Shown one piece after another: positions 1 through 52,128 of a stretch of 52,128 bases of DNA. How positions within the stretch are numbered: position 1 is the first letter of the stretch; each line of letters opens with the position of its first letter. This DNA comes from Chloroflexota bacterium. Lineage in GTDB: Bacteria; Chloroflexota; Anaerolineae; Anaerolineales; Anaerolineaceae. The notes beneath the pieces are model-generated. The model was not told where the DNA came from. It worked only from the letters and a program-made list of their open reading frames with translations, and made no database searches. Location of the stretch: positions 1-52,128 of the forward strand of contig JAAZNB010000476.1 in assembly GCA_012798515.1 (NCBI GenBank), written 5' to 3'. Both the position numbers and the translations under genes were made by a program.

Positions 1-12
1 GGCCGGGTGGGC

Positions 13-765
13 CTATGGTGCGCGGTTCCAGGCCAGGGTATGTTCGAAGGGATTCAACTGTGACGTGTGGGGGGTGGCGCCTTGCCTGGAGACAGGCCGG
101 GCGATGACGAACAACCGCCCCCACGAGCTTTGTTCCTCTTTCTGGATGCAGGTCTGGAACACCAACACGTTGCCCTGCCCGTAAGTCTGGTTGAACACGT
201 CAGTGCTGGACAACGTACGCCCGGGGTCGGCCGGATTGACGAAATAGGAATAGGGATTATAGGGCTCGAGCGCCTGGTATCGCTGGATTTGTGTGACCTG
301 GAAGTATTCCAGCCGGCCGTCGCCGTACACCAGGATAATGGTTTGGCTTTGGCCTAACCGGGAAAAGAACTCCCCGGCGAGAAAGTTGTGCGCCAGCAGC
401 CCGGTCGAATCGACCTGGCCGGCGGAACGGAATTGCGTGGCCGCGCCGGGCTGTTCGGAGACGAAAGTGGGATCGGTCGCGGGTTGCTGGAGGATGGGCA
501 GGGCCATCAGGCCCGGTACATAAGCGCCCACCAGCGTATCTGGATCGCCGTTGCGGACTGTATTGATAAATTCGTCCAGGCGAGGTAACCTGTCCCGGAT
601 GAACACATCGATCCCGGTATGGTCCGGTTTCCCGGTAACGGGTACGTGAGCCGGACGGAACAGGCTCCACAAAGCGATCCATATGCATAAACCGGCCGTA
701 TGCAAGTCGTGATTGTCTGGTTGCATTTTCATCCACTGGTAAAAAGTTGCTCGAAGAAAGGTCAA
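13..765 (-). CDS. membrane-anchored sortase-fold (Cys transpeptidase-like) protein
   Basis: 250-aa ORF with an N-terminal hydrophobic segment LCIWIALWSLF. The motif order LLAHNF (His), VYGDGRLEYFQV, LVFQTCI (TLxTC-like Cys), GRLFVIARP (Arg) matches the sortase His-Cys-Arg layout. The ORF opens with TTG at 765; ATGs at 732 and 726 are alternative starts. Confidence 0.5.
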   Translation of the reverse strand: MTFLRATFYQWMKMQPDNHDLHTAGLCIWIALWSLFRPAHVPVTGKPDHTGIDVFIRDRLPRLDEFINTVRNGDPDTLVGAYVPGLMALPILQQPATDPTFVSEQPGAATQFRSAGQVDSTGLLAHNFLAGEFFSRLGQSQTIILVYGDGRLEYFQVTQIQRYQALEPYNPYSYFVNPADPGRTLSSTDVFNQTYGQGNVLVFQTCIQKEEQSSWGRLFVIARPVSRQGATPHTSQLNPFEHTLAWNRAP

Positions 766-1020
766 TGTAATGATTCGGGGAACTTTTGCCTTTAAAAACG
801 GTACGTTTGTATCCGAGTCTTTGTAACTAATTACACAGTAGTAATAAATGGGTTAGAAACCAATAAAAACAAGGTAAATTAAATCGTCTTACGATTCTGT
901 GATCCGTATGTAGGGCAGGCGTAAGCCTTGGATAAGCGATAGTTTGGCCTGACGCCGGGGATGGCCGCGGACCATCTTTGTGAAAGCCCGGCCCGCGGCG
1001 CATAAGCAAAGGGGATTGCA

Positions 1021-1029
1021 TGGTATAAT
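1021..1029 (+). promoter_or_regulatory. extended -10 promoter element TGGTATAAT upstream of yebC
   Basis: TGGTATAAT lies at 1021-1029, 52 nt upstream of the yebC ATG. There is no good -35 hexamer, as is usual for extended -10 promoters. Confidence 0.4.
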
Positions 1030-1080
1030 TTACAAACCGGTTAAGAAATCTACCCGAATGTTGCTTGAGGAGAACGAGGT

Positions 1081-1836
1081 ATGTCAGGTCATTCAAAATG
1101 GGCCACCATTAAACGAAAAAAGGGTGCCGCCGATGCAAAGCGAGGTCAGGTCTTTACACGGCTGACTCGCGAAATCGTGATGGCAGCCCGTGAAGGCGGC
1201 GGAGATCCAGAGGCGAACTTTCGTCTTCGCCTGGCTGTTGAACGCGCCCGCAATCAGAATATGCCGAAAGAGAATATCGAACGCGCTATCAAACGTGGCG
1301 CAGGCGAGGGTAAAGAAGGCAACACTTTCGAGGAAGTCATGTACGAAGGGTACGCTCCTAACGGCGTGGCGTTGATGATCGAATGTGTCACTGAGAACCG
1401 CAACCGCACCGTAGCCGAGATCCGCCATATTCTCACCCGCTCGGGTGGCAACATGGGAGAGGCCGGTTCGGTGGGCTGGCAGTTCAACCGGGCGGCCTAT
1501 TTCTCCTTACCTGGCCAGGGCAAAGATTTCGATACGATCTTTGAGCTGGCAGTCGAGGGTGGCGCGGACGACGTGACGCAGGATGATGACACCTTCGAGA
1601 TCATCGGGCCTGTGGAATCGTTCAAGACCTTGAGCGACCGGCTGAGAACGGCCTCTGTTCAGGTAGAAGAGGCGGGGCTGCGTATGCTGCCCAACCAGGA
1701 AATGGAATTGAGCGTAGAGCAGACCTTGCAGGTGTTGAGGACGATCGATGCCCTCGAAGAGCTGGATGATGTTCAAAACGTGTTTTCGAATTTGAAGATC
1801 TCCGAAGAGGCGCTGGCGGCTATGGAGTCCGAATAG
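1081..1836 (+). CDS. yebC: YebC/PmpR family DNA-binding regulator
   Basis: 251 aa. The N-terminus [22 protein letters not shown] and the length are hallmarks of the YebC/TACO1 family. A purine-rich SD (gaggagaacgaggt) precedes the ATG. The gene lies directly upstream of ruvC, as in many bacteria. Confidence 0.95.
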
Positions 1837-1840
1837 CCCT

Positions 1841-2338
1841 ATGTTGGTGGTAGGAATCGACCCGGGTACGGCTACGACCGGGTACGGTTTTGTCCGGGAT
1901 AACGCCGACGGCGGCCTGGACGCAGTCGAGTACGGGATCATTGCTACCCCAGCCCACGAAAGCCCAGAGAATCGCCTCTGGATGCTGTATACCCAGTTGA
2001 AAGAACTTCTCCTTCTCCACCGGCCGGATTCAGGCGCGGTGGAGAAGCTTTTTTTTCAACGCAACGTGACCACCGCTCTGGCAGTGGGCCAGGCGCGCGG
2101 CGTGGTGTTGCTGGCCATGGCCGAAGCCGGCCTGGTCGTGGCGGAATACACACCCATGGAGATCAAACAAGCCGTCGCCGGTTATGGAGGGGCGCAAAAA
2201 CGCCAGGTACAGGAGATGGTACGGGCCCTGTTGCAGCTCGACCAGATTCCGCGACCGGACGATGCAGCGGACGCCCTGGCGGTTGGCATTTGTCACCTCC
2301 ACAGTGCGCATTTTGCCAAACTGACCCAGCTTGAATAA
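1841..2338 (+). CDS. ruvC: crossover junction endodeoxyribonuclease RuvC
   Basis: 165 aa. It has [16 protein letters not shown] (catalytic Asp), [11 protein letters not shown], and the C-terminal [12 protein letters not shown] acidic motif. It starts 4 nt after the yebC stop. Confidence 0.95.
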
Positions 2339-2365
2339 CCCTCAGGAAGCGTTTATAGTGTAGTC

Positions 2366-3178
2366 ATGATTTCCAGTCATGCTAATTCCCAGGTAAAGCA
2401 AATCCGTAAGCTGCGCGAGCGCAAAGAACGCCAACAAACCGGCCTGTTCTACGTGGAGGGCTTGCGCATTGTGGCCGAGGCGCTCCAACTGGGAGCGCCC
2501 ATCCAGGAGCTGGTCTATTCCCCCGACCTGTTGGTCTCGGAATTCGGCCGGCAGCTCGTCCGGCAAGCCTCTCAGCAGGGGATCGCTTTACTCGAAGTGA
2601 CCGGCGACGTATTCCAGAGCATTGCCCAAAAAGATGGTCCACAAGGCATCGGCGCCGTAATCCACCAGCAGTGGGCGCCGCTCGACCAGATCCGGCCGGG
2701 CGAGACAGACACCTGGGTAGCGCTGGATGCGGTGGCCGACCCGGGCAACCTGGGCACCATCTTGCGCACCAACGACGCGGTGTGCGGCGCGGGGGTGATC
2801 TTGTTGGATCAATCCACGGACCCCTACGACCTGACTGCAGTGCGGGCTTCCATGGGCGCCTTGTTTGCCCAAAAATTAGCCCGGGCCAGTTTCGAACAAT
2901 TCGAACACTGGGTAAAAGAGCAGGGCTTGCCGGTCACGGGCACGTCGGATTCTGCCCAGCTGGATTACCATGCCTGCGTTTACCCGGGGCGGATGGTCTT
3001 GTTGATGGGCAGCGAGCGCCAGGGGCTGAAGCCCCACCACCTCAAGCTGTGTGACCAGGTGGTGCGCATCCCCATGTACGGGCGGGGAGATTCGCTCAAC
3101 CTGGCCGTGGCCACGGCTGTGATGTTATACGAACTATTCAACCAGCGCCGGGAAAAGGCGCCTGATCACGAAGAATAA
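2366..3178 (+). CDS. TrmH/SpoU family RNA 2'-O-methyltransferase
   Basis: 270 aa. SpoU-type motifs are present: DPGNLGTILRTNDA, LLMGSERQGL, IPMYGRGDSLNLAVATAVMLYE. There is also an N-terminal substrate-binding-type region, LFYVEGLRIVAEAL. Confidence 0.85.
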   Translation: MISSHANSQVKQIRKLRERKERQQTGLFYVEGLRIVAEALQLGAPIQELVYSPDLLVSEFGRQLVRQASQQGIALLEVTGDVFQSIAQKDGPQGIGAVIHQQWAPLDQIRPGETDTWVALDAVADPGNLGTILRTNDAVCGAGVILLDQSTDPYDLTAVRASMGALFAQKLARASFEQFEHWVKEQGLPVTGTSDSAQLDYHACVYPGRMVLLMGSERQGLKPHHLKLCDQVVRIPMYGRGDSLNLAVATAVMLYELFNQRREKAPDHEE

Positions 3179-3196
3179 CCAAGCCTGGAGGGGTGG

Positions 3197-3772
3197 ATGA
3201 TTGCAGCACTCGAAGGAAGAGTGATCTCGACCGGCGATGGCAGCCTGGTGGTTATGGTGGGGGGAATTGGTTTGCAAGTCTTTGTCACCAATCTGCTTTG
3301 CAGCCAGACCTATGTCGATGAAACCCTGTTCTTGTATACCCACATGGTGGTGCGCCAGGACCTGCTGGCCTTGTATGGTTTCCGCGATGCCGAAGAACGG
3401 GAATTCTTCCGTTTATTGCTGGGGGTGAACGGGGTCGGGCCCAAACTGGCGCTGTCGATTCTTTCCAGCATGAACGTGGACGCCATCCGCCGTTCGGTGC
3501 TCAGCGAGCAGCCCGACCTGATGGCGCGGGTGCCTGGGGTGGGCAAGAAAACGGCGCAAAAGATTCTGCTCCAGCTTCAGGGGCGCATGGGGAAGGAGTC
3601 TTTACTGGAGAACCTACCGGCCATGAACGTAGACGCCGAAGTATTGGATGCGCTGACCGCACTGGGGTACAGTATTGTCGAGGGCCAGGCGGCCATCCAG
3701 TCTATCCCGCGCGATGCCCCGGCGGACGTGGAATCCAGGTTGCGTTTGGCGCTGCAATATTTCTCCGGATAA
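3197..3772 (+). CDS. ruvA: Holliday junction branch migration complex subunit RuvA
   Basis: 191 aa. It has the MIAALEGRV N-terminus, two helix-hairpin-helix segments (LLGVNGVGPKLALSILS, VPGVGKKTAQKILLQL) and C-terminal domain III (LDALTALGYS). Confidence 0.95.
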   Translation: MIAALEGRVISTGDGSLVVMVGGIGLQVFVTNLLCSQTYVDETLFLYTHMVVRQDLLALYGFRDAEEREFFRLLLGVNGVGPKLALSILSSMNVDAIRRSVLSEQPDLMARVPGVGKKTAQKILLQLQGRMGKESLLENLPAMNVDAEVLDALTALGYSIVEGQAAIQSIPRDAPADVESRLRLALQYFSG

Positions 3773-3775
3773 ACC

Positions 3776-4726
3776 ATGCTGCGGAAATTTTCCATCCATG
3801 GGTGGATTGGACTGGTTTTAATTGCCACCTTCTGGCCGGCCAACTGGCTTCTACCTGGGCTGCGTACGGCCTGGGCGTTCTTCCCCATGTGGCTGGGTTA
3901 TACCCTGCTGGTAGACGCTCTAAGCCTGATGGGACGCGGTACATCCCTGTTGACCCGCAACTGGAAGCGCTTTGCCGGACTGTTTGCTATCTCGATTCCG
4001 GGTTGGTGGCTGTTCGAGTTGGTCAACGAGCGGCTGCAAAACTGGCATTATTTAGGCGCGGAGCATTTTCACCCGCTGGTGTTCTTCCTGCTGGCCAGCA
4101 TCAACTTCTCGATCGTGATCCCGGCCGTGTTTGGCACGGCGGAATGGATGGCCGGCATGCCCTTCATCCGCCGCATGGGAAAGGGGCCGCGGATTGTTCC
4201 CAACCGGGGCACTACCTGGGCTTTTTTCCTGGCCGGGTGGGTGATGCTGGGGCTGATGCTGGCCTGGCCGCAGTACTTCTTTCCCTTTGCCTGGCTCTCC
4301 CTATACTTCATTATTGAGCCGCTCAACGTCTGGCTGGGCAACCCTAACCTGGCCGAATATACCAGGAGTGGCAACTGGCGCCCGGTAGTGGCCCTGTTTT
4401 GCGGCGTGCTGGTTACCGGCTTTTTCTGGGAGATGTGGAATTACTTCTCCTATCCCAAGTGGATCTACACCGTTCCCTGGGTCAACTTTGGGCACGTGTT
4501 CGAGATGCCCATCCTGGGTTACGGCGGCTACCTGCCGTTTTCACTGGAATTGTTTGCCCTGTATCACCTGGTGATGGGCATTTTAAAAATAGATCAGGCC
4601 GGCTACCTGAATCTGGAAGCCGGCCCACTGGAAAAGACCAATCGGGTTCGAAAGACGGTTTTGGCCGTCCAGGAGGACCGGCCGGTGGAGGAGGGGGATG
4701 CTCAGGCCGGTTCGACCGCCGGCTGA
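3776..4726 (+). CDS. polytopic membrane protein, family not recognised
   Basis: 316-aa ORF starting 3 nt after the ruvA stop. It has about 7-8 Trp/Phe-rich hydrophobic helices (WIGLVLIATFW, FPMWLGYTLLV, LFAISIPGWWLF, VFFLLASINFSIVIPAVF, WAFFLAGWVMLGLMLAW, FPFAWLSLYFII, VVALFCGVLVTGFFW) and a hydrophilic Glu/Gly-rich tail. The last 25 nt overlap the 3' end of the convergent MFS gene. Confidence 0.6.
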   Translation: MLRKFSIHGWIGLVLIATFWPANWLLPGLRTAWAFFPMWLGYTLLVDALSLMGRGTSLLTRNWKRFAGLFAISIPGWWLFELVNERLQNWHYLGAEHFHPLVFFLLASINFSIVIPAVFGTAEWMAGMPFIRRMGKGPRIVPNRGTTWAFFLAGWVMLGLMLAWPQYFFPFAWLSLYFIIEPLNVWLGNPNLAEYTRSGNWRPVVALFCGVLVTGFFWEMWNYFSYPKWIYTVPWVNFGHVFEMPILGYGGYLPFSLELFALYHLVMGILKIDQAGYLNLEAGPLEKTNRVRKTVLAVQEDRPVEEGDAQAGSTAG

Positions 4727-6015
4727 GACAGCAGCTTCTCTTCGTCCAGGGCCACACGGATGCCCTGGTCTACGTTCACCCGGCTGAGGATTAAGGCGCC
4801 CACGACGAAAAAGATAATCAAAGACACGATGCTCAGGCGGCTGTTGCCCATCAGCTGCGCCACCAACCCAAACAGGGCCGGGCCGGCGATGCCGGCAAAC
4901 TTCTCACTGACGCTTAAGAAACCATAGAACTCGGCCGACTTGCTCACCGGCATCATGCGGCCGATGAGCGAGCGGGAGAGGGCCTGGCTGCCACCCTGCA
5001 CCGTTGCGACGAGGGCGCCGAGCGCCCAAAACTGCCATTCTGAAGACAGGAAGTAGCCCAGGATGGCAATCCCGGTATAGATTGTCAGGGACAGGTAAAT
5101 CGACTGCTTGGTGCCCAGTTTTTTAGCCAGCCAGCCAAAGGCAAAGGCAAATGGCACCCCCAGGAATTGCACCATCAGCAGTGTGCCGATCAGGGCGGTT
5201 TGGCCGATGCCGATTTCGGTGCCGTAGATGGTGGCCATGGTGATGATGGTGCCGATCCCGTTGTTGTAAAACCAGAAGGCGATCAAGAAGAGAAACAGGT
5301 CGCGGTAGCGCCGGATTTCTCGAAATGTGACCACCAGGCGGCGGAAGGTGACCCGGATAGCGCTGACGCCCTGTTCTTCGCTCAAAACCCGGCGCGGCGG
5401 CTCAGGGACGACGCGCCAGATAGGGATGCTGAAGACCAGCCACCATACGGCCACGGTGACGAAGGACAGGCGGGTCATGATTTCAGTCTGGCTTGGGTCA
5501 GACAGCATGATCATCGCCAGGTTGGCTGCCAGCAGCAGCCCCCCACCCAGGTATCCCATGGCATATCCGCGCGTCGAGACCTGATCGATCTCGTCCGGGC
5601 GGGCGATATGAGGCAGCAGCGAGTCGTAGAACACCAGCGAGCCTGAAAAACCGATGTTACCCAGGATGAAAAATACCGATGCCATCCAGTAATCACCGGT
5701 GCGCACCAGGTAGAGCAAAGCCGTGCCGGTTACGCCCAGGATGACGAACAGCATCAAAAAGCGCTTCTTGGCGCCGCGAAAATCAGCCAGGGCGCCCAGG
5801 ATCGGGCTGAGGAGGGCAGAGATGAGCAGGGCGATGGACGTGGTGTAACCCCAGTAAGCGGTGGCGATGTATGGCGGCAGGTCAGCCGCAGCCACGGTCG
5901 AGTAGTAGATGGGCAGCACGGCGGCCATGATGGTGGTGGCAAAGGCCGAATTGGCCCAATCGTACATCGTCCACGCTGTGATCGCCCGGCGGTGTGACTT
6001 TGGATCTGCGTTCAT
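4702..6015 (-). CDS. MFS transporter, UMF1/Atg22-like family
   Basis: The ORF track gives 4702-6108. I trim to the ATG at 6015 (MNADPKSHRRAITAWTMYDWANSAFATT), which is preceded by acgaGGAGcgca. The WxxYDWANSAF N-terminal motif and 12-TM-like hydrophobicity match the UMF1 (Atg22-like) MFS family. Confidence 0.85.
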   Translation of the reverse strand: MNADPKSHRRAITAWTMYDWANSAFATTIMAAVLPIYYSTVAAADLPPYIATAYWGYTTSIALLISALLSPILGALADFRGAKKRFLMLFVILGVTGTALLYLVRTGDYWMASVFFILGNIGFSGSLVFYDSLLPHIARPDEIDQVSTRGYAMGYLGGGLLLAANLAMIMLSDPSQTEIMTRLSFVTVAVWWLVFSIPIWRVVPEPPRRVLSEEQGVSAIRVTFRRLVVTFREIRRYRDLFLFLIAFWFYNNGIGTIITMATIYGTEIGIGQTALIGTLLMVQFLGVPFAFAFGWLAKKLGTKQSIYLSLTIYTGIAILGYFLSSEWQFWALGALVATVQGGSQALSRSLIGRMMPVSKSAEFYGFLSVSEKFAGIAGPALFGLVAQLMGNSRLSIVSLIIFFVVGALILSRVNVDQGIRVALDEEKLLSQPAVEPA

Positions 6016-6285
6016 TGCGCTCCTCGTATGAATGGATAAGTACTGAAAGATAGGATCAATGGTGTAAATTTGGCCACAAAGGAAAGAAGGAGAATATTTC
6101 TTCCCCACACTCTGGGTAATTGCGATTGAGTATTTTGATTATACGATTCTTTCCCGGCCAGGATGGCGAGATTAAAGGGTATTAAAAACCATTAACAATG
6201 TAAAGACCGGCCGTTGGGGAAAAAAGGAAACCGGCCAACTCTTAAGATCCAAGTTGATTCTTGGGTATTATTAGGACAATTGTTT

Positions 6286-6294
6286 TGGTATAAT
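6286..6294 (+). promoter_or_regulatory. extended -10 promoter element TGGTATAAT upstream of uvrA
   Basis: The identical 9-mer TGGTATAAT lies at 6286-6294, 88 nt upstream of the ATG at 6382. A 6-bp hairpin GTGCCC-gtagcat-GGGCAC (6340-6358) lies in the predicted leader. Confidence 0.4.
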
Positions 6295-6381
6295 TCACTT
6301 TTGCCCGATTATCATTGGGCTTGAAATCGAGATACACCCGTGCCCGTAGCATGGGCACAGGGGAAAGCAGCAGGTAGATCT

Positions 6382-9306
<2,925 letters not shown>

Positions 9307-9405
9307 AATCCAAACAAGGAGTATAGATTTATTTGCCCAGACGGTCGGATGGCGCTGTATATTCGTGCCCCGATGGTCCTGAGGACGATCCAAATAGGAA
9401 AATCT

Positions 9406-10158
9406 ATGGCTGCGAAAGATTCCCCACAAAGTGTAATCGAATCCTACCGTAGGCGTCAGCGGATGATGCCCTTCCTCGTGGGAGGGTTGGCCGTCCTGTT
9501 GGTGGCGGTGGGTATCATCATCCTGGTGATCTGGTTCATGGGACCCAATCGCCCGGCGATCTCGCTGTTCGCATCGGCGACGCCAACCTCGACTTCTACC
9601 TTCACCCCCACAGCAACCGTGCCATCGGCGACCCCGTCTCTGACGGCAACGATCACGGAAATCCCCACGACTACTCAAACCATGACGCCCACTGGCCCGT
9701 TCGAGTATACGGTCGAACAGGACGATAATTGCTGGGAAATTTCCCAGAAATTCGAAGTGGACATGGGCGTACTGTTGGCTTTGAATAACTTCGGAGGCGA
9801 TTGCCCGATCAATCCTGGGGATACCATCCTCATCCCGGCCCCCGGACAGGAGCTGCCCACCGAAACGCCCCTGCCGACCAACATCTCTCGTGGGACCAAG
9901 ATCGAATACACGATCAAATCTGGCGAGACCCTGGCGACCATCGCGGAGAAGTTCGGTTCTACCCGGGAAGCCATTATCGAAGAAAATGACATCGAAGATG
10001 AAAACACCATCTTTGCCGGGCAGGTAATCATCGTCCCGGTCAATATCGCCACGGCTACGCCGACTCGCCAGCCTACCAGCACCTCGGCTGCCGGGACGGA
10101 GACCCCGCCACCGGCCAGCGCCACGACGGTTGTGCCATCGGCGACCAGCGCACCCTAA
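9406..10158 (+). CDS. membrane-anchored protein with two LysM peptidoglycan-binding domains
   Basis: The ORF track starts at 9349. The ATG at 9406 has AGGA 6 nt upstream. TM anchor: FLVGGLAVLLVAVGIIILVIWF. Pro/Thr/Ser linker: TPTSTSTFTPTATVPSATPS. Two LysM units are present: YTVEQDDNCWEISQKFEVDMGVLLALNNF...GDTILIP and YTIKSGETLATIAEKFGSTREAIIEENDI...GQVIIVP. Confidence 0.85.
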   Translation: MAAKDSPQSVIESYRRRQRMMPFLVGGLAVLLVAVGIIILVIWFMGPNRPAISLFASATPTSTSTFTPTATVPSATPSLTATITEIPTTTQTMTPTGPFEYTVEQDDNCWEISQKFEVDMGVLLALNNFGGDCPINPGDTILIPAPGQELPTETPLPTNISRGTKIEYTIKSGETLATIAEKFGSTREAIIEENDIEDENTIFAGQVIIVPVNIATATPTRQPTSTSAAGTETPPPASATTVVPSATSAP

Positions 10159-10203
10159 TAAAACCGTTATCAGAACGCAATCCCCAAGCAGTTTGGCTTG
10201 ATG

Positions 10204-10250
10204 ATAAGATTACATCCCGGTTGGAAAACGCGGGATGTAATCTTATTCTT
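10204..10250 (+). terminator. intrinsic terminator after the LysM gene
   Basis: A perfect 16-bp stem pairs ATAAGATTACATCCCG (10204-10219) with CGGGATGTAATCTTAT (10231-10246) around an 11-nt loop, followed by TCTT. It begins 46 nt after the stop codon. Confidence 0.7.
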
Positions 10251-10318
10251 AACTATTGTGGCTATAATAGGCGAGACCTTAAACCGGAGTAGTACCGAAT
10301 AGACCCACAGGTGAATCA

Positions 10319-11398
10319 ATGGCAGTAAGACCACTAGAAAACCGGCAGCGTGCGGGGTTGAGGCAACAGATTAACCACGCCCTGCCAGCGGCAGTGATCG
10401 GTATCATCTTGATCCTGGCCGTCCTTACCTGGCTCACTTCCGTCGTTGGCAATCCACCGCTCCTGTTGGTAGACATTGCCGATCGAGTCAGCACCTTCAG
10501 TGCGATTTTTCTGGGTATTTTTATCGAAGCCGCGCCGTATTTGTTATTGGGAACGCTGGCTTCCGGATTGGTAGAGGAATTCGTCGACCGAGACGAGCTC
10601 TCCAGGCTGCTGCCCAAGAATAAAGCGGCCGGAGCAGTCGTAGGGGGACTGATGGGGTTGTTCTTTCCGGTGTGCGAATGTGGAGTGGTACCCCTGACGC
10701 GGCGCTTGTTCCGTAAAGGGCTGCCCCTCTCAGTGGGAGTGTCTTTTCTGCTGGCCGCGCCGGTGTTGAACCCTATCGTGATTGCCAGCACGTATTCGGC
10801 CTTTGGGCCCGGGGTGATCTTCTGGGGGCGTTTGGGACTGTCCCTGGCCATTGCCGTGGCCACCGGGATCATCTTCTCGATGCAGAGCGACGCCAACAGT
10901 CTCTTGCAGCCAGTATCCCAGATCCCGGATGCCGCGGCATGTGAGCTCCATCCCGAGCCGCTCAAAGAGACCCGGCGCCGGCCGTTGGGGACCCGGTTAC
11001 GCCGGGTGTTGGTGGTGGCCAGCGATGAATTCTTCGAGATGGGGCGTTACTTGATCATCGGGGGTATCCTGGCGGCCTTGATGCAAACCCTGATCCCACA
11101 ATCCTCGTTGTTGTCGGTTGGGCAGGGGCCCTTGTTCTCCGTGCTGGTCATGATCCTGCTGGCAGTGGTGTTATCGATCTGTTCCACGGTGGATGCCTTC
11201 ATCGCCCTGGCTTTTACGACCACTTTTTCTTCAGGATCGATCCTGGCCTTCCTGGTCTTTGGGCCGATGGTGGACATCAAAAGCACGATTATGTTCTTGC
11301 AGGTATTCCGCAAACGAACAGTGGTCTACCTGATCTTGCTGCCATTGATGATGACCATCCTGGCTACGGTAGCAATCAACACCTTTGGGGGCATGTGA
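10319..11398 (+). CDS. COG0701/DUF318 (ArsP_1-like) permease
   Basis: 359 aa and polytopic. It has the characteristic FFPVCECGVVPLTRRL motif (CEC at 10673-10681) and a second-half repeat, ICSTVDAFIALAF. It is followed immediately by its usual TIGR03943 partner gene. Confidence 0.8.
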   Translation: MAVRPLENRQRAGLRQQINHALPAAVIGIILILAVLTWLTSVVGNPPLLLVDIADRVSTFSAIFLGIFIEAAPYLLLGTLASGLVEEFVDRDELSRLLPKNKAAGAVVGGLMGLFFPVCECGVVPLTRRLFRKGLPLSVGVSFLLAAPVLNPIVIASTYSAFGPGVIFWGRLGLSLAIAVATGIIFSMQSDANSLLQPVSQIPDAAACELHPEPLKETRRRPLGTRLRRVLVVASDEFFEMGRYLIIGGILAALMQTLIPQSSLLSVGQGPLFSVLVMILLAVVLSICSTVDAFIALAFTTTFSSGSILAFLVFGPMVDIKSTIMFLQVFRKRTVVYLILLPLMMTILATVAINTFGGM

Positions 11399-11408
11399 GG
11401 AGACTGGT

Positions 11409-12215
11409 ATGGGATTGAGAACCTATCGCACCTTTCAGGCCCTGGTGCTGGCGGCTTTAGGCCTTTTCTTGTTACAACGGGTATGGAGTGGAAGCGTACT
11501 GCTGTACATCAACCAGCGTTTCGTCTTGCTGGTGCTGTTTGCGTCGATTGGCTTCCTGGTGCTCTCACAAACAGTGCTGCGCGAGCGGCCGCTGCCCGGC
11601 GCAGCGGACGACGACGACCCGGCCCAAGCCCAAGAGGAGGCAGGGGAGGAACACGAGCACGACGGCCACGAGCACGAGCACGATCATGATCATTCCGGAC
11701 AGGATAGGCGCTGGGGATTGTGGCTGGTGGCCTTGCCGGTGATCCTGGGCTTACTCGTGCCGGTGCGTTCCCTGGGAACCTCTGCCTTAGCCAACCGGGG
11801 CATCACGACCGATTCTCCCCTCACGGTGCAAAATGGCAGCGAGGTGGTATCCCTGGGGCTGACGCCGGAACAGCGCACGATCCTGGACTGGATCCGTACC
11901 TTTAATTATGCCGATGATCCAGACGAGTTTACCGGCCAGGGGGCCGACGTGACCGGTTTCGTGTACCACGATCCGCGGCTGTCGGCCGGGCGTTTCATGG
12001 TCGGGCGCTTTTCCATTACCTGTTGTGTGGCCGATGCCCTGGCGCTTGGCATGGTGGTTGCCTGGCCAGACGCCGGCTCACTGCCGGACAACCAGTGGGT
12101 ACGCGTGCACGGCAACATCGAAGTCATCGAGATGAGCGGTGAAAAACTGCCCATGATCCAGGCGGAACAAATCGAATATATCGATGAGCCTGACCAACCC
12201 TACCTGTACCCGTAA
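11409..12215 (+). CDS. TIGR03943/DUF1980 family putative permease subunit with His/Asp/Glu-rich insert
   Basis: The ORF track starts at TTG 11385. The ATG at 11409 is preceded by GAGGAG with a 6-nt spacer. There are two or three N-terminal TM helices, an acidic His-rich tract DDDDPAQAQEEAGEEHEHDGHEHEHDHDH (11607-11693), and a C-terminal soluble domain with the family CC motif RFSITCCVADA (TGT TGT at 12021-12026). Confidence 0.8.
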   Translation: MGLRTYRTFQALVLAALGLFLLQRVWSGSVLLYINQRFVLLVLFASIGFLVLSQTVLRERPLPGAADDDDPAQAQEEAGEEHEHDGHEHEHDHDHSGQDRRWGLWLVALPVILGLLVPVRSLGTSALANRGITTDSPLTVQNGSEVVSLGLTPEQRTILDWIRTFNYADDPDEFTGQGADVTGFVYHDPRLSAGRFMVGRFSITCCVADALALGMVVAWPDAGSLPDNQWVRVHGNIEVIEMSGEKLPMIQAEQIEYIDEPDQPYLYP

Positions 12216-12235
12216 AGGGCGCCTTCGAAAAGACA

Positions 12236-13594
12236 ATGACACAATTTGACCGCATGGTTTGGATAATATTGGCCCTGCTGGCCCTCGGGTTGGTGGGTGT
12301 GCTGGCGGCCGGCACGCTGATCGGGATCCCGGCTCCACATGCCGGCTGGGACGAGGAGGATGGGGTTGGCGGCCGGGGGCCGCTGCGCCTGGTCTTTTCC
12401 CAACCGATGGACCACGATTCAGTCGAGCAGCGTATCCACGTTGAGCCGGAGATCCAGGGTGTTTTCCAATGGCAGGCTAACACCCTGTTATTCTTGCCCC
12501 AACAGCCCCTGGAAAGTGGGCAGGCGTACCAGCTCGACCTCGATTCCGGGGCCGAGTCTGAGGACGGGCGCCAGATTCGCGCTGCCGGCAGCTGGACCTT
12601 CCAGGCACGCGACCCCTGGGTGGTCTACCTGACGCCCTCGCGTGGCATTACCCAGATCGTAAAAGAGAATCCCGCCACACTGGAATCGGTTTCTTTGACC
12701 CAGGCGGAAGATTTTATTTATGATTTTGGCATTGCGGTGGATGGCGAACGGATCGCCTATTCATTGAAGAACGATCAAAACGGGATTGACCTGTGGGTGA
12801 TCGACCGGGATGGGGGCGATAACCAGACTTTGCTCAACTGCGCCATGGACTGGTGTACCAACCCGGCCTGGTCCCTGGATGGGCAGCTGGTGGCCTACAG
12901 CCGGCGGAGCGCCCCGATCGACGTAGGCGGGCCTCCGGGAGTGCCCCGGGTGTGGCTGTTGGACCTGACCAGCCACGATACCTACCCGGTGTTTGCCAGC
13001 CAGGAGGTGACCGGATTCGATCCCAGCTGGTCGCCGGATGGCCAGCGCCTGGCGTTCTTCGACGGCGTGGGCGGCGGCATCCGGGTATTGAACCTGGCCA
13101 ATAACCAGGACTTCCTGTTGACGTCGAACATGGGCTCGATTGGTTCCTGGACCCCGGATGGCCAACGCATGCTGTACATCACCACGGAAATGTCTCCCTC
13201 GGGGTTCCCGTACGTGAACGTTTTGTCGGCCGACCTGGTAAACCAGGCAGTGGCGCCCATCCTGGGAGAGGACCTCGACCAGGTGGAGTACAGCACCCCC
13301 AGCGTCTCCCCGGATGGGGAATGGATCGCGGTCGGGCTGCGCTATGTCAATGCCGGGGCCAGCAAGCAGCTGTGGATCATGCACCTGGATGGCAGCCAGC
13401 CCCAGGCGGTGACCCAACAGGAAAACTACACTCACGCCGGGTATCGTTGGAGCGCCAACGGAGAAATGCTCGTTTACCAACGCTACGAGTTGGGCTCTTC
13501 CAATACCAAGCCGGAAGTGGTCGTCTGGGACCGGCGCAGCGACGAATCCGTTCTGATTTCAGAGGATGGCACCCTCCCGGCCTGGCTGCCGTAG
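12236..13594 (+). CDS. membrane-anchored Ig-like + PD40 (TolB-type) beta-propeller repeat protein
   Basis: 452 aa. TM anchor: VWIILALLALGLVGVLAAG. Ig-like segment: LRLVFSQPMDHDSVEQRIHVEPEIQGVFQWQANTLLFLP...GQAYQLDL. It then has repeated PD40 signatures: DGERIAYS, WSLDGQLVAYSRR, WSPDGQRLAFFD, WTPDGQRMLY, SPDGEWIAVG, WSANGEMLVYQR. Confidence 0.8.
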   Translation: MTQFDRMVWIILALLALGLVGVLAAGTLIGIPAPHAGWDEEDGVGGRGPLRLVFSQPMDHDSVEQRIHVEPEIQGVFQWQANTLLFLPQQPLESGQAYQLDLDSGAESEDGRQIRAAGSWTFQARDPWVVYLTPSRGITQIVKENPATLESVSLTQAEDFIYDFGIAVDGERIAYSLKNDQNGIDLWVIDRDGGDNQTLLNCAMDWCTNPAWSLDGQLVAYSRRSAPIDVGGPPGVPRVWLLDLTSHDTYPVFASQEVTGFDPSWSPDGQRLAFFDGVGGGIRVLNLANNQDFLLTSNMGSIGSWTPDGQRMLYITTEMSPSGFPYVNVLSADLVNQAVAPILGEDLDQVEYSTPSVSPDGEWIAVGLRYVNAGASKQLWIMHLDGSQPQAVTQQENYTHAGYRWSANGEMLVYQRYELGSSNTKPEVVVWDRRSDESVLISEDGTLPAWLP

Positions 13595-13615
13595 CAGGCC
13601 GGTAAGCAGGGATTC

Positions 13616-14764
13616 CTACACGCCAGCCTGTTCCAGGGCGGCCTTGATCTCCTCGATCACTGCTTCGTCCTCTTCGCCGGGCAGGGCCCGTTCCAGGGCG
13701 GTTCGCGCCGCAGTGGTGTTGATCTGCCCCAGGGCCCAGGCGGCGTGAGCGCGTACCAGGGGCAGATCGATGGCGCGCAGTGTCTCGCTCAAAGCGGGCA
13801 CGGCATCCGGGTGGCGCAGGTTGCCTAAGGCCACGGAGATATTGCGGAGGTAGCCTTTGCGGCGGGCGCGCTGTATCGGGCTGTGTTTGAATTTACGGTT
13901 GAACTCCTGGGCCGACAGGCGCAGTTCGCTGAGCAGGTGCGGGGCGGCGATGTCTTCCTGGTGGGGCTCGAAGGCCTCGTCATCACTGTGCAGCGTGGCA
14001 AAACGGAGATTCCAGGGGCACACTGCCTGGCATACGTCACAACCGAAGATCCAATTCCCAATGGCGGGCCGCAGCCCGGATGGAATGCTCCCCTTGTTTT
14101 CGATGGTCAGGTAGGAGATGCAGCGCCCGGCGTCGATGGTGCGGTCTTCCTGGATGCAGTCAGTGGGGCAGGCTTCGATGCAGCGGCGGCAGGTGCCGCA
14201 GTGGTCGCTGGTGATGGCCGGGCCGGGTTCCAGCTCGACGTCGACCAGTATTTCTGCCAGGAAGAAGAAAGACCCGTGCTGGCGTGAAATCAGGTTAGTG
14301 TTCTTGCCGATCCATCCCAGGCCGGCGCGTTGGGCGAAATCTCGTTCCAGGACCGGCCCGGTGTCGGTGTAGGCTGTCTTGCGGACGGCATGGCCAAAGA
14401 TGTGTTCCAGTTTTACCCCCAATAAATCCATCTTAACCGGCAACACAGTGTGGTAATCCTGCCCCCAGGCATAGGCGGCCACCCGGCCGTGGCCCTCTTC
14501 CCAGGTCCCGGCCGGCAAGTGGGTCGGAGAGGCATAGCGGATGCCCAACACCAGGGCCGAGCGCCCACCGGGTAGGATCTGGCCGGGATCGGACCGCCGC
14601 TGGCGGGCGCGTGGGGTAGCCAGGTAGGCCATACCGGCGTGGCGTCCCTGTTCCAACCAGCGCTCGTAGACCGGATAATGAGGCGGCGTTTCGAGGGAGC
14701 TGATCCCAAAGAGAGAAAAGCCGAGGTTGGCGGCCTCGGCTTGAATGTCATCTTGAATGGACAC
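13616..14764 (-). CDS. queG: tRNA epoxyqueuosine(34) reductase QueG
   Basis: 382 aa. It has two 4Fe-4S motifs (CGTCRRCIEACPTDCI and CDVCQAVCPWN), the conserved GLGWIGKNTNLI segment, and C-terminal HEAT-like repeats (ALGNLRHPDAVPAL, AAWALGQI). Confidence 0.9.
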   Translation of the reverse strand: MSIQDDIQAEAANLGFSLFGISSLETPPHYPVYERWLEQGRHAGMAYLATPRARQRRSDPGQILPGGRSALVLGIRYASPTHLPAGTWEEGHGRVAAYAWGQDYHTVLPVKMDLLGVKLEHIFGHAVRKTAYTDTGPVLERDFAQRAGLGWIGKNTNLISRQHGSFFFLAEILVDVELEPGPAITSDHCGTCRRCIEACPTDCIQEDRTIDAGRCISYLTIENKGSIPSGLRPAIGNWIFGCDVCQAVCPWNLRFATLHSDDEAFEPHQEDIAAPHLLSELRLSAQEFNRKFKHSPIQRARRKGYLRNISVALGNLRHPDAVPALSETLRAIDLPLVRAHAAWALGQINTTAARTALERALPGEEDEAVIEEIKAALEQAGV

Positions 14765-14798
14765 GGTGAATCCTGTGCGGCTCGATGGGCGCTCCGGA

Positions 14799-15470
14799 CT
14801 ACTGTACGGTGAAGATGAAGGTCATGGTCATCAAGGTGACAGCGTCGTCGTTGATCAGGCTCCAGGTCGTGCGATAGTTCCCGGGATCGGTGGGAGCGAC
14901 CATGTCTACCACCAGCTCAACCGAGTCGTTGATGGCTACGTTGCCCGGCAGGTAATAGAATGAAGCATCACTGCCCTCTACGCCACTGATGTAAGTGTAG
15001 TAGAAAGAGGTGTTCCAATCGCGTGCCCCAACGTTTTTGATCGTCCAGCGCAGATCAAAGTCGGCTCCCGGGGAGAACACGGCGTAACTGGCCGGGCTCT
15101 GGGTCACAAACTGGGCCCGGTCGGTGTAATACGTGGGCGTGATGGTGGGGTAGGCGACTCCACCGCTGGACACCACTTTGGTGGCCGTGGGCAATGGGGT
15201 CAGGGTAGAGAACGCTGTGGGGGTAGACGAAGCCGCCGGTATGGTGTTGGTCGGCGTGGGAGGTTCTTGGGTGGGGGTAGCCGATGGGTTTTGGACAGCA
15301 TCGAGCGTAATCTCGGCCACCACAGTCTGGGCCGCTTCTGTGCGAACAAGAGCCAGATCAGGCGTGGGCTGGTCTGGATTGGTGACCGGTTGTGCAGTAC
15401 AACTCGCCAGCAAGGCGGTCAACACTGCCAGCCAGACGAGCCTACGAGCATTCGGTTTCATGAAGGTCAT
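14799..15470 (-). CDS. secreted lipoprotein with NBR1-like (Ig-like FW) domain, paralogue A
   Basis: The ORF track starts at 15503. The ATG at 15470 has GGAGG 10 nt upstream and gives MTFMKPNARRLVWLAVLTALLASC, a lipobox-type signal. It has a Pro/Thr linker and then a C-terminal domain: DFDLRWTIKNVGARDWNTSFYYTYISG...VELVVDMVAPTDPGNYRTTWSLINDD. This fits the bacterial NBR1-like Ig pattern (W.v.N.G...W ... aP..pG.Y...W.l). Confidence 0.65.
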   Translation of the reverse strand: MTFMKPNARRLVWLAVLTALLASCTAQPVTNPDQPTPDLALVRTEAAQTVVAEITLDAVQNPSATPTQEPPTPTNTIPAASSTPTAFSTLTPLPTATKVVSSGGVAYPTITPTYYTDRAQFVTQSPASYAVFSPGADFDLRWTIKNVGARDWNTSFYYTYISGVEGSDASFYYLPGNVAINDSVELVVDMVAPTDPGNYRTTWSLINDDAVTLMTMTFIFTVQ

Positions 15471-15533
15471 ACGATTTTGTCCTCCGGGAATCGGCCTGAA
15501 CATTGGCCTTTTTACCTTAATTAGTATGGTGGC

Positions 15534-15562
15534 ATTTTCAACTGAGTTGAACGAATTGTCAA
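15534..15562 (-). promoter_or_regulatory. sigma70-type promoter of NBR1-like paralogue A
   Basis: On the minus strand: TTGACA (15562-15557), a 17-nt spacer, then GAAAAT (15539-15534). The -35 is embedded in the 10-mer TTGACAATTC, which also occurs twice upstream of paralogue B. Confidence 0.5.
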
Positions 15563-15613
15563 GGTCTGGCGTTCGTGATCGATCAGTTTATGGCCAATTA
15601 TATCCCTAAAGAA

Positions 15614-15643
15614 GCACCGGGGGCTTGTGCAGCGCCCCGGTGT
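15614..15643 (-). terminator. hairpin terminator downstream of NBR1-like paralogue B
   Basis: CACCGGGGG (15615-15623) pairs with CCCCCGGTG (15634-15642) around a ~10-nt loop. On the minus-strand RNA the hairpin is followed by CUUCUUUAGGG. It lies 32 nt after the stop codon. Confidence 0.45.
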
Positions 15644-15674
15644 TTATCTCAAACTCTGGATTGTGGATAGCGGT

Positions 15675-16361
15675 TTAGCCGCCTCCGGTGGTTGCCGTCG
15701 GTTGTACGCTGCCGACGTTGATCATGATATACATGGTGTAAAAATTGGTGCCCTGGTCGTTGGTGAGCACCCAATCCATGCGATACGACCCGGCTGTGGT
15801 GGGAGCAACGGCGCTGACCGTCAAGACCGCTTCTTCTCCTGGGGCTACTTCTTGGGGCAAGGGATAGGTACCCTGTGAATACATTGCTTCTCCACTGAAG
15901 TAGCGATATTGATAATCGGTGGTCCACGTGGTGGTGCCTGTATTGCTAACACGCCAGGTGATGGTGAAGTTCTGGCCGGCGCTCAAGTTGGTCTCATCGG
16001 CGGGCGTCTGGCCGACCCATTCTGCTTGATCTGCACTACTGGAAGCGGGCGGGTTGGATCCACCCAGGGCGCTGGTGGCTTGCAAGGTCCCGTTGACGGG
16101 AGGAATGGACGCAGCTACACCGGGGGTGGTCGTTTGGTCAGTAGTGGGTGAGGGTGACGGGGAAGGTGAGATCGTTGCGGATGGCGTTAAGGCAGCCACT
16201 TCGGTGAGTTGAACCTCAATTGTCTGTGCTGCAGCTGTGAAGATCGCATTTGTGTCTGGTGTCGGTTCGGCAGAGGCACCAGGGCCGCAAGCCGCCAGGA
16301 GGAGGATCCCTATCAGGATCAGAACTACCAGCCCTCCTATTTTTTTGCGATTTACAGTCAT
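15675..16361 (-). CDS. secreted lipoprotein with NBR1-like (Ig-like FW) domain, paralogue B
   Basis: 228 aa, with GGAGG 11 nt upstream of the ATG. Signal/lipobox: LVVLILIGILLLAACGPG. Ser/Pro/Thr linker: SPSPSPSPTTDQTTTPG. C-terminal domain: NFTITWRVSNTGTTTWTTDYQYRYFSG...AVLTVSAVAPTTAGSYRMDWVLTNDQGTNF. This domain parallels paralogue A. Confidence 0.65.
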   Translation of the reverse strand: MTVNRKKIGGLVVLILIGILLLAACGPGASAEPTPDTNAIFTAAAQTIEVQLTEVAALTPSATISPSPSPSPTTDQTTTPGVAASIPPVNGTLQATSALGGSNPPASSSADQAEWVGQTPADETNLSAGQNFTITWRVSNTGTTTWTTDYQYRYFSGEAMYSQGTYPLPQEVAPGEEAVLTVSAVAPTTAGSYRMDWVLTNDQGTNFYTMYIMINVGSVQPTATTGGG

Positions 16362-16411
16362 CAGATCGAGAACCTCCGTGTCTCTTTTTTTGAATCAAAA
16401 CACTGTAATTC

Positions 16412-16442
16412 GAATTGTCAACCGTGACGAGGGAATTGTCAA
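16412..16442 (-). promoter_or_regulatory. two direct copies of TTGACAATTC (21 bp apart) forming the promoter region of NBR1-like paralogue B
   Basis: On the plus strand GAATTGTCAA occurs at 16412-16421 and 16433-16442. On the minus strand the distal TTGACA, a 17-nt spacer and GACAAT (contributed by the proximal copy) form a promoter. The GGAGG SD follows about 35 nt downstream. Confidence 0.4.
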
Positions 16443-16493
16443 GGGTAGTTGATTTTGCCGAATTGGAAATTGGGGAATAACGGCCGGGAGGAT

Positions 16494-17624
16494 CTAGGGC
16501 GCGTCTCCCAACCAATCGGATGGATCCGGCGTCGGCAGCGCCGTCAGGTCAAACCCCCGTTTGCCCCGGAAGGTGAAGAATGTCACCGCACCCGGGTTGA
16601 TGGTCACCTCGCTGGAAAAGCGTTCTTCCAGGTAATCGACCACCACCTGGTAGCGGCCGGCCGGCAGGTCGCTCAACACCAGGTTCTCGCGATAGAAATC
16701 GTCGCTCACCACGGCGACTTCGCCGTAGCTAATCACACTCCACTTTTGGCCGGTTTCCAGGGAGTGTACCACGACTTCCTGGTGGGAGAGGATAGAGCCG
16801 TTTGTGTTTGCCAGCCGCCCGACCAGCACTCCCCAACCCTGGGGAGGCGACAGCCACAGTTCGGGATTACGGGTGGTGAAGAAGCTGTTGGATTCGATGC
16901 GGACCTCGAAGTGCAGGTGGGGGCCGGTGGTAAATCCGGTGGTGCCTACGACGCCCAAAGGTGTGCCGGTCTCTACCCGCTGCCCAACGATGACGTCGAT
17001 GCGATCCATGTGGGCGTAGACGGTGTATAGCTTATGGCCGTCGTAGCCGAAGTCGTGTTCGACGGTGACCGCCAGACCGTAGGGGTCGCCGGGGTCGCTG
17101 GTGCCGCGGTACAGCCCATAGCCGGCCCACACCACCTTCCCCGGGCCGGCAGCGTGCACCGGGGTGCCGCGGGGGGCTGGGATGTCGATCCCGGTGTGGA
17201 CGATGTCCGATCCGAAAAAGATGCCGCCGTAGCGGTAATTCGCCAACGGCCAGTTGACTTCGTCGGCCAGGATGGGCCGGGCGAAATAGAAATGGTCGTG
17301 GGGGCTCAATGCCCAGGGCACGTCGTACAGAGGCGGCCGCCATAGTGAGATGGGTTCCGGACCGGGCGTCGGGAAGGTAAAACGCAGGGGCTCATCAGTC
17401 TCCTGAGGGGCGGCGTTGGGGGTGGGCTGGGGACCGAGCTCCAGCGTTGGCCCCAGGACCTGGACCTGCCCCTGGGTGGGGGTGAACTCCTGAACCGGCA
17501 AGGATACCGCGGTAGGCTGCGCACTGGGACTGCCCGGTAGACCCGGTAAGCCGCACCCGGCCAGTATAGCCGCGGCGCTGCACAGTGCGATTACGAGACA
17601 GATGGCACGAAATTGGGTGCGCAT
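16494..17624 (-). CDS. M23 (LytM-type) metallopeptidase lipoprotein with C-terminal beta-sandwich
   Basis: 376 aa. Signal with lipobox AAILAGC. M23 zinc motifs: HTGIDIPAPRGTPVHAAGPGKVVWAG and VYAHMDRIDVIVGQRVETGTPLGVVGTTGFTTGPHLHFEVR. It has a C-terminal CarboxypepD_reg-like segment (GRLANTNGSIL...LPAGRYQVVV). The gene starts 8 nt downstream of the stop of the PD40 gene that precedes it on the minus strand. Confidence 0.9.
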   Translation of the reverse strand: MRTQFRAICLVIALCSAAAILAGCGLPGLPGSPSAQPTAVSLPVQEFTPTQGQVQVLGPTLELGPQPTPNAAPQETDEPLRFTFPTPGPEPISLWRPPLYDVPWALSPHDHFYFARPILADEVNWPLANYRYGGIFFGSDIVHTGIDIPAPRGTPVHAAGPGKVVWAGYGLYRGTSDPGDPYGLAVTVEHDFGYDGHKLYTVYAHMDRIDVIVGQRVETGTPLGVVGTTGFTTGPHLHFEVRIESNSFFTTRNPELWLSPPQGWGVLVGRLANTNGSILSHQEVVVHSLETGQKWSVISYGEVAVVSDDFYRENLVLSDLPAGRYQVVVDYLEERFSSEVTINPGAVTFFTFRGKRGFDLTALPTPDPSDWLGDAP

Positions 17625-17632
17625 GGGACTTC

Positions 17633-19531
17633 TCAGGGGGTATCCGTCCAGGTCGGATGCAGCGTGGGCGTCAGGGTTGGGGCTGAGGTGGGGCTGGGGG
17701 TCAACAGGCGTGGATCTTCCGGCGTAGGACTGACGGTCAGGGTGTAGGTCGGCTGGAAGGTGGCCGTCGCCAGAGCCTCCGGCGGATAGATTTCAGCCAT
17801 GGCGGAGTCCCAGTCCAGGCCATCGTTGAGAATGTACTGGTTGAAGCGAATCGAGGGATAGAAGGTGCGCCAGGTGTTCAAGGAAGGCACCCTCTCCCAA
17901 CCAAAGCGGTGGGCGACCTCGGTGAAATCGACCCAATACCCGGAAGGGACTGCCCCCGGCCGGCCACCTTGCTCGTAGCCCAGGGGGTCGCCTTCATAGC
18001 GAGCGTTGATGTCCCAGGGCGTAGCGACCAGGGGCATGCCCTGGGAGCCATCCTGGTACCGCGTCTTGAGATACACACGCCAATACAGCTGCCCGTTGAC
18101 CACCTCTTTGACGATGGCCATCCAGCCGGCCTGCATGGGGACCGGGTTGAAAGCAAAAGCCCGCCCGGTGTACAGCCAGTCTTGTTCCAGGCTCTCGGTA
18201 GGCGGTTCGGTCAAGGGAGAATAAGCATTTTCGAGGCTGTCCAGGAAATCCCACCCGATTTCGTTGGCGATCTCCTGGCGCAAGGCGACGAAGGCTTCAT
18301 TGACTTCGTCATGCAGATACGGGTAAGGCGCAGTGACGTCATCCAACGGCACGATGCCGAAACGGCCGGCAGGCGGCATGGGGTTGACCGATAAGACCGG
18401 CGACCACAAAGCCCCGGCGGGGAGGGTAGCGTTTTCTAACCGGGGCAGCCCTGCAATCAAAGTGGTCAACTGGCCGGCGTTCCAGTCCATGCCGTACAAC
18501 TGGCCCGGCAGCTGGATGGGAGGGAACAAGGCGATTTGATCCGATAGACGGTATCCGCTGAGGGCGGAGGTGTTGGCAAAGGGAATAAGTGCCAGAATGG
18601 CGTTGCCGCTGGGGCTCCAAACCGGGTTCTGACCACTTTCGATGATCCGGACCCGTCCGGGGGCGTCTTGCAGGCCCCAGATGGCAATTTGTGAAAAATC
18701 GTCGCTTTCCTCGGTCCAGGCCAGGAAATTACCGTCGCCGGACCAGCGCGGGTGGTTCTGACGCGTCTGGCTGTTCTGGCTCACGTTTTGGAAGCGATTA
18801 TCTACCTGGTCCAGGCGAGCCAGCCAGATTTCCTCTTCGCCGCTGCGCGTGGAGACGAATGCGATTTCACGGCCTTGCGGCGACCACGTGGGGGAAAAGT
18901 CGGCCGCCGGGTCCTGGGTCAGGCGGATAGGCGGCTGTCCCAGGTCGGCCAACGATTGGACCAGGATCTCCAGGCTGTCGTCTTGATAGCTTTCATAGAC
19001 CAGCCACTGGCCATCTGGAGACCAGGACGGTGATCCGTCGAATTCTGGGGTATCGGTGATGCGCGCCTGGCTGTTGTCGACCAGGTTCCAGATGTAAATA
19101 TCCCAATAACCGTTGCGGTGTGAGGCAAAGGCAATGCGGCTACCATCCGGGCTGACGGCGGGCTGCATATCGTCCCAGTTCGAATCTGTCAGGCGGGTGA
19201 GGGGCATTTCCAGGGGGTGGTAGGCGAACAGGTGGATGTAATTGCCATCCCGCAAGGCCAGGATCATCGTTCCCGGCTGGTCGGATAGGTGAGTGGCTTC
19301 CTCTGCCAACGGGGTGTTGATCGAAACAGGAGGGGGCAGCGTCGCGGTAGGCGTTTCCTGGGCTGGGGCGGCCGCCAGTGCGGGGGCAACGGTAGGTATG
19401 GCAGGCGTCTCGGCAGACATCTGCTGGTAAAGCGGCAGGCCAATGCCAATGAGCAGGGCCAGATTGACGAGCACGAGTAAAGCGAGGATTAGGACCAGGA
19501 TCCTGTTAGCGGGGGGATTCGGTTTCTCCAT
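17633..19531 (-). CDS. membrane-anchored PD40 beta-propeller protein with uncharacterised C-terminal domain
   Basis: 632 aa. TM anchor: ILVLILALLVLVNLALLIGIGL. PD40 signatures: SPDGSRIAFASHRNGYWDIYIWN, WSPDGQWLVYESY, WSPQGREIAFVSTRSGEEEIW, WSGDGNFLAWTE, WSPSGNAILAL. It has a ~230-aa C-terminal domain (APYPYLHDEVNEAF...FGWERVPSLNTWRTFYP) that I cannot place confidently, and a Pro/Thr tail. Confidence 0.8.
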   Translation of the reverse strand: MEKPNPPANRILVLILALLVLVNLALLIGIGLPLYQQMSAETPAIPTVAPALAAAPAQETPTATLPPPVSINTPLAEEATHLSDQPGTMILALRDGNYIHLFAYHPLEMPLTRLTDSNWDDMQPAVSPDGSRIAFASHRNGYWDIYIWNLVDNSQARITDTPEFDGSPSWSPDGQWLVYESYQDDSLEILVQSLADLGQPPIRLTQDPAADFSPTWSPQGREIAFVSTRSGEEEIWLARLDQVDNRFQNVSQNSQTRQNHPRWSGDGNFLAWTEESDDFSQIAIWGLQDAPGRVRIIESGQNPVWSPSGNAILALIPFANTSALSGYRLSDQIALFPPIQLPGQLYGMDWNAGQLTTLIAGLPRLENATLPAGALWSPVLSVNPMPPAGRFGIVPLDDVTAPYPYLHDEVNEAFVALRQEIANEIGWDFLDSLENAYSPLTEPPTESLEQDWLYTGRAFAFNPVPMQAGWMAIVKEVVNGQLYWRVYLKTRYQDGSQGMPLVATPWDINARYEGDPLGYEQGGRPGAVPSGYWVDFTEVAHRFGWERVPSLNTWRTFYPSIRFNQYILNDGLDWDSAMAEIYPPEALATATFQPTYTLTVSPTPEDPRLLTPSPTSAPTLTPTLHPTWTDTP

Positions 19532-19614
19532 AGCGGTGGTCGGAAGGCATAGTTAACGTTATTTTGTTTTCCATCGATCCCCTGTATGGAAATCAAACGG
19601 TAACAAGTAGGGTG

Positions 19615-19644
19615 ATTGTAGCATCATTTTCCGGGCAAAGTCAA
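19615..19644 (-). promoter_or_regulatory. sigma70-type promoter of the PD40-M23 operon
   Basis: On the minus strand: TTGACT (19644-19639), an 18-nt spacer ending in TGC, then TACAAT (19620-19615), i.e. -35 plus an extended -10. It predicts a ~75-nt leader containing the hairpin TTCCAT-N11-ATGGAA. Confidence 0.55.
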
Positions 19645-19743
19645 TCAAAGCCTTCGCAAGAAGTATGCCTTGCAGATATGTAATGGTATGCCCGCATACC
19701 ATGCCCAGGGTGAAAAATGCCCATCCTTCTATTCCCGCGGGTT

Positions 19744-20628
19744 TTAGCCTTCGCTCAACAAGATGTCCATAGGATCGACCAGTTGGAAAATACCGCTGAT
19801 GCGCCAGGTGCAATAGTTGGCCCGTTCTTCCTCCGTCGTCCCGGTTTCGTAATGCCCCATCGAGGGGAATTGCGCCCCTGAAGGGCCCACACGCACCTCG
19901 AAATGTAAATGCACGTTGACCGAATATCCGGTCGTTCCCGCGGCGCCAATTTCCTCCCCACTTTCGACGGTGTCTCCTATAGCTCGCAGCGGAGGAGTGT
20001 CCAGGTGGGCGTAGAGGATGTACAGGGATCGGCTGCCATCTTCCCGGTAGGTGATCCCGCTGGCGTCAGGACAGGTGAGCGATTCACTGGGAATGACCTG
20101 GTCCAGTGGAGCCGGCAGGTTCAATGCAGCCTGCCAGCTGCCGGAAAAACCGGATAAGGGGGTTTCGATGATGATGGTATTGCCATAGGGCGGGCGATCC
20201 AGCAGCACCCCGGCCACCGTGCCGGAGAGAGCCGAAAGCACCGGCCAGCCCTGCATGCCGACCTTGCCGTTGTAGCGATAGAAACCAAAGTCTACTCCAT
20301 GGTGTCCATCGTCCATTCCCGGCCGGGGCGGGTCATAAGGATTGGAGATGATCCCGGATAGTTGGTCGATGGGGACGTCTTTCAAAGGAGAATGGATCAC
20401 CGGCAACGGGTTTGGCGTGGGGCTGGGGATCCGGGTTGGCGTAGGGGTGGCCGAGGGCTGTAGCGTGGGCGCGGCTGCGGTTGGCGCAGCCGTGGCCGGG
20501 ACACTTTCCGTGGGCGTGGTGGCCGCCGGCATCGTAGCCGGCACGGTCGAGCAGCCTGCCAGAAGGCAGAGCAGGCATAAACCGCGAACGGTGTTCATCC
20601 AGGGAAAAGCAAACGTGCGTTTAATCAT
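19744..20628 (-). CDS. M23 (LytM-type) metallopeptidase lipoprotein
   Basis: 294 aa. The alternative start ATG at 20598 gives MNTVRGLCLLCLLAGC (lipobox). It has a Pro/Thr/Ala linker. M23 motifs: HHGVDFGFY and ILYAHLDTPPLRAIGDTVESGEEIGAAGTTGYSVNVHLHFEVR. Confidence 0.9.
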   Translation of the reverse strand: MIKRTFAFPWMNTVRGLCLLCLLAGCSTVPATMPAATTPTESVPATAAPTAAAPTLQPSATPTPTRIPSPTPNPLPVIHSPLKDVPIDQLSGIISNPYDPPRPGMDDGHHGVDFGFYRYNGKVGMQGWPVLSALSGTVAGVLLDRPPYGNTIIIETPLSGFSGSWQAALNLPAPLDQVIPSESLTCPDASGITYREDGSRSLYILYAHLDTPPLRAIGDTVESGEEIGAAGTTGYSVNVHLHFEVRVGPSGAQFPSMGHYETGTTEEERANYCTWRISGIFQLVDPMDILLSEG

Positions 20629-21052
20629 TGCTGGGTTGGCCGGTTCGAAATTCTACCTGGTTTTGATCGACGATGCCGCCCTCAGAATAATACAATTGGG
20701 TGTGGAGGGTATATACCGTCTCGCCAGAAATGTCTGGACCGCGCAGGTGCATGGTGAAGACGAAACGATCCTCGGCGGTCTCGATGACGTGAGCGCTGGC
20801 CAGGCTGTTCCCGGCCGGATCCACAATGCTGGCCTGCAAACTGGGGTTCTCCTGAAAAGGCGTCAGGCTCACGTGGACGCGCACCCGGCGGCCGTCTGGC
20901 CAGGGTTCGACGTGAACGTCAAGAAAGCGCACTTCTTGAGGGGGAAGAGCGCCTTCGGGGGTTTGGAAAGGATTCCTGGGCATATTTTGAGTGTAATCTT
21001 GAAAATACCGCTCGTGGCGCCGCAGCGCCACGAGCGGAGAAAAGGCGATCAT
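20621..21052 (-). CDS. small conserved-looking hypothetical protein (start uncertain)
   Basis: The ORF track gives 20621-21067. The ATG at 21052 forms an ATGA overlap with the DUF1015 stop. Another ATG at 20983 (MPRNPFQTPEG...) lies just downstream of a perfect 13-bp hairpin. The body (VRFLDVHVEPWPDGRRVRVHVSLTPF...RFVFTMHLRGP...YTLHTQLYY) looks like a compact beta-rich domain. The 3' end overlaps the 20628 start of the M23 gene by 8 nt. Confidence 0.5.
   Translation of the reverse strand: MIAFSPLVALRRHERYFQDYTQNMPRNPFQTPEGALPPQEVRFLDVHVEPWPDGRRVRVHVSLTPFQENPSLQASIVDPAGNSLASAHVIETAEDRFVFTMHLRGPDISGETVYTLHTQLYYSEGGIVDQNQVEFRTGQPSND
21008..21037 (-). terminator. perfect 13-bp GC-rich hairpin just downstream of the DUF1015 stop (terminator or attenuator candidate)
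   Basis: CCGCTCGTGGCGC (21008-21020), loop CGCA, GCGCCACGAGCGG (21025-21037). On the minus-strand RNA the hairpin begins 11 nt after the DUF1015 TGA and is followed by UAUUUUCAAG. Confidence 0.4.
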
Positions 21053-22365
21053 TCGATCGTGCGACATTCCATGTAGAACCGTTTTTCTTTGGCTTCTCCC
21101 ATGGAAAAAGTCTTGCGTGGCAGGGCGCCGTCCAGGATGACGGTCTTGAACAGGTCCTCTTTCTGGATGGCGGGCAGATAGACGCCCAGGTTACCGGGCT
21201 CTTTGCCCAGGCGGGTGACGACGTCTAACCCGTGTACGTAATCCACCTTGCCTGCACCCCCTTCTTGAATCCAACCATCCAGGAAGTTCTGCAACGTGCC
21301 TACCGGCAGGTTGGAGGTCGGTTTCCGGATGGTGACGACGTCGAACCCAGCAGGGCTGACCAGGCCAAAACACTGTTCGCCGGAGGATTGGGCGTCGACC
21401 ATGCGCACCATTTCGCGCTCTGTGGAGACGCGTTGGATGGTGCAATCCTGTTGGAAACTACGCAGCAGGGCGACCGCGGGATCTTCTTTGACGTTGAAGA
21501 CCACACGGTGGATGGGCTCGAATTCCAGCCCGGCGTCGTGCAGGTTTTCGATCTCGACCAGGGCAAAGCGGGAGGGGTGTTGCATGCCCACGGTGGGCTT
21601 GTTCTTTTCCCAGATCGCCTTGGCAGTGGCCAAGGAATGGTTGCCGTCGCCCATAGCGAACAGGAGCACGCCTTTGTCATCGCCGACGCCGTAACGGTTT
21701 TGGAAGTACGCCGGGTCAGACAGTGCTTCCAGCCCGGCGACGACCTGTTTTTCCAGGTCAGGGTCGGATACCTGGTAGCCGCACAGGTGACCACTGCCCA
21801 GCATCAGGTCAAAATCGTACAGGCCGGTCAAAGAGGCTTTCTGCTCCACGAGCGGCTCGATAACTGTGCGTTGGGGGTCGTCGATGAGGACCAGGATGTG
21901 GGGCAGCTCGAGCGCAGCGCCCTCACGGATCTTCATACGGGGGGGCAGGCGATCCAGGATGGTGCCTTCGGTGGCGCGGATCAGGCTTTGCGAACCGCGA
22001 TTGTAGTCATACTGTTCCAGGTCGAGCAGCAGCATCAAACCGTGGCGGGTCTTGCCGCCTGCCTGGCGCTCGACGAGGATGAACCCTTCTTTGGGCTCCA
22101 GGATGTCCTGGGCCAGGTACTGCCGCATGGTGGCTCGCGTGGTCGCAATGCGCTGTTCGACGTCCGACTTTTCGAGGTAGACCTCCGGTAAGATCAGGCG
22201 CAGGGTCGAGGGGGCTTCTCCAACGATTTGCTCGACTTCGTTCCAGTATTCTGGTTGGGAAGTAAACTGATCACAGGCGATAACTGCCCATTTGTGCAGG
22301 TCCAGCTCTGGCTTGGGGAGTAAAGTGGTTGGGATTTGTACACCAATGGAACTATAGTATCTCAT
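21049..22365 (-). CDS. DUF1015 family protein
   Basis: The ORF track starts at 22497. I trim to the ATG at 22365 (MRYYSSIGVQIPTTLLPKPELDLHKWAVIACDQFTSQPEYW). Typical DUF1015 features are present: an N-terminal ACDQFTS segment, a central MGDGNHSLATAKA motif and a C-terminal LPRKTFSMGEAKEKRFYME. Confidence 0.8.
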   Translation of the reverse strand: MRYYSSIGVQIPTTLLPKPELDLHKWAVIACDQFTSQPEYWNEVEQIVGEAPSTLRLILPEVYLEKSDVEQRIATTRATMRQYLAQDILEPKEGFILVERQAGGKTRHGLMLLLDLEQYDYNRGSQSLIRATEGTILDRLPPRMKIREGAALELPHILVLIDDPQRTVIEPLVEQKASLTGLYDFDLMLGSGHLCGYQVSDPDLEKQVVAGLEALSDPAYFQNRYGVGDDKGVLLFAMGDGNHSLATAKAIWEKNKPTVGMQHPSRFALVEIENLHDAGLEFEPIHRVVFNVKEDPAVALLRSFQQDCTIQRVSTEREMVRMVDAQSSGEQCFGLVSPAGFDVVTIRKPTSNLPVGTLQNFLDGWIQEGGAGKVDYVHGLDVVTRLGKEPGNLGVYLPAIQKEDLFKTVILDGALPRKTFSMGEAKEKRFYMECRTIE

Positions 22366-22480
22366 CGAAAGCACCTTTTCATTGGCAGCAAAGTGGTATG
22401 GGGTTCGTAAGGTCGTGACGCCGGCCGGATAGGCCGGTTTAAAAACCGCCCACCGGGGTAGCCGGCAGGCTATCAGGCTA

Positions 22481-22489
22481 ATTGTACCA
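22481..22489 (-). promoter_or_regulatory. extended -10 element TGGTACAAT upstream of the DUF1015 gene
   Basis: On the minus strand TGGTACAAT lies at 22489-22481. It predicts a ~110-nt GC-rich leader before the ATG at 22365. Confidence 0.35.
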
Positions 22490-22555
22490 AAAACCACTCC
22501 CCACGCCTGTTTTTCCCCCGGTCGATTTCCGGGTAGGGCCAGGTCTGTAAGCTAA

Positions 22556-22595
22556 TAAAAGCAAAAACCCCGGCCGGGTTAGCCTGGCCGGGGTT
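22556..22595 (-). terminator. intrinsic terminator after degV
   Basis: The minus-strand RNA reads AACCCCGGCCAGG-CUAA-CCCGGCCGGGGUU (13-position stem with one mismatch, plus-strand 22566-22595). It is followed by UUUUUGCUUUUAUU and starts 26 nt after the degV stop. Confidence 0.8.
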
Positions 22596-22620
22596 GGGGA
22601 TGCCCTGTCGATAAATCGCT

Positions 22621-23478
22621 TTAAATACCGGCCACGTAGGCCAGCCCGAGCGCACCCGGTCCCAGGTGGGTGCCAATAACGGGGCTGACCGGGGTGAGGA
22701 CCGCCTCGCTGATGTCGGTGACATTGAAGCGCTGGCGTACTCGTTCCAGCAGCTCGCCGGCCTCGTCGATGTTGTTGGTATACAAGGCCCCGATCCGTAT
22801 GGGGCGCCGGTGATCCATTTTTTGTTCGAACTGGTCGATGAGCCGGTCGACGGCCTTGGTCATAGTGCGTACGCGTTCGACGGCTTCGACGCGCCCGTCA
22901 CACAACTCGAGAACCGGTTTTAAATCCAAGGCCGTGCCTACAAAGGCGGCTGCGCCGCCGATGCGTCCGCCGCGGTGCAGGAATTCCAGGGTACGCACGG
23001 TGAACAGGGCCCCGGAGAAGTCGCGTGCCTGCTCTACCAGGGTCTTGCACTCTTGCAACGTAGCCCCTTCCACAGCGGCGCGGGCAGCCAACAAGGCCTG
23101 GTAACCCATACCCATCGAGGTCGAGATGGAATCGACCAGCTCAATGGGCTGTCCGGGGAACTCGGCGCGGGCCTGGATGGCTGAGTCCAGCGTTCCGGAC
23201 AGCTTGCTGGAGATATGCAGGCTCAAAATCTGCTTGCCTTCTTTTAATAACTGTGAGTAGGTATGGATAAAGTCAGCCGGCGTGGCCTGGGAGGTCGATG
23301 GCATGACTGTGGTGGATTGCAGCCTGCGGTAGAACTCGTCGGGCAGGATATCGATTCCGTCTTTGAGCACTTCACTACCCCAGATTACCCGTAATGGCAC
23401 AATGTGGACGGGGAGGGCGCGCATCAGTTCTTCGGGAATATTGGCGGTGCTGTCGGTGACTATGGCAATATTCGACAT
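22621..23478 (-). CDS. DegV family fatty-acid-binding protein
   Basis: 285 aa. It has IAIVTDSTANIPEEL, SQATPADF, ILSLHISSKLSGT and FTVRTLEFLHRGGRIG, typical of DegV/EDD-fold lipid-binding proteins. Confidence 0.9.
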   Translation of the reverse strand: MSNIAIVTDSTANIPEELMRALPVHIVPLRVIWGSEVLKDGIDILPDEFYRRLQSTTVMPSTSQATPADFIHTYSQLLKEGKQILSLHISSKLSGTLDSAIQARAEFPGQPIELVDSISTSMGMGYQALLAARAAVEGATLQECKTLVEQARDFSGALFTVRTLEFLHRGGRIGGAAAFVGTALDLKPVLELCDGRVEAVERVRTMTKAVDRLIDQFEQKMDHRRPIRIGALYTNNIDEAGELLERVRQRFNVTDISEAVLTPVSPVIGTHLGPGALGLAYVAGI

Positions 23479-23596
23479 AAGGATCCTCTAATCATGGCGG
23501 AAATATCGTTTCAACAATATAACCCGGAAATCCGGCGAAAGTTACCCTTCTCAGGAAGGTTGGTTAAATAAAAAGATGTGGTATGCTAAACAGCCC

Positions 23597-23625
23597 TTGA
23601 CCATTCGTGCTTTCCGGGCTAAAAT
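23597..23625 (+). promoter_or_regulatory. sigma70-type promoter of the ffh-rpsP-KH-rimM operon
   Basis: TTGACC (23597-23602), a 17-nt spacer, then TAAAAT (23620-23625), about 58 nt upstream of the GTG at 23684. A further TGGTATGCT extended -10-like element lies at 23579-23587. Confidence 0.55.
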
Positions 23626-23683
23626 CCTCACACAATGCCCTTCAAGGGGTTTTGTTTGTTATCCCTGTTGAGTGAGAGCCGTA

Positions 23684-25006
<1,323 letters not shown>

Positions 25007-25129
25007 CCCGATGCACGGCGCGCGCAAATCCCGCGCTCTCCTCCAGCGTCCTCTATGCAATCGCCGGAATTTGGGTTTACTATTACCAGATCAACATTTT
25101 GTGTTTTTTTCTTCAGGAGATAAGTTTCA

Positions 25130-25471
25130 ATGGTTCGAATTCGTTTGCGCCGAACTGGTTTGAAAGGTCAACCCACCTATCGCATCATCGCCGCGGATAA
25201 AGAAAGCCCTCGCGATGGCCGTTTTTTGGAGATCCTGGGCTTCTACAACCCCCGGACCGAGCCGTTTACTTTCCAGGTAAACGAAGAACGGATTTTTAAC
25301 TGGCTCAGCAATGGCGCGCAGCCGTCCGAGTCGGTGCAGAAATTGTTCAACAGTGTCGGCCTATCAGATCGCTTCCAGCGTTACAAAAAAGGGGAATCCC
25401 TCGAAACACTCAAAGCAGAAGCCGAAGCTTATTATGCGGGTCGGGTGGTTGACGCAAAGACACGACGATAA
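25130..25471 (+). CDS. rpsP: 30S ribosomal protein S16 (bS16) with C-terminal extension
   Basis: 113 aa. It has MVRIRLRRTGLKGQPTYRIIAADKESPRDGRFLEILGFYNP. AGGAG lies upstream of the ATG. Confidence 0.95.
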   Translation: MVRIRLRRTGLKGQPTYRIIAADKESPRDGRFLEILGFYNPRTEPFTFQVNEERIFNWLSNGAQPSESVQKLFNSVGLSDRFQRYKKGESLETLKAEAEAYYAGRVVDAKTRR

Positions 25472-25540
25472 TCCGCCAGGACATTGCGCCGGGCTGGAAT
25501 TCTCCTGTTTCCAGGTGCGGTGCTCCGGAAAGGAGTTGCT

Positions 25541-25780
25541 GTGAAAGAATTAATTGAGTACATCGCTCTTTCTTTGGTTGATGATCCCACCCAGGTGATC
25601 GTTAAACAAGAGCGGGGCGGCGGTGGAAAAGTCCACCTGGAACTAAGGGTCGCTAAGGAAGATATGGGTCGTGTGATTGGAAAGAGCGGGCGTGTAGCCA
25701 ATGCGATGCGAGTCCTCTTGCGCGTCGCCGCAGCTCGCGAAGGGAAACAGGTTACCCTGGACGTAGCCGAACCGCGATGA
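25541..25780 (+). CDS. KH domain RNA-binding protein (YlqC/UPF0109 family)
   Basis: The ORF track starts at 25484. The GTG at 25541 gives VKELIEYIALSLVDDPTQVIV..., with the KH GxxG motif RVIGKSGRVANAMRVLL. It sits in the conserved position between rpsP and rimM. Its TGA overlaps the rimM ATG (ATGA at 25777-25780). Confidence 0.85.
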   Translation: MKELIEYIALSLVDDPTQVIVKQERGGGGKVHLELRVAKEDMGRVIGKSGRVANAMRVLLRVAAAREGKQVTLDVAEPR

Positions 25781-26340
25781 GCGAACATTCGCCCAAATCT
25801 TCGAACCCAAATCAAGATCCAACAGGCTCGTCCACCCCGGGCGAGCCTGTGTACTTGGTCGTCGGTAAACTACGGCGGCCGCATGGTGTGCAGGGGGAAA
25901 TCATCATGGAAGTCTTTACCGATTTCCCTGAGCGTTTGCGTAAAAGGCAGACCCTTTACGTTGGTGAGGAGCACCGGCCAGTTCAAATCGATACCATACG
26001 CGGGCACCAGCAAGGATTAATTATCTCTCTGGTGGGATACCCGGATCGTGAGGCCGTGGGGACACTGCGCAACCAGATGCTGTACCGCAAAGCAGCCGAG
26101 GCGCCGCAGCTGCCCGAAGGGGAGTATTATTACCACCAACTGATCGGTATGCGTGTAGTTGACGAGCGGGGGAAAGAGGTGGGCGTGCTCTCCGAGATCC
26201 TGGAGACGGGCGCCAATGACGTTTACCTGGTGAAGAATGCAGCCGGCGAAGAAGTACTTCTTCCGGCCATCGAGGACGTGATCCTGGAAGTGGATGTCCC
26301 GGGAAAATCGATCCGCGTCCGGCTGCCTGAATGGGAATAA
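25777..26340 (+). CDS. rimM: 16S rRNA processing protein RimM
   Basis: 187 aa. It has VVGKLRRPHGVQGEIIMEVFTDFPERL, YYHQLIGMRVVDERGKEVGVLSEILETGANDVYLV (PRC barrel) and LLPAIEDVILEVDV. Confidence 0.93.
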   Translation: MSEHSPKSSNPNQDPTGSSTPGEPVYLVVGKLRRPHGVQGEIIMEVFTDFPERLRKRQTLYVGEEHRPVQIDTIRGHQQGLIISLVGYPDREAVGTLRNQMLYRKAAEAPQLPEGEYYYHQLIGMRVVDERGKEVGVLSEILETGANDVYLVKNAAGEEVLLPAIEDVILEVDVPGKSIRVRLPEWE

Positions 26341-26354
26341 GGTAAAGTACTCGA

Positions 26355-27473
26355 ATGGATCCCAAGCCCTATTGGATTGGTTTCAATTTGGTCAAGGGGG
26401 TTGGGGCGGTGCGTCTGAAAGCGCTGCTGGAGTATTTTGGCAGCCTGGAGATCGCCTGGCAGGCGAGCCCCGAGACCCTACGCGCCGCCGGGCTGCCCCA
26501 AAAAGTGGTCCAGAACCTGGTGCGCGTGCGCCAGGACGTCAGGCTCGACCAGCTTTACGCCCGCATTCAAAACCAGGGCATCCAGGTAATGACCTGGGAG
26601 GATGAACTTTATCCCCGGCGCTTGAAAGAAATCGATCAGCCACCGCCGGTGCTCTACTTGAAAGGCGATTTAAAGTTGGAGGACGAGTGGGCCGTGGCCA
26701 TCGTGGGGACGCGACGGGTTACGGTCTATGGACGCCAGATTGCCGATGAAGTGGCCACCTTTCTGGCCCGCAACGGGATCACCGTCGTCAGTGGGCTGGC
26801 GCGGGGTGTGGATACCATCGCCCACCAGGCGGCTCTCCAGGCCGGCGGGAGGACCCTGGCGGTGTTGGGCTGCGGTGTGGACCAGGTCTATCCCCCTGAA
26901 AACCGCCGTCTGGCCGAACAGATGATAAAACAAGGGGCGTTGATCAGCGATTTCGCACCGGGGACGCCCCCGGACAGCGTCAATTTTCCTCCCCGTAACC
27001 GCATTATTTCCGGACTGACCCTGGCCACGGTCGTCATCGAGGCCGGGGAGACCAGCGGGGCGTTGATCACAGCCACGTTCGCCGTCGAACAAGGGCGGGA
27101 CGTGTTTGCAGTGCCGGGAAATATCCACGGCCCGCAAAGCAAGGGGACCAACAAGTTGATCCAACAGGGCGCCCGGCCGTTATTGAAACCGGACGACGTC
27201 CTGGAAGCACTGGAACTCCAGCAGGTGCAGGAACATCGCTACGCCCAGGCCGTGCTGCCGGTTGACGAAGTTGAGGTGTCTATCTTGAAACAACTCGGCT
27301 CCGAGCCGGTACACCTGAATGAGCTGGGCGAAAGAACGGGCTTGCCAATCGAAAAAGTTTCGTCTACACTCACCATGTTAGAATTGAAGGGGTACGTACG
27401 CCAGGTGGGTGGAATGAACTACGTGTCTGTGCGTGAAGCGCCACCAGAGTACAGGACGGGAGACTATGCTTGA
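26355..27473 (+). CDS. dprA: DNA-processing protein DprA (Smf)
   Basis: 372 aa. It has VAIVGTRRVTVYGR, SGLARGVDTIAHQAAL, AVLGCGVDQVYPPEN, the Rossmann-like DprA core, and a C-terminal winged-helix segment (VSSTLTMLELKGYV). Confidence 0.93.
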   Translation: MDPKPYWIGFNLVKGVGAVRLKALLEYFGSLEIAWQASPETLRAAGLPQKVVQNLVRVRQDVRLDQLYARIQNQGIQVMTWEDELYPRRLKEIDQPPPVLYLKGDLKLEDEWAVAIVGTRRVTVYGRQIADEVATFLARNGITVVSGLARGVDTIAHQAALQAGGRTLAVLGCGVDQVYPPENRRLAEQMIKQGALISDFAPGTPPDSVNFPPRNRIISGLTLATVVIEAGETSGALITATFAVEQGRDVFAVPGNIHGPQSKGTNKLIQQGARPLLKPDDVLEALELQQVQEHRYAQAVLPVDEVEVSILKQLGSEPVHLNELGERTGLPIEKVSSTLTMLELKGYVRQVGGMNYVSVREAPPEYRTGDYA

Positions 27474-28557
27474 ACATTACTACGCAGTAATTATGGCTGG
27501 GGGCGGCGGTACCCGCCTTTGGCCGCTCTCACGCCAATCGAATCCCAAGCAAATGCTGCAATTATCCGGAGAGCGAAGCCTGTTCCAGACCGCAGTGGAT
27601 CGTCTGGAGGGCGTCTTCCCGCCGCAGCGCATCTTTATCGTTACCGTGGCGGATCAAGCCGCACGGCTCCAGGAGCAGTGCCCGGAGATCCCCGCCCAGA
27701 ATTACCTGCTGGAGCCCATGCCGCGCGGTACGGCTTCGGTGGTGGGCATGGCAGCCCTGGCGCTGCGGGCGATGGATCCCCAGGCGACCATGGCCGTGTT
27801 GACCGCCGATCATTTCATCGAAAACATCGCTGGTTTCCGCAGTTTGCTGCAAGCCGGTTACGAGCTGGCGCAGGAAGGTTACCTGGTCACGCTCGGCATC
27901 CAACCGACGTATCCGGCAACCGGCTACGGGTACATCCAACGAGGGGAATCGATTGGAGAATACCAGGGCAACGGTGCGTTCCGCGTCTTGCGTTTCAAGG
28001 AGAAACCGGACGAAGCCGTGGCGCAGCAGATGCTGGATCAGGGGGATCACGACTGGAATTCGGGCATGTTCATGTGGACGGTCGAGCGCATCTGGAACGA
28101 GATCCATACCCTGATGCCAGAGCTGGCTGCCAAACTGGACGAGATTGCCGCGGATTGGGGCACCGATTTGCAAGACCAGGTCTTACAATCGGTATGGCCT
28201 ACGATTAAACCGGAAACGGTCGATTATGGAATTATGGAAAAAGCTGACCGGGTAGCCGTATTGTCGGCGTCCGGATTGGGGTGGAATGACGTCGGAAGTT
28301 GGGAATCTTTGTTTGACGTCTTGACACCAGACGAAAATGGCAATATTGTACTGGGAGCGAACCACGTTGGATTGGAGACGACCCATTCTCTGGTATGCGC
28401 GAACCAATCGGATCGTTTGATCGTGACGATTGGGGCCAGGGATTTGATCATCGTGGATACGGGTGATGCCTTGATGGTTTGCCCGCGAGATGATTCACAA
28501 AAAGTGCGACAGATGGTAAATTTGTTGAAGCAAATGGGGCGTCATGAGTATTTATAG
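27466..28557 (+). CDS. mannose-1-phosphate guanylyltransferase-like sugar nucleotidyltransferase
   Basis: The ORF track starts at 27433. The ATG at 27466 gives MLEHYYAVIMAGGGGTRLWPLSRQSNPKQML, the nucleotidyltransferase G-loop of the ManC/CpsB type. Later motifs are GYGYIQ, FKEKPD and WNSGMFMW. There is no C-terminal cupin/PMI domain. It overlaps the dprA stop by 8 nt. Confidence 0.85.
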   Translation: MLEHYYAVIMAGGGGTRLWPLSRQSNPKQMLQLSGERSLFQTAVDRLEGVFPPQRIFIVTVADQAARLQEQCPEIPAQNYLLEPMPRGTASVVGMAALALRAMDPQATMAVLTADHFIENIAGFRSLLQAGYELAQEGYLVTLGIQPTYPATGYGYIQRGESIGEYQGNGAFRVLRFKEKPDEAVAQQMLDQGDHDWNSGMFMWTVERIWNEIHTLMPELAAKLDEIAADWGTDLQDQVLQSVWPTIKPETVDYGIMEKADRVAVLSASGLGWNDVGSWESLFDVLTPDENGNIVLGANHVGLETTHSLVCANQSDRLIVTIGARDLIIVDTGDALMVCPRDDSQKVRQMVNLLKQMGRHEYL

Positions 28558-28560
28558 GAG

Positions 28561-30885
28561 ATGAGTTCTTTGGAAGCTTATTGTGTAAAATGTCGAGCGA
28601 AACGCGAGATCCAGGACCCTCAACCAGAATATAATTCGGTTGGTGCGCCGGTTACCAGAGGCACCTGTCCGGTATGCGGGACGCGTCTATTCCGTACCGG
28701 ACGCACGCCGGAACATGAAGGCATTCAACCCCCGGTAAAGGAAAAAAGCAATGGCCAGGTGCGCAAAGGTAAACTGGTCATCGTCGAATCGCCGGCCAAA
28801 GCACGCACAGTGGGACGGTTTCTGGGAAAGGGTTATACGGTCAAGGCTTCGGTGGGGCACGTGCGTGACCTGCTGCGCTCGCAATTATCGGTAGACGTTG
28901 ATCACAACTTCGAGCCAAAATACCGCATTCCGAACGAAAAACGGCCGGTGGTCAAAGAGCTGAAACAGCTGGCCAACCACGCCGAAGAAGTGTACCTGGC
29001 CACAGACCCTGACCGCGAGGGAGAGGCCATTGCCTGGCACCTGTTAGAAGCAGCCGAGATCGACCCCAAGATCACCCGGCGGGTCGTTTTCCACGAGATC
29101 ACCCAACCTGCCATCGAAGATGCGTTTGCTCACACGCGCCAGATCGACATGAACCTGGTCAATGCCCAACAGGCGCGGCGCGTGATGGATCGATTGGTCG
29201 GGTATAGCATCAGCCCAATCCTGTGGGAGAAGGTGCGCAGCCGGCTTTCTGCCGGCCGGGTGCAGTCGGTCGCTTTACGCCTGCTGGTGGAACGTGAGCG
29301 CGAGATCGATAATTTCGTGCCGGTCGAATACTGGTCGATCGAAGCGGAATTGAAACCGGAAAACGGCAGCAGCACATTTTTGGCCCGCCTGGTGCGGATC
29401 GGTGATAAAGAACCGGAGCTGTCGAACAAAGGGATCGTCGATGCAGCGCTGGACGACCTGGAACAGGCCGATTACCAGATCCAGAAGATCAAGCGTTCAG
29501 AGCGGCGGCGTAAACCGTTGGCCCCGTTCATTACCAGCACGCTGCAACAAGAGGCCTCGCGCCGGCTGGGCTACACGGCCAAACGTACCATGGCCCTGGC
29601 ACAGCAACTCTACGAAGGCCTGGATGTGGGTGAGGGCGGCAATACCGGCCTGATCACATATATGCGTACGGATTCGACCAACATCTCGGAGATTGCCCTG
29701 AAAGAGGTCCGCCAGCTGGTTTTGAAGAATTACGGCCAGTCCTTCTTACCGTCTGCGCCGGTACATTACCGTACCCGGGCCAAGGGCGCCCAGGAAGCTC
29801 ACGAGGCCATCCGGCCCACTTCGGTGATGCGCCTGCCCGAGCAGATCAAGTCTAAACTGAGTTCGGACCAGTTCAAGCTGTACCAGTTGATCTGGCAGCG
29901 TTTCGTCGCCTGCCAGATGGAAGCGGCCGTGTACGATACGTTGTCGGTGGAAATCAGCGCCGATGCCGCCGCTCAGAATTACCTGCTGCGCAGTTCCGGC
30001 TCGACGCTTAAATTCCCCGGTTTCCTGGTGGTATACGAAGAGACCCAGGACGAGGACCAGAAGAACGAAGAAGGCGAAAATACGATCATCCCCAACGACC
30101 TGGAGGAAGGCCAGAAACAGGACCTGGTACGCTTGATCCCGGAACAACATTTTACGCAGCCGCCGCCCCGCTATACCGAGGCTTCCCTGGTACAGGTCCT
30201 GGAGGAAAATGGCATTGGCCGCCCGTCGACCTATGCGCCCATCCTGTCCACGATCCAGGATCGGGGTTACGTGGTCAGGGATGGCAAACGCCTGTTCCCG
30301 ACCGAGACGGGCATGCTGGTCAACGACCTGCTGGTCGAGCATTTTTCAGACATCGTCGACCCTGGTTTTACTGCCAACATGGAGGAAAACCTGGACGAAA
30401 TCTCCGTGGGTGGGCGCAACTGGTCTGAGGTGATCAGCGATTTCTATAGAGATTTTGCTCCGCAGCTGAAACGGGCTCAGGAATTGATGCCCGAGACGAA
30501 ATCGGAGCTGGAAAAAGTCGGCCGGCCATGCCCGAAGTGTGGACACGACCTGGTCATCCGCTGGGGGCGTTACGGAAAGTTCATCAGCTGTAGCAACTTC
30601 CCGGCCTGTCGCCACACTGAAGCTTTGTTGGAGAAGATTGGTGTGCAATGCCCGGAATGTGGCGGTGATATCGTACAAAGAAAGACCCGTAAGGGGCGGG
30701 TTTTCTACGGGTGCGCCAATTACCCGGAATGCCAGTTTACTTCCTGGAAACGCCCGGTGGCCGCGCCCTGCCCGAAATGTGGGGGCATGCTGGTTATTGC
30801 CAACAAACGTGAGTTTCAGTGCCTGCGTTGTGAAGAGACGTTTTTACAGGAAAAGGTAGAAAGCTCGGCTCCTGAAACGGCATGA
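28561..30885 (+). CDS. topA: DNA topoisomerase I with extra N-terminal zinc ribbon
   Basis: 774 aa. TOPRIM segment: KLVIVESPAKARTVGRFLG...VGHVRDL...DPDREGEAIAWH. Catalytic region: ITYMRTDS. Three C-terminal Zn ribbons: CPKCGHDL..CSNFPACRH, CPECGGDI..CANYPECQF, CPKCGGML..CLRCEE. There is also an N-terminal CxxC...CxxC ribbon (CVKCRAK...CPVCGTRLF). Confidence 0.97.
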   Translation: MSSLEAYCVKCRAKREIQDPQPEYNSVGAPVTRGTCPVCGTRLFRTGRTPEHEGIQPPVKEKSNGQVRKGKLVIVESPAKARTVGRFLGKGYTVKASVGHVRDLLRSQLSVDVDHNFEPKYRIPNEKRPVVKELKQLANHAEEVYLATDPDREGEAIAWHLLEAAEIDPKITRRVVFHEITQPAIEDAFAHTRQIDMNLVNAQQARRVMDRLVGYSISPILWEKVRSRLSAGRVQSVALRLLVEREREIDNFVPVEYWSIEAELKPENGSSTFLARLVRIGDKEPELSNKGIVDAALDDLEQADYQIQKIKRSERRRKPLAPFITSTLQQEASRRLGYTAKRTMALAQQLYEGLDVGEGGNTGLITYMRTDSTNISEIALKEVRQLVLKNYGQSFLPSAPVHYRTRAKGAQEAHEAIRPTSVMRLPEQIKSKLSSDQFKLYQLIWQRFVACQMEAAVYDTLSVEISADAAAQNYLLRSSGSTLKFPGFLVVYEETQDEDQKNEEGENTIIPNDLEEGQKQDLVRLIPEQHFTQPPPRYTEASLVQVLEENGIGRPSTYAPILSTIQDRGYVVRDGKRLFPTETGMLVNDLLVEHFSDIVDPGFTANMEENLDEISVGGRNWSEVISDFYRDFAPQLKRAQELMPETKSELEKVGRPCPKCGHDLVIRWGRYGKFISCSNFPACRHTEALLEKIGVQCPECGGDIVQRKTRKGRVFYGCANYPECQFTSWKRPVAAPCPKCGGMLVIANKREFQCLRCEETFLQEKVESSAPETA

Positions 30886-31087
30886 TGCTTGCACGGTACT
30901 GGTTGTAGATCGACTTACCGGTTGGGACGCGGGAAAGTGGTTTGGCGCGCGCGGATGGCCAGGAAAGAAGCAGTTGCTTTAGATGGAAATTCGTTCTAAA
31001 ATAAGCAAGAGTTCCATCGGTTTCTTGGCTGTTCTCGACAACATCATCAGGATCGGGGTTTTACGATACACCTGCAGGAGCTAGAAG

Positions 31088-32158
31088 ATGGATAGAATTC
31101 AGGAGCAACTGAACAGGCCGCTCGTGGCGGCCGCACTCGGATTCATTCTCGGTTTAATTATTGGTTTGCCTGTATTGGGGTGGGGCTTATTCCCGGTGGA
31201 ATGGACTGACGCATCGGTCGAGCATCTCCGAGAAGACCTCAAGCTGGATTATCTACGCATGTCGGTAGATTCCTATGCCCGGAATCAAGATGCGCAACTG
31301 GCACTCCAACGGTGGGACGAGTTAGGTTCGGGGGCCTCCGATCTTCTGGCGCAGCTCCAATTGGACCCGCGTTTGAATCCCCAGGACGTGTCTGCCTTTA
31401 CCACCCTGGTTGCTTCCGGGGCGACGTTGCCGGGCCCGGTTGCCACCAGCGCCGCGCCGACGACGGCGATGGGCACCGCCCTGCCCGGGGTTACGCCTAC
31501 CCGTGCAGCTACCTCTGAGGCGGCCCCGACCAGTCCGCTGGTCTTGTTGGGCGTCTTCTGTCTGCTGACACTGGTCATCGGCGGTGCCCTGGTATACGTG
31601 CTGGTGCTGCGCCGACGGGGCGGCGAAGGTGGGGGCGGCTTATTCAAATCCGTGCGCCAACCCCAAGAATCCGGCAGCCGCCAGGCAGCGCATACGCCGG
31701 AGTATACACCGGTGGGCCAGGACCCCCCCGTGGCCCAGTTTGTGACCACCTACGTGGGTGGGGACGACCTGTACGACGATTCGTTTAGCATCGATTCTCC
31801 CTCGGGTGAGTTCCTGGGTGAGTGCGGCGTGGGTATTTCGGAAACCATCGGCGTCGGCGATCCCAAGAAAGTGACTGCCTTCGAAGTGTGGCTGTTCGAC
31901 AAGAACGACATCCAGACTGTCACCAAAGTCTTGATGAGCGAGCATGCTTTCAACGACGCCAACACCAACCAGCGCCTGGCTTCCAAAGGCGAACCGGTGC
32001 TGGTGGAGCCGGGCGGCCATGTGATCCTGGAAACGGCCACCTTGCAGGTCGAAGCGCGGGTCGTGGACATGAACTACGGCCAGGGCGCGCTGCCGGCGGG
32101 CAGTTTCTTCGACCGTATGACGCTCGAACTATCTGTGTGGCAAAAGACGTCGGCTTAA
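31088..32158 (+). CDS. two-TM membrane protein with uncharacterised C-terminal domain
   Basis: 356 aa. TM1: LVAAALGFILGLIIGLPVLGWGLF. A ~110-aa intervening segment ends in a Pro/Thr/Ala-rich stretch. TM2: LVLLGVFCLLTLVIGGALVYVLVL is followed by RRRGGEGGGG. The ~170-aa C-terminal domain (YDDSFSIDSPSGEFLGECGVGISE...FEVWLFDKNDIQTV...LQVEARVVDMNYG) matches no family I recognise. Confidence 0.6.
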   Translation: MDRIQEQLNRPLVAAALGFILGLIIGLPVLGWGLFPVEWTDASVEHLREDLKLDYLRMSVDSYARNQDAQLALQRWDELGSGASDLLAQLQLDPRLNPQDVSAFTTLVASGATLPGPVATSAAPTTAMGTALPGVTPTRAATSEAAPTSPLVLLGVFCLLTLVIGGALVYVLVLRRRGGEGGGGLFKSVRQPQESGSRQAAHTPEYTPVGQDPPVAQFVTTYVGGDDLYDDSFSIDSPSGEFLGECGVGISETIGVGDPKKVTAFEVWLFDKNDIQTVTKVLMSEHAFNDANTNQRLASKGEPVLVEPGGHVILETATLQVEARVVDMNYGQGALPAGSFFDRMTLELSVWQKTSA

Positions 32159-32175
32159 GCCGGTCTGGTATGAAT

Positions 32176-32216
32176 AAAAAAAGCCGGGCGCTCACAAAGG
32201 GCCCGGCTTTATGTTT
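32176..32216. terminator. bidirectional intrinsic terminator between the 356-aa membrane protein gene and greA
   Basis: AAAGCCGGGC (32180-32189) pairs with GCCCGGCTTT (32201-32210) around an 11-nt loop. It is flanked by an A-run on the left and a T-rich stretch on the right, so it can serve both convergent genes. Confidence 0.75.
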
Positions 32217-32230
32217 GGGATTGTTTGGCT

Positions 32231-32701
32231 CTATTCGATTTTGAGGATCTTGAAACGCAGCGAACCGGTGGGGGTATCTGCTGTGACGACGTCGCCCTCG
32301 TGGTGCCCGATCAGGGCCCGGCCGATGGGGGATTCGTGGGAGATGCGTCCCTGGGTCGGGTCGGCTTCTTTAGGCCCGACCAGGTAGTATGTTTCGGGAG
32401 GAAAATCGTCTTCCTGGATCGTGACGCTGGATCCGATGCCAACCTCGTTGGGTTTCTTTTCGATGTCGTCAATGATCACTGCATTACGGAGAATCTGATC
32501 CAATTCCAGGATGCGTCCTTCGAGGAAGCCCTGTTCTTCTTTGGCGGCGCTGTAATCCGCGTTTTCGGACAGATCCCCTTGCTGGATGGCGGCGCGCAGG
32601 CGCTGCGCCAGCTGTTCACGGGCAGGGCCTTTTAAATACTCGACCTCTTCTCGTAAACGCTCCGCCCCTTCTGCAGTTAAGTACGATACCTCATTGGCCA
32701 T
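32231..32701 (-). CDS. greA: transcription elongation factor GreA
   Basis: 156 aa. It has LTAEGAERLREEVEYLK...GDLSENADYSAAKEEQGFLEGRILEL, a coiled-coil finger with acidic tip, and a C-terminal FKBP-like domain. Confidence 0.95.
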   Translation of the reverse strand: MANEVSYLTAEGAERLREEVEYLKGPAREQLAQRLRAAIQQGDLSENADYSAAKEEQGFLEGRILELDQILRNAVIIDDIEKKPNEVGIGSSVTIQEDDFPPETYYLVGPKEADPTQGRISHESPIGRALIGHHEGDVVTADTPTGSLRFKILKIE

Positions 32702-32739
32702 AATCGCTCCTGTAAATGATGAATGATCCCAATTGATTC

Positions 32740-33894
32740 TTAGGGCAAGGTCATCGGGTCGAAGAGTTTGTTATGTTCGTCGATGGCAAAACGGTCTGTC
32801 ATCCCGGCGATATAGTCACAAATCGTTCTTTCGAGAGACCAGGTCCCCATCCGTTGCTGAACGTGCCGGGGGAGGATGGATGGTTCTTCCCGATATGCGG
32901 TGAACAGGTCGGATAAGATCCGTTCGGCTTTGACAGCCATGCGCACGACCCGGTGGTGGCGATACAGATTGTTGAAGAGAAAGTCTTTGAGCTGCCGGTT
33001 GCGACGGTTCATCTCTTCAGAGAAACCGACCACATTATACGGTAGACGCTGTAAATCGTCCACGGTACGGGCGTTGCTTTCGCGTAAATGCTGGTCTGTG
33101 CACTGTACCAGGTCTGTTACCTCGGTGCCGATCAGGCGGCGGATGATGCGATGGCGAGCCAGGTCGGTGAGTCCATCCTCTTTGTGCCAACCGACGCTGT
33201 TGGTGATGATAACCCACAGGTCCAGTTCCTCCAACATGTCGGTGGTGATCATACCGGAGCGCAGGCCGTCGTCCAGGTCGTGAGCAGTATACGCCAGCTC
33301 ATCGGCGGCGTTACAAATCTGGGCTTCCAGGTGGCCGCGCAGCTCCGGGTTGAAATCGCGGGCGTCTGAAATATCGTATTCCGTCTCGTGTTTGACGATG
33401 CCTTCCAGGACTTCCCAGGTCAGGTTCAGGCCAGGGTATTCTGGATAGCGCTGTTCGAGCTCGGTCACAATCCGGAAGGATTGTTTGTTGTGATCAAAGC
33501 CACCGTAATCGTGCATGAGTTTGGCGAGGATGGCCTCGCCGGAGTGTCCAAACGGAGGATGGCCCAGGTCGTGCGCCATACAGATGGCTTCGACCATGTC
33601 TTCATTGGCGCCCAGGGCGCGGGCAACGGTGCGGCCGGTCTGGGTGACCTCCAGGGTGTGGGTGAGACGTGTGCGGTAGTAATCCCCCTCGTAATTAATG
33701 AAGACCTGGGTCTTGTATTCGAGGCGACGGAAAGCTGTGGTATGCAGAATGCGGTCCCGGTCGCGTTGAAAGCGGGTCCGGTAATCGGGCTCATCCTCGG
33801 GATGAAGCCGGCCGCGGGAATCTTTACTCTTGATCCCGTACGGGGCCAGGTTGCGTTCTTCGATGTCCTCCAGTTGCGAGCGAGTGAAGATCAT
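32740..33894 (-). CDS. dgt: dGTPase-like deoxynucleoside triphosphate triphosphohydrolase (HD domain)
   Basis: 384 aa. It has FQRDRDRILHTTAFRRLEYKTQVF, RLTHTLEVTQTGRTVARAL, and HDLGHPPFGH (HD motif), with the C-terminal DYIAGMTDRFA. Confidence 0.9.
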   Translation of the reverse strand: MIFTRSQLEDIEERNLAPYGIKSKDSRGRLHPEDEPDYRTRFQRDRDRILHTTAFRRLEYKTQVFINYEGDYYRTRLTHTLEVTQTGRTVARALGANEDMVEAICMAHDLGHPPFGHSGEAILAKLMHDYGGFDHNKQSFRIVTELEQRYPEYPGLNLTWEVLEGIVKHETEYDISDARDFNPELRGHLEAQICNAADELAYTAHDLDDGLRSGMITTDMLEELDLWVIITNSVGWHKEDGLTDLARHRIIRRLIGTEVTDLVQCTDQHLRESNARTVDDLQRLPYNVVGFSEEMNRRNRQLKDFLFNNLYRHHRVVRMAVKAERILSDLFTAYREEPSILPRHVQQRMGTWSLERTICDYIAGMTDRFAIDEHNKLFDPMTLP

Positions 33895-34165
33895 TTCTCT
33901 CTCCTTCCCTCACGGCGCTACCGGGCCGGGGAGATCCCATGCGGCGCACGACGCTGCGGTGAGGTATTTCTGAAAAATCAACCCTTGGAGATGCCGGCAA
34001 AGTGGGGACGGGGATGAGTTGAACGCGCTGGGGACCTAAAAAGGTACAAGTACTGCTCAAAGCAATCAATACCCCTCTTTGCCCGGTTCGAATAAATGTA
34101 ATCACTCAGGGGGTGAAGGCAGATTTGGGTTCCTTTTACCTCCGGCTGAGTCGTTACGAATATTT

Positions 34166-34960
34166 TTAATCTTTAAAGATTATAGTACCGGGTGATTCTC
34201 CAAGCAAGGCACGATAAACGGCCTGTTCTTGATTACCGGAGAAGATGAGCGCTTGCAAACCAGGGACCTCTGCGCAGATACGCAGCATGCTTTCGACTTT
34301 TTTAGCCATACCACCGGTGACGTCCACTGCCCACGAGCCTCCCACGTTCTGGGAGTAGTGCTGGTAGGTCTGGTGGGTGAGGGTTTGCACCAGGCGTTGG
34401 CGTTGGGGATAATCGGCCCACACACCCGGTTCGTTTCCGGCCAGCAGAATGCGTTGAGGGGCCAGTTCTCGGGCCAGGTGCATGAATAATTCCTCAGTGG
34501 ATAGGATGGTGCCCCCCATTTGGGTGTCGAAAATGACGTCGCCATATATGACCGGGATCAGACCGGATTGAAGCGCACGCCGGATGGGGGTGATGTGCCA
34601 CTGCTCGACTTTGCCTTGATTGGCGATACAGGCGGCTGAGGCGGGAAAAGCCATGACCGGCAGGCCGGTCTGTTGGAATGCATCCAGCACAATCTGGTCG
34701 AGCGCGCGCGCCTGTCGCCAGACTTCGGTGAAGCCGGCCCATTGTGCGGCCCCCTGTACGCCGTGACGTGTACCATGTTTCTGAGCCGCCACGTGACCGA
34801 AAGACCCGGAACCATGTCCCAGAACAAGCTGGAGCTCCGGGTTCTCACGCTGCGCGGCGGCCACCTCAGCCGCCAGGCGGGCCAGCGTTTTGCGCCGGGC
34901 CGTGTAGGCCCTGGCCTTCTGAGTGATGAGGGAACCGCCTAATTTGAGAAAGTAGAGCAT
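34166..34960 (-). CDS. ipk: isopentenyl phosphate kinase
   Basis: The ORF track extends to 35158, where it overlaps mvk. The ATG at 34960 (AAGG upstream) gives MLYFLKLGGSLIT... Amino-acid-kinase fold motifs are shared with archaeal IPKs: LKLGGS, LGHGSGSFGH, VIYGDVIF, VDVTGGM, ALLGESPGTII. Confidence 0.85.
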   Translation of the reverse strand: MLYFLKLGGSLITQKARAYTARRKTLARLAAEVAAAQRENPELQLVLGHGSGSFGHVAAQKHGTRHGVQGAAQWAGFTEVWRQARALDQIVLDAFQQTGLPVMAFPASAACIANQGKVEQWHITPIRRALQSGLIPVIYGDVIFDTQMGGTILSTEELFMHLARELAPQRILLAGNEPGVWADYPQRQRLVQTLTHQTYQHYSQNVGGSWAVDVTGGMAKKVESMLRICAEVPGLQALIFSGNQEQAVYRALLGESPGTIIFKD

Positions 34961-34970
34961 CAGATTAGCC

Positions 34971-35930
34971 TTACCGGTTGGCAACAGTGGGATGGATGTG
35001 GCTGACCAGGGTACGGGAGGAACCGGCCTGGCGTAGCGCGGCCTGAATCGAATCGACGCGCTCCTGTGGCGCCAGGGCGATGATATTGCCCCCGCCGCCG
35101 GCGCCGGATAACTTGGCGCCCAGGGCCCCGGCCTGACCGGCGACCCGGACCAACTCATCCAGCTGTGGGGTAGAAACCCCGATCTGCTGCAAGAGCTGGT
35201 GGTTGGTGTTCATCAGCTGGCCCAACAGTTCCAGCTGGGCTTTTTGAATGGCGTGGCGGGCTTTTTCGACCAGCGCAGCCATGGCGTCGAAGCGGGCTTC
35301 GTACGTCTCGACGGCCTGCTCGTAACGTTGGCGCACGCCCTGTACCATCTCGGCCGTCGAGCTCTGGATGCCGCTGTCGGCGATGATCAGGGTGAACTGG
35401 CCACCGACGGGCAGGATCTGGTAGGGCTGGCCGCGGGTGAACAGGATCGGTTGAGAGTAGGTAATCACGGTGTTGTCGATGCCGGAAGGCGTACCGTGGT
35501 AATACTTTTCGGCTTCGTAAGAGAGCTCACATACCTGTTGGTCGGCCAGTGGGTGGCCAAGGAAGGCGGATAGGCTGCGCAGCATGGCCACCGACACCGC
35601 CGCACCGGAGCCCAGTCCGGCCGCCAGCGGGATGGTCGAAGTGATGTGCAGGTGCAGGGCGGGCAGGTGGGGAAGCCCCATGGCCTGCTTGAGCAGCTGG
35701 ATAAGGGTGCGGAAAGGATGCTGTTCGGGGAGCTCATCCAGCCGGGTGTTCAGGCCGATGCCCGGAGCGTCGATCCATACTTCGCCGGAGGGCGCCCCCG
35801 GCCTGGCCATGACGACGGCTTTGGCCCTTACCTGGTGGACGGGCACGGCTATGGCGGGACGTTGGTAGACGACCGCATGTTCACCGAACAGGATGGCCTT
35901 CCCGGGGGCAGAAGCACTTATGGCAGGCAT
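34971..35930 (-). CDS. mvk: mevalonate kinase (GHMP family)
   Basis: 319 aa. It has APGKAILFGEHAVVY, the GHMP motif II IPLAAGLGSGAAVSVA, HGTPSGIDN and motif III KLSGAGGGGNIIAL. Confidence 0.88.
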   Translation of the reverse strand: MPAISASAPGKAILFGEHAVVYQRPAIAVPVHQVRAKAVVMARPGAPSGEVWIDAPGIGLNTRLDELPEQHPFRTLIQLLKQAMGLPHLPALHLHITSTIPLAAGLGSGAAVSVAMLRSLSAFLGHPLADQQVCELSYEAEKYYHGTPSGIDNTVITYSQPILFTRGQPYQILPVGGQFTLIIADSGIQSSTAEMVQGVRQRYEQAVETYEARFDAMAALVEKARHAIQKAQLELLGQLMNTNHQLLQQIGVSTPQLDELVRVAGQAGALGAKLSGAGGGGNIIALAPQERVDSIQAALRQAGSSRTLVSHIHPTVANR

Positions 35931-35943
35931 GGTCGTGAAAGGG

Positions 35944-36825
35944 TCAGGTGAGGTAGAAAATGATCAGGACGGCCAGGGCCCACAGCGCGATAGCGATCTG
36001 GAGGGGGCGGTCTTTGAGCAGAAGCTCTTCGGGCTCTCCCCCCACACCTTCCACCTGCATCAGATAGAGATAGCGAAAGATGCCGTACAAGACGAATGGG
36101 ATGGTCAGCATCATGGTGTGGTTATCGGGCAGGTTGGGAGCAGAGAAGGTGTACAAGCTGTAGGCCACGATGGTCGTGCTGGACACCACCATGATGAGCT
36201 GGTCCAGAAGGGGCAGCGTGTATCCATCCAGTACCCGGCGGTGTGAATTAGCGTTTTGGGACAACAGGGTGAGCTCAGCACGCCGTTTGCCAAAGCCGAT
36301 GTACAGAGCCAGCAGGGTGGTCACCACGTACAGCCAGGGCGAGAAGCGTTCCACATGGATCACGCTGACGCCGGCAGCGACGCGCAGGACGAAACCGGCG
36401 GCGATGATCATCACGTCGACCAGGGGGACGTGTTTCAGCCAGTTCGAGTAGGCCACATTCATCAAGAAATAGGCTACCAGGATGGCGGCGAACATGGGCG
36501 AGAGCAGGTAAGCCAGGGGGAAACAAATCGCCAGGATTGCCACCGTGGCGGCTATGGCGGTTGGGATGGGGACGATACCGGCAGCAATGGGGCGGTTACG
36601 CTTCGTGGGGTGTTGGCGGTCCGCTTCGACATCGACGATGTCGTTCAGCAGATAGACCGCGCTGGACACCAGACAAAACAAAATAAAACCAACTAACGAA
36701 TGTAACAGGGCAGTGACGTTGGTTAGTTGGCGGTCGAAGACGAGAGCGGCCAGTACGAAGGCATTTTTGGTCCACTGGCGAGGACGCAGGCTTTTGATCA
36801 ATCCCCGAATCATGGCATTTATCAT
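35944..36825 (-). CDS. UbiA-family prenyltransferase, decaprenyl-phosphate phosphoribosyltransferase (DPPR synthase)-like
   Basis: 293 aa and polytopic. It has the N-terminal LRPRQWTKNAFVLAALVF and the Asp-rich motif LLNDIVDVEADRQHPTKRNRPIAAG. The later GKRRAEL and C-terminal GEPEELLLKDRPLQI closely parallel what I recall of the Rv3806c-type subfamily. Confidence 0.75.
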   Translation of the reverse strand: MINAMIRGLIKSLRPRQWTKNAFVLAALVFDRQLTNVTALLHSLVGFILFCLVSSAVYLLNDIVDVEADRQHPTKRNRPIAAGIVPIPTAIAATVAILAICFPLAYLLSPMFAAILVAYFLMNVAYSNWLKHVPLVDVMIIAAGFVLRVAAGVSVIHVERFSPWLYVVTTLLALYIGFGKRRAELTLLSQNANSHRRVLDGYTLPLLDQLIMVVSSTTIVAYSLYTFSAPNLPDNHTMMLTIPFVLYGIFRYLYLMQVEGVGGEPEELLLKDRPLQIAIALWALAVLIIFYLT

Positions 36826-36974
36826 ATCATATCTTTCTAAAAGCGCAGAGGATTTTAGCTCACCTGGAGCCGGGCTTTCGCTTTTATGAGCTGCTCGGCG
36901 GCGTTTGGCGTGTAGCTCGCCTCAATCGGCCGGCTGCATAGGCCGCTGAGGGATTGCGTTGTAAAATATACGCA

Positions 36975-37757
36975 ATGGAAAAGATTCGCTTAGACGTATT
37001 GCTAACCGAGCGGGGCCTGGCCGACAGCAGGGCCCTGGCTCAACGCCTGGTCATGGCCGGCCAGGTGCGCGTGAACGGGCAGGTGGTCATCAAACCGGCA
37101 TCCAAGATCCTGGCTACGGACGAATTGAGCGTGGACCATGGCCCGCGTTACGTTTCTCGTGGGGGCGAAAAGCTTGAAGGCGCCCTGGTGGCGTTCGACC
37201 TGCTGGACCTGCAAGACAAGGTGTGCGCCGACGTAGGCGCCTCGACCGGCGGTTTCACGGACTGCCTGTTACAGCACGGCGCCAGAAAGGTCTACGCCAT
37301 CGACGTCGGTTATGGTGTGTTACATTGGAAGCTGCGTAATGACCCGCGCGTGGTGTCGATGGAACGTACCAATGCCCGTTTCGTGGGATCCTTCCCGGAA
37401 GCTATCGAGCTGGTCACCATCGATGCTTCTTTTATTTCTTTGAAAGTCCTGCTACCGGTGGCACGCGGTTGGTTCACCGGCGGCGGCCGGCTGGTGGCGT
37501 TGATCAAGCCGCAGTTCGAAGCCGGACGGGCTGAAGCCGCCAGGGGAGAGGGCGTGATCCGCGATGCGGCAGTCCACCGGCGGGTGCTGGAAGACGTACT
37601 GGCGGCGGCCGAAAAGGAAGGCTTTGGCATATTGGGCCTGGCGCGCTCTCCGCTGCTGGGGCCCAAAGGTAACGTCGAATTTTTGGCGCACCTGGCCTTC
37701 CCCGGGGAGCCGGTGGAGTCTATACCTGTGCTGATTGATGGAGTCTTAGAAGTTTGA
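36975..37757 (+). CDS. tlyA: TlyA family rRNA (cytidine-2'-O)-methyltransferase
   Basis: The ORF track starts at TTG 36954. The ATG at 36975 gives MEKIRLDVLLTERGLADSRALAQRLVMAGQVRVNGQ (S4 domain). It also has the FtsJ-like SAM motif CADVGASTGGFTDCLL and LIKPQFEAGR. Confidence 0.9.
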   Translation: MEKIRLDVLLTERGLADSRALAQRLVMAGQVRVNGQVVIKPASKILATDELSVDHGPRYVSRGGEKLEGALVAFDLLDLQDKVCADVGASTGGFTDCLLQHGARKVYAIDVGYGVLHWKLRNDPRVVSMERTNARFVGSFPEAIELVTIDASFISLKVLLPVARGWFTGGGRLVALIKPQFEAGRAEAARGEGVIRDAAVHRRVLEDVLAAAEKEGFGILGLARSPLLGPKGNVEFLAHLAFPGEPVESIPVLIDGVLEV

Positions 37758-37762
37758 TCTTC

Positions 37763-38491
37763 ATGGGAACGTCCGGTTTCTCCTATCGAGACTGGCGTGG
37801 AACGGTGTATCCGCCCGGATTACCGGCCGCGCAATGGCTGGGTTATTACGCCAACCTGTTACCCACCCTGGAACTGAATATAACTTTTTACCGTATCCCG
37901 GCGCTCAAGACGGTACGCAACTGGATCGGTCAGACGCCGGACGGATTTTTATTTTCTGTCAAGATGCTGCGCGGCTTGACCCACGCAAGAGATGGACAAC
38001 ATCTACCAGCATTTCTCCAGGCAATTGACCCGCTCCGTCAGGAGCACAGGTTGGCGGCGGTACTGGCCCAATTTCCGCCCTCGTTCCGGCCTGACCCGGC
38101 GAATCAAGATTACCTGCGCCGGTTGGTCGAGGAGATGGGAGACTGCCCGCTGGTGGTAGAAATGCGCCACCCGCAGTGGTTGGCGGAGGAAGGCCTGGCC
38201 ATGTTGGCCGGCCTGCCGGTGAGCCTGGGGTACGCGGATGACGCCAGATGGAAGAGCCGCATGGCTGGCTTGGATTTCCCGGCCCGGCCGGTGGGCTATG
38301 TGCGTTTTCACGGGCGGAACCCGCGTGTGCGGTACGATTATGCCTATTCTGGAGCGGAGTTGAAGGAATGGCTCCCACGTCTCACCCGGCTCGATCGAGA
38401 TTGTGCCCGCACCCTGGTGTATTTCAACAATTGCTACCGCGGCCAGGCGCTGGAATCGATTGCCATCTTGGCTAATCTTTTGACAATATAG
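37763..38491 (+). CDS. DUF72 (UPF0759) family protein
   Basis: It starts MGTSGFSYRDWRGTVYP, then has LELNITFYRIP, FLFSVKM, VVEMRH, YVRFHGRN and YFNN, the typical DUF72 TIM-barrel motif order. Confidence 0.88.
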   Translation: MGTSGFSYRDWRGTVYPPGLPAAQWLGYYANLLPTLELNITFYRIPALKTVRNWIGQTPDGFLFSVKMLRGLTHARDGQHLPAFLQAIDPLRQEHRLAAVLAQFPPSFRPDPANQDYLRRLVEEMGDCPLVVEMRHPQWLAEEGLAMLAGLPVSLGYADDARWKSRMAGLDFPARPVGYVRFHGRNPRVRYDYAYSGAELKEWLPRLTRLDRDCARTLVYFNNCYRGQALESIAILANLLTI

Positions 38492-38509
38492 GGTATACTT
38501 CTACCTGCT

Positions 38510-40309
38510 ATGGCGAAGGACGTCCGTAATTTTTGCATTATTGCCCACGTCGACCACGGGAAATCGACCCTGGCGGACCGTATGTTACAGCTGACGGGAA
38601 CCATCTCGGACCGTGAAATGGTAGCCCAGGTCCTGGATAGTATGGAACTGGAGCGCGAAAAGGGGGTCACCATCAAGGCATCGGCCGTACGTATGGCTTA
38701 TGCCGCCCAGGATGGGGTCACGTACGAACTGAACCTGATCGATACGCCTGGCCACGTGGATTTTAACTACGAAGTCAGCCGCGCTCTGGCAGCTTGCGAG
38801 GGCGCTTTATTAATTGTCGATGCAACCCAGGGTATTGAGGCGCAGACGCTGGCAAATCTATACCTGGCGCTCGAATCGGACCTGGTGATCATCCCGGTTA
38901 TTAATAAGATCGACCTGCCTTCTGCCCGCCCGGATGAGGTGGCTGAAGAATTGAGCAATTTACTGGGTTTCATCCCCGATGAGATCTTGAGAATATCTGC
39001 CAAAGATGGTTTGAACGTGGACCAGGTCCTGGAGACCATCGTCAGGCTGGTGCCGCCACCCCAGGGTGACCCGGACCTTCCCGTACGCGCCCTGATCTTC
39101 GATTCCCATTATGATTCGTATAAAGGCGTAATCGCATACATCCGTGTGGTAGAAGGCACGCTCAAAACCACGGATAATATTCGCCTGATGGCTTCCGGCG
39201 CGGTCGTGCGCCCGGTGGAGATTGGCGTTTTTTCACCGGATATGCGTCCGGTGGAGGTGCTGCGGGCGGGGGACGTGGGTTACATTGCTACCGGTTTGAA
39301 GACCGTCTCCGAGAGTCGCGTGGGAGACACGGTGACCCTGGCCGGCAATCCGGCCCAAAAGCCGTTGCCCGGTTACCAGCACGCCAAACCGATGGTGTTT
39401 GCCGGCATCTACCCGGTGGATGGTGAAGATTACCCCGACCTGCGTGATTCACTGGAAAAGCTACAACTAAATGACGCCGCGCTGGTCTTCGAGCCAGAGA
39501 CCTCGCAGGCGCTCAATTTTGGTTTCCGCTGCGGTTTCCTCGGCCTGTTCCATATGGAGATCATCCAGGAACGGCTCGAACGGGAATATGAGCTGGACAT
39601 CGTGGTGACGGCTCCCTCGGTTGAGTACGAGTTGCACATGTTGGACGGTGAGACCCTGCGGATCGATTCACCGGCACAGCTGCCGGATGAATCCACGATC
39701 GGTGAAATCCTCGAGCCCTGGATGAAGTTGCAGATCTTTACCCCAACCGATTATTACGGCACGATCATGGACCTGGTCACCAAACGCAGGGGGGTATATG
39801 TGGAACAGGAATTCCCGGCCCCCAACCGGGTGCAGCTCAGCTTCGAGATCCCGCTGCTGGAATTGATCGTGGATTTCTTCGACGCCTTAAAATCACGCAC
39901 CAAAGGTTATGCTTCGATGGATTACCAATTCCTGGAATATCGTCCGGGAAATTTGGTTAAATTGGAAGTTCTGGTCGGCGGTGAGCCGGTAGACGCCCTG
40001 GCCGCTATCGTGCACAAAGAGAACGCCTACCACAAAGGCCAGGCCTTAGTTACCAAGCTGAAAGAGCTGATCCCCAGGCAGCTGTACGACGTCGCGATCC
40101 AGGCTTCCTCTGGGGGCAGGATTATCTCGCGCGCCAACGTAAAGGCGCTGCGGAAAGATGTGCTGGCCAAATGTTATGGCGGCGACATCACCCGCAAGAA
40201 GAAACTGTTGGAAAAGCAAAAAAAGGGCAAGAGGCGCATGAAAATGGTTGGCAGTGTCGAGATTCCCCAAGAGGCATTCATGGCTGTGTTGCGTTTGGAG
40301 GATGAATAA
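38510..40309 (+). CDS. lepA: translation elongation factor 4 (LepA)
   Basis: 599 aa. It has [32 protein letters not shown], and the LepA-specific C-terminal domain ([25 protein letters not shown]). Confidence 0.97.
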
Positions 40310-40310
40310 G

Positions 40311-41315
40311 ATGAAAGCAGCTCAGCCATCTTCCTTCTGGAAAGGCGCCCGTCGCTGGCTCCCGGGTGTGGTCATCAGCATCGTGGCTTTGTTCCTGGTG
40401 TTCCGCCTGGCCAGCTGGCAGGACCTGTCTACGGCTTTCGAATCACTGCGCCTGTTGAACGTGGTGATTGCCGTAGCACTGACCTTGATTTCACTGGGAA
40501 CCCGTGCCCTGGCCTGGAGAATTACGCTGCGGGGAAAAGCCAGCCTGCGCCAGGCTTTCTTCATCATTAACGAAGGCTATTTACTAAACAATCTATTCCC
40601 GCTGCGCGCCGGTGAGTTTGGACGGGCGGTTTTCATGGGGCAGGCCAGCGGTATGGGGCCCTTCCACGTGCTCTCGACCATTGTCATCGAGCGCATCTTC
40701 GACCTGGCTATGGCAGCTACGCTGCTGTTGATCACTTTACCGTTGGCGTTGGGGATGGCCTGGGCACGCCCGGTCGCCATTGTTACCCTGATCCTGGTAG
40801 TGGTCGGGTTGGTCTTGATGTACCTGGCGGCGCGCTATAACCAGTGGGTCCAAGACTTTGTTAGCCGGCTGGGAGCGCGATGGCCGTTGGTCCAAAAGCA
40901 GGTCATCCCGCGCATCGGTTCGCTGTTGAACGGGCTGAGCGTCATCACCGATCCACTGCGTTTTCTGGCGGCTTTTTCTATGATCGCCATTTCGTGGGTC
41001 ATCTGGGTGGTTATTTACTACGTGATGTTGATCCCCATTGTGCCCCAGGCGCAGTTTTGGTGGGCGGCGTTTGCCGATGGTGTGTTGGCGTTGGGCATCG
41101 CCATTCCCTCGGCGCCGGCGGCGTTGGGCGTCTTCGAGGCGGCGCTGGTGGGGGCGCTCTCCCTGCTGGATGTAAACGTTTCGGCGGCCACAGCCTACGC
41201 CATCTCGATGCACTTCTTGCAGTTCGTCGTGACCGGGCTGCTGGGATTGTGGGGATTGGTGTTGGAAGGCCATTCGTTGTCAGCTGTCTTTTCACAGGCA
41301 AAATCACGAGAGTGA
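40311..41315 (+). CDS. UPF0104 / lysyl-PG-synthase-TM-type flippase-like membrane protein
   Basis: The ORF track starts at 40248 inside lepA. The ATG at 40311 lies 1 nt after the lepA stop. The protein is polytopic. The N-terminal WLPGVVISIVALFLVFRLASW...LRLLNVVIAVALTLISLGTRALAWR and the loop LFPLRAGEFGRAVFM match the family pattern (P.R.GE..R). Confidence 0.7.
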   Translation: MKAAQPSSFWKGARRWLPGVVISIVALFLVFRLASWQDLSTAFESLRLLNVVIAVALTLISLGTRALAWRITLRGKASLRQAFFIINEGYLLNNLFPLRAGEFGRAVFMGQASGMGPFHVLSTIVIERIFDLAMAATLLLITLPLALGMAWARPVAIVTLILVVVGLVLMYLAARYNQWVQDFVSRLGARWPLVQKQVIPRIGSLLNGLSVITDPLRFLAAFSMIAISWVIWVVIYYVMLIPIVPQAQFWWAAFADGVLALGIAIPSAPAALGVFEAALVGALSLLDVNVSAATAYAISMHFLQFVVTGLLGLWGLVLEGHSLSAVFSQAKSRE

Positions 41316-41351
41316 TCTCGGAGAAATACATATGAATGGAGCAGGTTTCGA

Positions 41352-42377
41352 ATGTCGAAACGCTTTCTGGTCACCGGAGGAGCCGGTTTTATCGGCTCGA
41401 ATTATGTTTCACGCCTGTTAAGGCGTGGTGAACAAGTTCACATCTACGACAATCTGTCGCGCCACGGGGCAGCGAAAAACCTGGCCTGGCTCGAAGAACA
41501 ATTTGGCAAAGACGCATTTCAGTTGACCACCGCGGACATCCGCGACGCCAGTGCTATCGCCGCAGCCGCGCATAACGTGGACGTCATCGTCCATCTGGCC
41601 GCCCAGGTGGCCGTCACGACCTCGGTCACCGACCCTCGCCCTGACTTCGAGATTAATGCCCAGGGCACGTTTAACGTGCTCGAGGCTGCCCGTGCAGCCG
41701 GTACACAGCCCATTGTGGTCTATGCTTCGACCAATAAAGTATATGGGGGTATGGAAGACGTACGCGTCGTCGAGGAAGCCGAGCGCTATCGCTACGCGGA
41801 TTACCCTGACGGGATTTCAGAGGCCATGCCCCTGGATTTTCATTCGCCGTATGGCTGCTCAAAAGGCAGCGGCGACCAGTACGTGCGCGATTATCACCGC
41901 ATCTACGACCTGCCTACCGTGGTCATGCGCCAGAGTTGTATCTATGGCCCGCGCCAGTTTGGCGTCGAGGACCAGGGCTGGGTGGCATGGTTTATGATCG
42001 CAGCCATCACCGGCAAACCGATCACCATTTATGGAGATGGCAAACAGGTCCGGGATGTGCTCTTCGTCGAAGACCTGCTGGACGCCTACGATCACGCCAT
42101 CGAACACATCGGTCAGGCTGCCGGCAACGTTTTCAACCTGGGCGGCGGCCCGGCGAACACCATCTCCATCTGGACCGAGTTCGGGCCGATCATCGAGCAG
42201 CTGGCTCATAAGGCCATCCCGGTGGGGCGCGGGGACTGGCGCCCGGGGGACCAGAAGATCTACGTCTCCGACATTGGCAAGGCTGCCCGCATTCTGGAGT
42301 GGAAACCGCGTTACAGCGTACAAGAGGGGATGCAGTGCCTGTTCGATTGGGTCAAGTCGAACCGCCAGTTGTTCTAG
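41352..42377 (+). CDS. NAD-dependent extended-SDR sugar epimerase, CDP-paratose/tyvelose 2-epimerase-like
   Basis: 341 aa. It has the Rossmann motif VTGGAGFIGSNY, STNKVYG, catalytic YGCSKGSGDQY and the subfamily-typical DQGWVAWF. Confidence 0.8.
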   Translation: MSKRFLVTGGAGFIGSNYVSRLLRRGEQVHIYDNLSRHGAAKNLAWLEEQFGKDAFQLTTADIRDASAIAAAAHNVDVIVHLAAQVAVTTSVTDPRPDFEINAQGTFNVLEAARAAGTQPIVVYASTNKVYGGMEDVRVVEEAERYRYADYPDGISEAMPLDFHSPYGCSKGSGDQYVRDYHRIYDLPTVVMRQSCIYGPRQFGVEDQGWVAWFMIAAITGKPITIYGDGKQVRDVLFVEDLLDAYDHAIEHIGQAAGNVFNLGGGPANTISIWTEFGPIIEQLAHKAIPVGRGDWRPGDQKIYVSDIGKAARILEWKPRYSVQEGMQCLFDWVKSNRQLF

Positions 42378-42386
42378 AGGGTCCGT

Positions 42387-43553
42387 ATGCGTATTTTGAT
42401 TGTGTTGACTTATTACCGCCCGCATACGAGCGGCTTGACTATTTATGCTGAACGCCTGGCCAAGGCCTTGGCCAGGCGTGGCCACCAGGTTACGGTTCTG
42501 ACTTCCCAGTACGATCAATCTCTTCCCGGTCAGGAGGTACAGGATGGGGTGCGCATCGTGCGCGTGCCGGTCCTGTTCCGGTTGAGCAAGGGTGTGATCA
42601 TGCCGACTTTTGGCATGATTGCCAACCGGCTGGTGCTCGAACACGACGTCATCCAATTGCACCTGCCCCAGTTTGACGCAGCCGGGGTGGCCATGCGTGG
42701 GCGCCTGTTGGGTAAGCCTACCGTGATTACTTATCACTGCGATCTGTTGATGCCGCCGGGACTGATGGCCTGGGCCGCCAACCGGGCGGTCGATTTGATG
42801 AACAACCTGGCAGCGCGTTACACGCACCGCTTTGTAACTTATACACGCGATTACGCCGAGCATTCACCTTACCTGCGGCGCTATCTGGATAAGCTGCACG
42901 TCATTCCACCGCCGGTAGAACTTCCGGAGGTCACGGCCGCTGAAGTGGCCGGCTTCTGTGAGCAGAACAATCCCCAAAAACGGCGACCGGTGATCGGGAT
43001 GGCGGCCCGCTTTGCCACGGAGAAGGGTGTGGAAGTGCTGCTCGACGCCATGCCGCGTCTGCTGGAGACTTTCCCGGACGCAATGGTTCAGTTTGCCGGC
43101 CCGTACCAGAACATCATCGGTGAAGAAAAGTATTACGAAAGGCTGATCCCCACCATCCGCCAATACGAAGCAGCCGGGAACTGGAAGTTCCTGGGGGTGC
43201 TGGATCCCGTCCAGATGGCCAAGTTTTATCCCAACCTGGACGTCCTGGTACTTTCCAGCCTCAATTCGACCGAAGCTTTTGGGTTGGTACAGATCGAGGC
43301 GATGCTCAACGGGGTTCCCTGCATTGCTTCGAATTTGCCGGGGGTACGGCAGCCGGTCTTGACACACAAGATGGGCAAGATCATCGACATTGGAGACTCT
43401 AAGGGGTTGACCCAGGCATTGATCGACGTTTTATCACATCCGGATGAGTATCACTCTGACCTCGAACCGATCCGAGACCGCTATCGACCAGACTCGATTG
43501 CAGTGGAATACGAGAAGTTGTTCCAGGCTATTCTGGATGAATTAAAAGAATGA
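42387..43553 (+). CDS. GT4-family (GT-B fold) glycosyltransferase
   Basis: 388 aa. It has MRILIVLTYYRPHTSGLTIYAERLAKALARRGHQVTVLT and the C-terminal E-x7-E region SSLNSTEAFGLVQIEAMLNGVPCIASN. Confidence 0.85.
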   Translation: MRILIVLTYYRPHTSGLTIYAERLAKALARRGHQVTVLTSQYDQSLPGQEVQDGVRIVRVPVLFRLSKGVIMPTFGMIANRLVLEHDVIQLHLPQFDAAGVAMRGRLLGKPTVITYHCDLLMPPGLMAWAANRAVDLMNNLAARYTHRFVTYTRDYAEHSPYLRRYLDKLHVIPPPVELPEVTAAEVAGFCEQNNPQKRRPVIGMAARFATEKGVEVLLDAMPRLLETFPDAMVQFAGPYQNIIGEEKYYERLIPTIRQYEAAGNWKFLGVLDPVQMAKFYPNLDVLVLSSLNSTEAFGLVQIEAMLNGVPCIASNLPGVRQPVLTHKMGKIIDIGDSKGLTQALIDVLSHPDEYHSDLEPIRDRYRPDSIAVEYEKLFQAILDELKE

Positions 43554-43592
43554 CCTGTTCTGGATTGGCACCATTCTATAAAGAAAGAGCCG

Positions 43593-44441
43593 GTGTTTAC
43601 CGTTTTGTCTGAAGAGCAAGGCAATCGCTTAGCGCAAAAAGATTTCTTGTGGCTGCATCTGCGCGACTTACCCTATTTTCGCGCTTTACTGCGGGCGGTC
43701 GAGTCTCGCTTTTACCAGTCCATCGAGCTGCCAGGGCCGGTCCTCGACGTGGGATGCGGGGATGGTTGTTTTGCTTCGATCACCTTCGAGCGCCCGTTGG
43801 ACGTCGGCATCGATCCCTGGGCCGATCCGATCCGGGAGGCTGTGCGTAGCAGCGGGTACGGCGCCGTTATCCAGGGCTATGGCAGTGACATGCCTTTCCC
43901 GGATGCCAGTTTTGGCAGTTGTATCAGCAACTCGGTACTGGAGCACATTCCCGAGCTGGACGCCGTACTGGCCGAGATTGGACGGGTTTTAACCCCGGGG
44001 GCTGTTTTTGTTTTCTGCGTCCCCAACCAACAATTCCTTAACAATCTTTCCGTCTCCACTTTTTTCGACCGGATGGGCTTAAAATGGTTGGGAGACAGAT
44101 ACCGTGCTTTCTTCAACCGGATCTCGCGGCACTATCACTGTGATTCGCCCGAAGTCTGGCAAGAGCGCCTGGAACGCGCCGGTTTTCGCCTGGAGCGTTG
44201 GTGGCATTACTTTTCCCCGGGCGCATTGCACGCGCTCGAATGGGGACATTACCTGGGGGTGCCGTCCTGGATCATGAAAAGGCTCAGCGGGCATTGGGTC
44301 CTTTTCCCCACCCGGTGGAACCTGGGCCTGACTCAAAGACTACTCCAACCGTATTATGACGAAGATCCTGAATGTGCGGATGGCTCTTACACGTTTTACA
44401 TTGCTTATCGCCAATCAGAGCCGGCCCCGCCGGTGAAATAG
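43593..44441 (+). CDS. class I SAM-dependent methyltransferase
   Basis: 282 aa from GTG 43593 (no earlier in-frame ATG). It has SAM motif I VLDVGCGDGCF, an acidic post-I residue (VGIDP) and the motif SNSVLEHIP...LTPGAVFVF. Confidence 0.75.
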   Translation: MFTVLSEEQGNRLAQKDFLWLHLRDLPYFRALLRAVESRFYQSIELPGPVLDVGCGDGCFASITFERPLDVGIDPWADPIREAVRSSGYGAVIQGYGSDMPFPDASFGSCISNSVLEHIPELDAVLAEIGRVLTPGAVFVFCVPNQQFLNNLSVSTFFDRMGLKWLGDRYRAFFNRISRHYHCDSPEVWQERLERAGFRLERWWHYFSPGALHALEWGHYLGVPSWIMKRLSGHWVLFPTRWNLGLTQRLLQPYYDEDPECADGSYTFYIAYRQSEPAPPVK

Positions 44442-44535
44442 AGCCCATCAGTGGGACCAGGAACAGGGTGGGCCTCTTTCACCGCAGGCTCGTGGTTACG
44501 TTTTGGATATAATATCAACAAAAAAGAGTGATGGT

Positions 44536-46686
44536 ATGGATGAACCCAGCGTCCTTGACTATATCAAAGCCAAGCTGCACCTGACTCACGAACAAATTGA
44601 AATCCCGTTGCAAGTGTCGCCTTCCGGCGACGGCAGCTCGAACGGTTCTTCCGAATTAATCGCTACCCAGACACCGGAAGACCAGGCAGCGCCTGGCACG
44701 GGTAAATGGTTTATCGCCCTGCCGGTGCGTCTGGTGCTGGCCATGTGTGCGGCCATTCTGGCCCAGGTGCTGCTGGAGCCGCCCCAACCGAGACTGCCCG
44801 TGGCCGTTGGTCTGTACGTTTTCTCGGCTGTGATGTGTGTGTGGGCGCTGTTGGACCAAAGTTGGACCCTGCCCGAGCTGGAAGAGAAACCGTTTACTTC
44901 CATGCCCATGGACATCCGCCGCAATCCCTTCCTGCTTTCGATCCCGCTGATTCTCGTTGCTTTTATCCTATTTACCGGCAATCGTTTTACTCCCCTGAAC
45001 ATGTTGGTATGGGGCCTGACCATTTTTCTGGTGCTGCGTTCTTTGTGGCTGCCGGGTGACCGGCCGTGGATCAAAGGGGCCCTGGACAAGGTGCGGGCCT
45101 TCGTACGCCACCCTGAAGTGCGCATCCATCTCTCCGGGTTCCAACTGCTGTTCATTTTGGTGGCCCTGGTGGCTATTTATTTCCGCTTTTCACAACTACC
45201 GCAGATCCCTGGAGAAATGTTCAGCGATCATGCCGAAAAGTTATTGGACGTCTCTGACGTTTTAAACGGGCAGACCTCGATTTTCTTCCCCCGCAACACC
45301 GGGCGGGAAGCCATCCAGATGTACCTGACGGCGACGATTGCAACGCTGCTCGGCACGGGGCTGTCTTTCATGAGCTTGAAGATCGGCACCGCCCTGGCCG
45401 GATTGTTCACATTGCCCTACATTTACCTGTTGGGCAAAGAGATCGGTAACCGCTGGGTGGGGCTGCTGGCATTCTTCATGGCGGGCATCGCGTACTGGCC
45501 GAACGTCATCTCGCGCATCGGTCTGCGTTTCCCCCTTTACCCGTTGTTCGCCGCTCCGTTCCTGTACTATTTAATCCGCGGCCTGAGAAATTCCAATCGC
45601 AATGATTTTATCCTGGCCGGCCTGGCGTTGGGGATTGGCCTGCACGGCTACAGCCCCATGCGCATCGTACCGTTTGTGGCTGTGGCGGCAGTCGCCATCT
45701 ACCTGTTGCACAAATCCTCTCGCGGCGGGCGTTGGCAGACCATCTTTGCCCTGGGCGCCCTGGCCTTTGTCTCCCTGGTGGTCTTTCTGCCTCTATTGCG
45801 CTACATGACCGAAGATCCGGACATGTTTGGCTACCGGGCATTCTCGCGTCTGGGCACTACGGAACGAGCCTTCCCGGGACCGGTGTGGTTGATCTTTCTG
45901 AGCAACCTGTGGAACGGGGTGACCATGTTCTTCTGGAAAGATGGCAACATCTGGGTGCACTCGATCACGAACCGGCCGGCGCTGGATGTAGTCACAGCGG
46001 CTTTCTTCTTCGTGGGTATCATTCTGTTGAGCGTACGTTACATCCGTAAACGTGACTGGCTGGATCTGTTCTTGATCCTATCCATCCCCTTGTTAATGAT
46101 GCCCTCGATCCTTTCGCTGGCCTTCCCGGACGAAAACCCCTCCCTCAACCGTACGGGTGGGGCGATCATCCCGGTTTTCATCATTGCGGCCATCGGAGTC
46201 GAAAGCGTGTTTGCGAATATCAATCGCAGCACCCGGACCCGCACCGGGAAAATGTTGGTGGGGGCCCTAGGGGTTACTCTGTTGGCGTGGACCACTTTTC
46301 AAAACTACGATCTGGTATTCCGCCAGTTCAAAACCCAGTTCTATGGCGGGGCGTGGAACACGACCCAGATTGGGCACGTGATCCGCTCGTTTGCTGATTC
46401 TGAAGGCGCCCTGGCGGACGCATTTGTGGTACCCTATCCCTATTGGGTGGATACGCGCGTGGTAGGAATCAATGCCGGAGATCCCTTGCGGGATTATGCG
46501 CTGTGGCCGGAAGATTTCGAGACCACGTTACCCGACAAAAATGCCAAGCTGTTTATCGTGAAGCCTGACAACACTGAAGCTCTGGCGAAACTCGAAGAGC
46601 TTTATCCCCAGGGATGGGTAAAATATTATAATTCGCCGCTGGAAGGTAAAGATTTCCTCGGCTTTTATGTGCCTCCCCAGTCTTGA
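44536..46686 (+). CDS. polytopic GT-C-like (PMT/ArnT-like) membrane protein
   Basis: The ORF track starts at TTG 44503; the first ATG is at 44536. It has about 12 or more hydrophobic helices. The first long loop after helix ...VALVAIYFRFSQL carries FSDHAEKLLDVSDVL (45226-45240), which parallels the acidic-loop region of both halves of the downstream giant protein. It has a soluble C-terminal domain (VVPYPYWVDTRVVG...LFIVKP...FYVPP). The GT-C assignment is an inference from architecture, not a recognised exact family match. Confidence 0.55.
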   Translation: MDEPSVLDYIKAKLHLTHEQIEIPLQVSPSGDGSSNGSSELIATQTPEDQAAPGTGKWFIALPVRLVLAMCAAILAQVLLEPPQPRLPVAVGLYVFSAVMCVWALLDQSWTLPELEEKPFTSMPMDIRRNPFLLSIPLILVAFILFTGNRFTPLNMLVWGLTIFLVLRSLWLPGDRPWIKGALDKVRAFVRHPEVRIHLSGFQLLFILVALVAIYFRFSQLPQIPGEMFSDHAEKLLDVSDVLNGQTSIFFPRNTGREAIQMYLTATIATLLGTGLSFMSLKIGTALAGLFTLPYIYLLGKEIGNRWVGLLAFFMAGIAYWPNVISRIGLRFPLYPLFAAPFLYYLIRGLRNSNRNDFILAGLALGIGLHGYSPMRIVPFVAVAAVAIYLLHKSSRGGRWQTIFALGALAFVSLVVFLPLLRYMTEDPDMFGYRAFSRLGTTERAFPGPVWLIFLSNLWNGVTMFFWKDGNIWVHSITNRPALDVVTAAFFFVGIILLSVRYIRKRDWLDLFLILSIPLLMMPSILSLAFPDENPSLNRTGGAIIPVFIIAAIGVESVFANINRSTRTRTGKMLVGALGVTLLAWTTFQNYDLVFRQFKTQFYGGAWNTTQIGHVIRSFADSEGALADAFVVPYPYWVDTRVVGINAGDPLRDYALWPEDFETTLPDKNAKLFIVKPDNTEALAKLEELYPQGWVKYYNSPLEGKDFLGFYVPPQS

Positions 46687-46744
46687 GCACTGGCGCACCC
46701 GACTGAAAACCATTTGATTCTCGTTTTGTGTCCGTAAATATTCT

Positions 46745-49700
46745 ATGGCCGATTTACAACTTTCAGAACCACAGGCTGAGCCGGATCAGAAAAGCCAGAC
46801 CAGAACCCCGTGGATTTACGTCATCCTGCTGGTTGGGATTCTGTTGGCGGGAGCTTATTTCCGCTTCATCGGGATAAATTGGGACGACCACCAACATCTT
46901 CATCCCGACGAGCGCTTCTTGACCATGGTGGAGACGGCAATATCTCCGGTAAGCAATGTGTCGGATTACTTCAACACTGCCGTTTCATCCCTCAATCCCA
47001 ACAATCGCGGCTACTCGTTCTTCGTGTACGGCACCTTACCGATTTTCATCGTACGCTATGCGGCAGAATTGTGGCAGAATACGGGGTACGACCAGGTCTA
47101 TCTGGTGGGCAGGTTCCTGTCAGGGACCATCGACTTGATGACTGTGGTGCTGGTGTTCTTGACCGCCCGGCAGCTCTACCGGAAAAACTGGTTGGCGCTG
47201 TTGGCAGCGGCCTTTTACGCCTGTGCAGTGTTGCCCATCCAACTATCGCACTACTTCGCCGTAGACAGCTTTACCGGTTTCTTTACCCTCCTGGCCCTGT
47301 ATTTCGCCATCTTGATCCTGACCGGCCCGGTGCATGTTCCCCGGCCTGTGCCTGTAGAAGCGGGGGAGGAAGACGACGAAGCCCCTGCCGCGCCGCGCCG
47401 GGCATGGATAGACGCCGGGCTGAAATATTATCTGCTGTTTGGAGCAGCCCTGGGCATGGCCATGGCGTCGAAAGTCAGCGCAGCTCCATTGGCGTTGGCC
47501 CTGCCGTTGGCGGCCCTGGTCTACCTGAGCCGGCTGGAGCGGCAACAGCGCCGCGCCTGGCTACTCCCCTTGCTGCGCAACCTGGTACTGGGCGCCGTGG
47601 CGGCCTTCCTGGTCTTCCGTATCTTCCAACCGTATGCCTTCAGCGGGCCGGGCTTCTTTGGCCTGCAATTGAACCAGAACTGGTTGGATAACCTGCGTGA
47701 GCTCAGCCAGCAAAGCGGTGGCGACGTGGATTTCCCGCCTGCTTTGCAGTGGGCGCGCCGCCCGTTCAGCTTTGCTTTTGTCAATATCCTGTATTGGGGA
47801 TTGGGACTGCCCCTGGGAATCCTGGCCTGGGCTGGTTTCCTCGCCATGGGATGGCGCATGCTCAAGGGCGAGTGGCGCCGGCACATCCTGTTGTGGAGCT
47901 GGACGGCGGTCTATTTTATTTGGCAATCGATCAATTTCTCGCGCAATATGCGTTACCAAAACCTGATCTACCCCGCGCTGGCCATCATGGCTGCCTGGTT
48001 AGTATTTGTGCTCTGGGAGCGAAGGGGAAACCTGCGTTGGGATATTTGGCGCCGGAGGCTGGCCTTGGCTATCGGGGCGGTCGTGCTGCTGGGCTCGGTG
48101 GCGTGGGCGTATGCCTTTACGCGAATCTACACTCGCCCGGTGACCCGGGTAGCGGCCAGCACGTGGATTTACCAGAATATTCCGGTGGCGATCAACCTGC
48201 CCATCGAATCCGGAGACGGCTCCATCCCACAGCTGATCGCTTTCCAGCCTAATTACACACTGGCTTCCGGCAACCCCTGGACGGTCAGCTTCGTGCCGAA
48301 AGTAAGCGGTCCGGTGAGTAGTTTCGAGATTGCCCACATTCTGAACACCGGGGTGACGGCGGAGGGCGGGCCAGCGACGTTGACCTTGCTGGTCACCCTT
48401 CAAGAGGAGCAGGACGGGCCCCCTCTGACTTCCGGTACCCTGGTAGGAGATTTCCAGTCCAACGGTGTCGAACGCGGCCAGGCGTACGAAATCCCGTTCA
48501 CCCAGCCCATCCCCGTCCAGGCCGGGAGGCAATATTTCCTGACCCTGCAGGTAATCGAGCCGGACAGCGCACTGAGCCTGGCCGGTAGCGCCAGCGTGAG
48601 TATGCTGACCCCGGAAGGGAAGACCAATTCTTTCCTGGTCGACCCGGCAGACGCCATCTACCAGGATAAAGATTACATCGTCCTGTTTACTGCACTGCAA
48701 AGCGGGACGATCCGGCAAGCATTGCTGCCCCACATTGTGGATTGGGAAGCGGCGCCTCAAGAAAAAACACTGACGCTTTCCCTGGGGCTGCCGGACACGG
48801 ACGAGCCGGCTACGGCGACGGCGCAGGCCACCAGCCAGTTCCAGGCCGGCGAGGACCCGCGCGGCCAGGCCTATACGCTCCAATTAGACCGGCCTTTCCA
48901 GGTGGAAAAGGGCCAGACCTACCAGCTCCGGCTGCATGTGGACGGACCGGGTAAGATCGCGGCCTACGGCAGCCGCCAGGCTATCGAGAGTTCCTGGGAC
49001 GATTCCTTGCCCCTGGGCATGCCGGGTTATAACCCGTACGATTTCAACCAGGGCGTTTACCGCAGTGAATTGAATTTCGAGATGTACTGGGACGATAATG
49101 CCGATAAGCTGGACCGTTTCCTGGACATCCTCGACCAGGCCGATTACATCTTTATCACCTCCAACCGCCAGTGGGCAACGACGACCCGGGTACCGGAACG
49201 TTATCCACTGACGACAGCCTATTACCGGGAGCTGTTAGGCTGCCCGCCAGAGCAAGACCTGTTGTGGTGTTACCAGGTAGCACAGCCGGGTATGTTCACC
49301 GGAGACCTGGGATTCGAATTGACCCAGGTATTCCAATCCGAACCGACCCTGGGGAATATTCAAATCAACACCCAATCGGCGGAAGAGTCCTTCACCGTTT
49401 ACGACCATCCCAAGGTGTTGATCTTCAAGAAGACGGACGCCTATGATTGGAGCCACGTTCGCCAGTTGTTGTCCAGCGTCGACCTCAGCCAGGTAATCCA
49501 CGTTACCCCTGCCAAAGTAGGCAGTTATCCGGCTAATTTGATGCTGCCCGAAGACCGCCTGGCCGGGCAACGCAGCGGGGGCACCTGGTCGGAACTGTTC
49601 CCTCCGGGGGCCATTTTCAACCAGTACCCGGGCGTAGGGGCAGTGTTATGGTATCTGGCGGTGTTCCTGCTGGGCGTAATCGTGTATCCCAGCGTGCGTC

Positions 49701-52063
49701 TGGCTTTGCGTGGGCTGCCTGACCATGGTTACCCGCTCGCCCGCCTGTTGGGCATGCTGCTCCTGTCTTACCTGGTGTGGTTGGCCGGATCGGCGAAGAT
49801 TCCCTTCGATAAAGCGACCATCAGTGCGGCAGTGCTCCTGCTGGTGCTGGTGAACCTGGTATTGGCCTATCTGCAAAGAGAAGGCCTGCGCGCTGAATGG
49901 AAACAGCGTAAAAAGTACTTCCTGGTGGTCGAAGCCCTGGCGCTGGCCAGCTTCGTGCTGTTCCTCCTCGTCCGCCTGGGGAATCCTGATCTGTGGCATC
50001 CCTACAAAGGCGGAGAAAAGCCGATGGACTTTTCTTATTTCAACGCCGTACTGCGCAGTACAACCTTCCCGCCTTACGACCCCTGGTTTGCCGGCGGGTA
50101 CATCAATTACTATTACTATGGCTTTGTGTTGAGCGGGGTGCTGGTCAAGTGGATCGGGATCACACCTTCCGTAGCCTATAACCTCATTCTGCCCACGTTT
50201 TTCTGCTTCGTGGCCCTGGGTGCGTTTTCTTTCGGCTGGAACCTGTTTGCCCGCGAACCCGCTGAAGACGCAGCGGAAGCTCCGGCGACGTTCTGGCAGC
50301 AATACTGGAGCCCGTTGTTGGCTGGCCTGGCGTCTTCGCTGGGGCTGCTGGTGCTGGGGAACCTGGGCACGGTGCGCATGATCTGGCAAGGGTTGCAACG
50401 GTTGGCTGCGGTTGGCCCGATCGAAGGTGCGAATATCTTCCAGCATTGGATGTGGACGTTCCAGGGACTGGTACGTTTTATCCAGGGCGCCACGTTGCCT
50501 TACGGGCCCGGGGATTGGTACTGGATCCCCAGCCGGGCAATCCCGAACGAGCCAATCACTGAATTTCCTTTGTTTACCTTTCTGTACGCCGACCCGCATG
50601 CCCACCTGTTTGCCCTGCCATTGACCATCCTGGCCCTGGGTTGGGCGCTGTCTTTCCTCAAGAACCGCTGGCAGTGGGGTGACGGTGTGCACATTCCCGC
50701 CTGGCTGCACTTCCTGGCCAGCTTCGCGGCAGGCGGACTGGTGATCGGCAGTTTGCGGCCCACGAACACCTGGGACCTGCCCACCTATCTGGCCATTGGT
50801 TGTGTGGTGGTGATCTATACGGCGATCAGTTACAGCCAGGAGCGGACTTTCCTGCCCCACGGGCTGCCGGCCTGGGCCCGGCGTATCCTGACCGCATTAT
50901 TGGGCGTGGCTTTGTTGTTCGGATTATCCTGGGCGTTTTTCTTACCCTACAGCCACTGGTATGGGCAGGGATACACTACATTCGGTGTCTGGGAGGGCGA
51001 CCATACGCCTTTCTGGTCCTACGTGACCCATTGGGGCCTGTTCCTCTTCATCCTCATCACCTGGATGTTGTGGGAGACGCGCGAGTGGATGGCCAGCACA
51101 CCGGTGTCGCATTTGAACCGTCTACGCCCCTTCCGGGTGGTGATCGAAGCCCTGCTGGTCGCTCTGGTGGCGGCAGTGGTCGTGCTGCTCTTCACCGGCG
51201 TGCAGATCGCCTGGCTGGCGCTGCCGGTGGCCGTGTGGGCGGCGGTCCTGATCCTGCGACCGGGGCAGAGCGCCGAGAAACGTCTGGTGTTATTCATGGT
51301 CGGATCGGCCCTGGTGTTGAGCCTGGGCGTTGAGCTGGTGGTCCTGGAAGGCGACGTCGGCCGGATGAACACGGTGTTCAAGTTCTATTTACAGGCCTGG
51401 ACCTTGTTCGCTTTGTCCTCCGGAGCCGCCCTGATGTGGCTGGCGCCGGCGGTTGCTCGCCAGTGGCTGTCGCAATGGCGCTCGACCTGGCAGGTGGCCC
51501 TGGCCGTGCTGGTCGGTTGTGCGGCCTTGTTCCCGCTGATGGGGGGGGCGGACAAGATCCGAGATCGCATGAGCAGCCTCGCACCGCACACGCTGGATGG
51601 GATGACCTACATGGCCTATTCGACTTATGCGTACAATGGCGTCGAGATGGACCTGCGCCAGGATTATGAAGCCATCCGCTGGATGCAAGAGAACGTGCAA
51701 GGTTCCCCGGTGATTGTGGAAGCCAACACGACCGAATACTTGTGGGGGTCGCGTTTTACCATCTATACCGGGCTGCCAGGGGTGCTGGGATGGAACTGGC
51801 ACCAGCGCCAGCAGAGGGCTATCGCGCCCACCGAATGGGAATGGGATCGTGTCAATGCCATCGACCTGTTCTACAAGAGCATTGACGAAACCGTCACCAG
51901 GCAGTTCCTGCAGCAATACGACGTAGAATACATCGTCGTCGGCCAGTTGGAACGCGCCATGTATACGGGCTTTGGGATCGAGAAATTCGACGCCTGGAAT
52001 GGCGAGCTGTGGGATGAAGTGTATCGCCAGGGCGATACGGTAATCTACCGGGTACGTTCGTGA
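46745..52063 (+). CDS. giant polytopic membrane protein: GT-C-like N-terminal module + tandem soluble repeats + Chlor_Arch_YYY/DUF2298 module
   Basis: The 1772-aa uninterrupted ORF has three parts. Residues ~1-470 are hydrophobic, with AYFRFIGINWDDHQHLHPDERFLTMV (HPDERF at 46901-46918). Residues ~480-930 are soluble and contain two ~130-aa repeats. Residues ~940-1600 are hydrophobic, with HPYKGGEKPMDFSYFNAVLRS and GGYINYYYYGFVL (YYYYG at 50108-50122), the eponymous motif of the Chlor_Arch_YYY family as I recall it. The C-terminal soluble domain has GLPGVLGWNWHQRQQR. Confidence 0.75.
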   Translation: MADLQLSEPQAEPDQKSQTRTPWIYVILLVGILLAGAYFRFIGINWDDHQHLHPDERFLTMVETAISPVSNVSDYFNTAVSSLNPNNRGYSFFVYGTLPIFIVRYAAELWQNTGYDQVYLVGRFLSGTIDLMTVVLVFLTARQLYRKNWLALLAAAFYACAVLPIQLSHYFAVDSFTGFFTLLALYFAILILTGPVHVPRPVPVEAGEEDDEAPAAPRRAWIDAGLKYYLLFGAALGMAMASKVSAAPLALALPLAALVYLSRLERQQRRAWLLPLLRNLVLGAVAAFLVFRIFQPYAFSGPGFFGLQLNQNWLDNLRELSQQSGGDVDFPPALQWARRPFSFAFVNILYWGLGLPLGILAWAGFLAMGWRMLKGEWRRHILLWSWTAVYFIWQSINFSRNMRYQNLIYPALAIMAAWLVFVLWERRGNLRWDIWRRRLALAIGAVVLLGSVAWAYAFTRIYTRPVTRVAASTWIYQNIPVAINLPIESGDGSIPQLIAFQPNYTLASGNPWTVSFVPKVSGPVSSFEIAHILNTGVTAEGGPATLTLLVTLQEEQDGPPLTSGTLVGDFQSNGVERGQAYEIPFTQPIPVQAGRQYFLTLQVIEPDSALSLAGSASVSMLTPEGKTNSFLVDPADAIYQDKDYIVLFTALQSGTIRQALLPHIVDWEAAPQEKTLTLSLGLPDTDEPATATAQATSQFQAGEDPRGQAYTLQLDRPFQVEKGQTYQLRLHVDGPGKIAAYGSRQAIESSWDDSLPLGMPGYNPYDFNQGVYRSELNFEMYWDDNADKLDRFLDILDQADYIFITSNRQWATTTRVPERYPLTTAYYRELLGCPPEQDLLWCYQVAQPGMFTGDLGFELTQVFQSEPTLGNIQINTQSAEESFTVYDHPKVLIFKKTDAYDWSHVRQLLSSVDLSQVIHVTPAKVGSYPANLMLPEDRLAGQRSGGTWSELFPPGAIFNQYPGVGAVLWYLAVFLLGVIVYPSVRLALRGLPDHGYPLARLLGMLLLSYLVWLAGSAKIPFDKATISAAVLLLVLVNLVLAYLQREGLRAEWKQRKKYFLVVEALALASFVLFLLVRLGNPDLWHPYKGGEKPMDFSYFNAVLRSTTFPPYDPWFAGGYINYYYYGFVLSGVLVKWIGITPSVAYNLILPTFFCFVALGAFSFGWNLFAREPAEDAAEAPATFWQQYWSPLLAGLASSLGLLVLGNLGTVRMIWQGLQRLAAVGPIEGANIFQHWMWTFQGLVRFIQGATLPYGPGDWYWIPSRAIPNEPITEFPLFTFLYADPHAHLFALPLTILALGWALSFLKNRWQWGDGVHIPAWLHFLASFAAGGLVIGSLRPTNTWDLPTYLAIGCVVVIYTAISYSQERTFLPHGLPAWARRILTALLGVALLFGLSWAFFLPYSHWYGQGYTTFGVWEGDHTPFWSYVTHWGLFLFILITWMLWETREWMASTPVSHLNRLRPFRVVIEALLVALVAAVVVLLFTGVQIAWLALPVAVWAAVLILRPGQSAEKRLVLFMVGSALVLSLGVELVVLEGDVGRMNTVFKFYLQAWTLFALSSGAALMWLAPAVARQWLSQWRSTWQVALAVLVGCAALFPLMGGADKIRDRMSSLAPHTLDGMTYMAYSTYAYNGVEMDLRQDYEAIRWMQENVQGSPVIVEANTTEYLWGSRFTIYTGLPGVLGWNWHQRQQRAIAPTEWEWDRVNAIDLFYKSIDETVTRQFLQQYDVEYIVVGQLERAMYTGFGIEKFDAWNGELWDEVYRQGDTVIYRVRS
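48377..48940 (+). repeat. tandem ~130-aa protein-level repeat inside the giant ORF
   Basis: Residues 545-603 (TLTLLVTLQEEQDGPPLTSGTLVGDFQSNGVERGQAYEIPFTQPIPVQAGRQYFLTLQV) align with residues 675-732 (TLTLSLGLPDTDEPATATAQATSQFQAGEDPRGQAYTLQLDRPFQVEKGQTYQLRLHV). They share TLTL, GQAY, P..V..G..Y.L.L.V. The period is 129-130 residues. Confidence 0.65.
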
Positions 52064-52128
52064 CCGTGTCAGGATGATGTAAAGGGCCTATGTGGATTGA
52101 CCTTTTGTTGTGGTATCTCGTTGTAACC

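Follow-up and report, generated by a model that had tools for sequence, protein, structure and literature searches.

Near the end of the 52,128-nucleotide stretch of DNA analysed here (the window), a run of genes on the + strand encodes a flippase-like membrane protein, an SDR, a glycosyltransferase, a methyltransferase and two large polytopic proteins, and the question is which process they serve. The initial annotation read them as an extracytoplasmic glycosylation or glycan-polymerization system. Our analysis supports and enlarges this reading, and all of the proposed refutation tests that were feasible favoured it. We conclude that the operon most likely assembles a sugar polymer or a glycolipid at the external side of the cell membrane.

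A conserved Anaerolineae gene cluster that extends beyond the window

A check of open reading frames recovered six ORFs, all on the + strand and with the coordinates given before, separated in order by 36, 9, 39, 94 and 58 nt. The features of the locus are as follows.

40311..41315, +, flippase-like protein, 334 aa (LPG_synthase_TM)
41352..42377, +, CDP-tyvelose-2-epimerase-like SDR (SDR profile and PDB sequence matches)
42387..43553, +, GT4 glycosyltransferase (Glycos_transf_1 and Glyco_trans_4_4)
43593..44441, +, class I SAM methyltransferase (Methyltransf_11, _23, _25)
44536..46686, +, 716-aa polytopic PMT_2-type GT-C protein (PF13231)
46745..52063, +, 1772-aa fusion protein (PF10060 and TIGR03662)
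46745..48154, +, fusion residues 1-470, PMT-like GT-C module (PF02366, AF2, Foldseek)
48155..49624, +, fusion residues 471-960, beta-sandwich and alpha/beta domains (DSSP of the model, Foldseek)
49625..52063, +, fusion residues 961-1772, DUF2298 / Chlor_Arch_YYY module (TIGR03662, PF10060)
52090..52128, +, 5' part of a second DUF2298 gene, first 13 codons MWIDLLLWYLVVT, truncated by the window end
35944..36825, -, DPPR synthase, UbiA family (NF008977, NF008978, 8j8j match)

The six + strand genes and their gaps of 9-94 nt thus stand as described, but the cluster does not end at six, a second DUF2298 gene beginning at 52090. Upstream, only 1 nt separates the lepA stop from the start of the flippase gene, and in three related loci (L001, L002 and L004) the flippase gene overlaps the lepA stop by 4 nt. 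Spacing throughout the cluster, including the lepA junction, is 1-94 nt and terminator-like sites are not enriched; judging from sequence, the operon is probably co-transcribed with lepA.

The cluster is genuine and strongly conserved in Anaerolineae (Chloroflexota), and probably forms an operon. Its gene order, whose conservation had been proposed as a check, is retained in 73 related species-level Anaerolineae genomes with protein identities of about 45-60%. Among 52 related loci, the GT4 and the 716-aa PMT_2 protein are each present in 46, the flippase in 44, the methyltransferase in 41 and the SDR in only 32, so that the SDR is an accessory or optional component. Some related loci also contain a second methyltransferase (Methyltransf_21). 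Downstream of the fusion gene, related genomes carry a stand-alone DUF2298 gene (820-910 aa), then a gene for a PMT_2-like polytopic protein of ~575 aa, then cmk (loci L001-L006); the two former genes occur in 57/62 and 59/62 loci, respectively. The window therefore truncates the cluster, and the full system comprises at least eight genes with five GT-C modules. Its modules are separable, since the methyltransferase and PMT_2 genes are missing from loci L019, L031 and L055 and the flippase and GT4 genes from locus L069. Because tlyA, lepA, cmk and a C69 peptidase gene are also syntenic in the compared genomes, part of the conserved order could reflect inherited synteny.

Cytoplasmic enzymes and a flippase

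Profile search placed the flippase, GT4, methyltransferase, PMT_2 and DUF2298/TIGR03662 assignments above their curated cutoffs, and five of the six forecast profile matches were present. For the product of 40311-41315, the forecast of LPG_synthase_TM was borne out by PF03706 (115.6 bits, cutoff 33.4), accompanied by TIGR00374 (56.4 bits, cutoff 43.2), and this protein is predicted from its sequence to be an MprF-type (PplT/UPF0104) flippase-like membrane protein. The following gene matches an SDR epimerase/dehydratase profile, with CDP-tyvelose 2-epimerases as its best PDB sequence matches over the full length (9rl0, E 4.6e-99; 1orr, E 5e-87); its product is an NAD-dependent, CDP-tyvelose-2-epimerase-like enzyme that probably supplies a nucleotide sugar.

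The GT4 matches Glycos_transf_1, Glyco_trans_4_4 and Glyco_transf_4, retains the EX7E motif (E296...E304) in 50 orthologs, and has PimA as its best PDB sequence match (4n9w/2gej, E ~2e-16, residues 1-351). Its sequence suggests a cytoplasmic, retaining, PimA-like glycosyltransferase, with the limit that the resemblance is modest even though PimA is the closest solved relative. GT4 enzymes also use polyprenyl-PP-linked glycans and soluble acceptors. The methyltransferase is of the soluble class I SAM type (Methyltransf_11, _23 and _25), and its PDB and NCBIfam matches are generic only.

These genes had been described as a toolkit for making and flipping a lipid-linked sugar. With a PimA-like GT4 and an MprF-type flippase, they more likely prime a glycolipid acceptor and flip it than synthesise a polyprenyl-P-sugar donor.

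GT-C modules of the polytopic proteins

For the 716-aa protein, a PMT_2 or TIGR03663-like match had been forecast; the former was found (PF13231, 36.1 bits, cutoff 26.1), but the profile search returned no TIGR03663 match even at E<=10. Its loop motif S230-D231-H-A233-E234-K235 is conserved at >=90% in 54 orthologs, and a soluble domain lies at the C-terminus. By hhalign this protein is related to the N-terminal module of the fusion (82.9%, E 9e-6, 361 columns) and its family to that of the ~575-aa protein (95.3%, E 2e-8), which by sequence also groups as PMT_2-like.

The 1772-aa protein is a three-part fusion of a PMT-like GT-C module, beta-sandwich and alpha/beta domains, and a DUF2298 module. 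Scanned alone, the N-module matches PF02366 (27.7 bits, cutoff 22.7). Its AF2 model (pLDDT 84.4, pTM 0.84) gave 29 Foldseek matches in the PDB at E<=1e-3, all 29 of them GT-C, among them AglB, Pmt4, ArnT, EmbB/C, ALG9/12, STT3 and PglB, and also PIG-U. The oligosaccharyltransferase AglB gives the best E-values and Pmt4 the best target-length-normalised TM-score (0.57). The motif H53-P54-D55-E56-R57-F58, invariant in 43 orthologs, sits in the first external loop. DSSP of the AF2 model assigns strands to 483-741 and an alpha/beta fold to 786-960. Residues 471-960 thus hold a beta-sandwich (PHR-like) domain in two copies and, after these, a conserved alpha/beta domain; a 'GQAY...' internal repeat can be read in this middle region. 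Profile matches here (PHR and choice-of-anchor-R) are weak, and Foldseek matches the PHR domain 3gbw with a probability of 1.0. We predict that residues 471-960 are extracytoplasmic and probably bind glycan.

DUF2298 spans only residues ~960-1772. As forecast for the last gene, both family models match (TIGR03662 Chlor_Arch_YYY, 510 bits, cutoff 300.25; PF10060, 383.9 bits), and the YYYYG motif read from the sequence is located at residues 1122-1126. The module has about 17 TM helices and an external C-terminal globular domain (topology by the positive-inside rule). For its AF2 model (pLDDT 86.5, pTM 0.89), the sole significant Foldseek match in the PDB is the arabinosyltransferase AftA (8if8_C, E 3.1e-5, probability 1.0), with moderate TM-scores of 0.39/0.50, and the C-terminal domain matches that of AglB-S2 (3vu0). 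Both predicted folds are thus GT-C, as had been anticipated, and hhalign detects no sequence relationship between the DUF2298 and PMT-like modules. An acidic residue in the first long loop had been proposed for both large proteins; this holds for the PMT-like modules but not for the DUF2298 module, whose motif comes after TM helix 4. Invariant residues of the DUF2298 module are E1091, D1095, D1112, Y1122-1124, E1273, D1283, H1285, H1287, D1344, R1540, N1542, K1546, D1618, E1659, H1686 and R1691. The invariant polar residues are common to Chloroflexota, Lachnospiraceae, Halobacteria and paralogs, and by the positive-inside rule all face outward.

The range attributed to DUF2298, centred on Chloroflexi and Archaea, proved too narrow, as the family is also common in Lachnospiraceae. 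Distant gene neighbourhoods agree with a role in glycan assembly: in Pseudobutyrivibrio, it lies within a surface-polysaccharide locus that also encodes an O-antigen-ligase-family protein; in Halobacterium, it adjoins a Wzx-like flippase; and in Halanaeroarchaeum, it is divergent from a GT2 and GtrA pair. Consistent with the description of the family as functionally uncharacterised, a literature search found no paper characterising DUF2298, TIGR03662 or TIGR03663.

A candidate furanose donor

A decaprenyl-phosphate phosphoribosyltransferase (DPPR synthase) gene lies 3.5 kb upstream of the cluster. It is called by equivalog model (NF008977, 277 bits, cutoff 234; NF008978, 260 bits, cutoff 207), matches the M. 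tuberculosis enzyme 8j8j from end to end, the NDxxDxxxD motif included (E 5.5e-48), and is the first gene of a divergent operon that also encodes mevalonate kinase and isopentenyl-phosphate kinase. A homolog is found at the same place in 8/8 loci reaching that far. This suggests a candidate source of a polyprenyl-P-pentofuranose donor, such as polyprenyl-P-ribofuranose or -arabinofuranose, a donor that would be in keeping with AftA as the nearest structural match to DUF2298; the association with the cluster could, however, wholly reflect inherited synteny. No polyprenyl-phosphate sugar synthase (GT2) or initiating phosphoglycosyltransferase was found in the operon or elsewhere in the window, and outside the operon the window likewise showed no DprE1/DprE2 or PAP2.

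Proposed assembly line and alternative explanations

That this is an extracytoplasmic, GT-C-based glycosylation system we regard as highly probable. Its best explanation, which we hold at slightly short of even confidence, is a constitutive operon assembling a lipid-anchored or wall-associated glycan at the outer face of the cytoplasmic membrane; the specific version with a lipoglycan or glycolipid primer is somewhat more tentative. Inside the cell, the PimA-like GT4 would add a sugar to a membrane lipid, with the optional tyvelose-epimerase-like SDR supplying nucleotide sugar by C2 epimerisation and the SAM methyltransferase altering sugar or lipid. The MprF-type PplT flippase would then take the glycolipid primer to the outer leaflet. 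Outside, five GT-C-type modules (the 716-aa PMT_2 protein, the PMT-like and DUF2298 halves of the fusion, the stand-alone DUF2298 protein and the ~575-aa PMT_2-like protein) would draw on polyprenyl-phosphate sugars to lengthen the primer or to transfer onto it, while the beta-sandwich domains of the fusion may grip the growing glycan. For the extension step, our data show conserved gene order, the GT-C fold in the models and conserved acidic and histidine motifs that face outward, whereas the chemistry we infer. Mycobacterial PIM/LM/LAM synthesis and eukaryotic GPI synthesis follow the same logic of priming inside, flipping and extension outside. A GT4 and a UPF0104 flippase produce and export a glycolipid in gpgSDF (PMC12713373), and an archaeal neighbourhood combines a UPF0104 flippase, a PMT/STT3-like enzyme and a glycosyltransferase (PMC5898192).

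The PMT and PMT_2 Pfam matches, the target-normalised proximity of the N-module to Pmt4 (alongside its top E-values to AglB) and the AglB-like C-terminal domain of DUF2298 would also suit protein O-glycosylation, in which the PMT-like and DUF2298 enzymes place single sugars, later extended, on Ser/Thr of secreted, S-layer or sheath proteins. Polyprenyl-phosphate sugars would be the donors, with the lipid-linked sugar supplied or altered by the GT4, methyltransferase and flippase. Parallels would be actinobacterial and fungal PMT and the arabinosylation of Pseudomonas pilin by TfpW; the pairing of a DPPR synthase and a GT-C enzyme is known from pilin D-arabinofuranosylation. We consider this unlikely: with its five GT-C modules and its beta-sandwich domains in tandem, the system looks suited to building a polymer more than to transferring single sugars, and the operon has no target protein gene linked to it. 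Furthermore, to our knowledge all known donor synthases for PMT-type enzymes are GT2, whereas the sole cytoplasmic glycosyltransferase here is a retaining GT4 closest to PimA. The acceptor could instead be peptidoglycan, the GT-C enzymes polymerising a furanose or hexose glycan into a secondary cell-wall polymer analogous to arabinogalactan. The closest structure to DUF2298 is that of AftA, the priming enzyme for arabinan on galactan, the N-module matches include EmbB and EmbC, and the upstream DPPR synthase and the Pseudobutyrivibrio locus point the same way; peptidoglycan-bound polysaccharides with O-methyl sugars, reported from Chloroflexus and Herpetosiphon, would fit the methyltransferase. 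This too seems improbable, as neither the cluster nor the window contains an LCP-type ligase, a WecA/WbaP-type initiating transferase, or an ABC or Wzx exporter, and the MprF-type flippase and PimA-like GT4 point to a glycerolipid substrate.

Less likely still, two unrelated units are joined by inherited synteny: the flippase, the GT4, the methyltransferase and, where present, the SDR would synthesise a small membrane glycolipid and export it as an end product, as with gpgSDF (PMC12713373) and hexSDF, and the GT-C genes would serve a separate process, possibly with DUF2298 as no catalytic glycosyltransferase at all. The partial loci fit such a split, with GT-C genes lacking flippase and GT4 in one and flippase and GT4 lacking methyltransferase and PMT_2 in three, as do the equally syntenic housekeeping genes and the N-module matches to PIG-U, a non-catalytic GT-C fold. 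Yet the genes are functionally coherent and tightly packed on one strand (gaps <=94 nt), both units occur together in about 85-90% of the 52 genomes at 45-60% identity, and the combination of glycosyltransferase, flippase and GT-C enzyme recurs with DUF2298 in Halanaeroarchaeum. The dense invariant acidic, histidine and arginine residues predicted on the outer face of DUF2298, in three phyla, argue for catalysis. The structural models indicate that the uncharacterised DUF2298 'YYY' family has the fold of lipid-sugar-dependent (GT-C) glycosyltransferases.

Gene content and conservation of the cluster

All six open reading frames (ORFs) of the initial annotation were found on the + strand, separated by gaps of 36, 9, 39, 94 and 58 nt. 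Profile searches confirmed the families predicted for them, with the exception of TIGR03663, which had been anticipated for the 716-aa protein: it was rejected both for this protein and for the N-terminal module of the 1772-aa protein, neither of which matched it even at E<=10.

Genes of the cluster in the window and their assignments
40311-41315, + strand, flippase-like protein: LPG_synthase_TM (PF03706), 115.6 bits; TIGR00374 'flippase-like', 56.4 bits (cutoff 43.2)
41352-42377, + strand, extended SDR: profile search
42387-43553, + strand, GT4 glycosyltransferase: Glycos_transf_1 and Glyco_trans_4_4
43593-44441, + strand, class I SAM methyltransferase: profile search
44536-46686, + strand, PMT_2 protein (716 aa): PF13231, 36.1 bits (cutoff 26.1)
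46745-52063, + strand, DUF2298 protein (1772 aa): PF10060, 383.9 bits (cutoff 27.8); TIGR03662 Chlor_Arch_YYY, 510 bits (cutoff 300.25)

The cluster had been described as a six-gene unit; these six genes stand, but the cluster itself is larger. A further ORF (MWIDLLLWYLVVT...) begins at 52090 and is interrupted by the window end (52090-52128), so the window truncates the cluster. In related genomes the gene at this position encodes a stand-alone DUF2298 protein and is followed by a gene for a PMT_2-like protein of about 575 aa. At the other end, the lepA stop lies 1 nt upstream of the flippase start in the window and the two overlap by 4 nt in related genomes; tlyA and a DUF72 gene are found upstream of lepA on the same strand. 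The full order, present in five independent Anaerolineae contigs, is tlyA, lepA, flippase, (SDR), GT4, methyltransferase, PMT_2 protein, a fusion protein of 1750-1900 aa, stand-alone DUF2298 (830-906 aa), a protein of 573-591 aa that matches no Pfam family in these contigs, and cmk.

One genome per GTDB species was scanned, with the aim of covering Archaea and further classes of Chloroflexota as well. At least 597 DUF2298 loci were confirmed, and the best 80 were kept; all of these are Anaerolineae/Chloroflexota MAGs because the closest matches were kept first. ORFs were called in these 80 loci and classified by HMMs built from the cluster proteins, yielding 73 loci with an intact fusion gene. 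Where at least 7 kb of upstream sequence was available (52 loci), we found the flippase in 44, the GT4 in 46, the methyltransferase in 41, the PMT_2 protein in 46 and the SDR in 32. Where at least 5.2 kb was available downstream (62 loci), a second DUF2298 gene was present in 57, the ~575-aa protein in 59 and cmk in 57. The gene order proposed as a test of the cluster is therefore conserved across the 73 loci at 45-60% protein identity. The SDR is an accessory gene, and the most constant core consists of the fusion, the second DUF2298 and the ~575-aa protein. A promoter and terminator scan of 36000-52128 returned counts no higher than those of shuffled sequence and consequently says nothing on operon boundaries.

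Several further observations were made on these loci and on the window. The DUF72 gene (37754-38491) lies between tlyA and lepA, with a 4-nt overlap at the tlyA stop. The interval can be seen in three related loci (L001, L002 and L004), all of which lack the gene there; it is apparently a lineage-specific insertion in a stretch of housekeeping genes that is syntenic otherwise. One related locus (L049, CAXMRF010000003.1), labelled 'uncultured Nitrosomonadaceae bacterium', carries a complete Anaerolineae-type cluster at 53% identity; the MAG was probably misbinned or given the wrong taxonomy. Elsewhere in the window, a run of secreted-looking proteins on the - strand (14799-20628) comprises two paralogs that carry Ig-like domains of the N_BRCA1_IG type (14799-15503 and 15675-16361), M23 peptidases at 16494-17624 and 19744-20628, and a protein with a PD40 beta-propeller (17633-19531), and may be a cell-wall remodelling cluster.

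PMT-like modules and anatomy of the fusion protein

An NCBI entry with the name 'DUF2298 domain-containing protein' matches the 1772-aa protein at 100% identity. Residues 1-470 of the 1772-aa protein contain about 11 TM helices, with H53-P54-D55-E56-R57-F58 invariant after TM1 in 43 orthologs. Scanned alone, this N-module matches Pfam PMT (PF02366) above threshold (27.7 bits, cutoff 22.7) and PMT_2 below it (24.4 bits, cutoff 26.1), and precomputed PF02366 or PF13231 matches exist for many orthologs. The N-module contains a DE dipeptide, which we take to be a feature of the TIGR03663 family. It is followed by two repeated beta-sandwiches with weak PHR-like signals (residues ~480-740) and a highly conserved alpha/beta domain (~786-960).

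By profile-profile comparison, the N-module is homologous to the membrane-spanning part of the 716-aa protein (hhalign 82.9%, E 9e-6, 361 columns), and deep alignments relate the ~575-aa protein to the 716-aa protein (95.3%, E 2e-8, 307 columns). Counting these three PMT_2-like modules and the two DUF2298 modules, the operon in its complete form thus has five modules of GT-C type. In L079, L082 and L083, the most divergent of the loci kept, the ~600-aa gene is followed, at the place of cmk, by a gene for a second and much larger relative (1047-1211 aa) of the ~575-aa protein, so that the number of GT-C modules is still higher there.

Searched by sequence against PDB chains, the two large proteins gave no meaningful match, and their solved relatives were seen by fold comparison only. 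The GT-C-like architecture that the initial annotation had proposed for them is well supported for the fusion N-module: with an AF2 model of residues 1-965 (pLDDT 84.4, pTM 0.84), all 29 Foldseek PDB matches at E<=1e-3 are GT-C enzymes, namely AglB (E 6.6e-8), Pmt4 (TM-score 0.57 normalised to target), ArnT, EmbB/C, Pmt1/2, ALG9/12, STT3 and PglB. In the 716-aa protein, S230-D231-x-A233-E234-K235 is conserved at >=90% in 54 orthologs. On the canonical GT-C topology, the acidic motifs of both proteins would lie in the first extracytoplasmic loop.

Fold and conserved residues of the DUF2298 module

The C-terminal 810 residues of the fusion form a full-length TIGR03662/DUF2298 member, scoring above the cutoffs of both models and containing the YYYxG motif (Y1122-Y1123-Y1124-Y-G1126). 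For residues 953-1772 we obtained an AF2 model of good confidence (pLDDT 86.5, pTM 0.89), whose only significant PDB match by Foldseek is the mycobacterial arabinofuranosyltransferase AftA (8if8_C; E 3.1e-5, probability 1.0), with moderate TM-scores of 0.39/0.50; other membrane-protein matches have probabilities of at most 0.16. The C-terminal globular domain matches that of the archaeal oligosaccharyltransferase AglB-S2 (probability 1.0). No hhalign signal links DUF2298 to the PMT-like modules or to the flippase, so the GT-C assignment derives solely from predicted structure. As modelled, the DUF2298 module has an AftA-like GT-C fold, in agreement with the architecture initially proposed.

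The fused and stand-alone DUF2298 paralogs share 27-30% identity, and the motifs invariant between them are listed below.

Motifs invariant between the DUF2298 paralogs (residue numbers of the 1772-aa fusion protein)
G-x-E1091-K-P-M-[D1095/E]
P-P-x-D1112-P-W
Y1122-Y-Y-x-G
S1263-R
E1273-F-P-x-F
D1283-x-H1285-x-H1287
N1341-x-W-D1344
R1540-M-N-T-x-F-K1546-F-Y
D1618-G
E1659
G-W-x-x-H1686-x-x-Q-x-R1691

Acidic or metal-binding-type residues invariant in both paralogs are E1091, D1095, D1112, E1273, D1283, H1285, H1287 and D1344. A homolog from Pseudobutyrivibrio (22% identity) and one from Halarchaeum retain the invariant residues, with the sole exception of a Ser at the D1344 position in the latter. 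K/R-rich loops alternate regularly along the modelled helices, and the positive-inside rule places all invariant motifs and the C-terminal domain on the extracytoplasmic side. In this model, the outer-face motifs would look like a GT-C active site binding a lipid-phosphate sugar and argue against a purely structural role.

Distribution and genomic contexts of DUF2298

The family had been thought to be centred on Chloroflexi and Archaea. Using the DUF2298 sequence of the window as a single phmmer query against 1.84 billion cluster representatives (clusters at 50% identity), we retrieved 6,690 relatives (E<=1e-3), 2,259 of them at E<=1e-30. Some of these relatives are 2,400-2,750 aa long with 3-5 matched stretches (P0382, P0391, P0404, P0417, P0425 and others) and appear to be double-DUF2298 fusions. 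Two separate protein searches gave 488 matches in Halobacteria, Halobacterium among them, and 1,768 in Lachnospiraceae such as Blautia. The range initially assumed therefore proves too narrow, the family being common in Lachnospiraceae.

Distant contexts were reached through these two protein searches and a tblastn search of plasmids. In Halanaeroarchaeum sulfurireducens, DUF2298 is divergent from genes for a 257-aa GT2 and a GtrA-family protein, which is a classic three-component set of polyprenyl-P-sugar synthase, flippase and GT-C transferase; in Halobacterium, a Wzx-like Polysacc_synt flippase occupies the slot of this GT2/GtrA pair. On a Pseudobutyrivibrio plasmid, DUF2298 lies within a surface-polysaccharide locus with WecB, epimerases, two GT2 genes, DegT and an O-antigen-ligase-family protein. 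A published neighbourhood table shows DUF2298 of 'Chloroflexi bacterium 44-23' adjoining two PMT_2 proteins and a Rossmann protein (PMC8756737). Neighbourhoods on a Halarchaeum megaplasmid and in Halorussus gave no informative context. All of the informative contexts relate to glycans and include a flippase or additional GT-C-like proteins. The idea that AglS of haloarchaea, a Dol-P-Man mannosyltransferase, might be a DUF2298 protein was dropped; a review describes AglS as distantly PMT-related (PMC4973528).

The haloarchaeal gene (Halobacterium L090, Halanaeroarchaeum L091) has a constant place on the chromosome, flanked by a phosphoribosyltransferase/Mrp antiporter region on one side and by the genes for ribosomal proteins L44e and S27e on the other, and is preceded by a variable glyco-gene cassette. 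In two Blautia-like Lachnospiraceae loci (L093, 6014-10247; L094, 5553-9813), a DUF2298 gene of ~750 aa overlaps the stop of a gene for a polytopic protein of ~670 aa. This protein has matches in neither Pfam nor NCBIfam; its C-terminal domain shows homology with the C-terminal domain of DUF2298 (hhalign 96%). Immediately upstream of the two genes are spoIIGA, sigE and an Amidase_3 gene, a neighbourhood that hints at a sporulation-linked envelope role in Firmicutes.

Cytoplasmic enzymes and flippase

The resemblance of the SDR to CDP-tyvelose 2-epimerases was upheld by matches to solved members of that group (E 4.6e-99 and 5e-87). For the GT4, the nearest solved relatives are the phosphatidylinositol mannosyltransferases PimA (E ~2e-16, residues 1-351). 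It combines Glyco_trans_4_4 and Glycos_transf_1, that is two Rossmann-like GT-B domains, with an EX7E motif (E296...E304) conserved in orthologs, in line with the criteria for a retaining GT4, and is accordingly predicted to be a retaining, PimA-like enzyme. The methyltransferase returned generic matches only. In the product of 40311-41315, the PF03706 match spans positions 4-302 of the 302-position profile, and this product is a predicted MprF-flippase-domain (PplT/UPF0104) protein.

A neighbouring DPPR synthase and a candidate donor

Upstream of the cluster, a divergent operon encodes a predicted decaprenyl-phosphate phosphoribosyltransferase (DPPR synthase).

Genes of the divergent operon
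35944-36825, - strand, DPPR synthase (UbiA): NF008977 equivalog, 277 bits versus 234; second model, 260 versus 207
34971-35930, - strand, mevalonate kinase, downstream of the DPPR synthase gene
34166-35158, - strand, archaeal-type isopentenyl-phosphate kinase

The UbiA protein aligns over its full length (residues 5-285) with the Mycobacterium tuberculosis enzyme (8j8j, E 5.5e-48), its 'NDIVDVEAD' matching 'NDVRDVEAD' at the NDxxDxxxD motif, and by homology would be a bona fide DPPR synthase. A UbiA homolog is found at the equivalent position in all eight related loci that reach that far. To our knowledge, coupling of a DPPR synthase to an alternative mevalonate pathway is unusual outside Actinobacteria.

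The proximity of this enzyme suggests polyprenyl-P-ribofuranose or -arabinofuranose as a donor for the cluster, an idea consistent with the AftA resemblance of DUF2298; alternatively, the association could be inherited synteny. The DPPR synthase nearby and the GT2/GtrA pair beside DUF2298 in Halanaeroarchaeum hint indirectly that the GT-C modules may use a polyprenyl-phosphate-linked donor. Within the window we found no DprE1/E2, PAP2 phosphatase or GT2 donor synthase. We considered the SDR as a C2 epimerase of polyprenyl-P-ribose replacing DprE1/E2; this is unlikely given its nucleotide-sugar epimerase matches (E 5e-99) and its absence from 38% of loci.

Comparison with known systems

The synthesis of mycobacterial PIM/LM/LAM starts with the GT4 PimA, followed by flipping and by the GT-C enzymes PimE, MptA/B, EmbC and AftC/D; arabinan synthesis involves the DPPR synthase Rv3806c and AftA. 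The cluster shares with these pathways a predicted cytoplasmic PimA-like GT4, several GT-C enzymes whose acidic loops and carbohydrate-binding-type beta domains are predicted to lie outside, AftA as the solved structure nearest to DUF2298, and an adjoining true DPPR synthase. It differs in belonging to another phylum, in having DUF2298 and divergent PMT_2 proteins instead of GT87, GT53, GT85 and GT89, in fusing two GT-C modules in the 1772-aa protein, and in encoding a dedicated MprF-type flippase and a methyltransferase within the operon; no sign of phosphatidylinositol, DprE1/E2 or a Ppm1-type GT2 was seen. Because no evidence of phosphatidylinositol was found and the GT-C families differ, the cluster cannot be called a PIM/LAM pathway.

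Three-component systems of periplasmic glycosylation consist of a GtrB-type GT2 that makes a polyprenyl-P-sugar, a GtrA flippase and a GT-C transferase, with ArnC/ArnE-F/ArnT and CsbB/GtcA/YfhO as further examples. Their logic of cytoplasmic glycosyltransferase, small flippase and GT-C transferase is also that of the cluster, and DUF2298 itself stands beside a GT2 and GtrA pair in Halanaeroarchaeum. The cluster, however, has a retaining GT4 instead of an inverting GT2, PplT/UPF0104 instead of GtrA, and five GT-C modules in its operon instead of one. As neither GT2 (PF00535) nor GtrA (PF04138) occurs in the cluster or the window, GT4 and PplT taking those positions, it is not a member of the Gtr/Arn-type systems and would resemble them, by analogy, in its working.

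A GT4 is also paired with a UPF0104 flippase for glycosylated membrane lipids in gpgSDF of Pseudomonas, which makes GlcN-phosphatidylglycerol with proposed export, and in hexSDF of Clostridioides (PMC12713373). In contrast to these, the cluster has no deacetylase and instead a methyltransferase and an optional 2-epimerase, and its glycolipid is predicted to be an intermediate extended by GT-C enzymes rather than an end product. A conserved archaeal neighbourhood likewise links a UPF0104 flippase to a PMT/STT3-like membrane enzyme and an AglD-like glycosyltransferase, with a predicted role in glycosylation (PMC5898192).

The GT4, PplT flippase and PMT_2-type GT-C enzymes are thus parts of known kinds. 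DUF2298 has no characterised member in the literature we searched, where we also found no description of its GT-C assignment, AftA-like fold, invariant outer-face residues or PMT-like fusion. TIGR03662/DUF2298 is annotated as 'function unknown'; the domain is here fused behind a PMT-like module and beta-sandwich domains, and the partner family TIGR03663 is not detected in the cluster.

Interpretation

Established here are the protein families, the GT-C folds, the conserved motifs on the outer face and a tightly packed gene order that is itself conserved. The cluster very probably represents an extracytoplasmic GT-C-based glycosylation system. That its product is a lipoglycan is a more tentative proposal, to which we give slightly less than an even chance. 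In such a pathway, a membrane lipid would be primed at the inner leaflet by the GT4, with the optional 2-epimerase as its supplier; the methyltransferase may modify the GT4 product, and the PplT flippase would export the primed lipid. The five GT-C modules would then lengthen it from polyprenyl-phosphate sugars, with the beta-sandwich domains of the fusion protein possibly holding the glycan. The overall logic is that of PIM/LM/LAM and GPI: a GT4 acting on a lipid, a flip, and GT-C elongation.

Glycans assembled by GT-C enzymes could instead be destined for protein O-glycosylation, which we consider unlikely here, or for a wall polysaccharide linked to peptidoglycan, which we judge to be similarly doubtful. 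It is also improbable that the cluster consists of two unrelated units kept together by synteny.

Within the lipoglycan proposal, a bolder joint reading is that an envelope lipoglycan not seen before, similar to mycobacterial LM/LAM through convergence, is made by Anaerolineae and, more widely, by many Chloroflexota. The membrane lipid would be primed by a PimA/PIG-A-like GT4 and exported by an MprF-type flippase. DUF2298 proteins would form a new family of polyprenyl-phospho-pentofuranose (ribo- or arabinofuranosyl) transferases, with the neighbouring DPPR synthase supplying their donor. Taken as one claim, this is speculative and on balance unlikely.

Should it be true, DUF2298 would be the first new furanosyl-GT-C family outside Actinobacteria, and its homologs in gut Lachnospiraceae and haloarchaea would do related chemistry; if the link to the DPPR synthase holds, arabinan/ribofuranan-type chemistry would extend beyond Actinobacteria. 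The GT-C assignment and the outward-facing invariant residues give a 'function unknown' domain testable catalytic hypotheses, in a sizeable family with members in the genetically tractable Halobacterium. For the making of lipid-linked glycans, a GT4 and a PplT flippase paired with GT-C enzymes would join known parts in a new way. The cluster is no categorical surprise for a glycobiologist, yet it is well defined, conserved and experimentally approachable. Anaerolineae are filamentous bacteria that abound in digesters, sediments and activated sludge; this operon, part of the core genome, set among housekeeping genes and carrying five GT-C modules, offers the most concrete access to an envelope glycoconjugate of the class.

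Follow-up and report, generated by a model that had tools for sequence, protein, structure and literature searches.

Chloroflexota, Archaea and some Firmicutes encode a large family of membrane proteins known as DUF2298/YYY, and the TIGR03662 and DUF2298 family descriptions mention a single-copy form and a double-copy form with additional TPRs. In the literature that we searched, the family is mentioned only incidentally and neither a function nor biochemistry is described. The systems that most closely resemble the protein analyzed here are glycosyltransferases of the GT-C type, whose GT-CA hallmarks are a first transmembrane helix (TM1), a first juxtamembrane helix with an acidic tip (JM1) and a second juxtamembrane helix (JM2). 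Mycobacterial AftA (GT85, PDB 8IF8) places two accessory N-terminal helices before its GT-C core, carries the canonical Asp at the JM1 tip in the first two-helix outer loop, ends in an alpha5beta5 C-terminal domain, and receives its donor from a pathway with a UbiA-type phosphoribosyltransferase. The PMT_2/ArnT/Pmt enzymes (PF13231/PF02366; GT83/GT39) have an Asp-Glu pair right after TM1. Emb/AftD and the GT136 enzyme ORF12 combine a single catalytic GT-C core with extracytoplasmic beta-rich domains to which the acceptor glycan binds, and CBMs appended to GT-C enzymes are a described precedent. PIG-U is a precedent for non-catalytic subunits with a GT-C fold. A three-component pentofuranose modification system consists of a polyprenyl-phosphate phosphoribosyl synthase (PPPRS), a MATE or SMR flippase and a GT136-type GT-C enzyme (Kelly et al. 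2024), and there is precedent for the combined logic of PPPRS, flippase, GT-C, SDR epimerase and CBM.

Here, we analyze a giant membrane protein of 1772 amino acids encoded on a 52,128-nucleotide stretch of DNA from a Chloroflexota bacterium of the class Anaerolineae (the window). It represents a third architecture beside the single-copy and the double-copy-plus-TPR forms of the YYY family, namely a PMT_2-like GT-C module joined to one DUF2298 module; neither this combination nor any other polypeptide with two GT-C cores was described in the literature searched. With a probability of roughly 65%, we regard the giant as a two-headed extracytoplasmic GT-C glycosyltransferase that arose by fusion of two GT-C lineages, and it probably helps to build a cell-envelope glycan. 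With only 6 differences (99.7% identity), the giant matches a MAG protein at NCBI that is annotated as 'DUF2298 domain-containing protein [Anaerolineaceae bacterium]'.

Hydropathy and AlphaFold (AF2) secondary structure agree with the three-part layout of the original prediction, two hydrophobic modules separated by a soluble insert, with a soluble domain at the C-terminus (Table 1); the insert measures about 480 amino acids. Every motif it quoted is present: HLHPDERF (aa 51-58), YFNTAVSS (aa 75-82) and FFVYGTLP (aa 92-99) in the first hydrophobic module, and HPYKGGEKPMDFSYFNAVLRS (aa 1085-1105) and YINYYYYGFVL (aa 1119-1129) in the second. The two halves were modeled by AF2 with a pLDDT of 86.3 and a pTM of 0.85 (N half) and a pLDDT of 85.8 and a pTM of 0.90 (C half). 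When the alternation of the helices is traced by hand, the short loops assigned to the inside are rich in Lys and Arg, and the acidic loops of both modules would face the cell exterior, as would the insert and the C-terminal domain.

Table 1 Giant ORF, its predicted domains and neighboring genes in the window
Feature	Position	Strand	Description
Giant ORF	46745..52063	+	1772 aa, ATG to stop without break; PMT_2-like GT-C, tandem beta-sandwich insert, alpha/beta, DUF2298 (AftA-like GT-C), C-terminal alpha/beta
N-terminal membrane module	46745..48178	+	aa 1-478, ~11 TM helices (within aa 23-478); divergent PMT_2-like GT-C(A) core
First extracytoplasmic loop of N module	46868..47086	+	aa 42-114; predicted catalytic site 1
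Beta-sandwich repeat 1	48191..48637	+	aa 483-631; putative carbohydrate-binding-like; all-beta by AF2, repeat by HHalign/BLASTP
Beta-sandwich repeat 2	48674..48985	+	aa 644-747; AF2 and HHalign/BLASTP repeat
Alpha/beta soluble domain closing N half	49100..49597	+	aa 786-951; AF2 and conservation
DUF2298/Chlor_Arch_YYY membrane module	49628..51568	+	aa 962-1608, ~16 TM helices: 3 extra, then GT-C core
First long extracytoplasmic loop of DUF2298 core	49982..50164	+	aa 1080-1140; predicted catalytic site 2
C-terminal alpha/beta domain	51599..52060	+	aa ~1619-1772; within TIGR03662 match and AftA structural alignment
Upstream neighbor, PMT_2-type GT-C	44503..46686	+	727 aa; Pfam PMT_2 36 bits (cutoff 26.1); in 61/82 loci
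Flippase-like (MprF-type TM domain), SDR epimerase/dehydratase, GT4, SAM methyltransferase	40248..44441	+	Co-directional, upstream
UbiA-family polyprenyl(decaprenyl)-phosphate phosphoribosyltransferase (PPPRS) homologue	35944..36825	-	NF008977 277 bits (cutoff 234), NF008978 260 bits (cutoff 207)
Mevalonate kinase and isopentenyl-phosphate kinase	34166-35930	-	Minus-strand unit with PPPRS homologue

The N-terminal module had been called GT-C-like from the sequence, and structural comparison with Foldseek confirms this: all 34 PDB matches of the N half at E<1e-3 are GT-C enzymes. AglB (1e-7), ArnT (7.5e-7) and Pmt4 (9e-7, TM 0.55) are among the matches of this half, as are EmbA/B/C with long alignments, Pmt1/2, STT3, ALG9/12, PglB, AftA (9e-3) and, at rank 48, PIG-U. 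In the AF2 models both modules of the giant display the GT-CA hallmarks. In the N module, JM1 (aa 54-65) and JM2 (aa 97-109) lie between TM1 (aa 23-41) and TM2 (aa 115-145). The motif H53-P-D55-E56-R-F sits at the tip of JM1 and is invariant in 52/52 sequences, and Y95-G96 lies immediately N-terminal of JM2. Pfam PMT_2 (PF13231) matches the module with 16.4 bits (E=0.011), which is under the gathering threshold of 26.1, and precomputed PMT or PMT_2 matches exist for about one quarter of the giant's orthologues. HHalign relates the module to the neighboring PMT_2 family with a probability of 96.3% (E=1.7e-9), rising to 98.1% (E=1.2e-13) with broadened profiles. By these profile comparisons the N module is a divergent relative of PMT_2 rather than a formal member. 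It shares with PMT_2/ArnT/Pmt enzymes the Asp-Glu pair right after TM1, but differs from them in the HLHPDERF loop motif and in the beta-sandwiches, the alpha/beta domain and the entire second GT-C enzyme that come after it.

The assignment of the second module to DUF2298/YYY is established by matches far above the cutoffs, to PF10060 at aa 1006-1555 (E=1.7e-114, 383.9 bits versus 27.8) and to TIGR03662 Chlor_Arch_YYY at aa 966-1771 (E=1.4e-152, 510 bits versus 300.25). In the AF2 model, helix 1091-1104 has E1091-K-P-M-D1095 at its tip, and helix 1124-1137 starts at Y1122-Y-Y-Y-G1126. An alignment of 140 sequences, composed of the C modules of the giants and single-copy DUF2298 paralogues, retains E1091 in 138, Y1122-1124 in 137-138 and G1126 in 138. 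The expected conservation of the acidic residues is thus seen in both modules. Position 1095, one turn after E1091, is Asp in the giants and Glu in 12/12 downstream paralogues displayed. Further conserved polar residues line the outer loops of the DUF2298 module (S1263-R1264, E1273, D1283xH1285xH1287, N1341/D1344, R1540/N1542/K1546).

The only significant PDB match of the C half in Foldseek is AftA (8if8_C, E=1.9e-4, probability 1.0, TM 0.51), in an alignment of 727 columns that spans both the transmembrane and the C-terminal domain. AftA and the DUF2298 half have in common the accessory N-terminal helices, a GT-C core, an acidic residue in the first two-helix outer loop and an alpha/beta C-terminal domain. 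The likeness is, however, one of fold only, with 11% identity in the structural alignment and no detectable sequence similarity. The DUF2298 half has three accessory helices instead of two, a Glu instead of an Asp at the JM1 tip, the YYYxG motif and a fusion to another GT-C, and its host, unlike mycobacteria, has no known arabinogalactan. Searches of the PDB by phmmer and with the family profile returned no GT-C match (8IF8 was absent at E<=10), and a relaxed Pfam scan of 19 single-copy DUF2298 proteins and 12 'unk584' proteins returned no secondary GT-C family match. A GT-C fold of the DUF2298 half is therefore predicted through a single Foldseek match of a modeled structure, a narrower basis than that of the N module.

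Duplication within the soluble insert, also foreseen in the original prediction, is evident from BLASTP of aa 481-640 against aa 641-772 (E=1e-8, 30% identity) and from HHalign of family alignments, which pairs aa 509-640 with aa 641-764 (probability 99.7%, E=7.5e-26). No curated CBM family matched the two beta-sandwich domains in a Pfam scan, which gave only a weak PHR match (E=0.02). By analogy with the CBMs of Emb, AftD and GT136 enzymes, the beta-sandwich pair is likely glycan-binding. The resemblance to these enzymes lies in the combination of a GT-C core with extracytoplasmic beta-rich domains, for which binding of the acceptor glycan is putative in the giant; Emb, AftD and GT136 enzymes, in contrast, have one catalytic core. 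The alpha/beta domain region that follows contains the invariant residues W751-D-D, Y781, R808, E818-R819, C833, C842 and Y886-D887. We presume that aa 786-951 and aa 1619-1772 serve as periplasmic cap domains of the first and second GT-C module, respectively. Comparison of aa 760-960 with aa 1603-1772, and of each with the neighboring proteins, yielded no detectable similarity.

Separate PMT_2 and DUF2298 genes adjoin in this and other Chloroflexi loci, including another Chloroflexi genome in the literature, which would fit an annotation or assembly artefact that joined two such genes. This reading is effectively refuted and deserves next to no credence. The fusion is unbroken in 81 of 82 loci (L001, L002 and 80 loci from a genome scan, some of them in isolate genomes or on complete chromosomes), the exception, L060, being cut by a contig end. 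It recurs in more than 120 full-length proteins of 50-60% identity, and AF2 modeled the junction region with good confidence. Relatives of the giant occur in at least 576 species genomes, with the best 80 all from Anaerolineae and with Anaerolinea thermolimosa and Bellilinea caldifistulae as cultured carriers, and form 1218 clusters at 50% identity (E<=1e-30). Among the 50%-identity representatives no unfused N half is evident; the one shorter match that was checked (P0122) ends at a contig end. How the fusion arose was explained differently by the original prediction, as a double-copy YYY protein in which one GT-C-like core was duplicated internally in the distant past; the YYY motif would since have disappeared from the first copy, and a repeat insert would stand in place of the TPRs. 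Such an origin would account for the GT-C fold of both halves, the match of both to AftA, the acidic JM1 tip and the aromatic-Gly motif opening JM2 that the halves share, and the short look-alike motifs. However, no alignment method supports the proposed motif-by-motif match of the hydrophobic modules. BLASTP of aa 1-470 against aa 940-1600 detected no similarity. HHalign of the two modules, which the prediction itself had named as a refuting test, gave probabilities of 1% (120 homologues), 1% (locus-derived profiles) and 0.4% (broadened profiles). It was run at three profile depths, in local, global and greedy modes and also with the first-loop regions alone, and values stayed at 0.2-1% even with 300-plus sequences. 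The motifs differ in secondary-structure context and in spacing, with 19 residues from the acid to YFN in the N module versus 7 in the C module and 20 versus 27 from YFN to YG, and single-copy DUF2298 paralogues have a deletion where the second module carries its 'HP'. TIGR03662 and PF10060 match once each, which leaves no place for a degenerate first YYY copy. The PMT_2 family itself is unrelated to DUF2298 at profile level (0.7%). HHalign places the C module with the single-copy DUF2298 proteins encoded downstream in relatives at 100% (E=2e-109; 28-31% identity by BLASTP). As the N module thus resembles the PMT_2 neighbor (98%), the C module the single-copy DUF2298 proteins (100%), and the modules each other with at most 1% at every depth and mode, we reject internal duplication as highly improbable. 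The giant is a fusion of two distinct, already diverged GT-C lineages, and any common origin of its two modules is no closer than among GT-C enzymes generally.

Only one head might be catalytic, with the N module acting as a Pmt- or ArnT-like enzyme and the DUF2298 half serving as scaffold, in acceptor binding or in handling of the lipid carrier, or the reverse. The non-enzyme PIG-U among the Foldseek matches of the N half, the Glu at the JM1 tip of DUF2298 and the missing description of any enzymatic activity for DUF2298 in the literature searched are compatible with this division of labor. Yet the loops that hold the two putative active sites are invariant or conserved to 98% or more, the outer loops of the DUF2298 module hold further conserved polar residues, and stand-alone DUF2298 genes in the same operon imply an autonomous function. 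We therefore consider a single catalytic head unlikely, though well worth keeping in mind, and favor the two-headed enzyme.

The conserved operon comprises genes for a flippase-like protein, a GT4, the giant and a PMT_2-like protein of 584 amino acids, with an SDR epimerase, a methyltransferase, a PMT_2 GT-C and a single DUF2298 protein as optional members. Among the 82 loci, the flippase-like gene is present in 69, GT4 in 74, SDR in 46 and the methyltransferase in 56. The operon can encode up to three GT-C proteins in addition to the giant, and up to five GT-C modules overall. About 10 kb upstream of the giant and on the opposite strand lies the gene of the PPPRS homologue, separated from the operon by the housekeeping genes FtsJ, DUF72 and LepA. 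Its position is syntenic across Anaerolineae, and it was detected in 44/82 loci within 10-kb flanks, which just reach it in layouts like that of the window and include it fully where the upstream region is more compact. Since the genomes compared are all from a single class, common descent and not a functional tie may explain this synteny. The PPPRS homologue, a relative of the enzyme in the donor pathway of AftA, is a candidate for the enzyme that makes a lipid-linked pentofuranose donor, and its link to the giant is putative. Searches of the window found no DprE1/E2 genes, no phosphoribose phosphatase gene and no gene for a GT2 polyprenyl-phosphate-sugar synthase. In comparison with the three-component system of Kelly et al. 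(2024), the flippase-like protein is of the MprF/TIGR00374 type, the GT-C proteins are PMT_2-like and DUF2298, and the PPPRS homologue is encoded outside the operon of the giant instead of together with the GT-C.

Folds, domain order, the repeat, residue conservation, family relationships and synteny are results of the analysis. In the mechanism that we infer from them, including topology, activity of both heads, donor, acceptor and product, head 1 (aa 1-478) would be a GT-CA core of the PMT_2/ArnT/Pmt type with D55-E56 as predicted catalytic residues. Outside the membrane it would be followed by the two beta-sandwich domains and then the alpha/beta cap. The chain would then pass back into the membrane to form head 2 (aa 962-1772). 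This part, an entire DUF2298/YYY unit whose GT-C fold resembles that of AftA, is predicted to consist of three accessory helices, the GT-C core with E1091/D1095 at the JM1 tip and YYYxG opening JM2, and an alpha/beta cap. Since head 1 is predicted to end outside and stand-alone DUF2298 proteins to start outside, the fusion would need no extra linker helix. As in characterized GT-C enzymes, each head would take a sugar from a donor linked to polyprenyl phosphate and add it to a growing acceptor on the outer side of the membrane. The heads may each catalyze a different step on one shared polymer while the beta-sandwich pair keeps hold of the acceptor.

The operon and the nearby PPPRS gene suggest an assembly line for an envelope glycan or lipoglycan of Anaerolineae. 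Its logic may be comparable to that of mycobacterial LM/LAM/arabinogalactan synthesis, possibly with a lipid-linked pentofuranose. The most specific version of this proposal, in which two active heads carry out distinct transfers one after the other on one polymer held by the beta-sandwiches, using lipid-linked Ribf or Araf supplied by the PPPRS homologue, is speculative and, in our view, rather doubtful as a whole. If true, Anaerolineae would make an envelope polymer resembling arabinan or ribofuranan through a pathway that has until now been known chiefly in Mycobacteriales, and a new family of GT-C glycosyltransferases would begin with DUF2298.

To our knowledge, Anaerolineae are an abundant but poorly cultured class whose envelope is barely characterized. 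The AftA-like fold, the fusion to a second GT-C and the operon context provide a testable hypothesis for DUF2298, with D55/E56 and E1091/D1095 as named candidate residues. The giant further points to a conserved and complex extracytoplasmic glycan pathway in Anaerolineae.

The 1772-codon ORF that runs from an ATG at 46745 to a stop ending at 52063 on the plus strand, 65 nt short of the window end, encodes a giant protein that joins two GT-C lineages (membrane glycosyltransferases dependent on lipid-linked sugars) which were distinct before their fusion, one divergent and PMT_2/ArnT/Pmt-like, the other DUF2298. The ORF coordinates and every peptide motif quoted in the original prediction were recovered in the translation, and the predicted order of membrane module, soluble insert and second membrane module with a soluble C-terminus was borne out by hydropathy and by AlphaFold secondary structure (two models), which agreed. 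The second half is unambiguously DUF2298/YYY, as anticipated (PF10060, aa 1006-1555, E=1.7e-114; TIGR03662, aa 966-1771, E=1.4e-152). Judged by profile scores, it is a bona fide DUF2298/TIGR03662 member, and the N half (16.4 bits against a PMT_2 cutoff of 26.1) is a divergent PMT_2 relative and not a formal member. The proposed duplication within the soluble insert is a true repeat, detected by self-BLASTP in the single sequence (E=1e-8, 30% identity) and by HHalign of family alignments (aa 509-640 versus 641-764, 99.7% probability, E=7.5e-26).

Each half was modelled separately, and with confidence, from a 52-sequence alignment (aa 1-960, pLDDT 86.3, pTM 0.85; aa 941-1772, pLDDT 85.8, pTM 0.90). 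A structure search of the PDB with the N half returned 34 matches at E<1e-3, GT-C glycosyltransferases without exception, in keeping with the GT-C-like character first assigned to this module. AglB (1e-7), ArnT (7.5e-7) and Pmt4 (9e-7, TM 0.55) were among them, EmbA/B/C, Pmt1/2, STT3, ALG9/12 and PglB were also matched, and AftA appeared at a weaker E of 9e-3. For the DUF2298 half, the sole significant match was AftA (8if8_C; E=1.9e-4, probability 1.0, TM 0.51), aligned over 727 columns that cover both the membrane and the C-terminal domain. AftA is the mycobacterial priming arabinofuranosyltransferase; its published structure has two accessory N-terminal helices ahead of the GT-C core, a catalytic Asp128 in a first long outer loop built from two helices, and a periplasmic alpha5beta5 domain after the core. 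The DUF2298 model shares this plan, with three accessory helices instead of two. The assignment of DUF2298 to a GT-C fold, AftA-like in fold only, rests on one Foldseek match to a predicted model, and neither half belongs to GT85 by sequence.

In the models, both modules also fit the GT-CA definition, i.e., a TM1-7 module whose TM1 and TM2 are separated by two juxtamembrane helices (JM1, JM2), JM1 bearing an essential acid at its tip. In the N module, TM1 (23-41) is followed by JM1 (54-65), which starts at D55-E56, and by JM2 (97-109), just preceded by Y95-G96. In the C module, JM1 (1091-1104) follows the core TM (1045-1079) and starts at E1091, with D1095 one turn on; JM2 (1124-1137) comes next and is opened by the YYYxG motif. 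The acidic residues are conserved as predicted: H53-P-D55-E56-R-F is invariant in 52 of 52 orthologues, and E1091-K-P-M, Y1122-1124 and G1126 are kept in 135-138 of 140 sequences. These sequences include the paralogous single-copy DUF2298 group, which has only ~30% identity to the C module. Giant proteins have D at position 1095; all 12 single-copy paralogues displayed have E there.

The alternative, a double-copy YYY protein whose first copy has decayed, was suggested by look-alike motifs thought to align one by one between the two modules. Their spacing differs, and their structural context partly so; YFN forms its own short helix in the N module and lies within JM1 in the C module, and the C-module 'HP' is deleted in DUF2298 paralogues. 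The expected self-similarity of the hydrophobic halves did not materialize either. BLASTP gave no match between the modules, and HHalign probabilities were 1% with 120 orthologues, 0.2% for the first-loop regions alone, 1% with locus-derived profiles including paralogues, and at most 0.4% when >300 sequences were used, whether the mode was local, greedy or global. The same profiles detected true relatives of each module: the N module matched the family of the upstream PMT_2-positive neighbour (from 96.3%, E=1.7e-9 to 98.1%, E=1.2e-13; ~340-365 columns), and the C module matched the stand-alone DUF2298 gene found downstream in related genomes (100%, E=2e-109). PMT_2 and DUF2298 profiles reached 0.7% against each other. 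This lack of similarity, together with the separate families matched by the two modules, leads us to reject the decayed double copy in favour of fusion; common ancestry of the modules, if any, is no closer than among all GT-C enzymes.

Topology was assigned by hand, alternating sides along the AF2 helices (11 in the N module, 16 in the C half) from an N-terminus taken as cytoplasmic. Eleven helices would place the insert outside, and we infer the same for both long conserved C-half loops and the C-terminal domain, as had been expected of the acidic loops and insert. Short loops placed inside are Lys/Arg-rich (e.g., aa 139-149, 263-272, 425-438, 982-1000, 1044-1057). Residue 7 of the stand-alone DUF2298 paralogue aligns to residue 969 onward of the giant protein; free DUF2298 would therefore also begin outside the membrane, and fusion would have needed no adaptor helix.

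Features of the giant protein (aa) and of the window and conserved gene order (nt)
Feature	Position	Strand	Basis or occurrence
N membrane helices	aa 23-478		hydropathy, AlphaFold
Two beta domains	aa 483-631, 644-747		hydropathy, AlphaFold
Alpha/beta domain	aa 786-951		hydropathy, AlphaFold
Second membrane-helix block	aa 962-1608		hydropathy, AlphaFold
C-terminal alpha/beta domain	aa ~1619-1772		hydropathy, AlphaFold
Two N_BRCA1_IG Ig-like paralogues, two M23 peptidase-domain proteins, PD40 beta-propeller protein	14799-20628	-	
Isopentenyl-phosphate kinase, mevalonate kinase, UbiA-type enzyme	34166-36825	-	syntenic in related loci
FtsJ, then LepA		+	first in plus-strand order
Flippase-like MprF-type protein	40248-41315	+	69/82 loci, after LepA
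SDR epimerase		+	46/82, after flippase-like protein
GT4		+	74/82, after SDR epimerase
Methyltransferase		+	56/82, after GT4
PMT_2 GT-C	44503-46686	+	61/82, after methyltransferase, just before giant gene
Single-copy DUF2298		+	~58 loci, after giant gene
584-aa protein		+	66/82, after single-copy DUF2298
Cytidylate kinase		+	67/82, after 584-aa protein

Gene order around the giant gene is kept across the 82 related loci compared. The ~584-aa protein lies past the window end, 3' of the giant or single DUF2298 gene (L001:18173-19927 and L002:17841-19589 in two of these loci). Its 12 scanned members had no Pfam match; it matches the PMT_2 neighbour family (HHalign 95.3%, E=2.3e-8), carries an L-S-D-x-E-A motif after TM1 and looks like an unannotated GT-C family, so that one operon can encode as many as five GT-C modules. 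Operon content is modular: among the 80 loci from the genome scan, the methyltransferase and PMT_2 genes are both missing from ~17, where GT4 sits directly 5' of the giant gene, and ~10 lack single-copy DUF2298; flippase-like protein, GT4, giant protein and 584-aa protein form the constant core. The flippase-like ORF (LPG_synthase_TM/TIGR00374) has a listed TTG start that overlaps the lepA end by ~60 nt; its orthologues have 334-337 aa versus 355 aa here, and the true start is therefore probably further downstream. In L002 (contig_5526, host of P0113), FtsJ-like (1135-1934) and GT4 (4890-6045) are each split into at least two called ORFs, which could reflect frameshifts or sequencing errors of that assembly. 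The UbiA-type enzyme scores above NCBIfam cutoffs for decaprenyl-phosphate phosphoribosyltransferase, and its minus-strand unit suggests a lipid-linked phosphoribose pathway in this Anaerolineae genome.

The remaining window genes represent an ordinary housekeeping chromosome. Among them are a minus-strand series of proteins that are probably secreted or part of the cell wall and a topoisomerase I (28561-30885, +) with an N-terminal DUF5679 beside Toprim, Topoisom_bac and zinc ribbons. Three ORFs of 250-356 aa (31088-32158, +; 3776-4726, +; 13-765, -) had no Pfam match at E<=1e-5, the first also no NCBIfam match at E<=1e-3.

An NCBI MAG entry, 'DUF2298 domain-containing protein [Anaerolineaceae bacterium]', has 99.7% identity to the giant protein, and the matches listed include >120 full-length orthologues of 1750-1900 aa with 50-60% identity. 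N-half relatives occur in at least 576 genomes (one genome per species scanned), the best 80 of which are exclusively Anaerolineae, with the cultured Anaerolinea thermolimosa IMO-1 and Bellilinea caldifistulae GOMI-1 among them; exhaustive phmmer yielded 1218 clusters at 50% identity (E<=1e-30). We found no evidence of an unfused N half, the one shorter match examined being cut by a contig end. The N-half relatives P0230, P0255 and P0260 have 2315-2445 aa, with the match beginning at residue 752 in one, and still larger architectures therefore exist.

We propose that the giant protein would be a GT-C glycosyltransferase with two heads working outside the cytoplasm, both taking a polyprenyl-phosphate-linked sugar as donor. 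The glycan acceptor would be held by the homologous pair of beta-sandwich domains that separates the heads, a role played by CBMs in Emb, AftD and ORF12, a GT136 enzyme. The operon would combine a GT4 on the cytoplasmic side with a flippase-like protein and multiple GT-Cs that face outward, a logic similar to mycobacterial lipoglycan/arabinogalactan assembly; the Citrobacter system has a parallel to the SDR epimerase in its ORF13. A lipid-linked pentofuranose donor is an attractive, unproven possibility because a polyprenyl-phosphate phosphoribosyltransferase homologue is nearby and conserved and the DUF2298 fold is AftA-like; the homologue's gene lies on the opposite strand with housekeeping genes between, and neither a phosphatase nor DprE1/E2 turned up in the window. 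The searchable literature mentions DUF2298 incidentally only, lists it beside PMT_2 genes in another Chloroflexi genome, and yielded no description of a polypeptide with two GT-C cores. The sequence family in databases and the GT-C class with its logic are already known; new here are the fold predicted for DUF2298, the fusion of two cores in one chain and the conservation of an operon with several GT-C genes.
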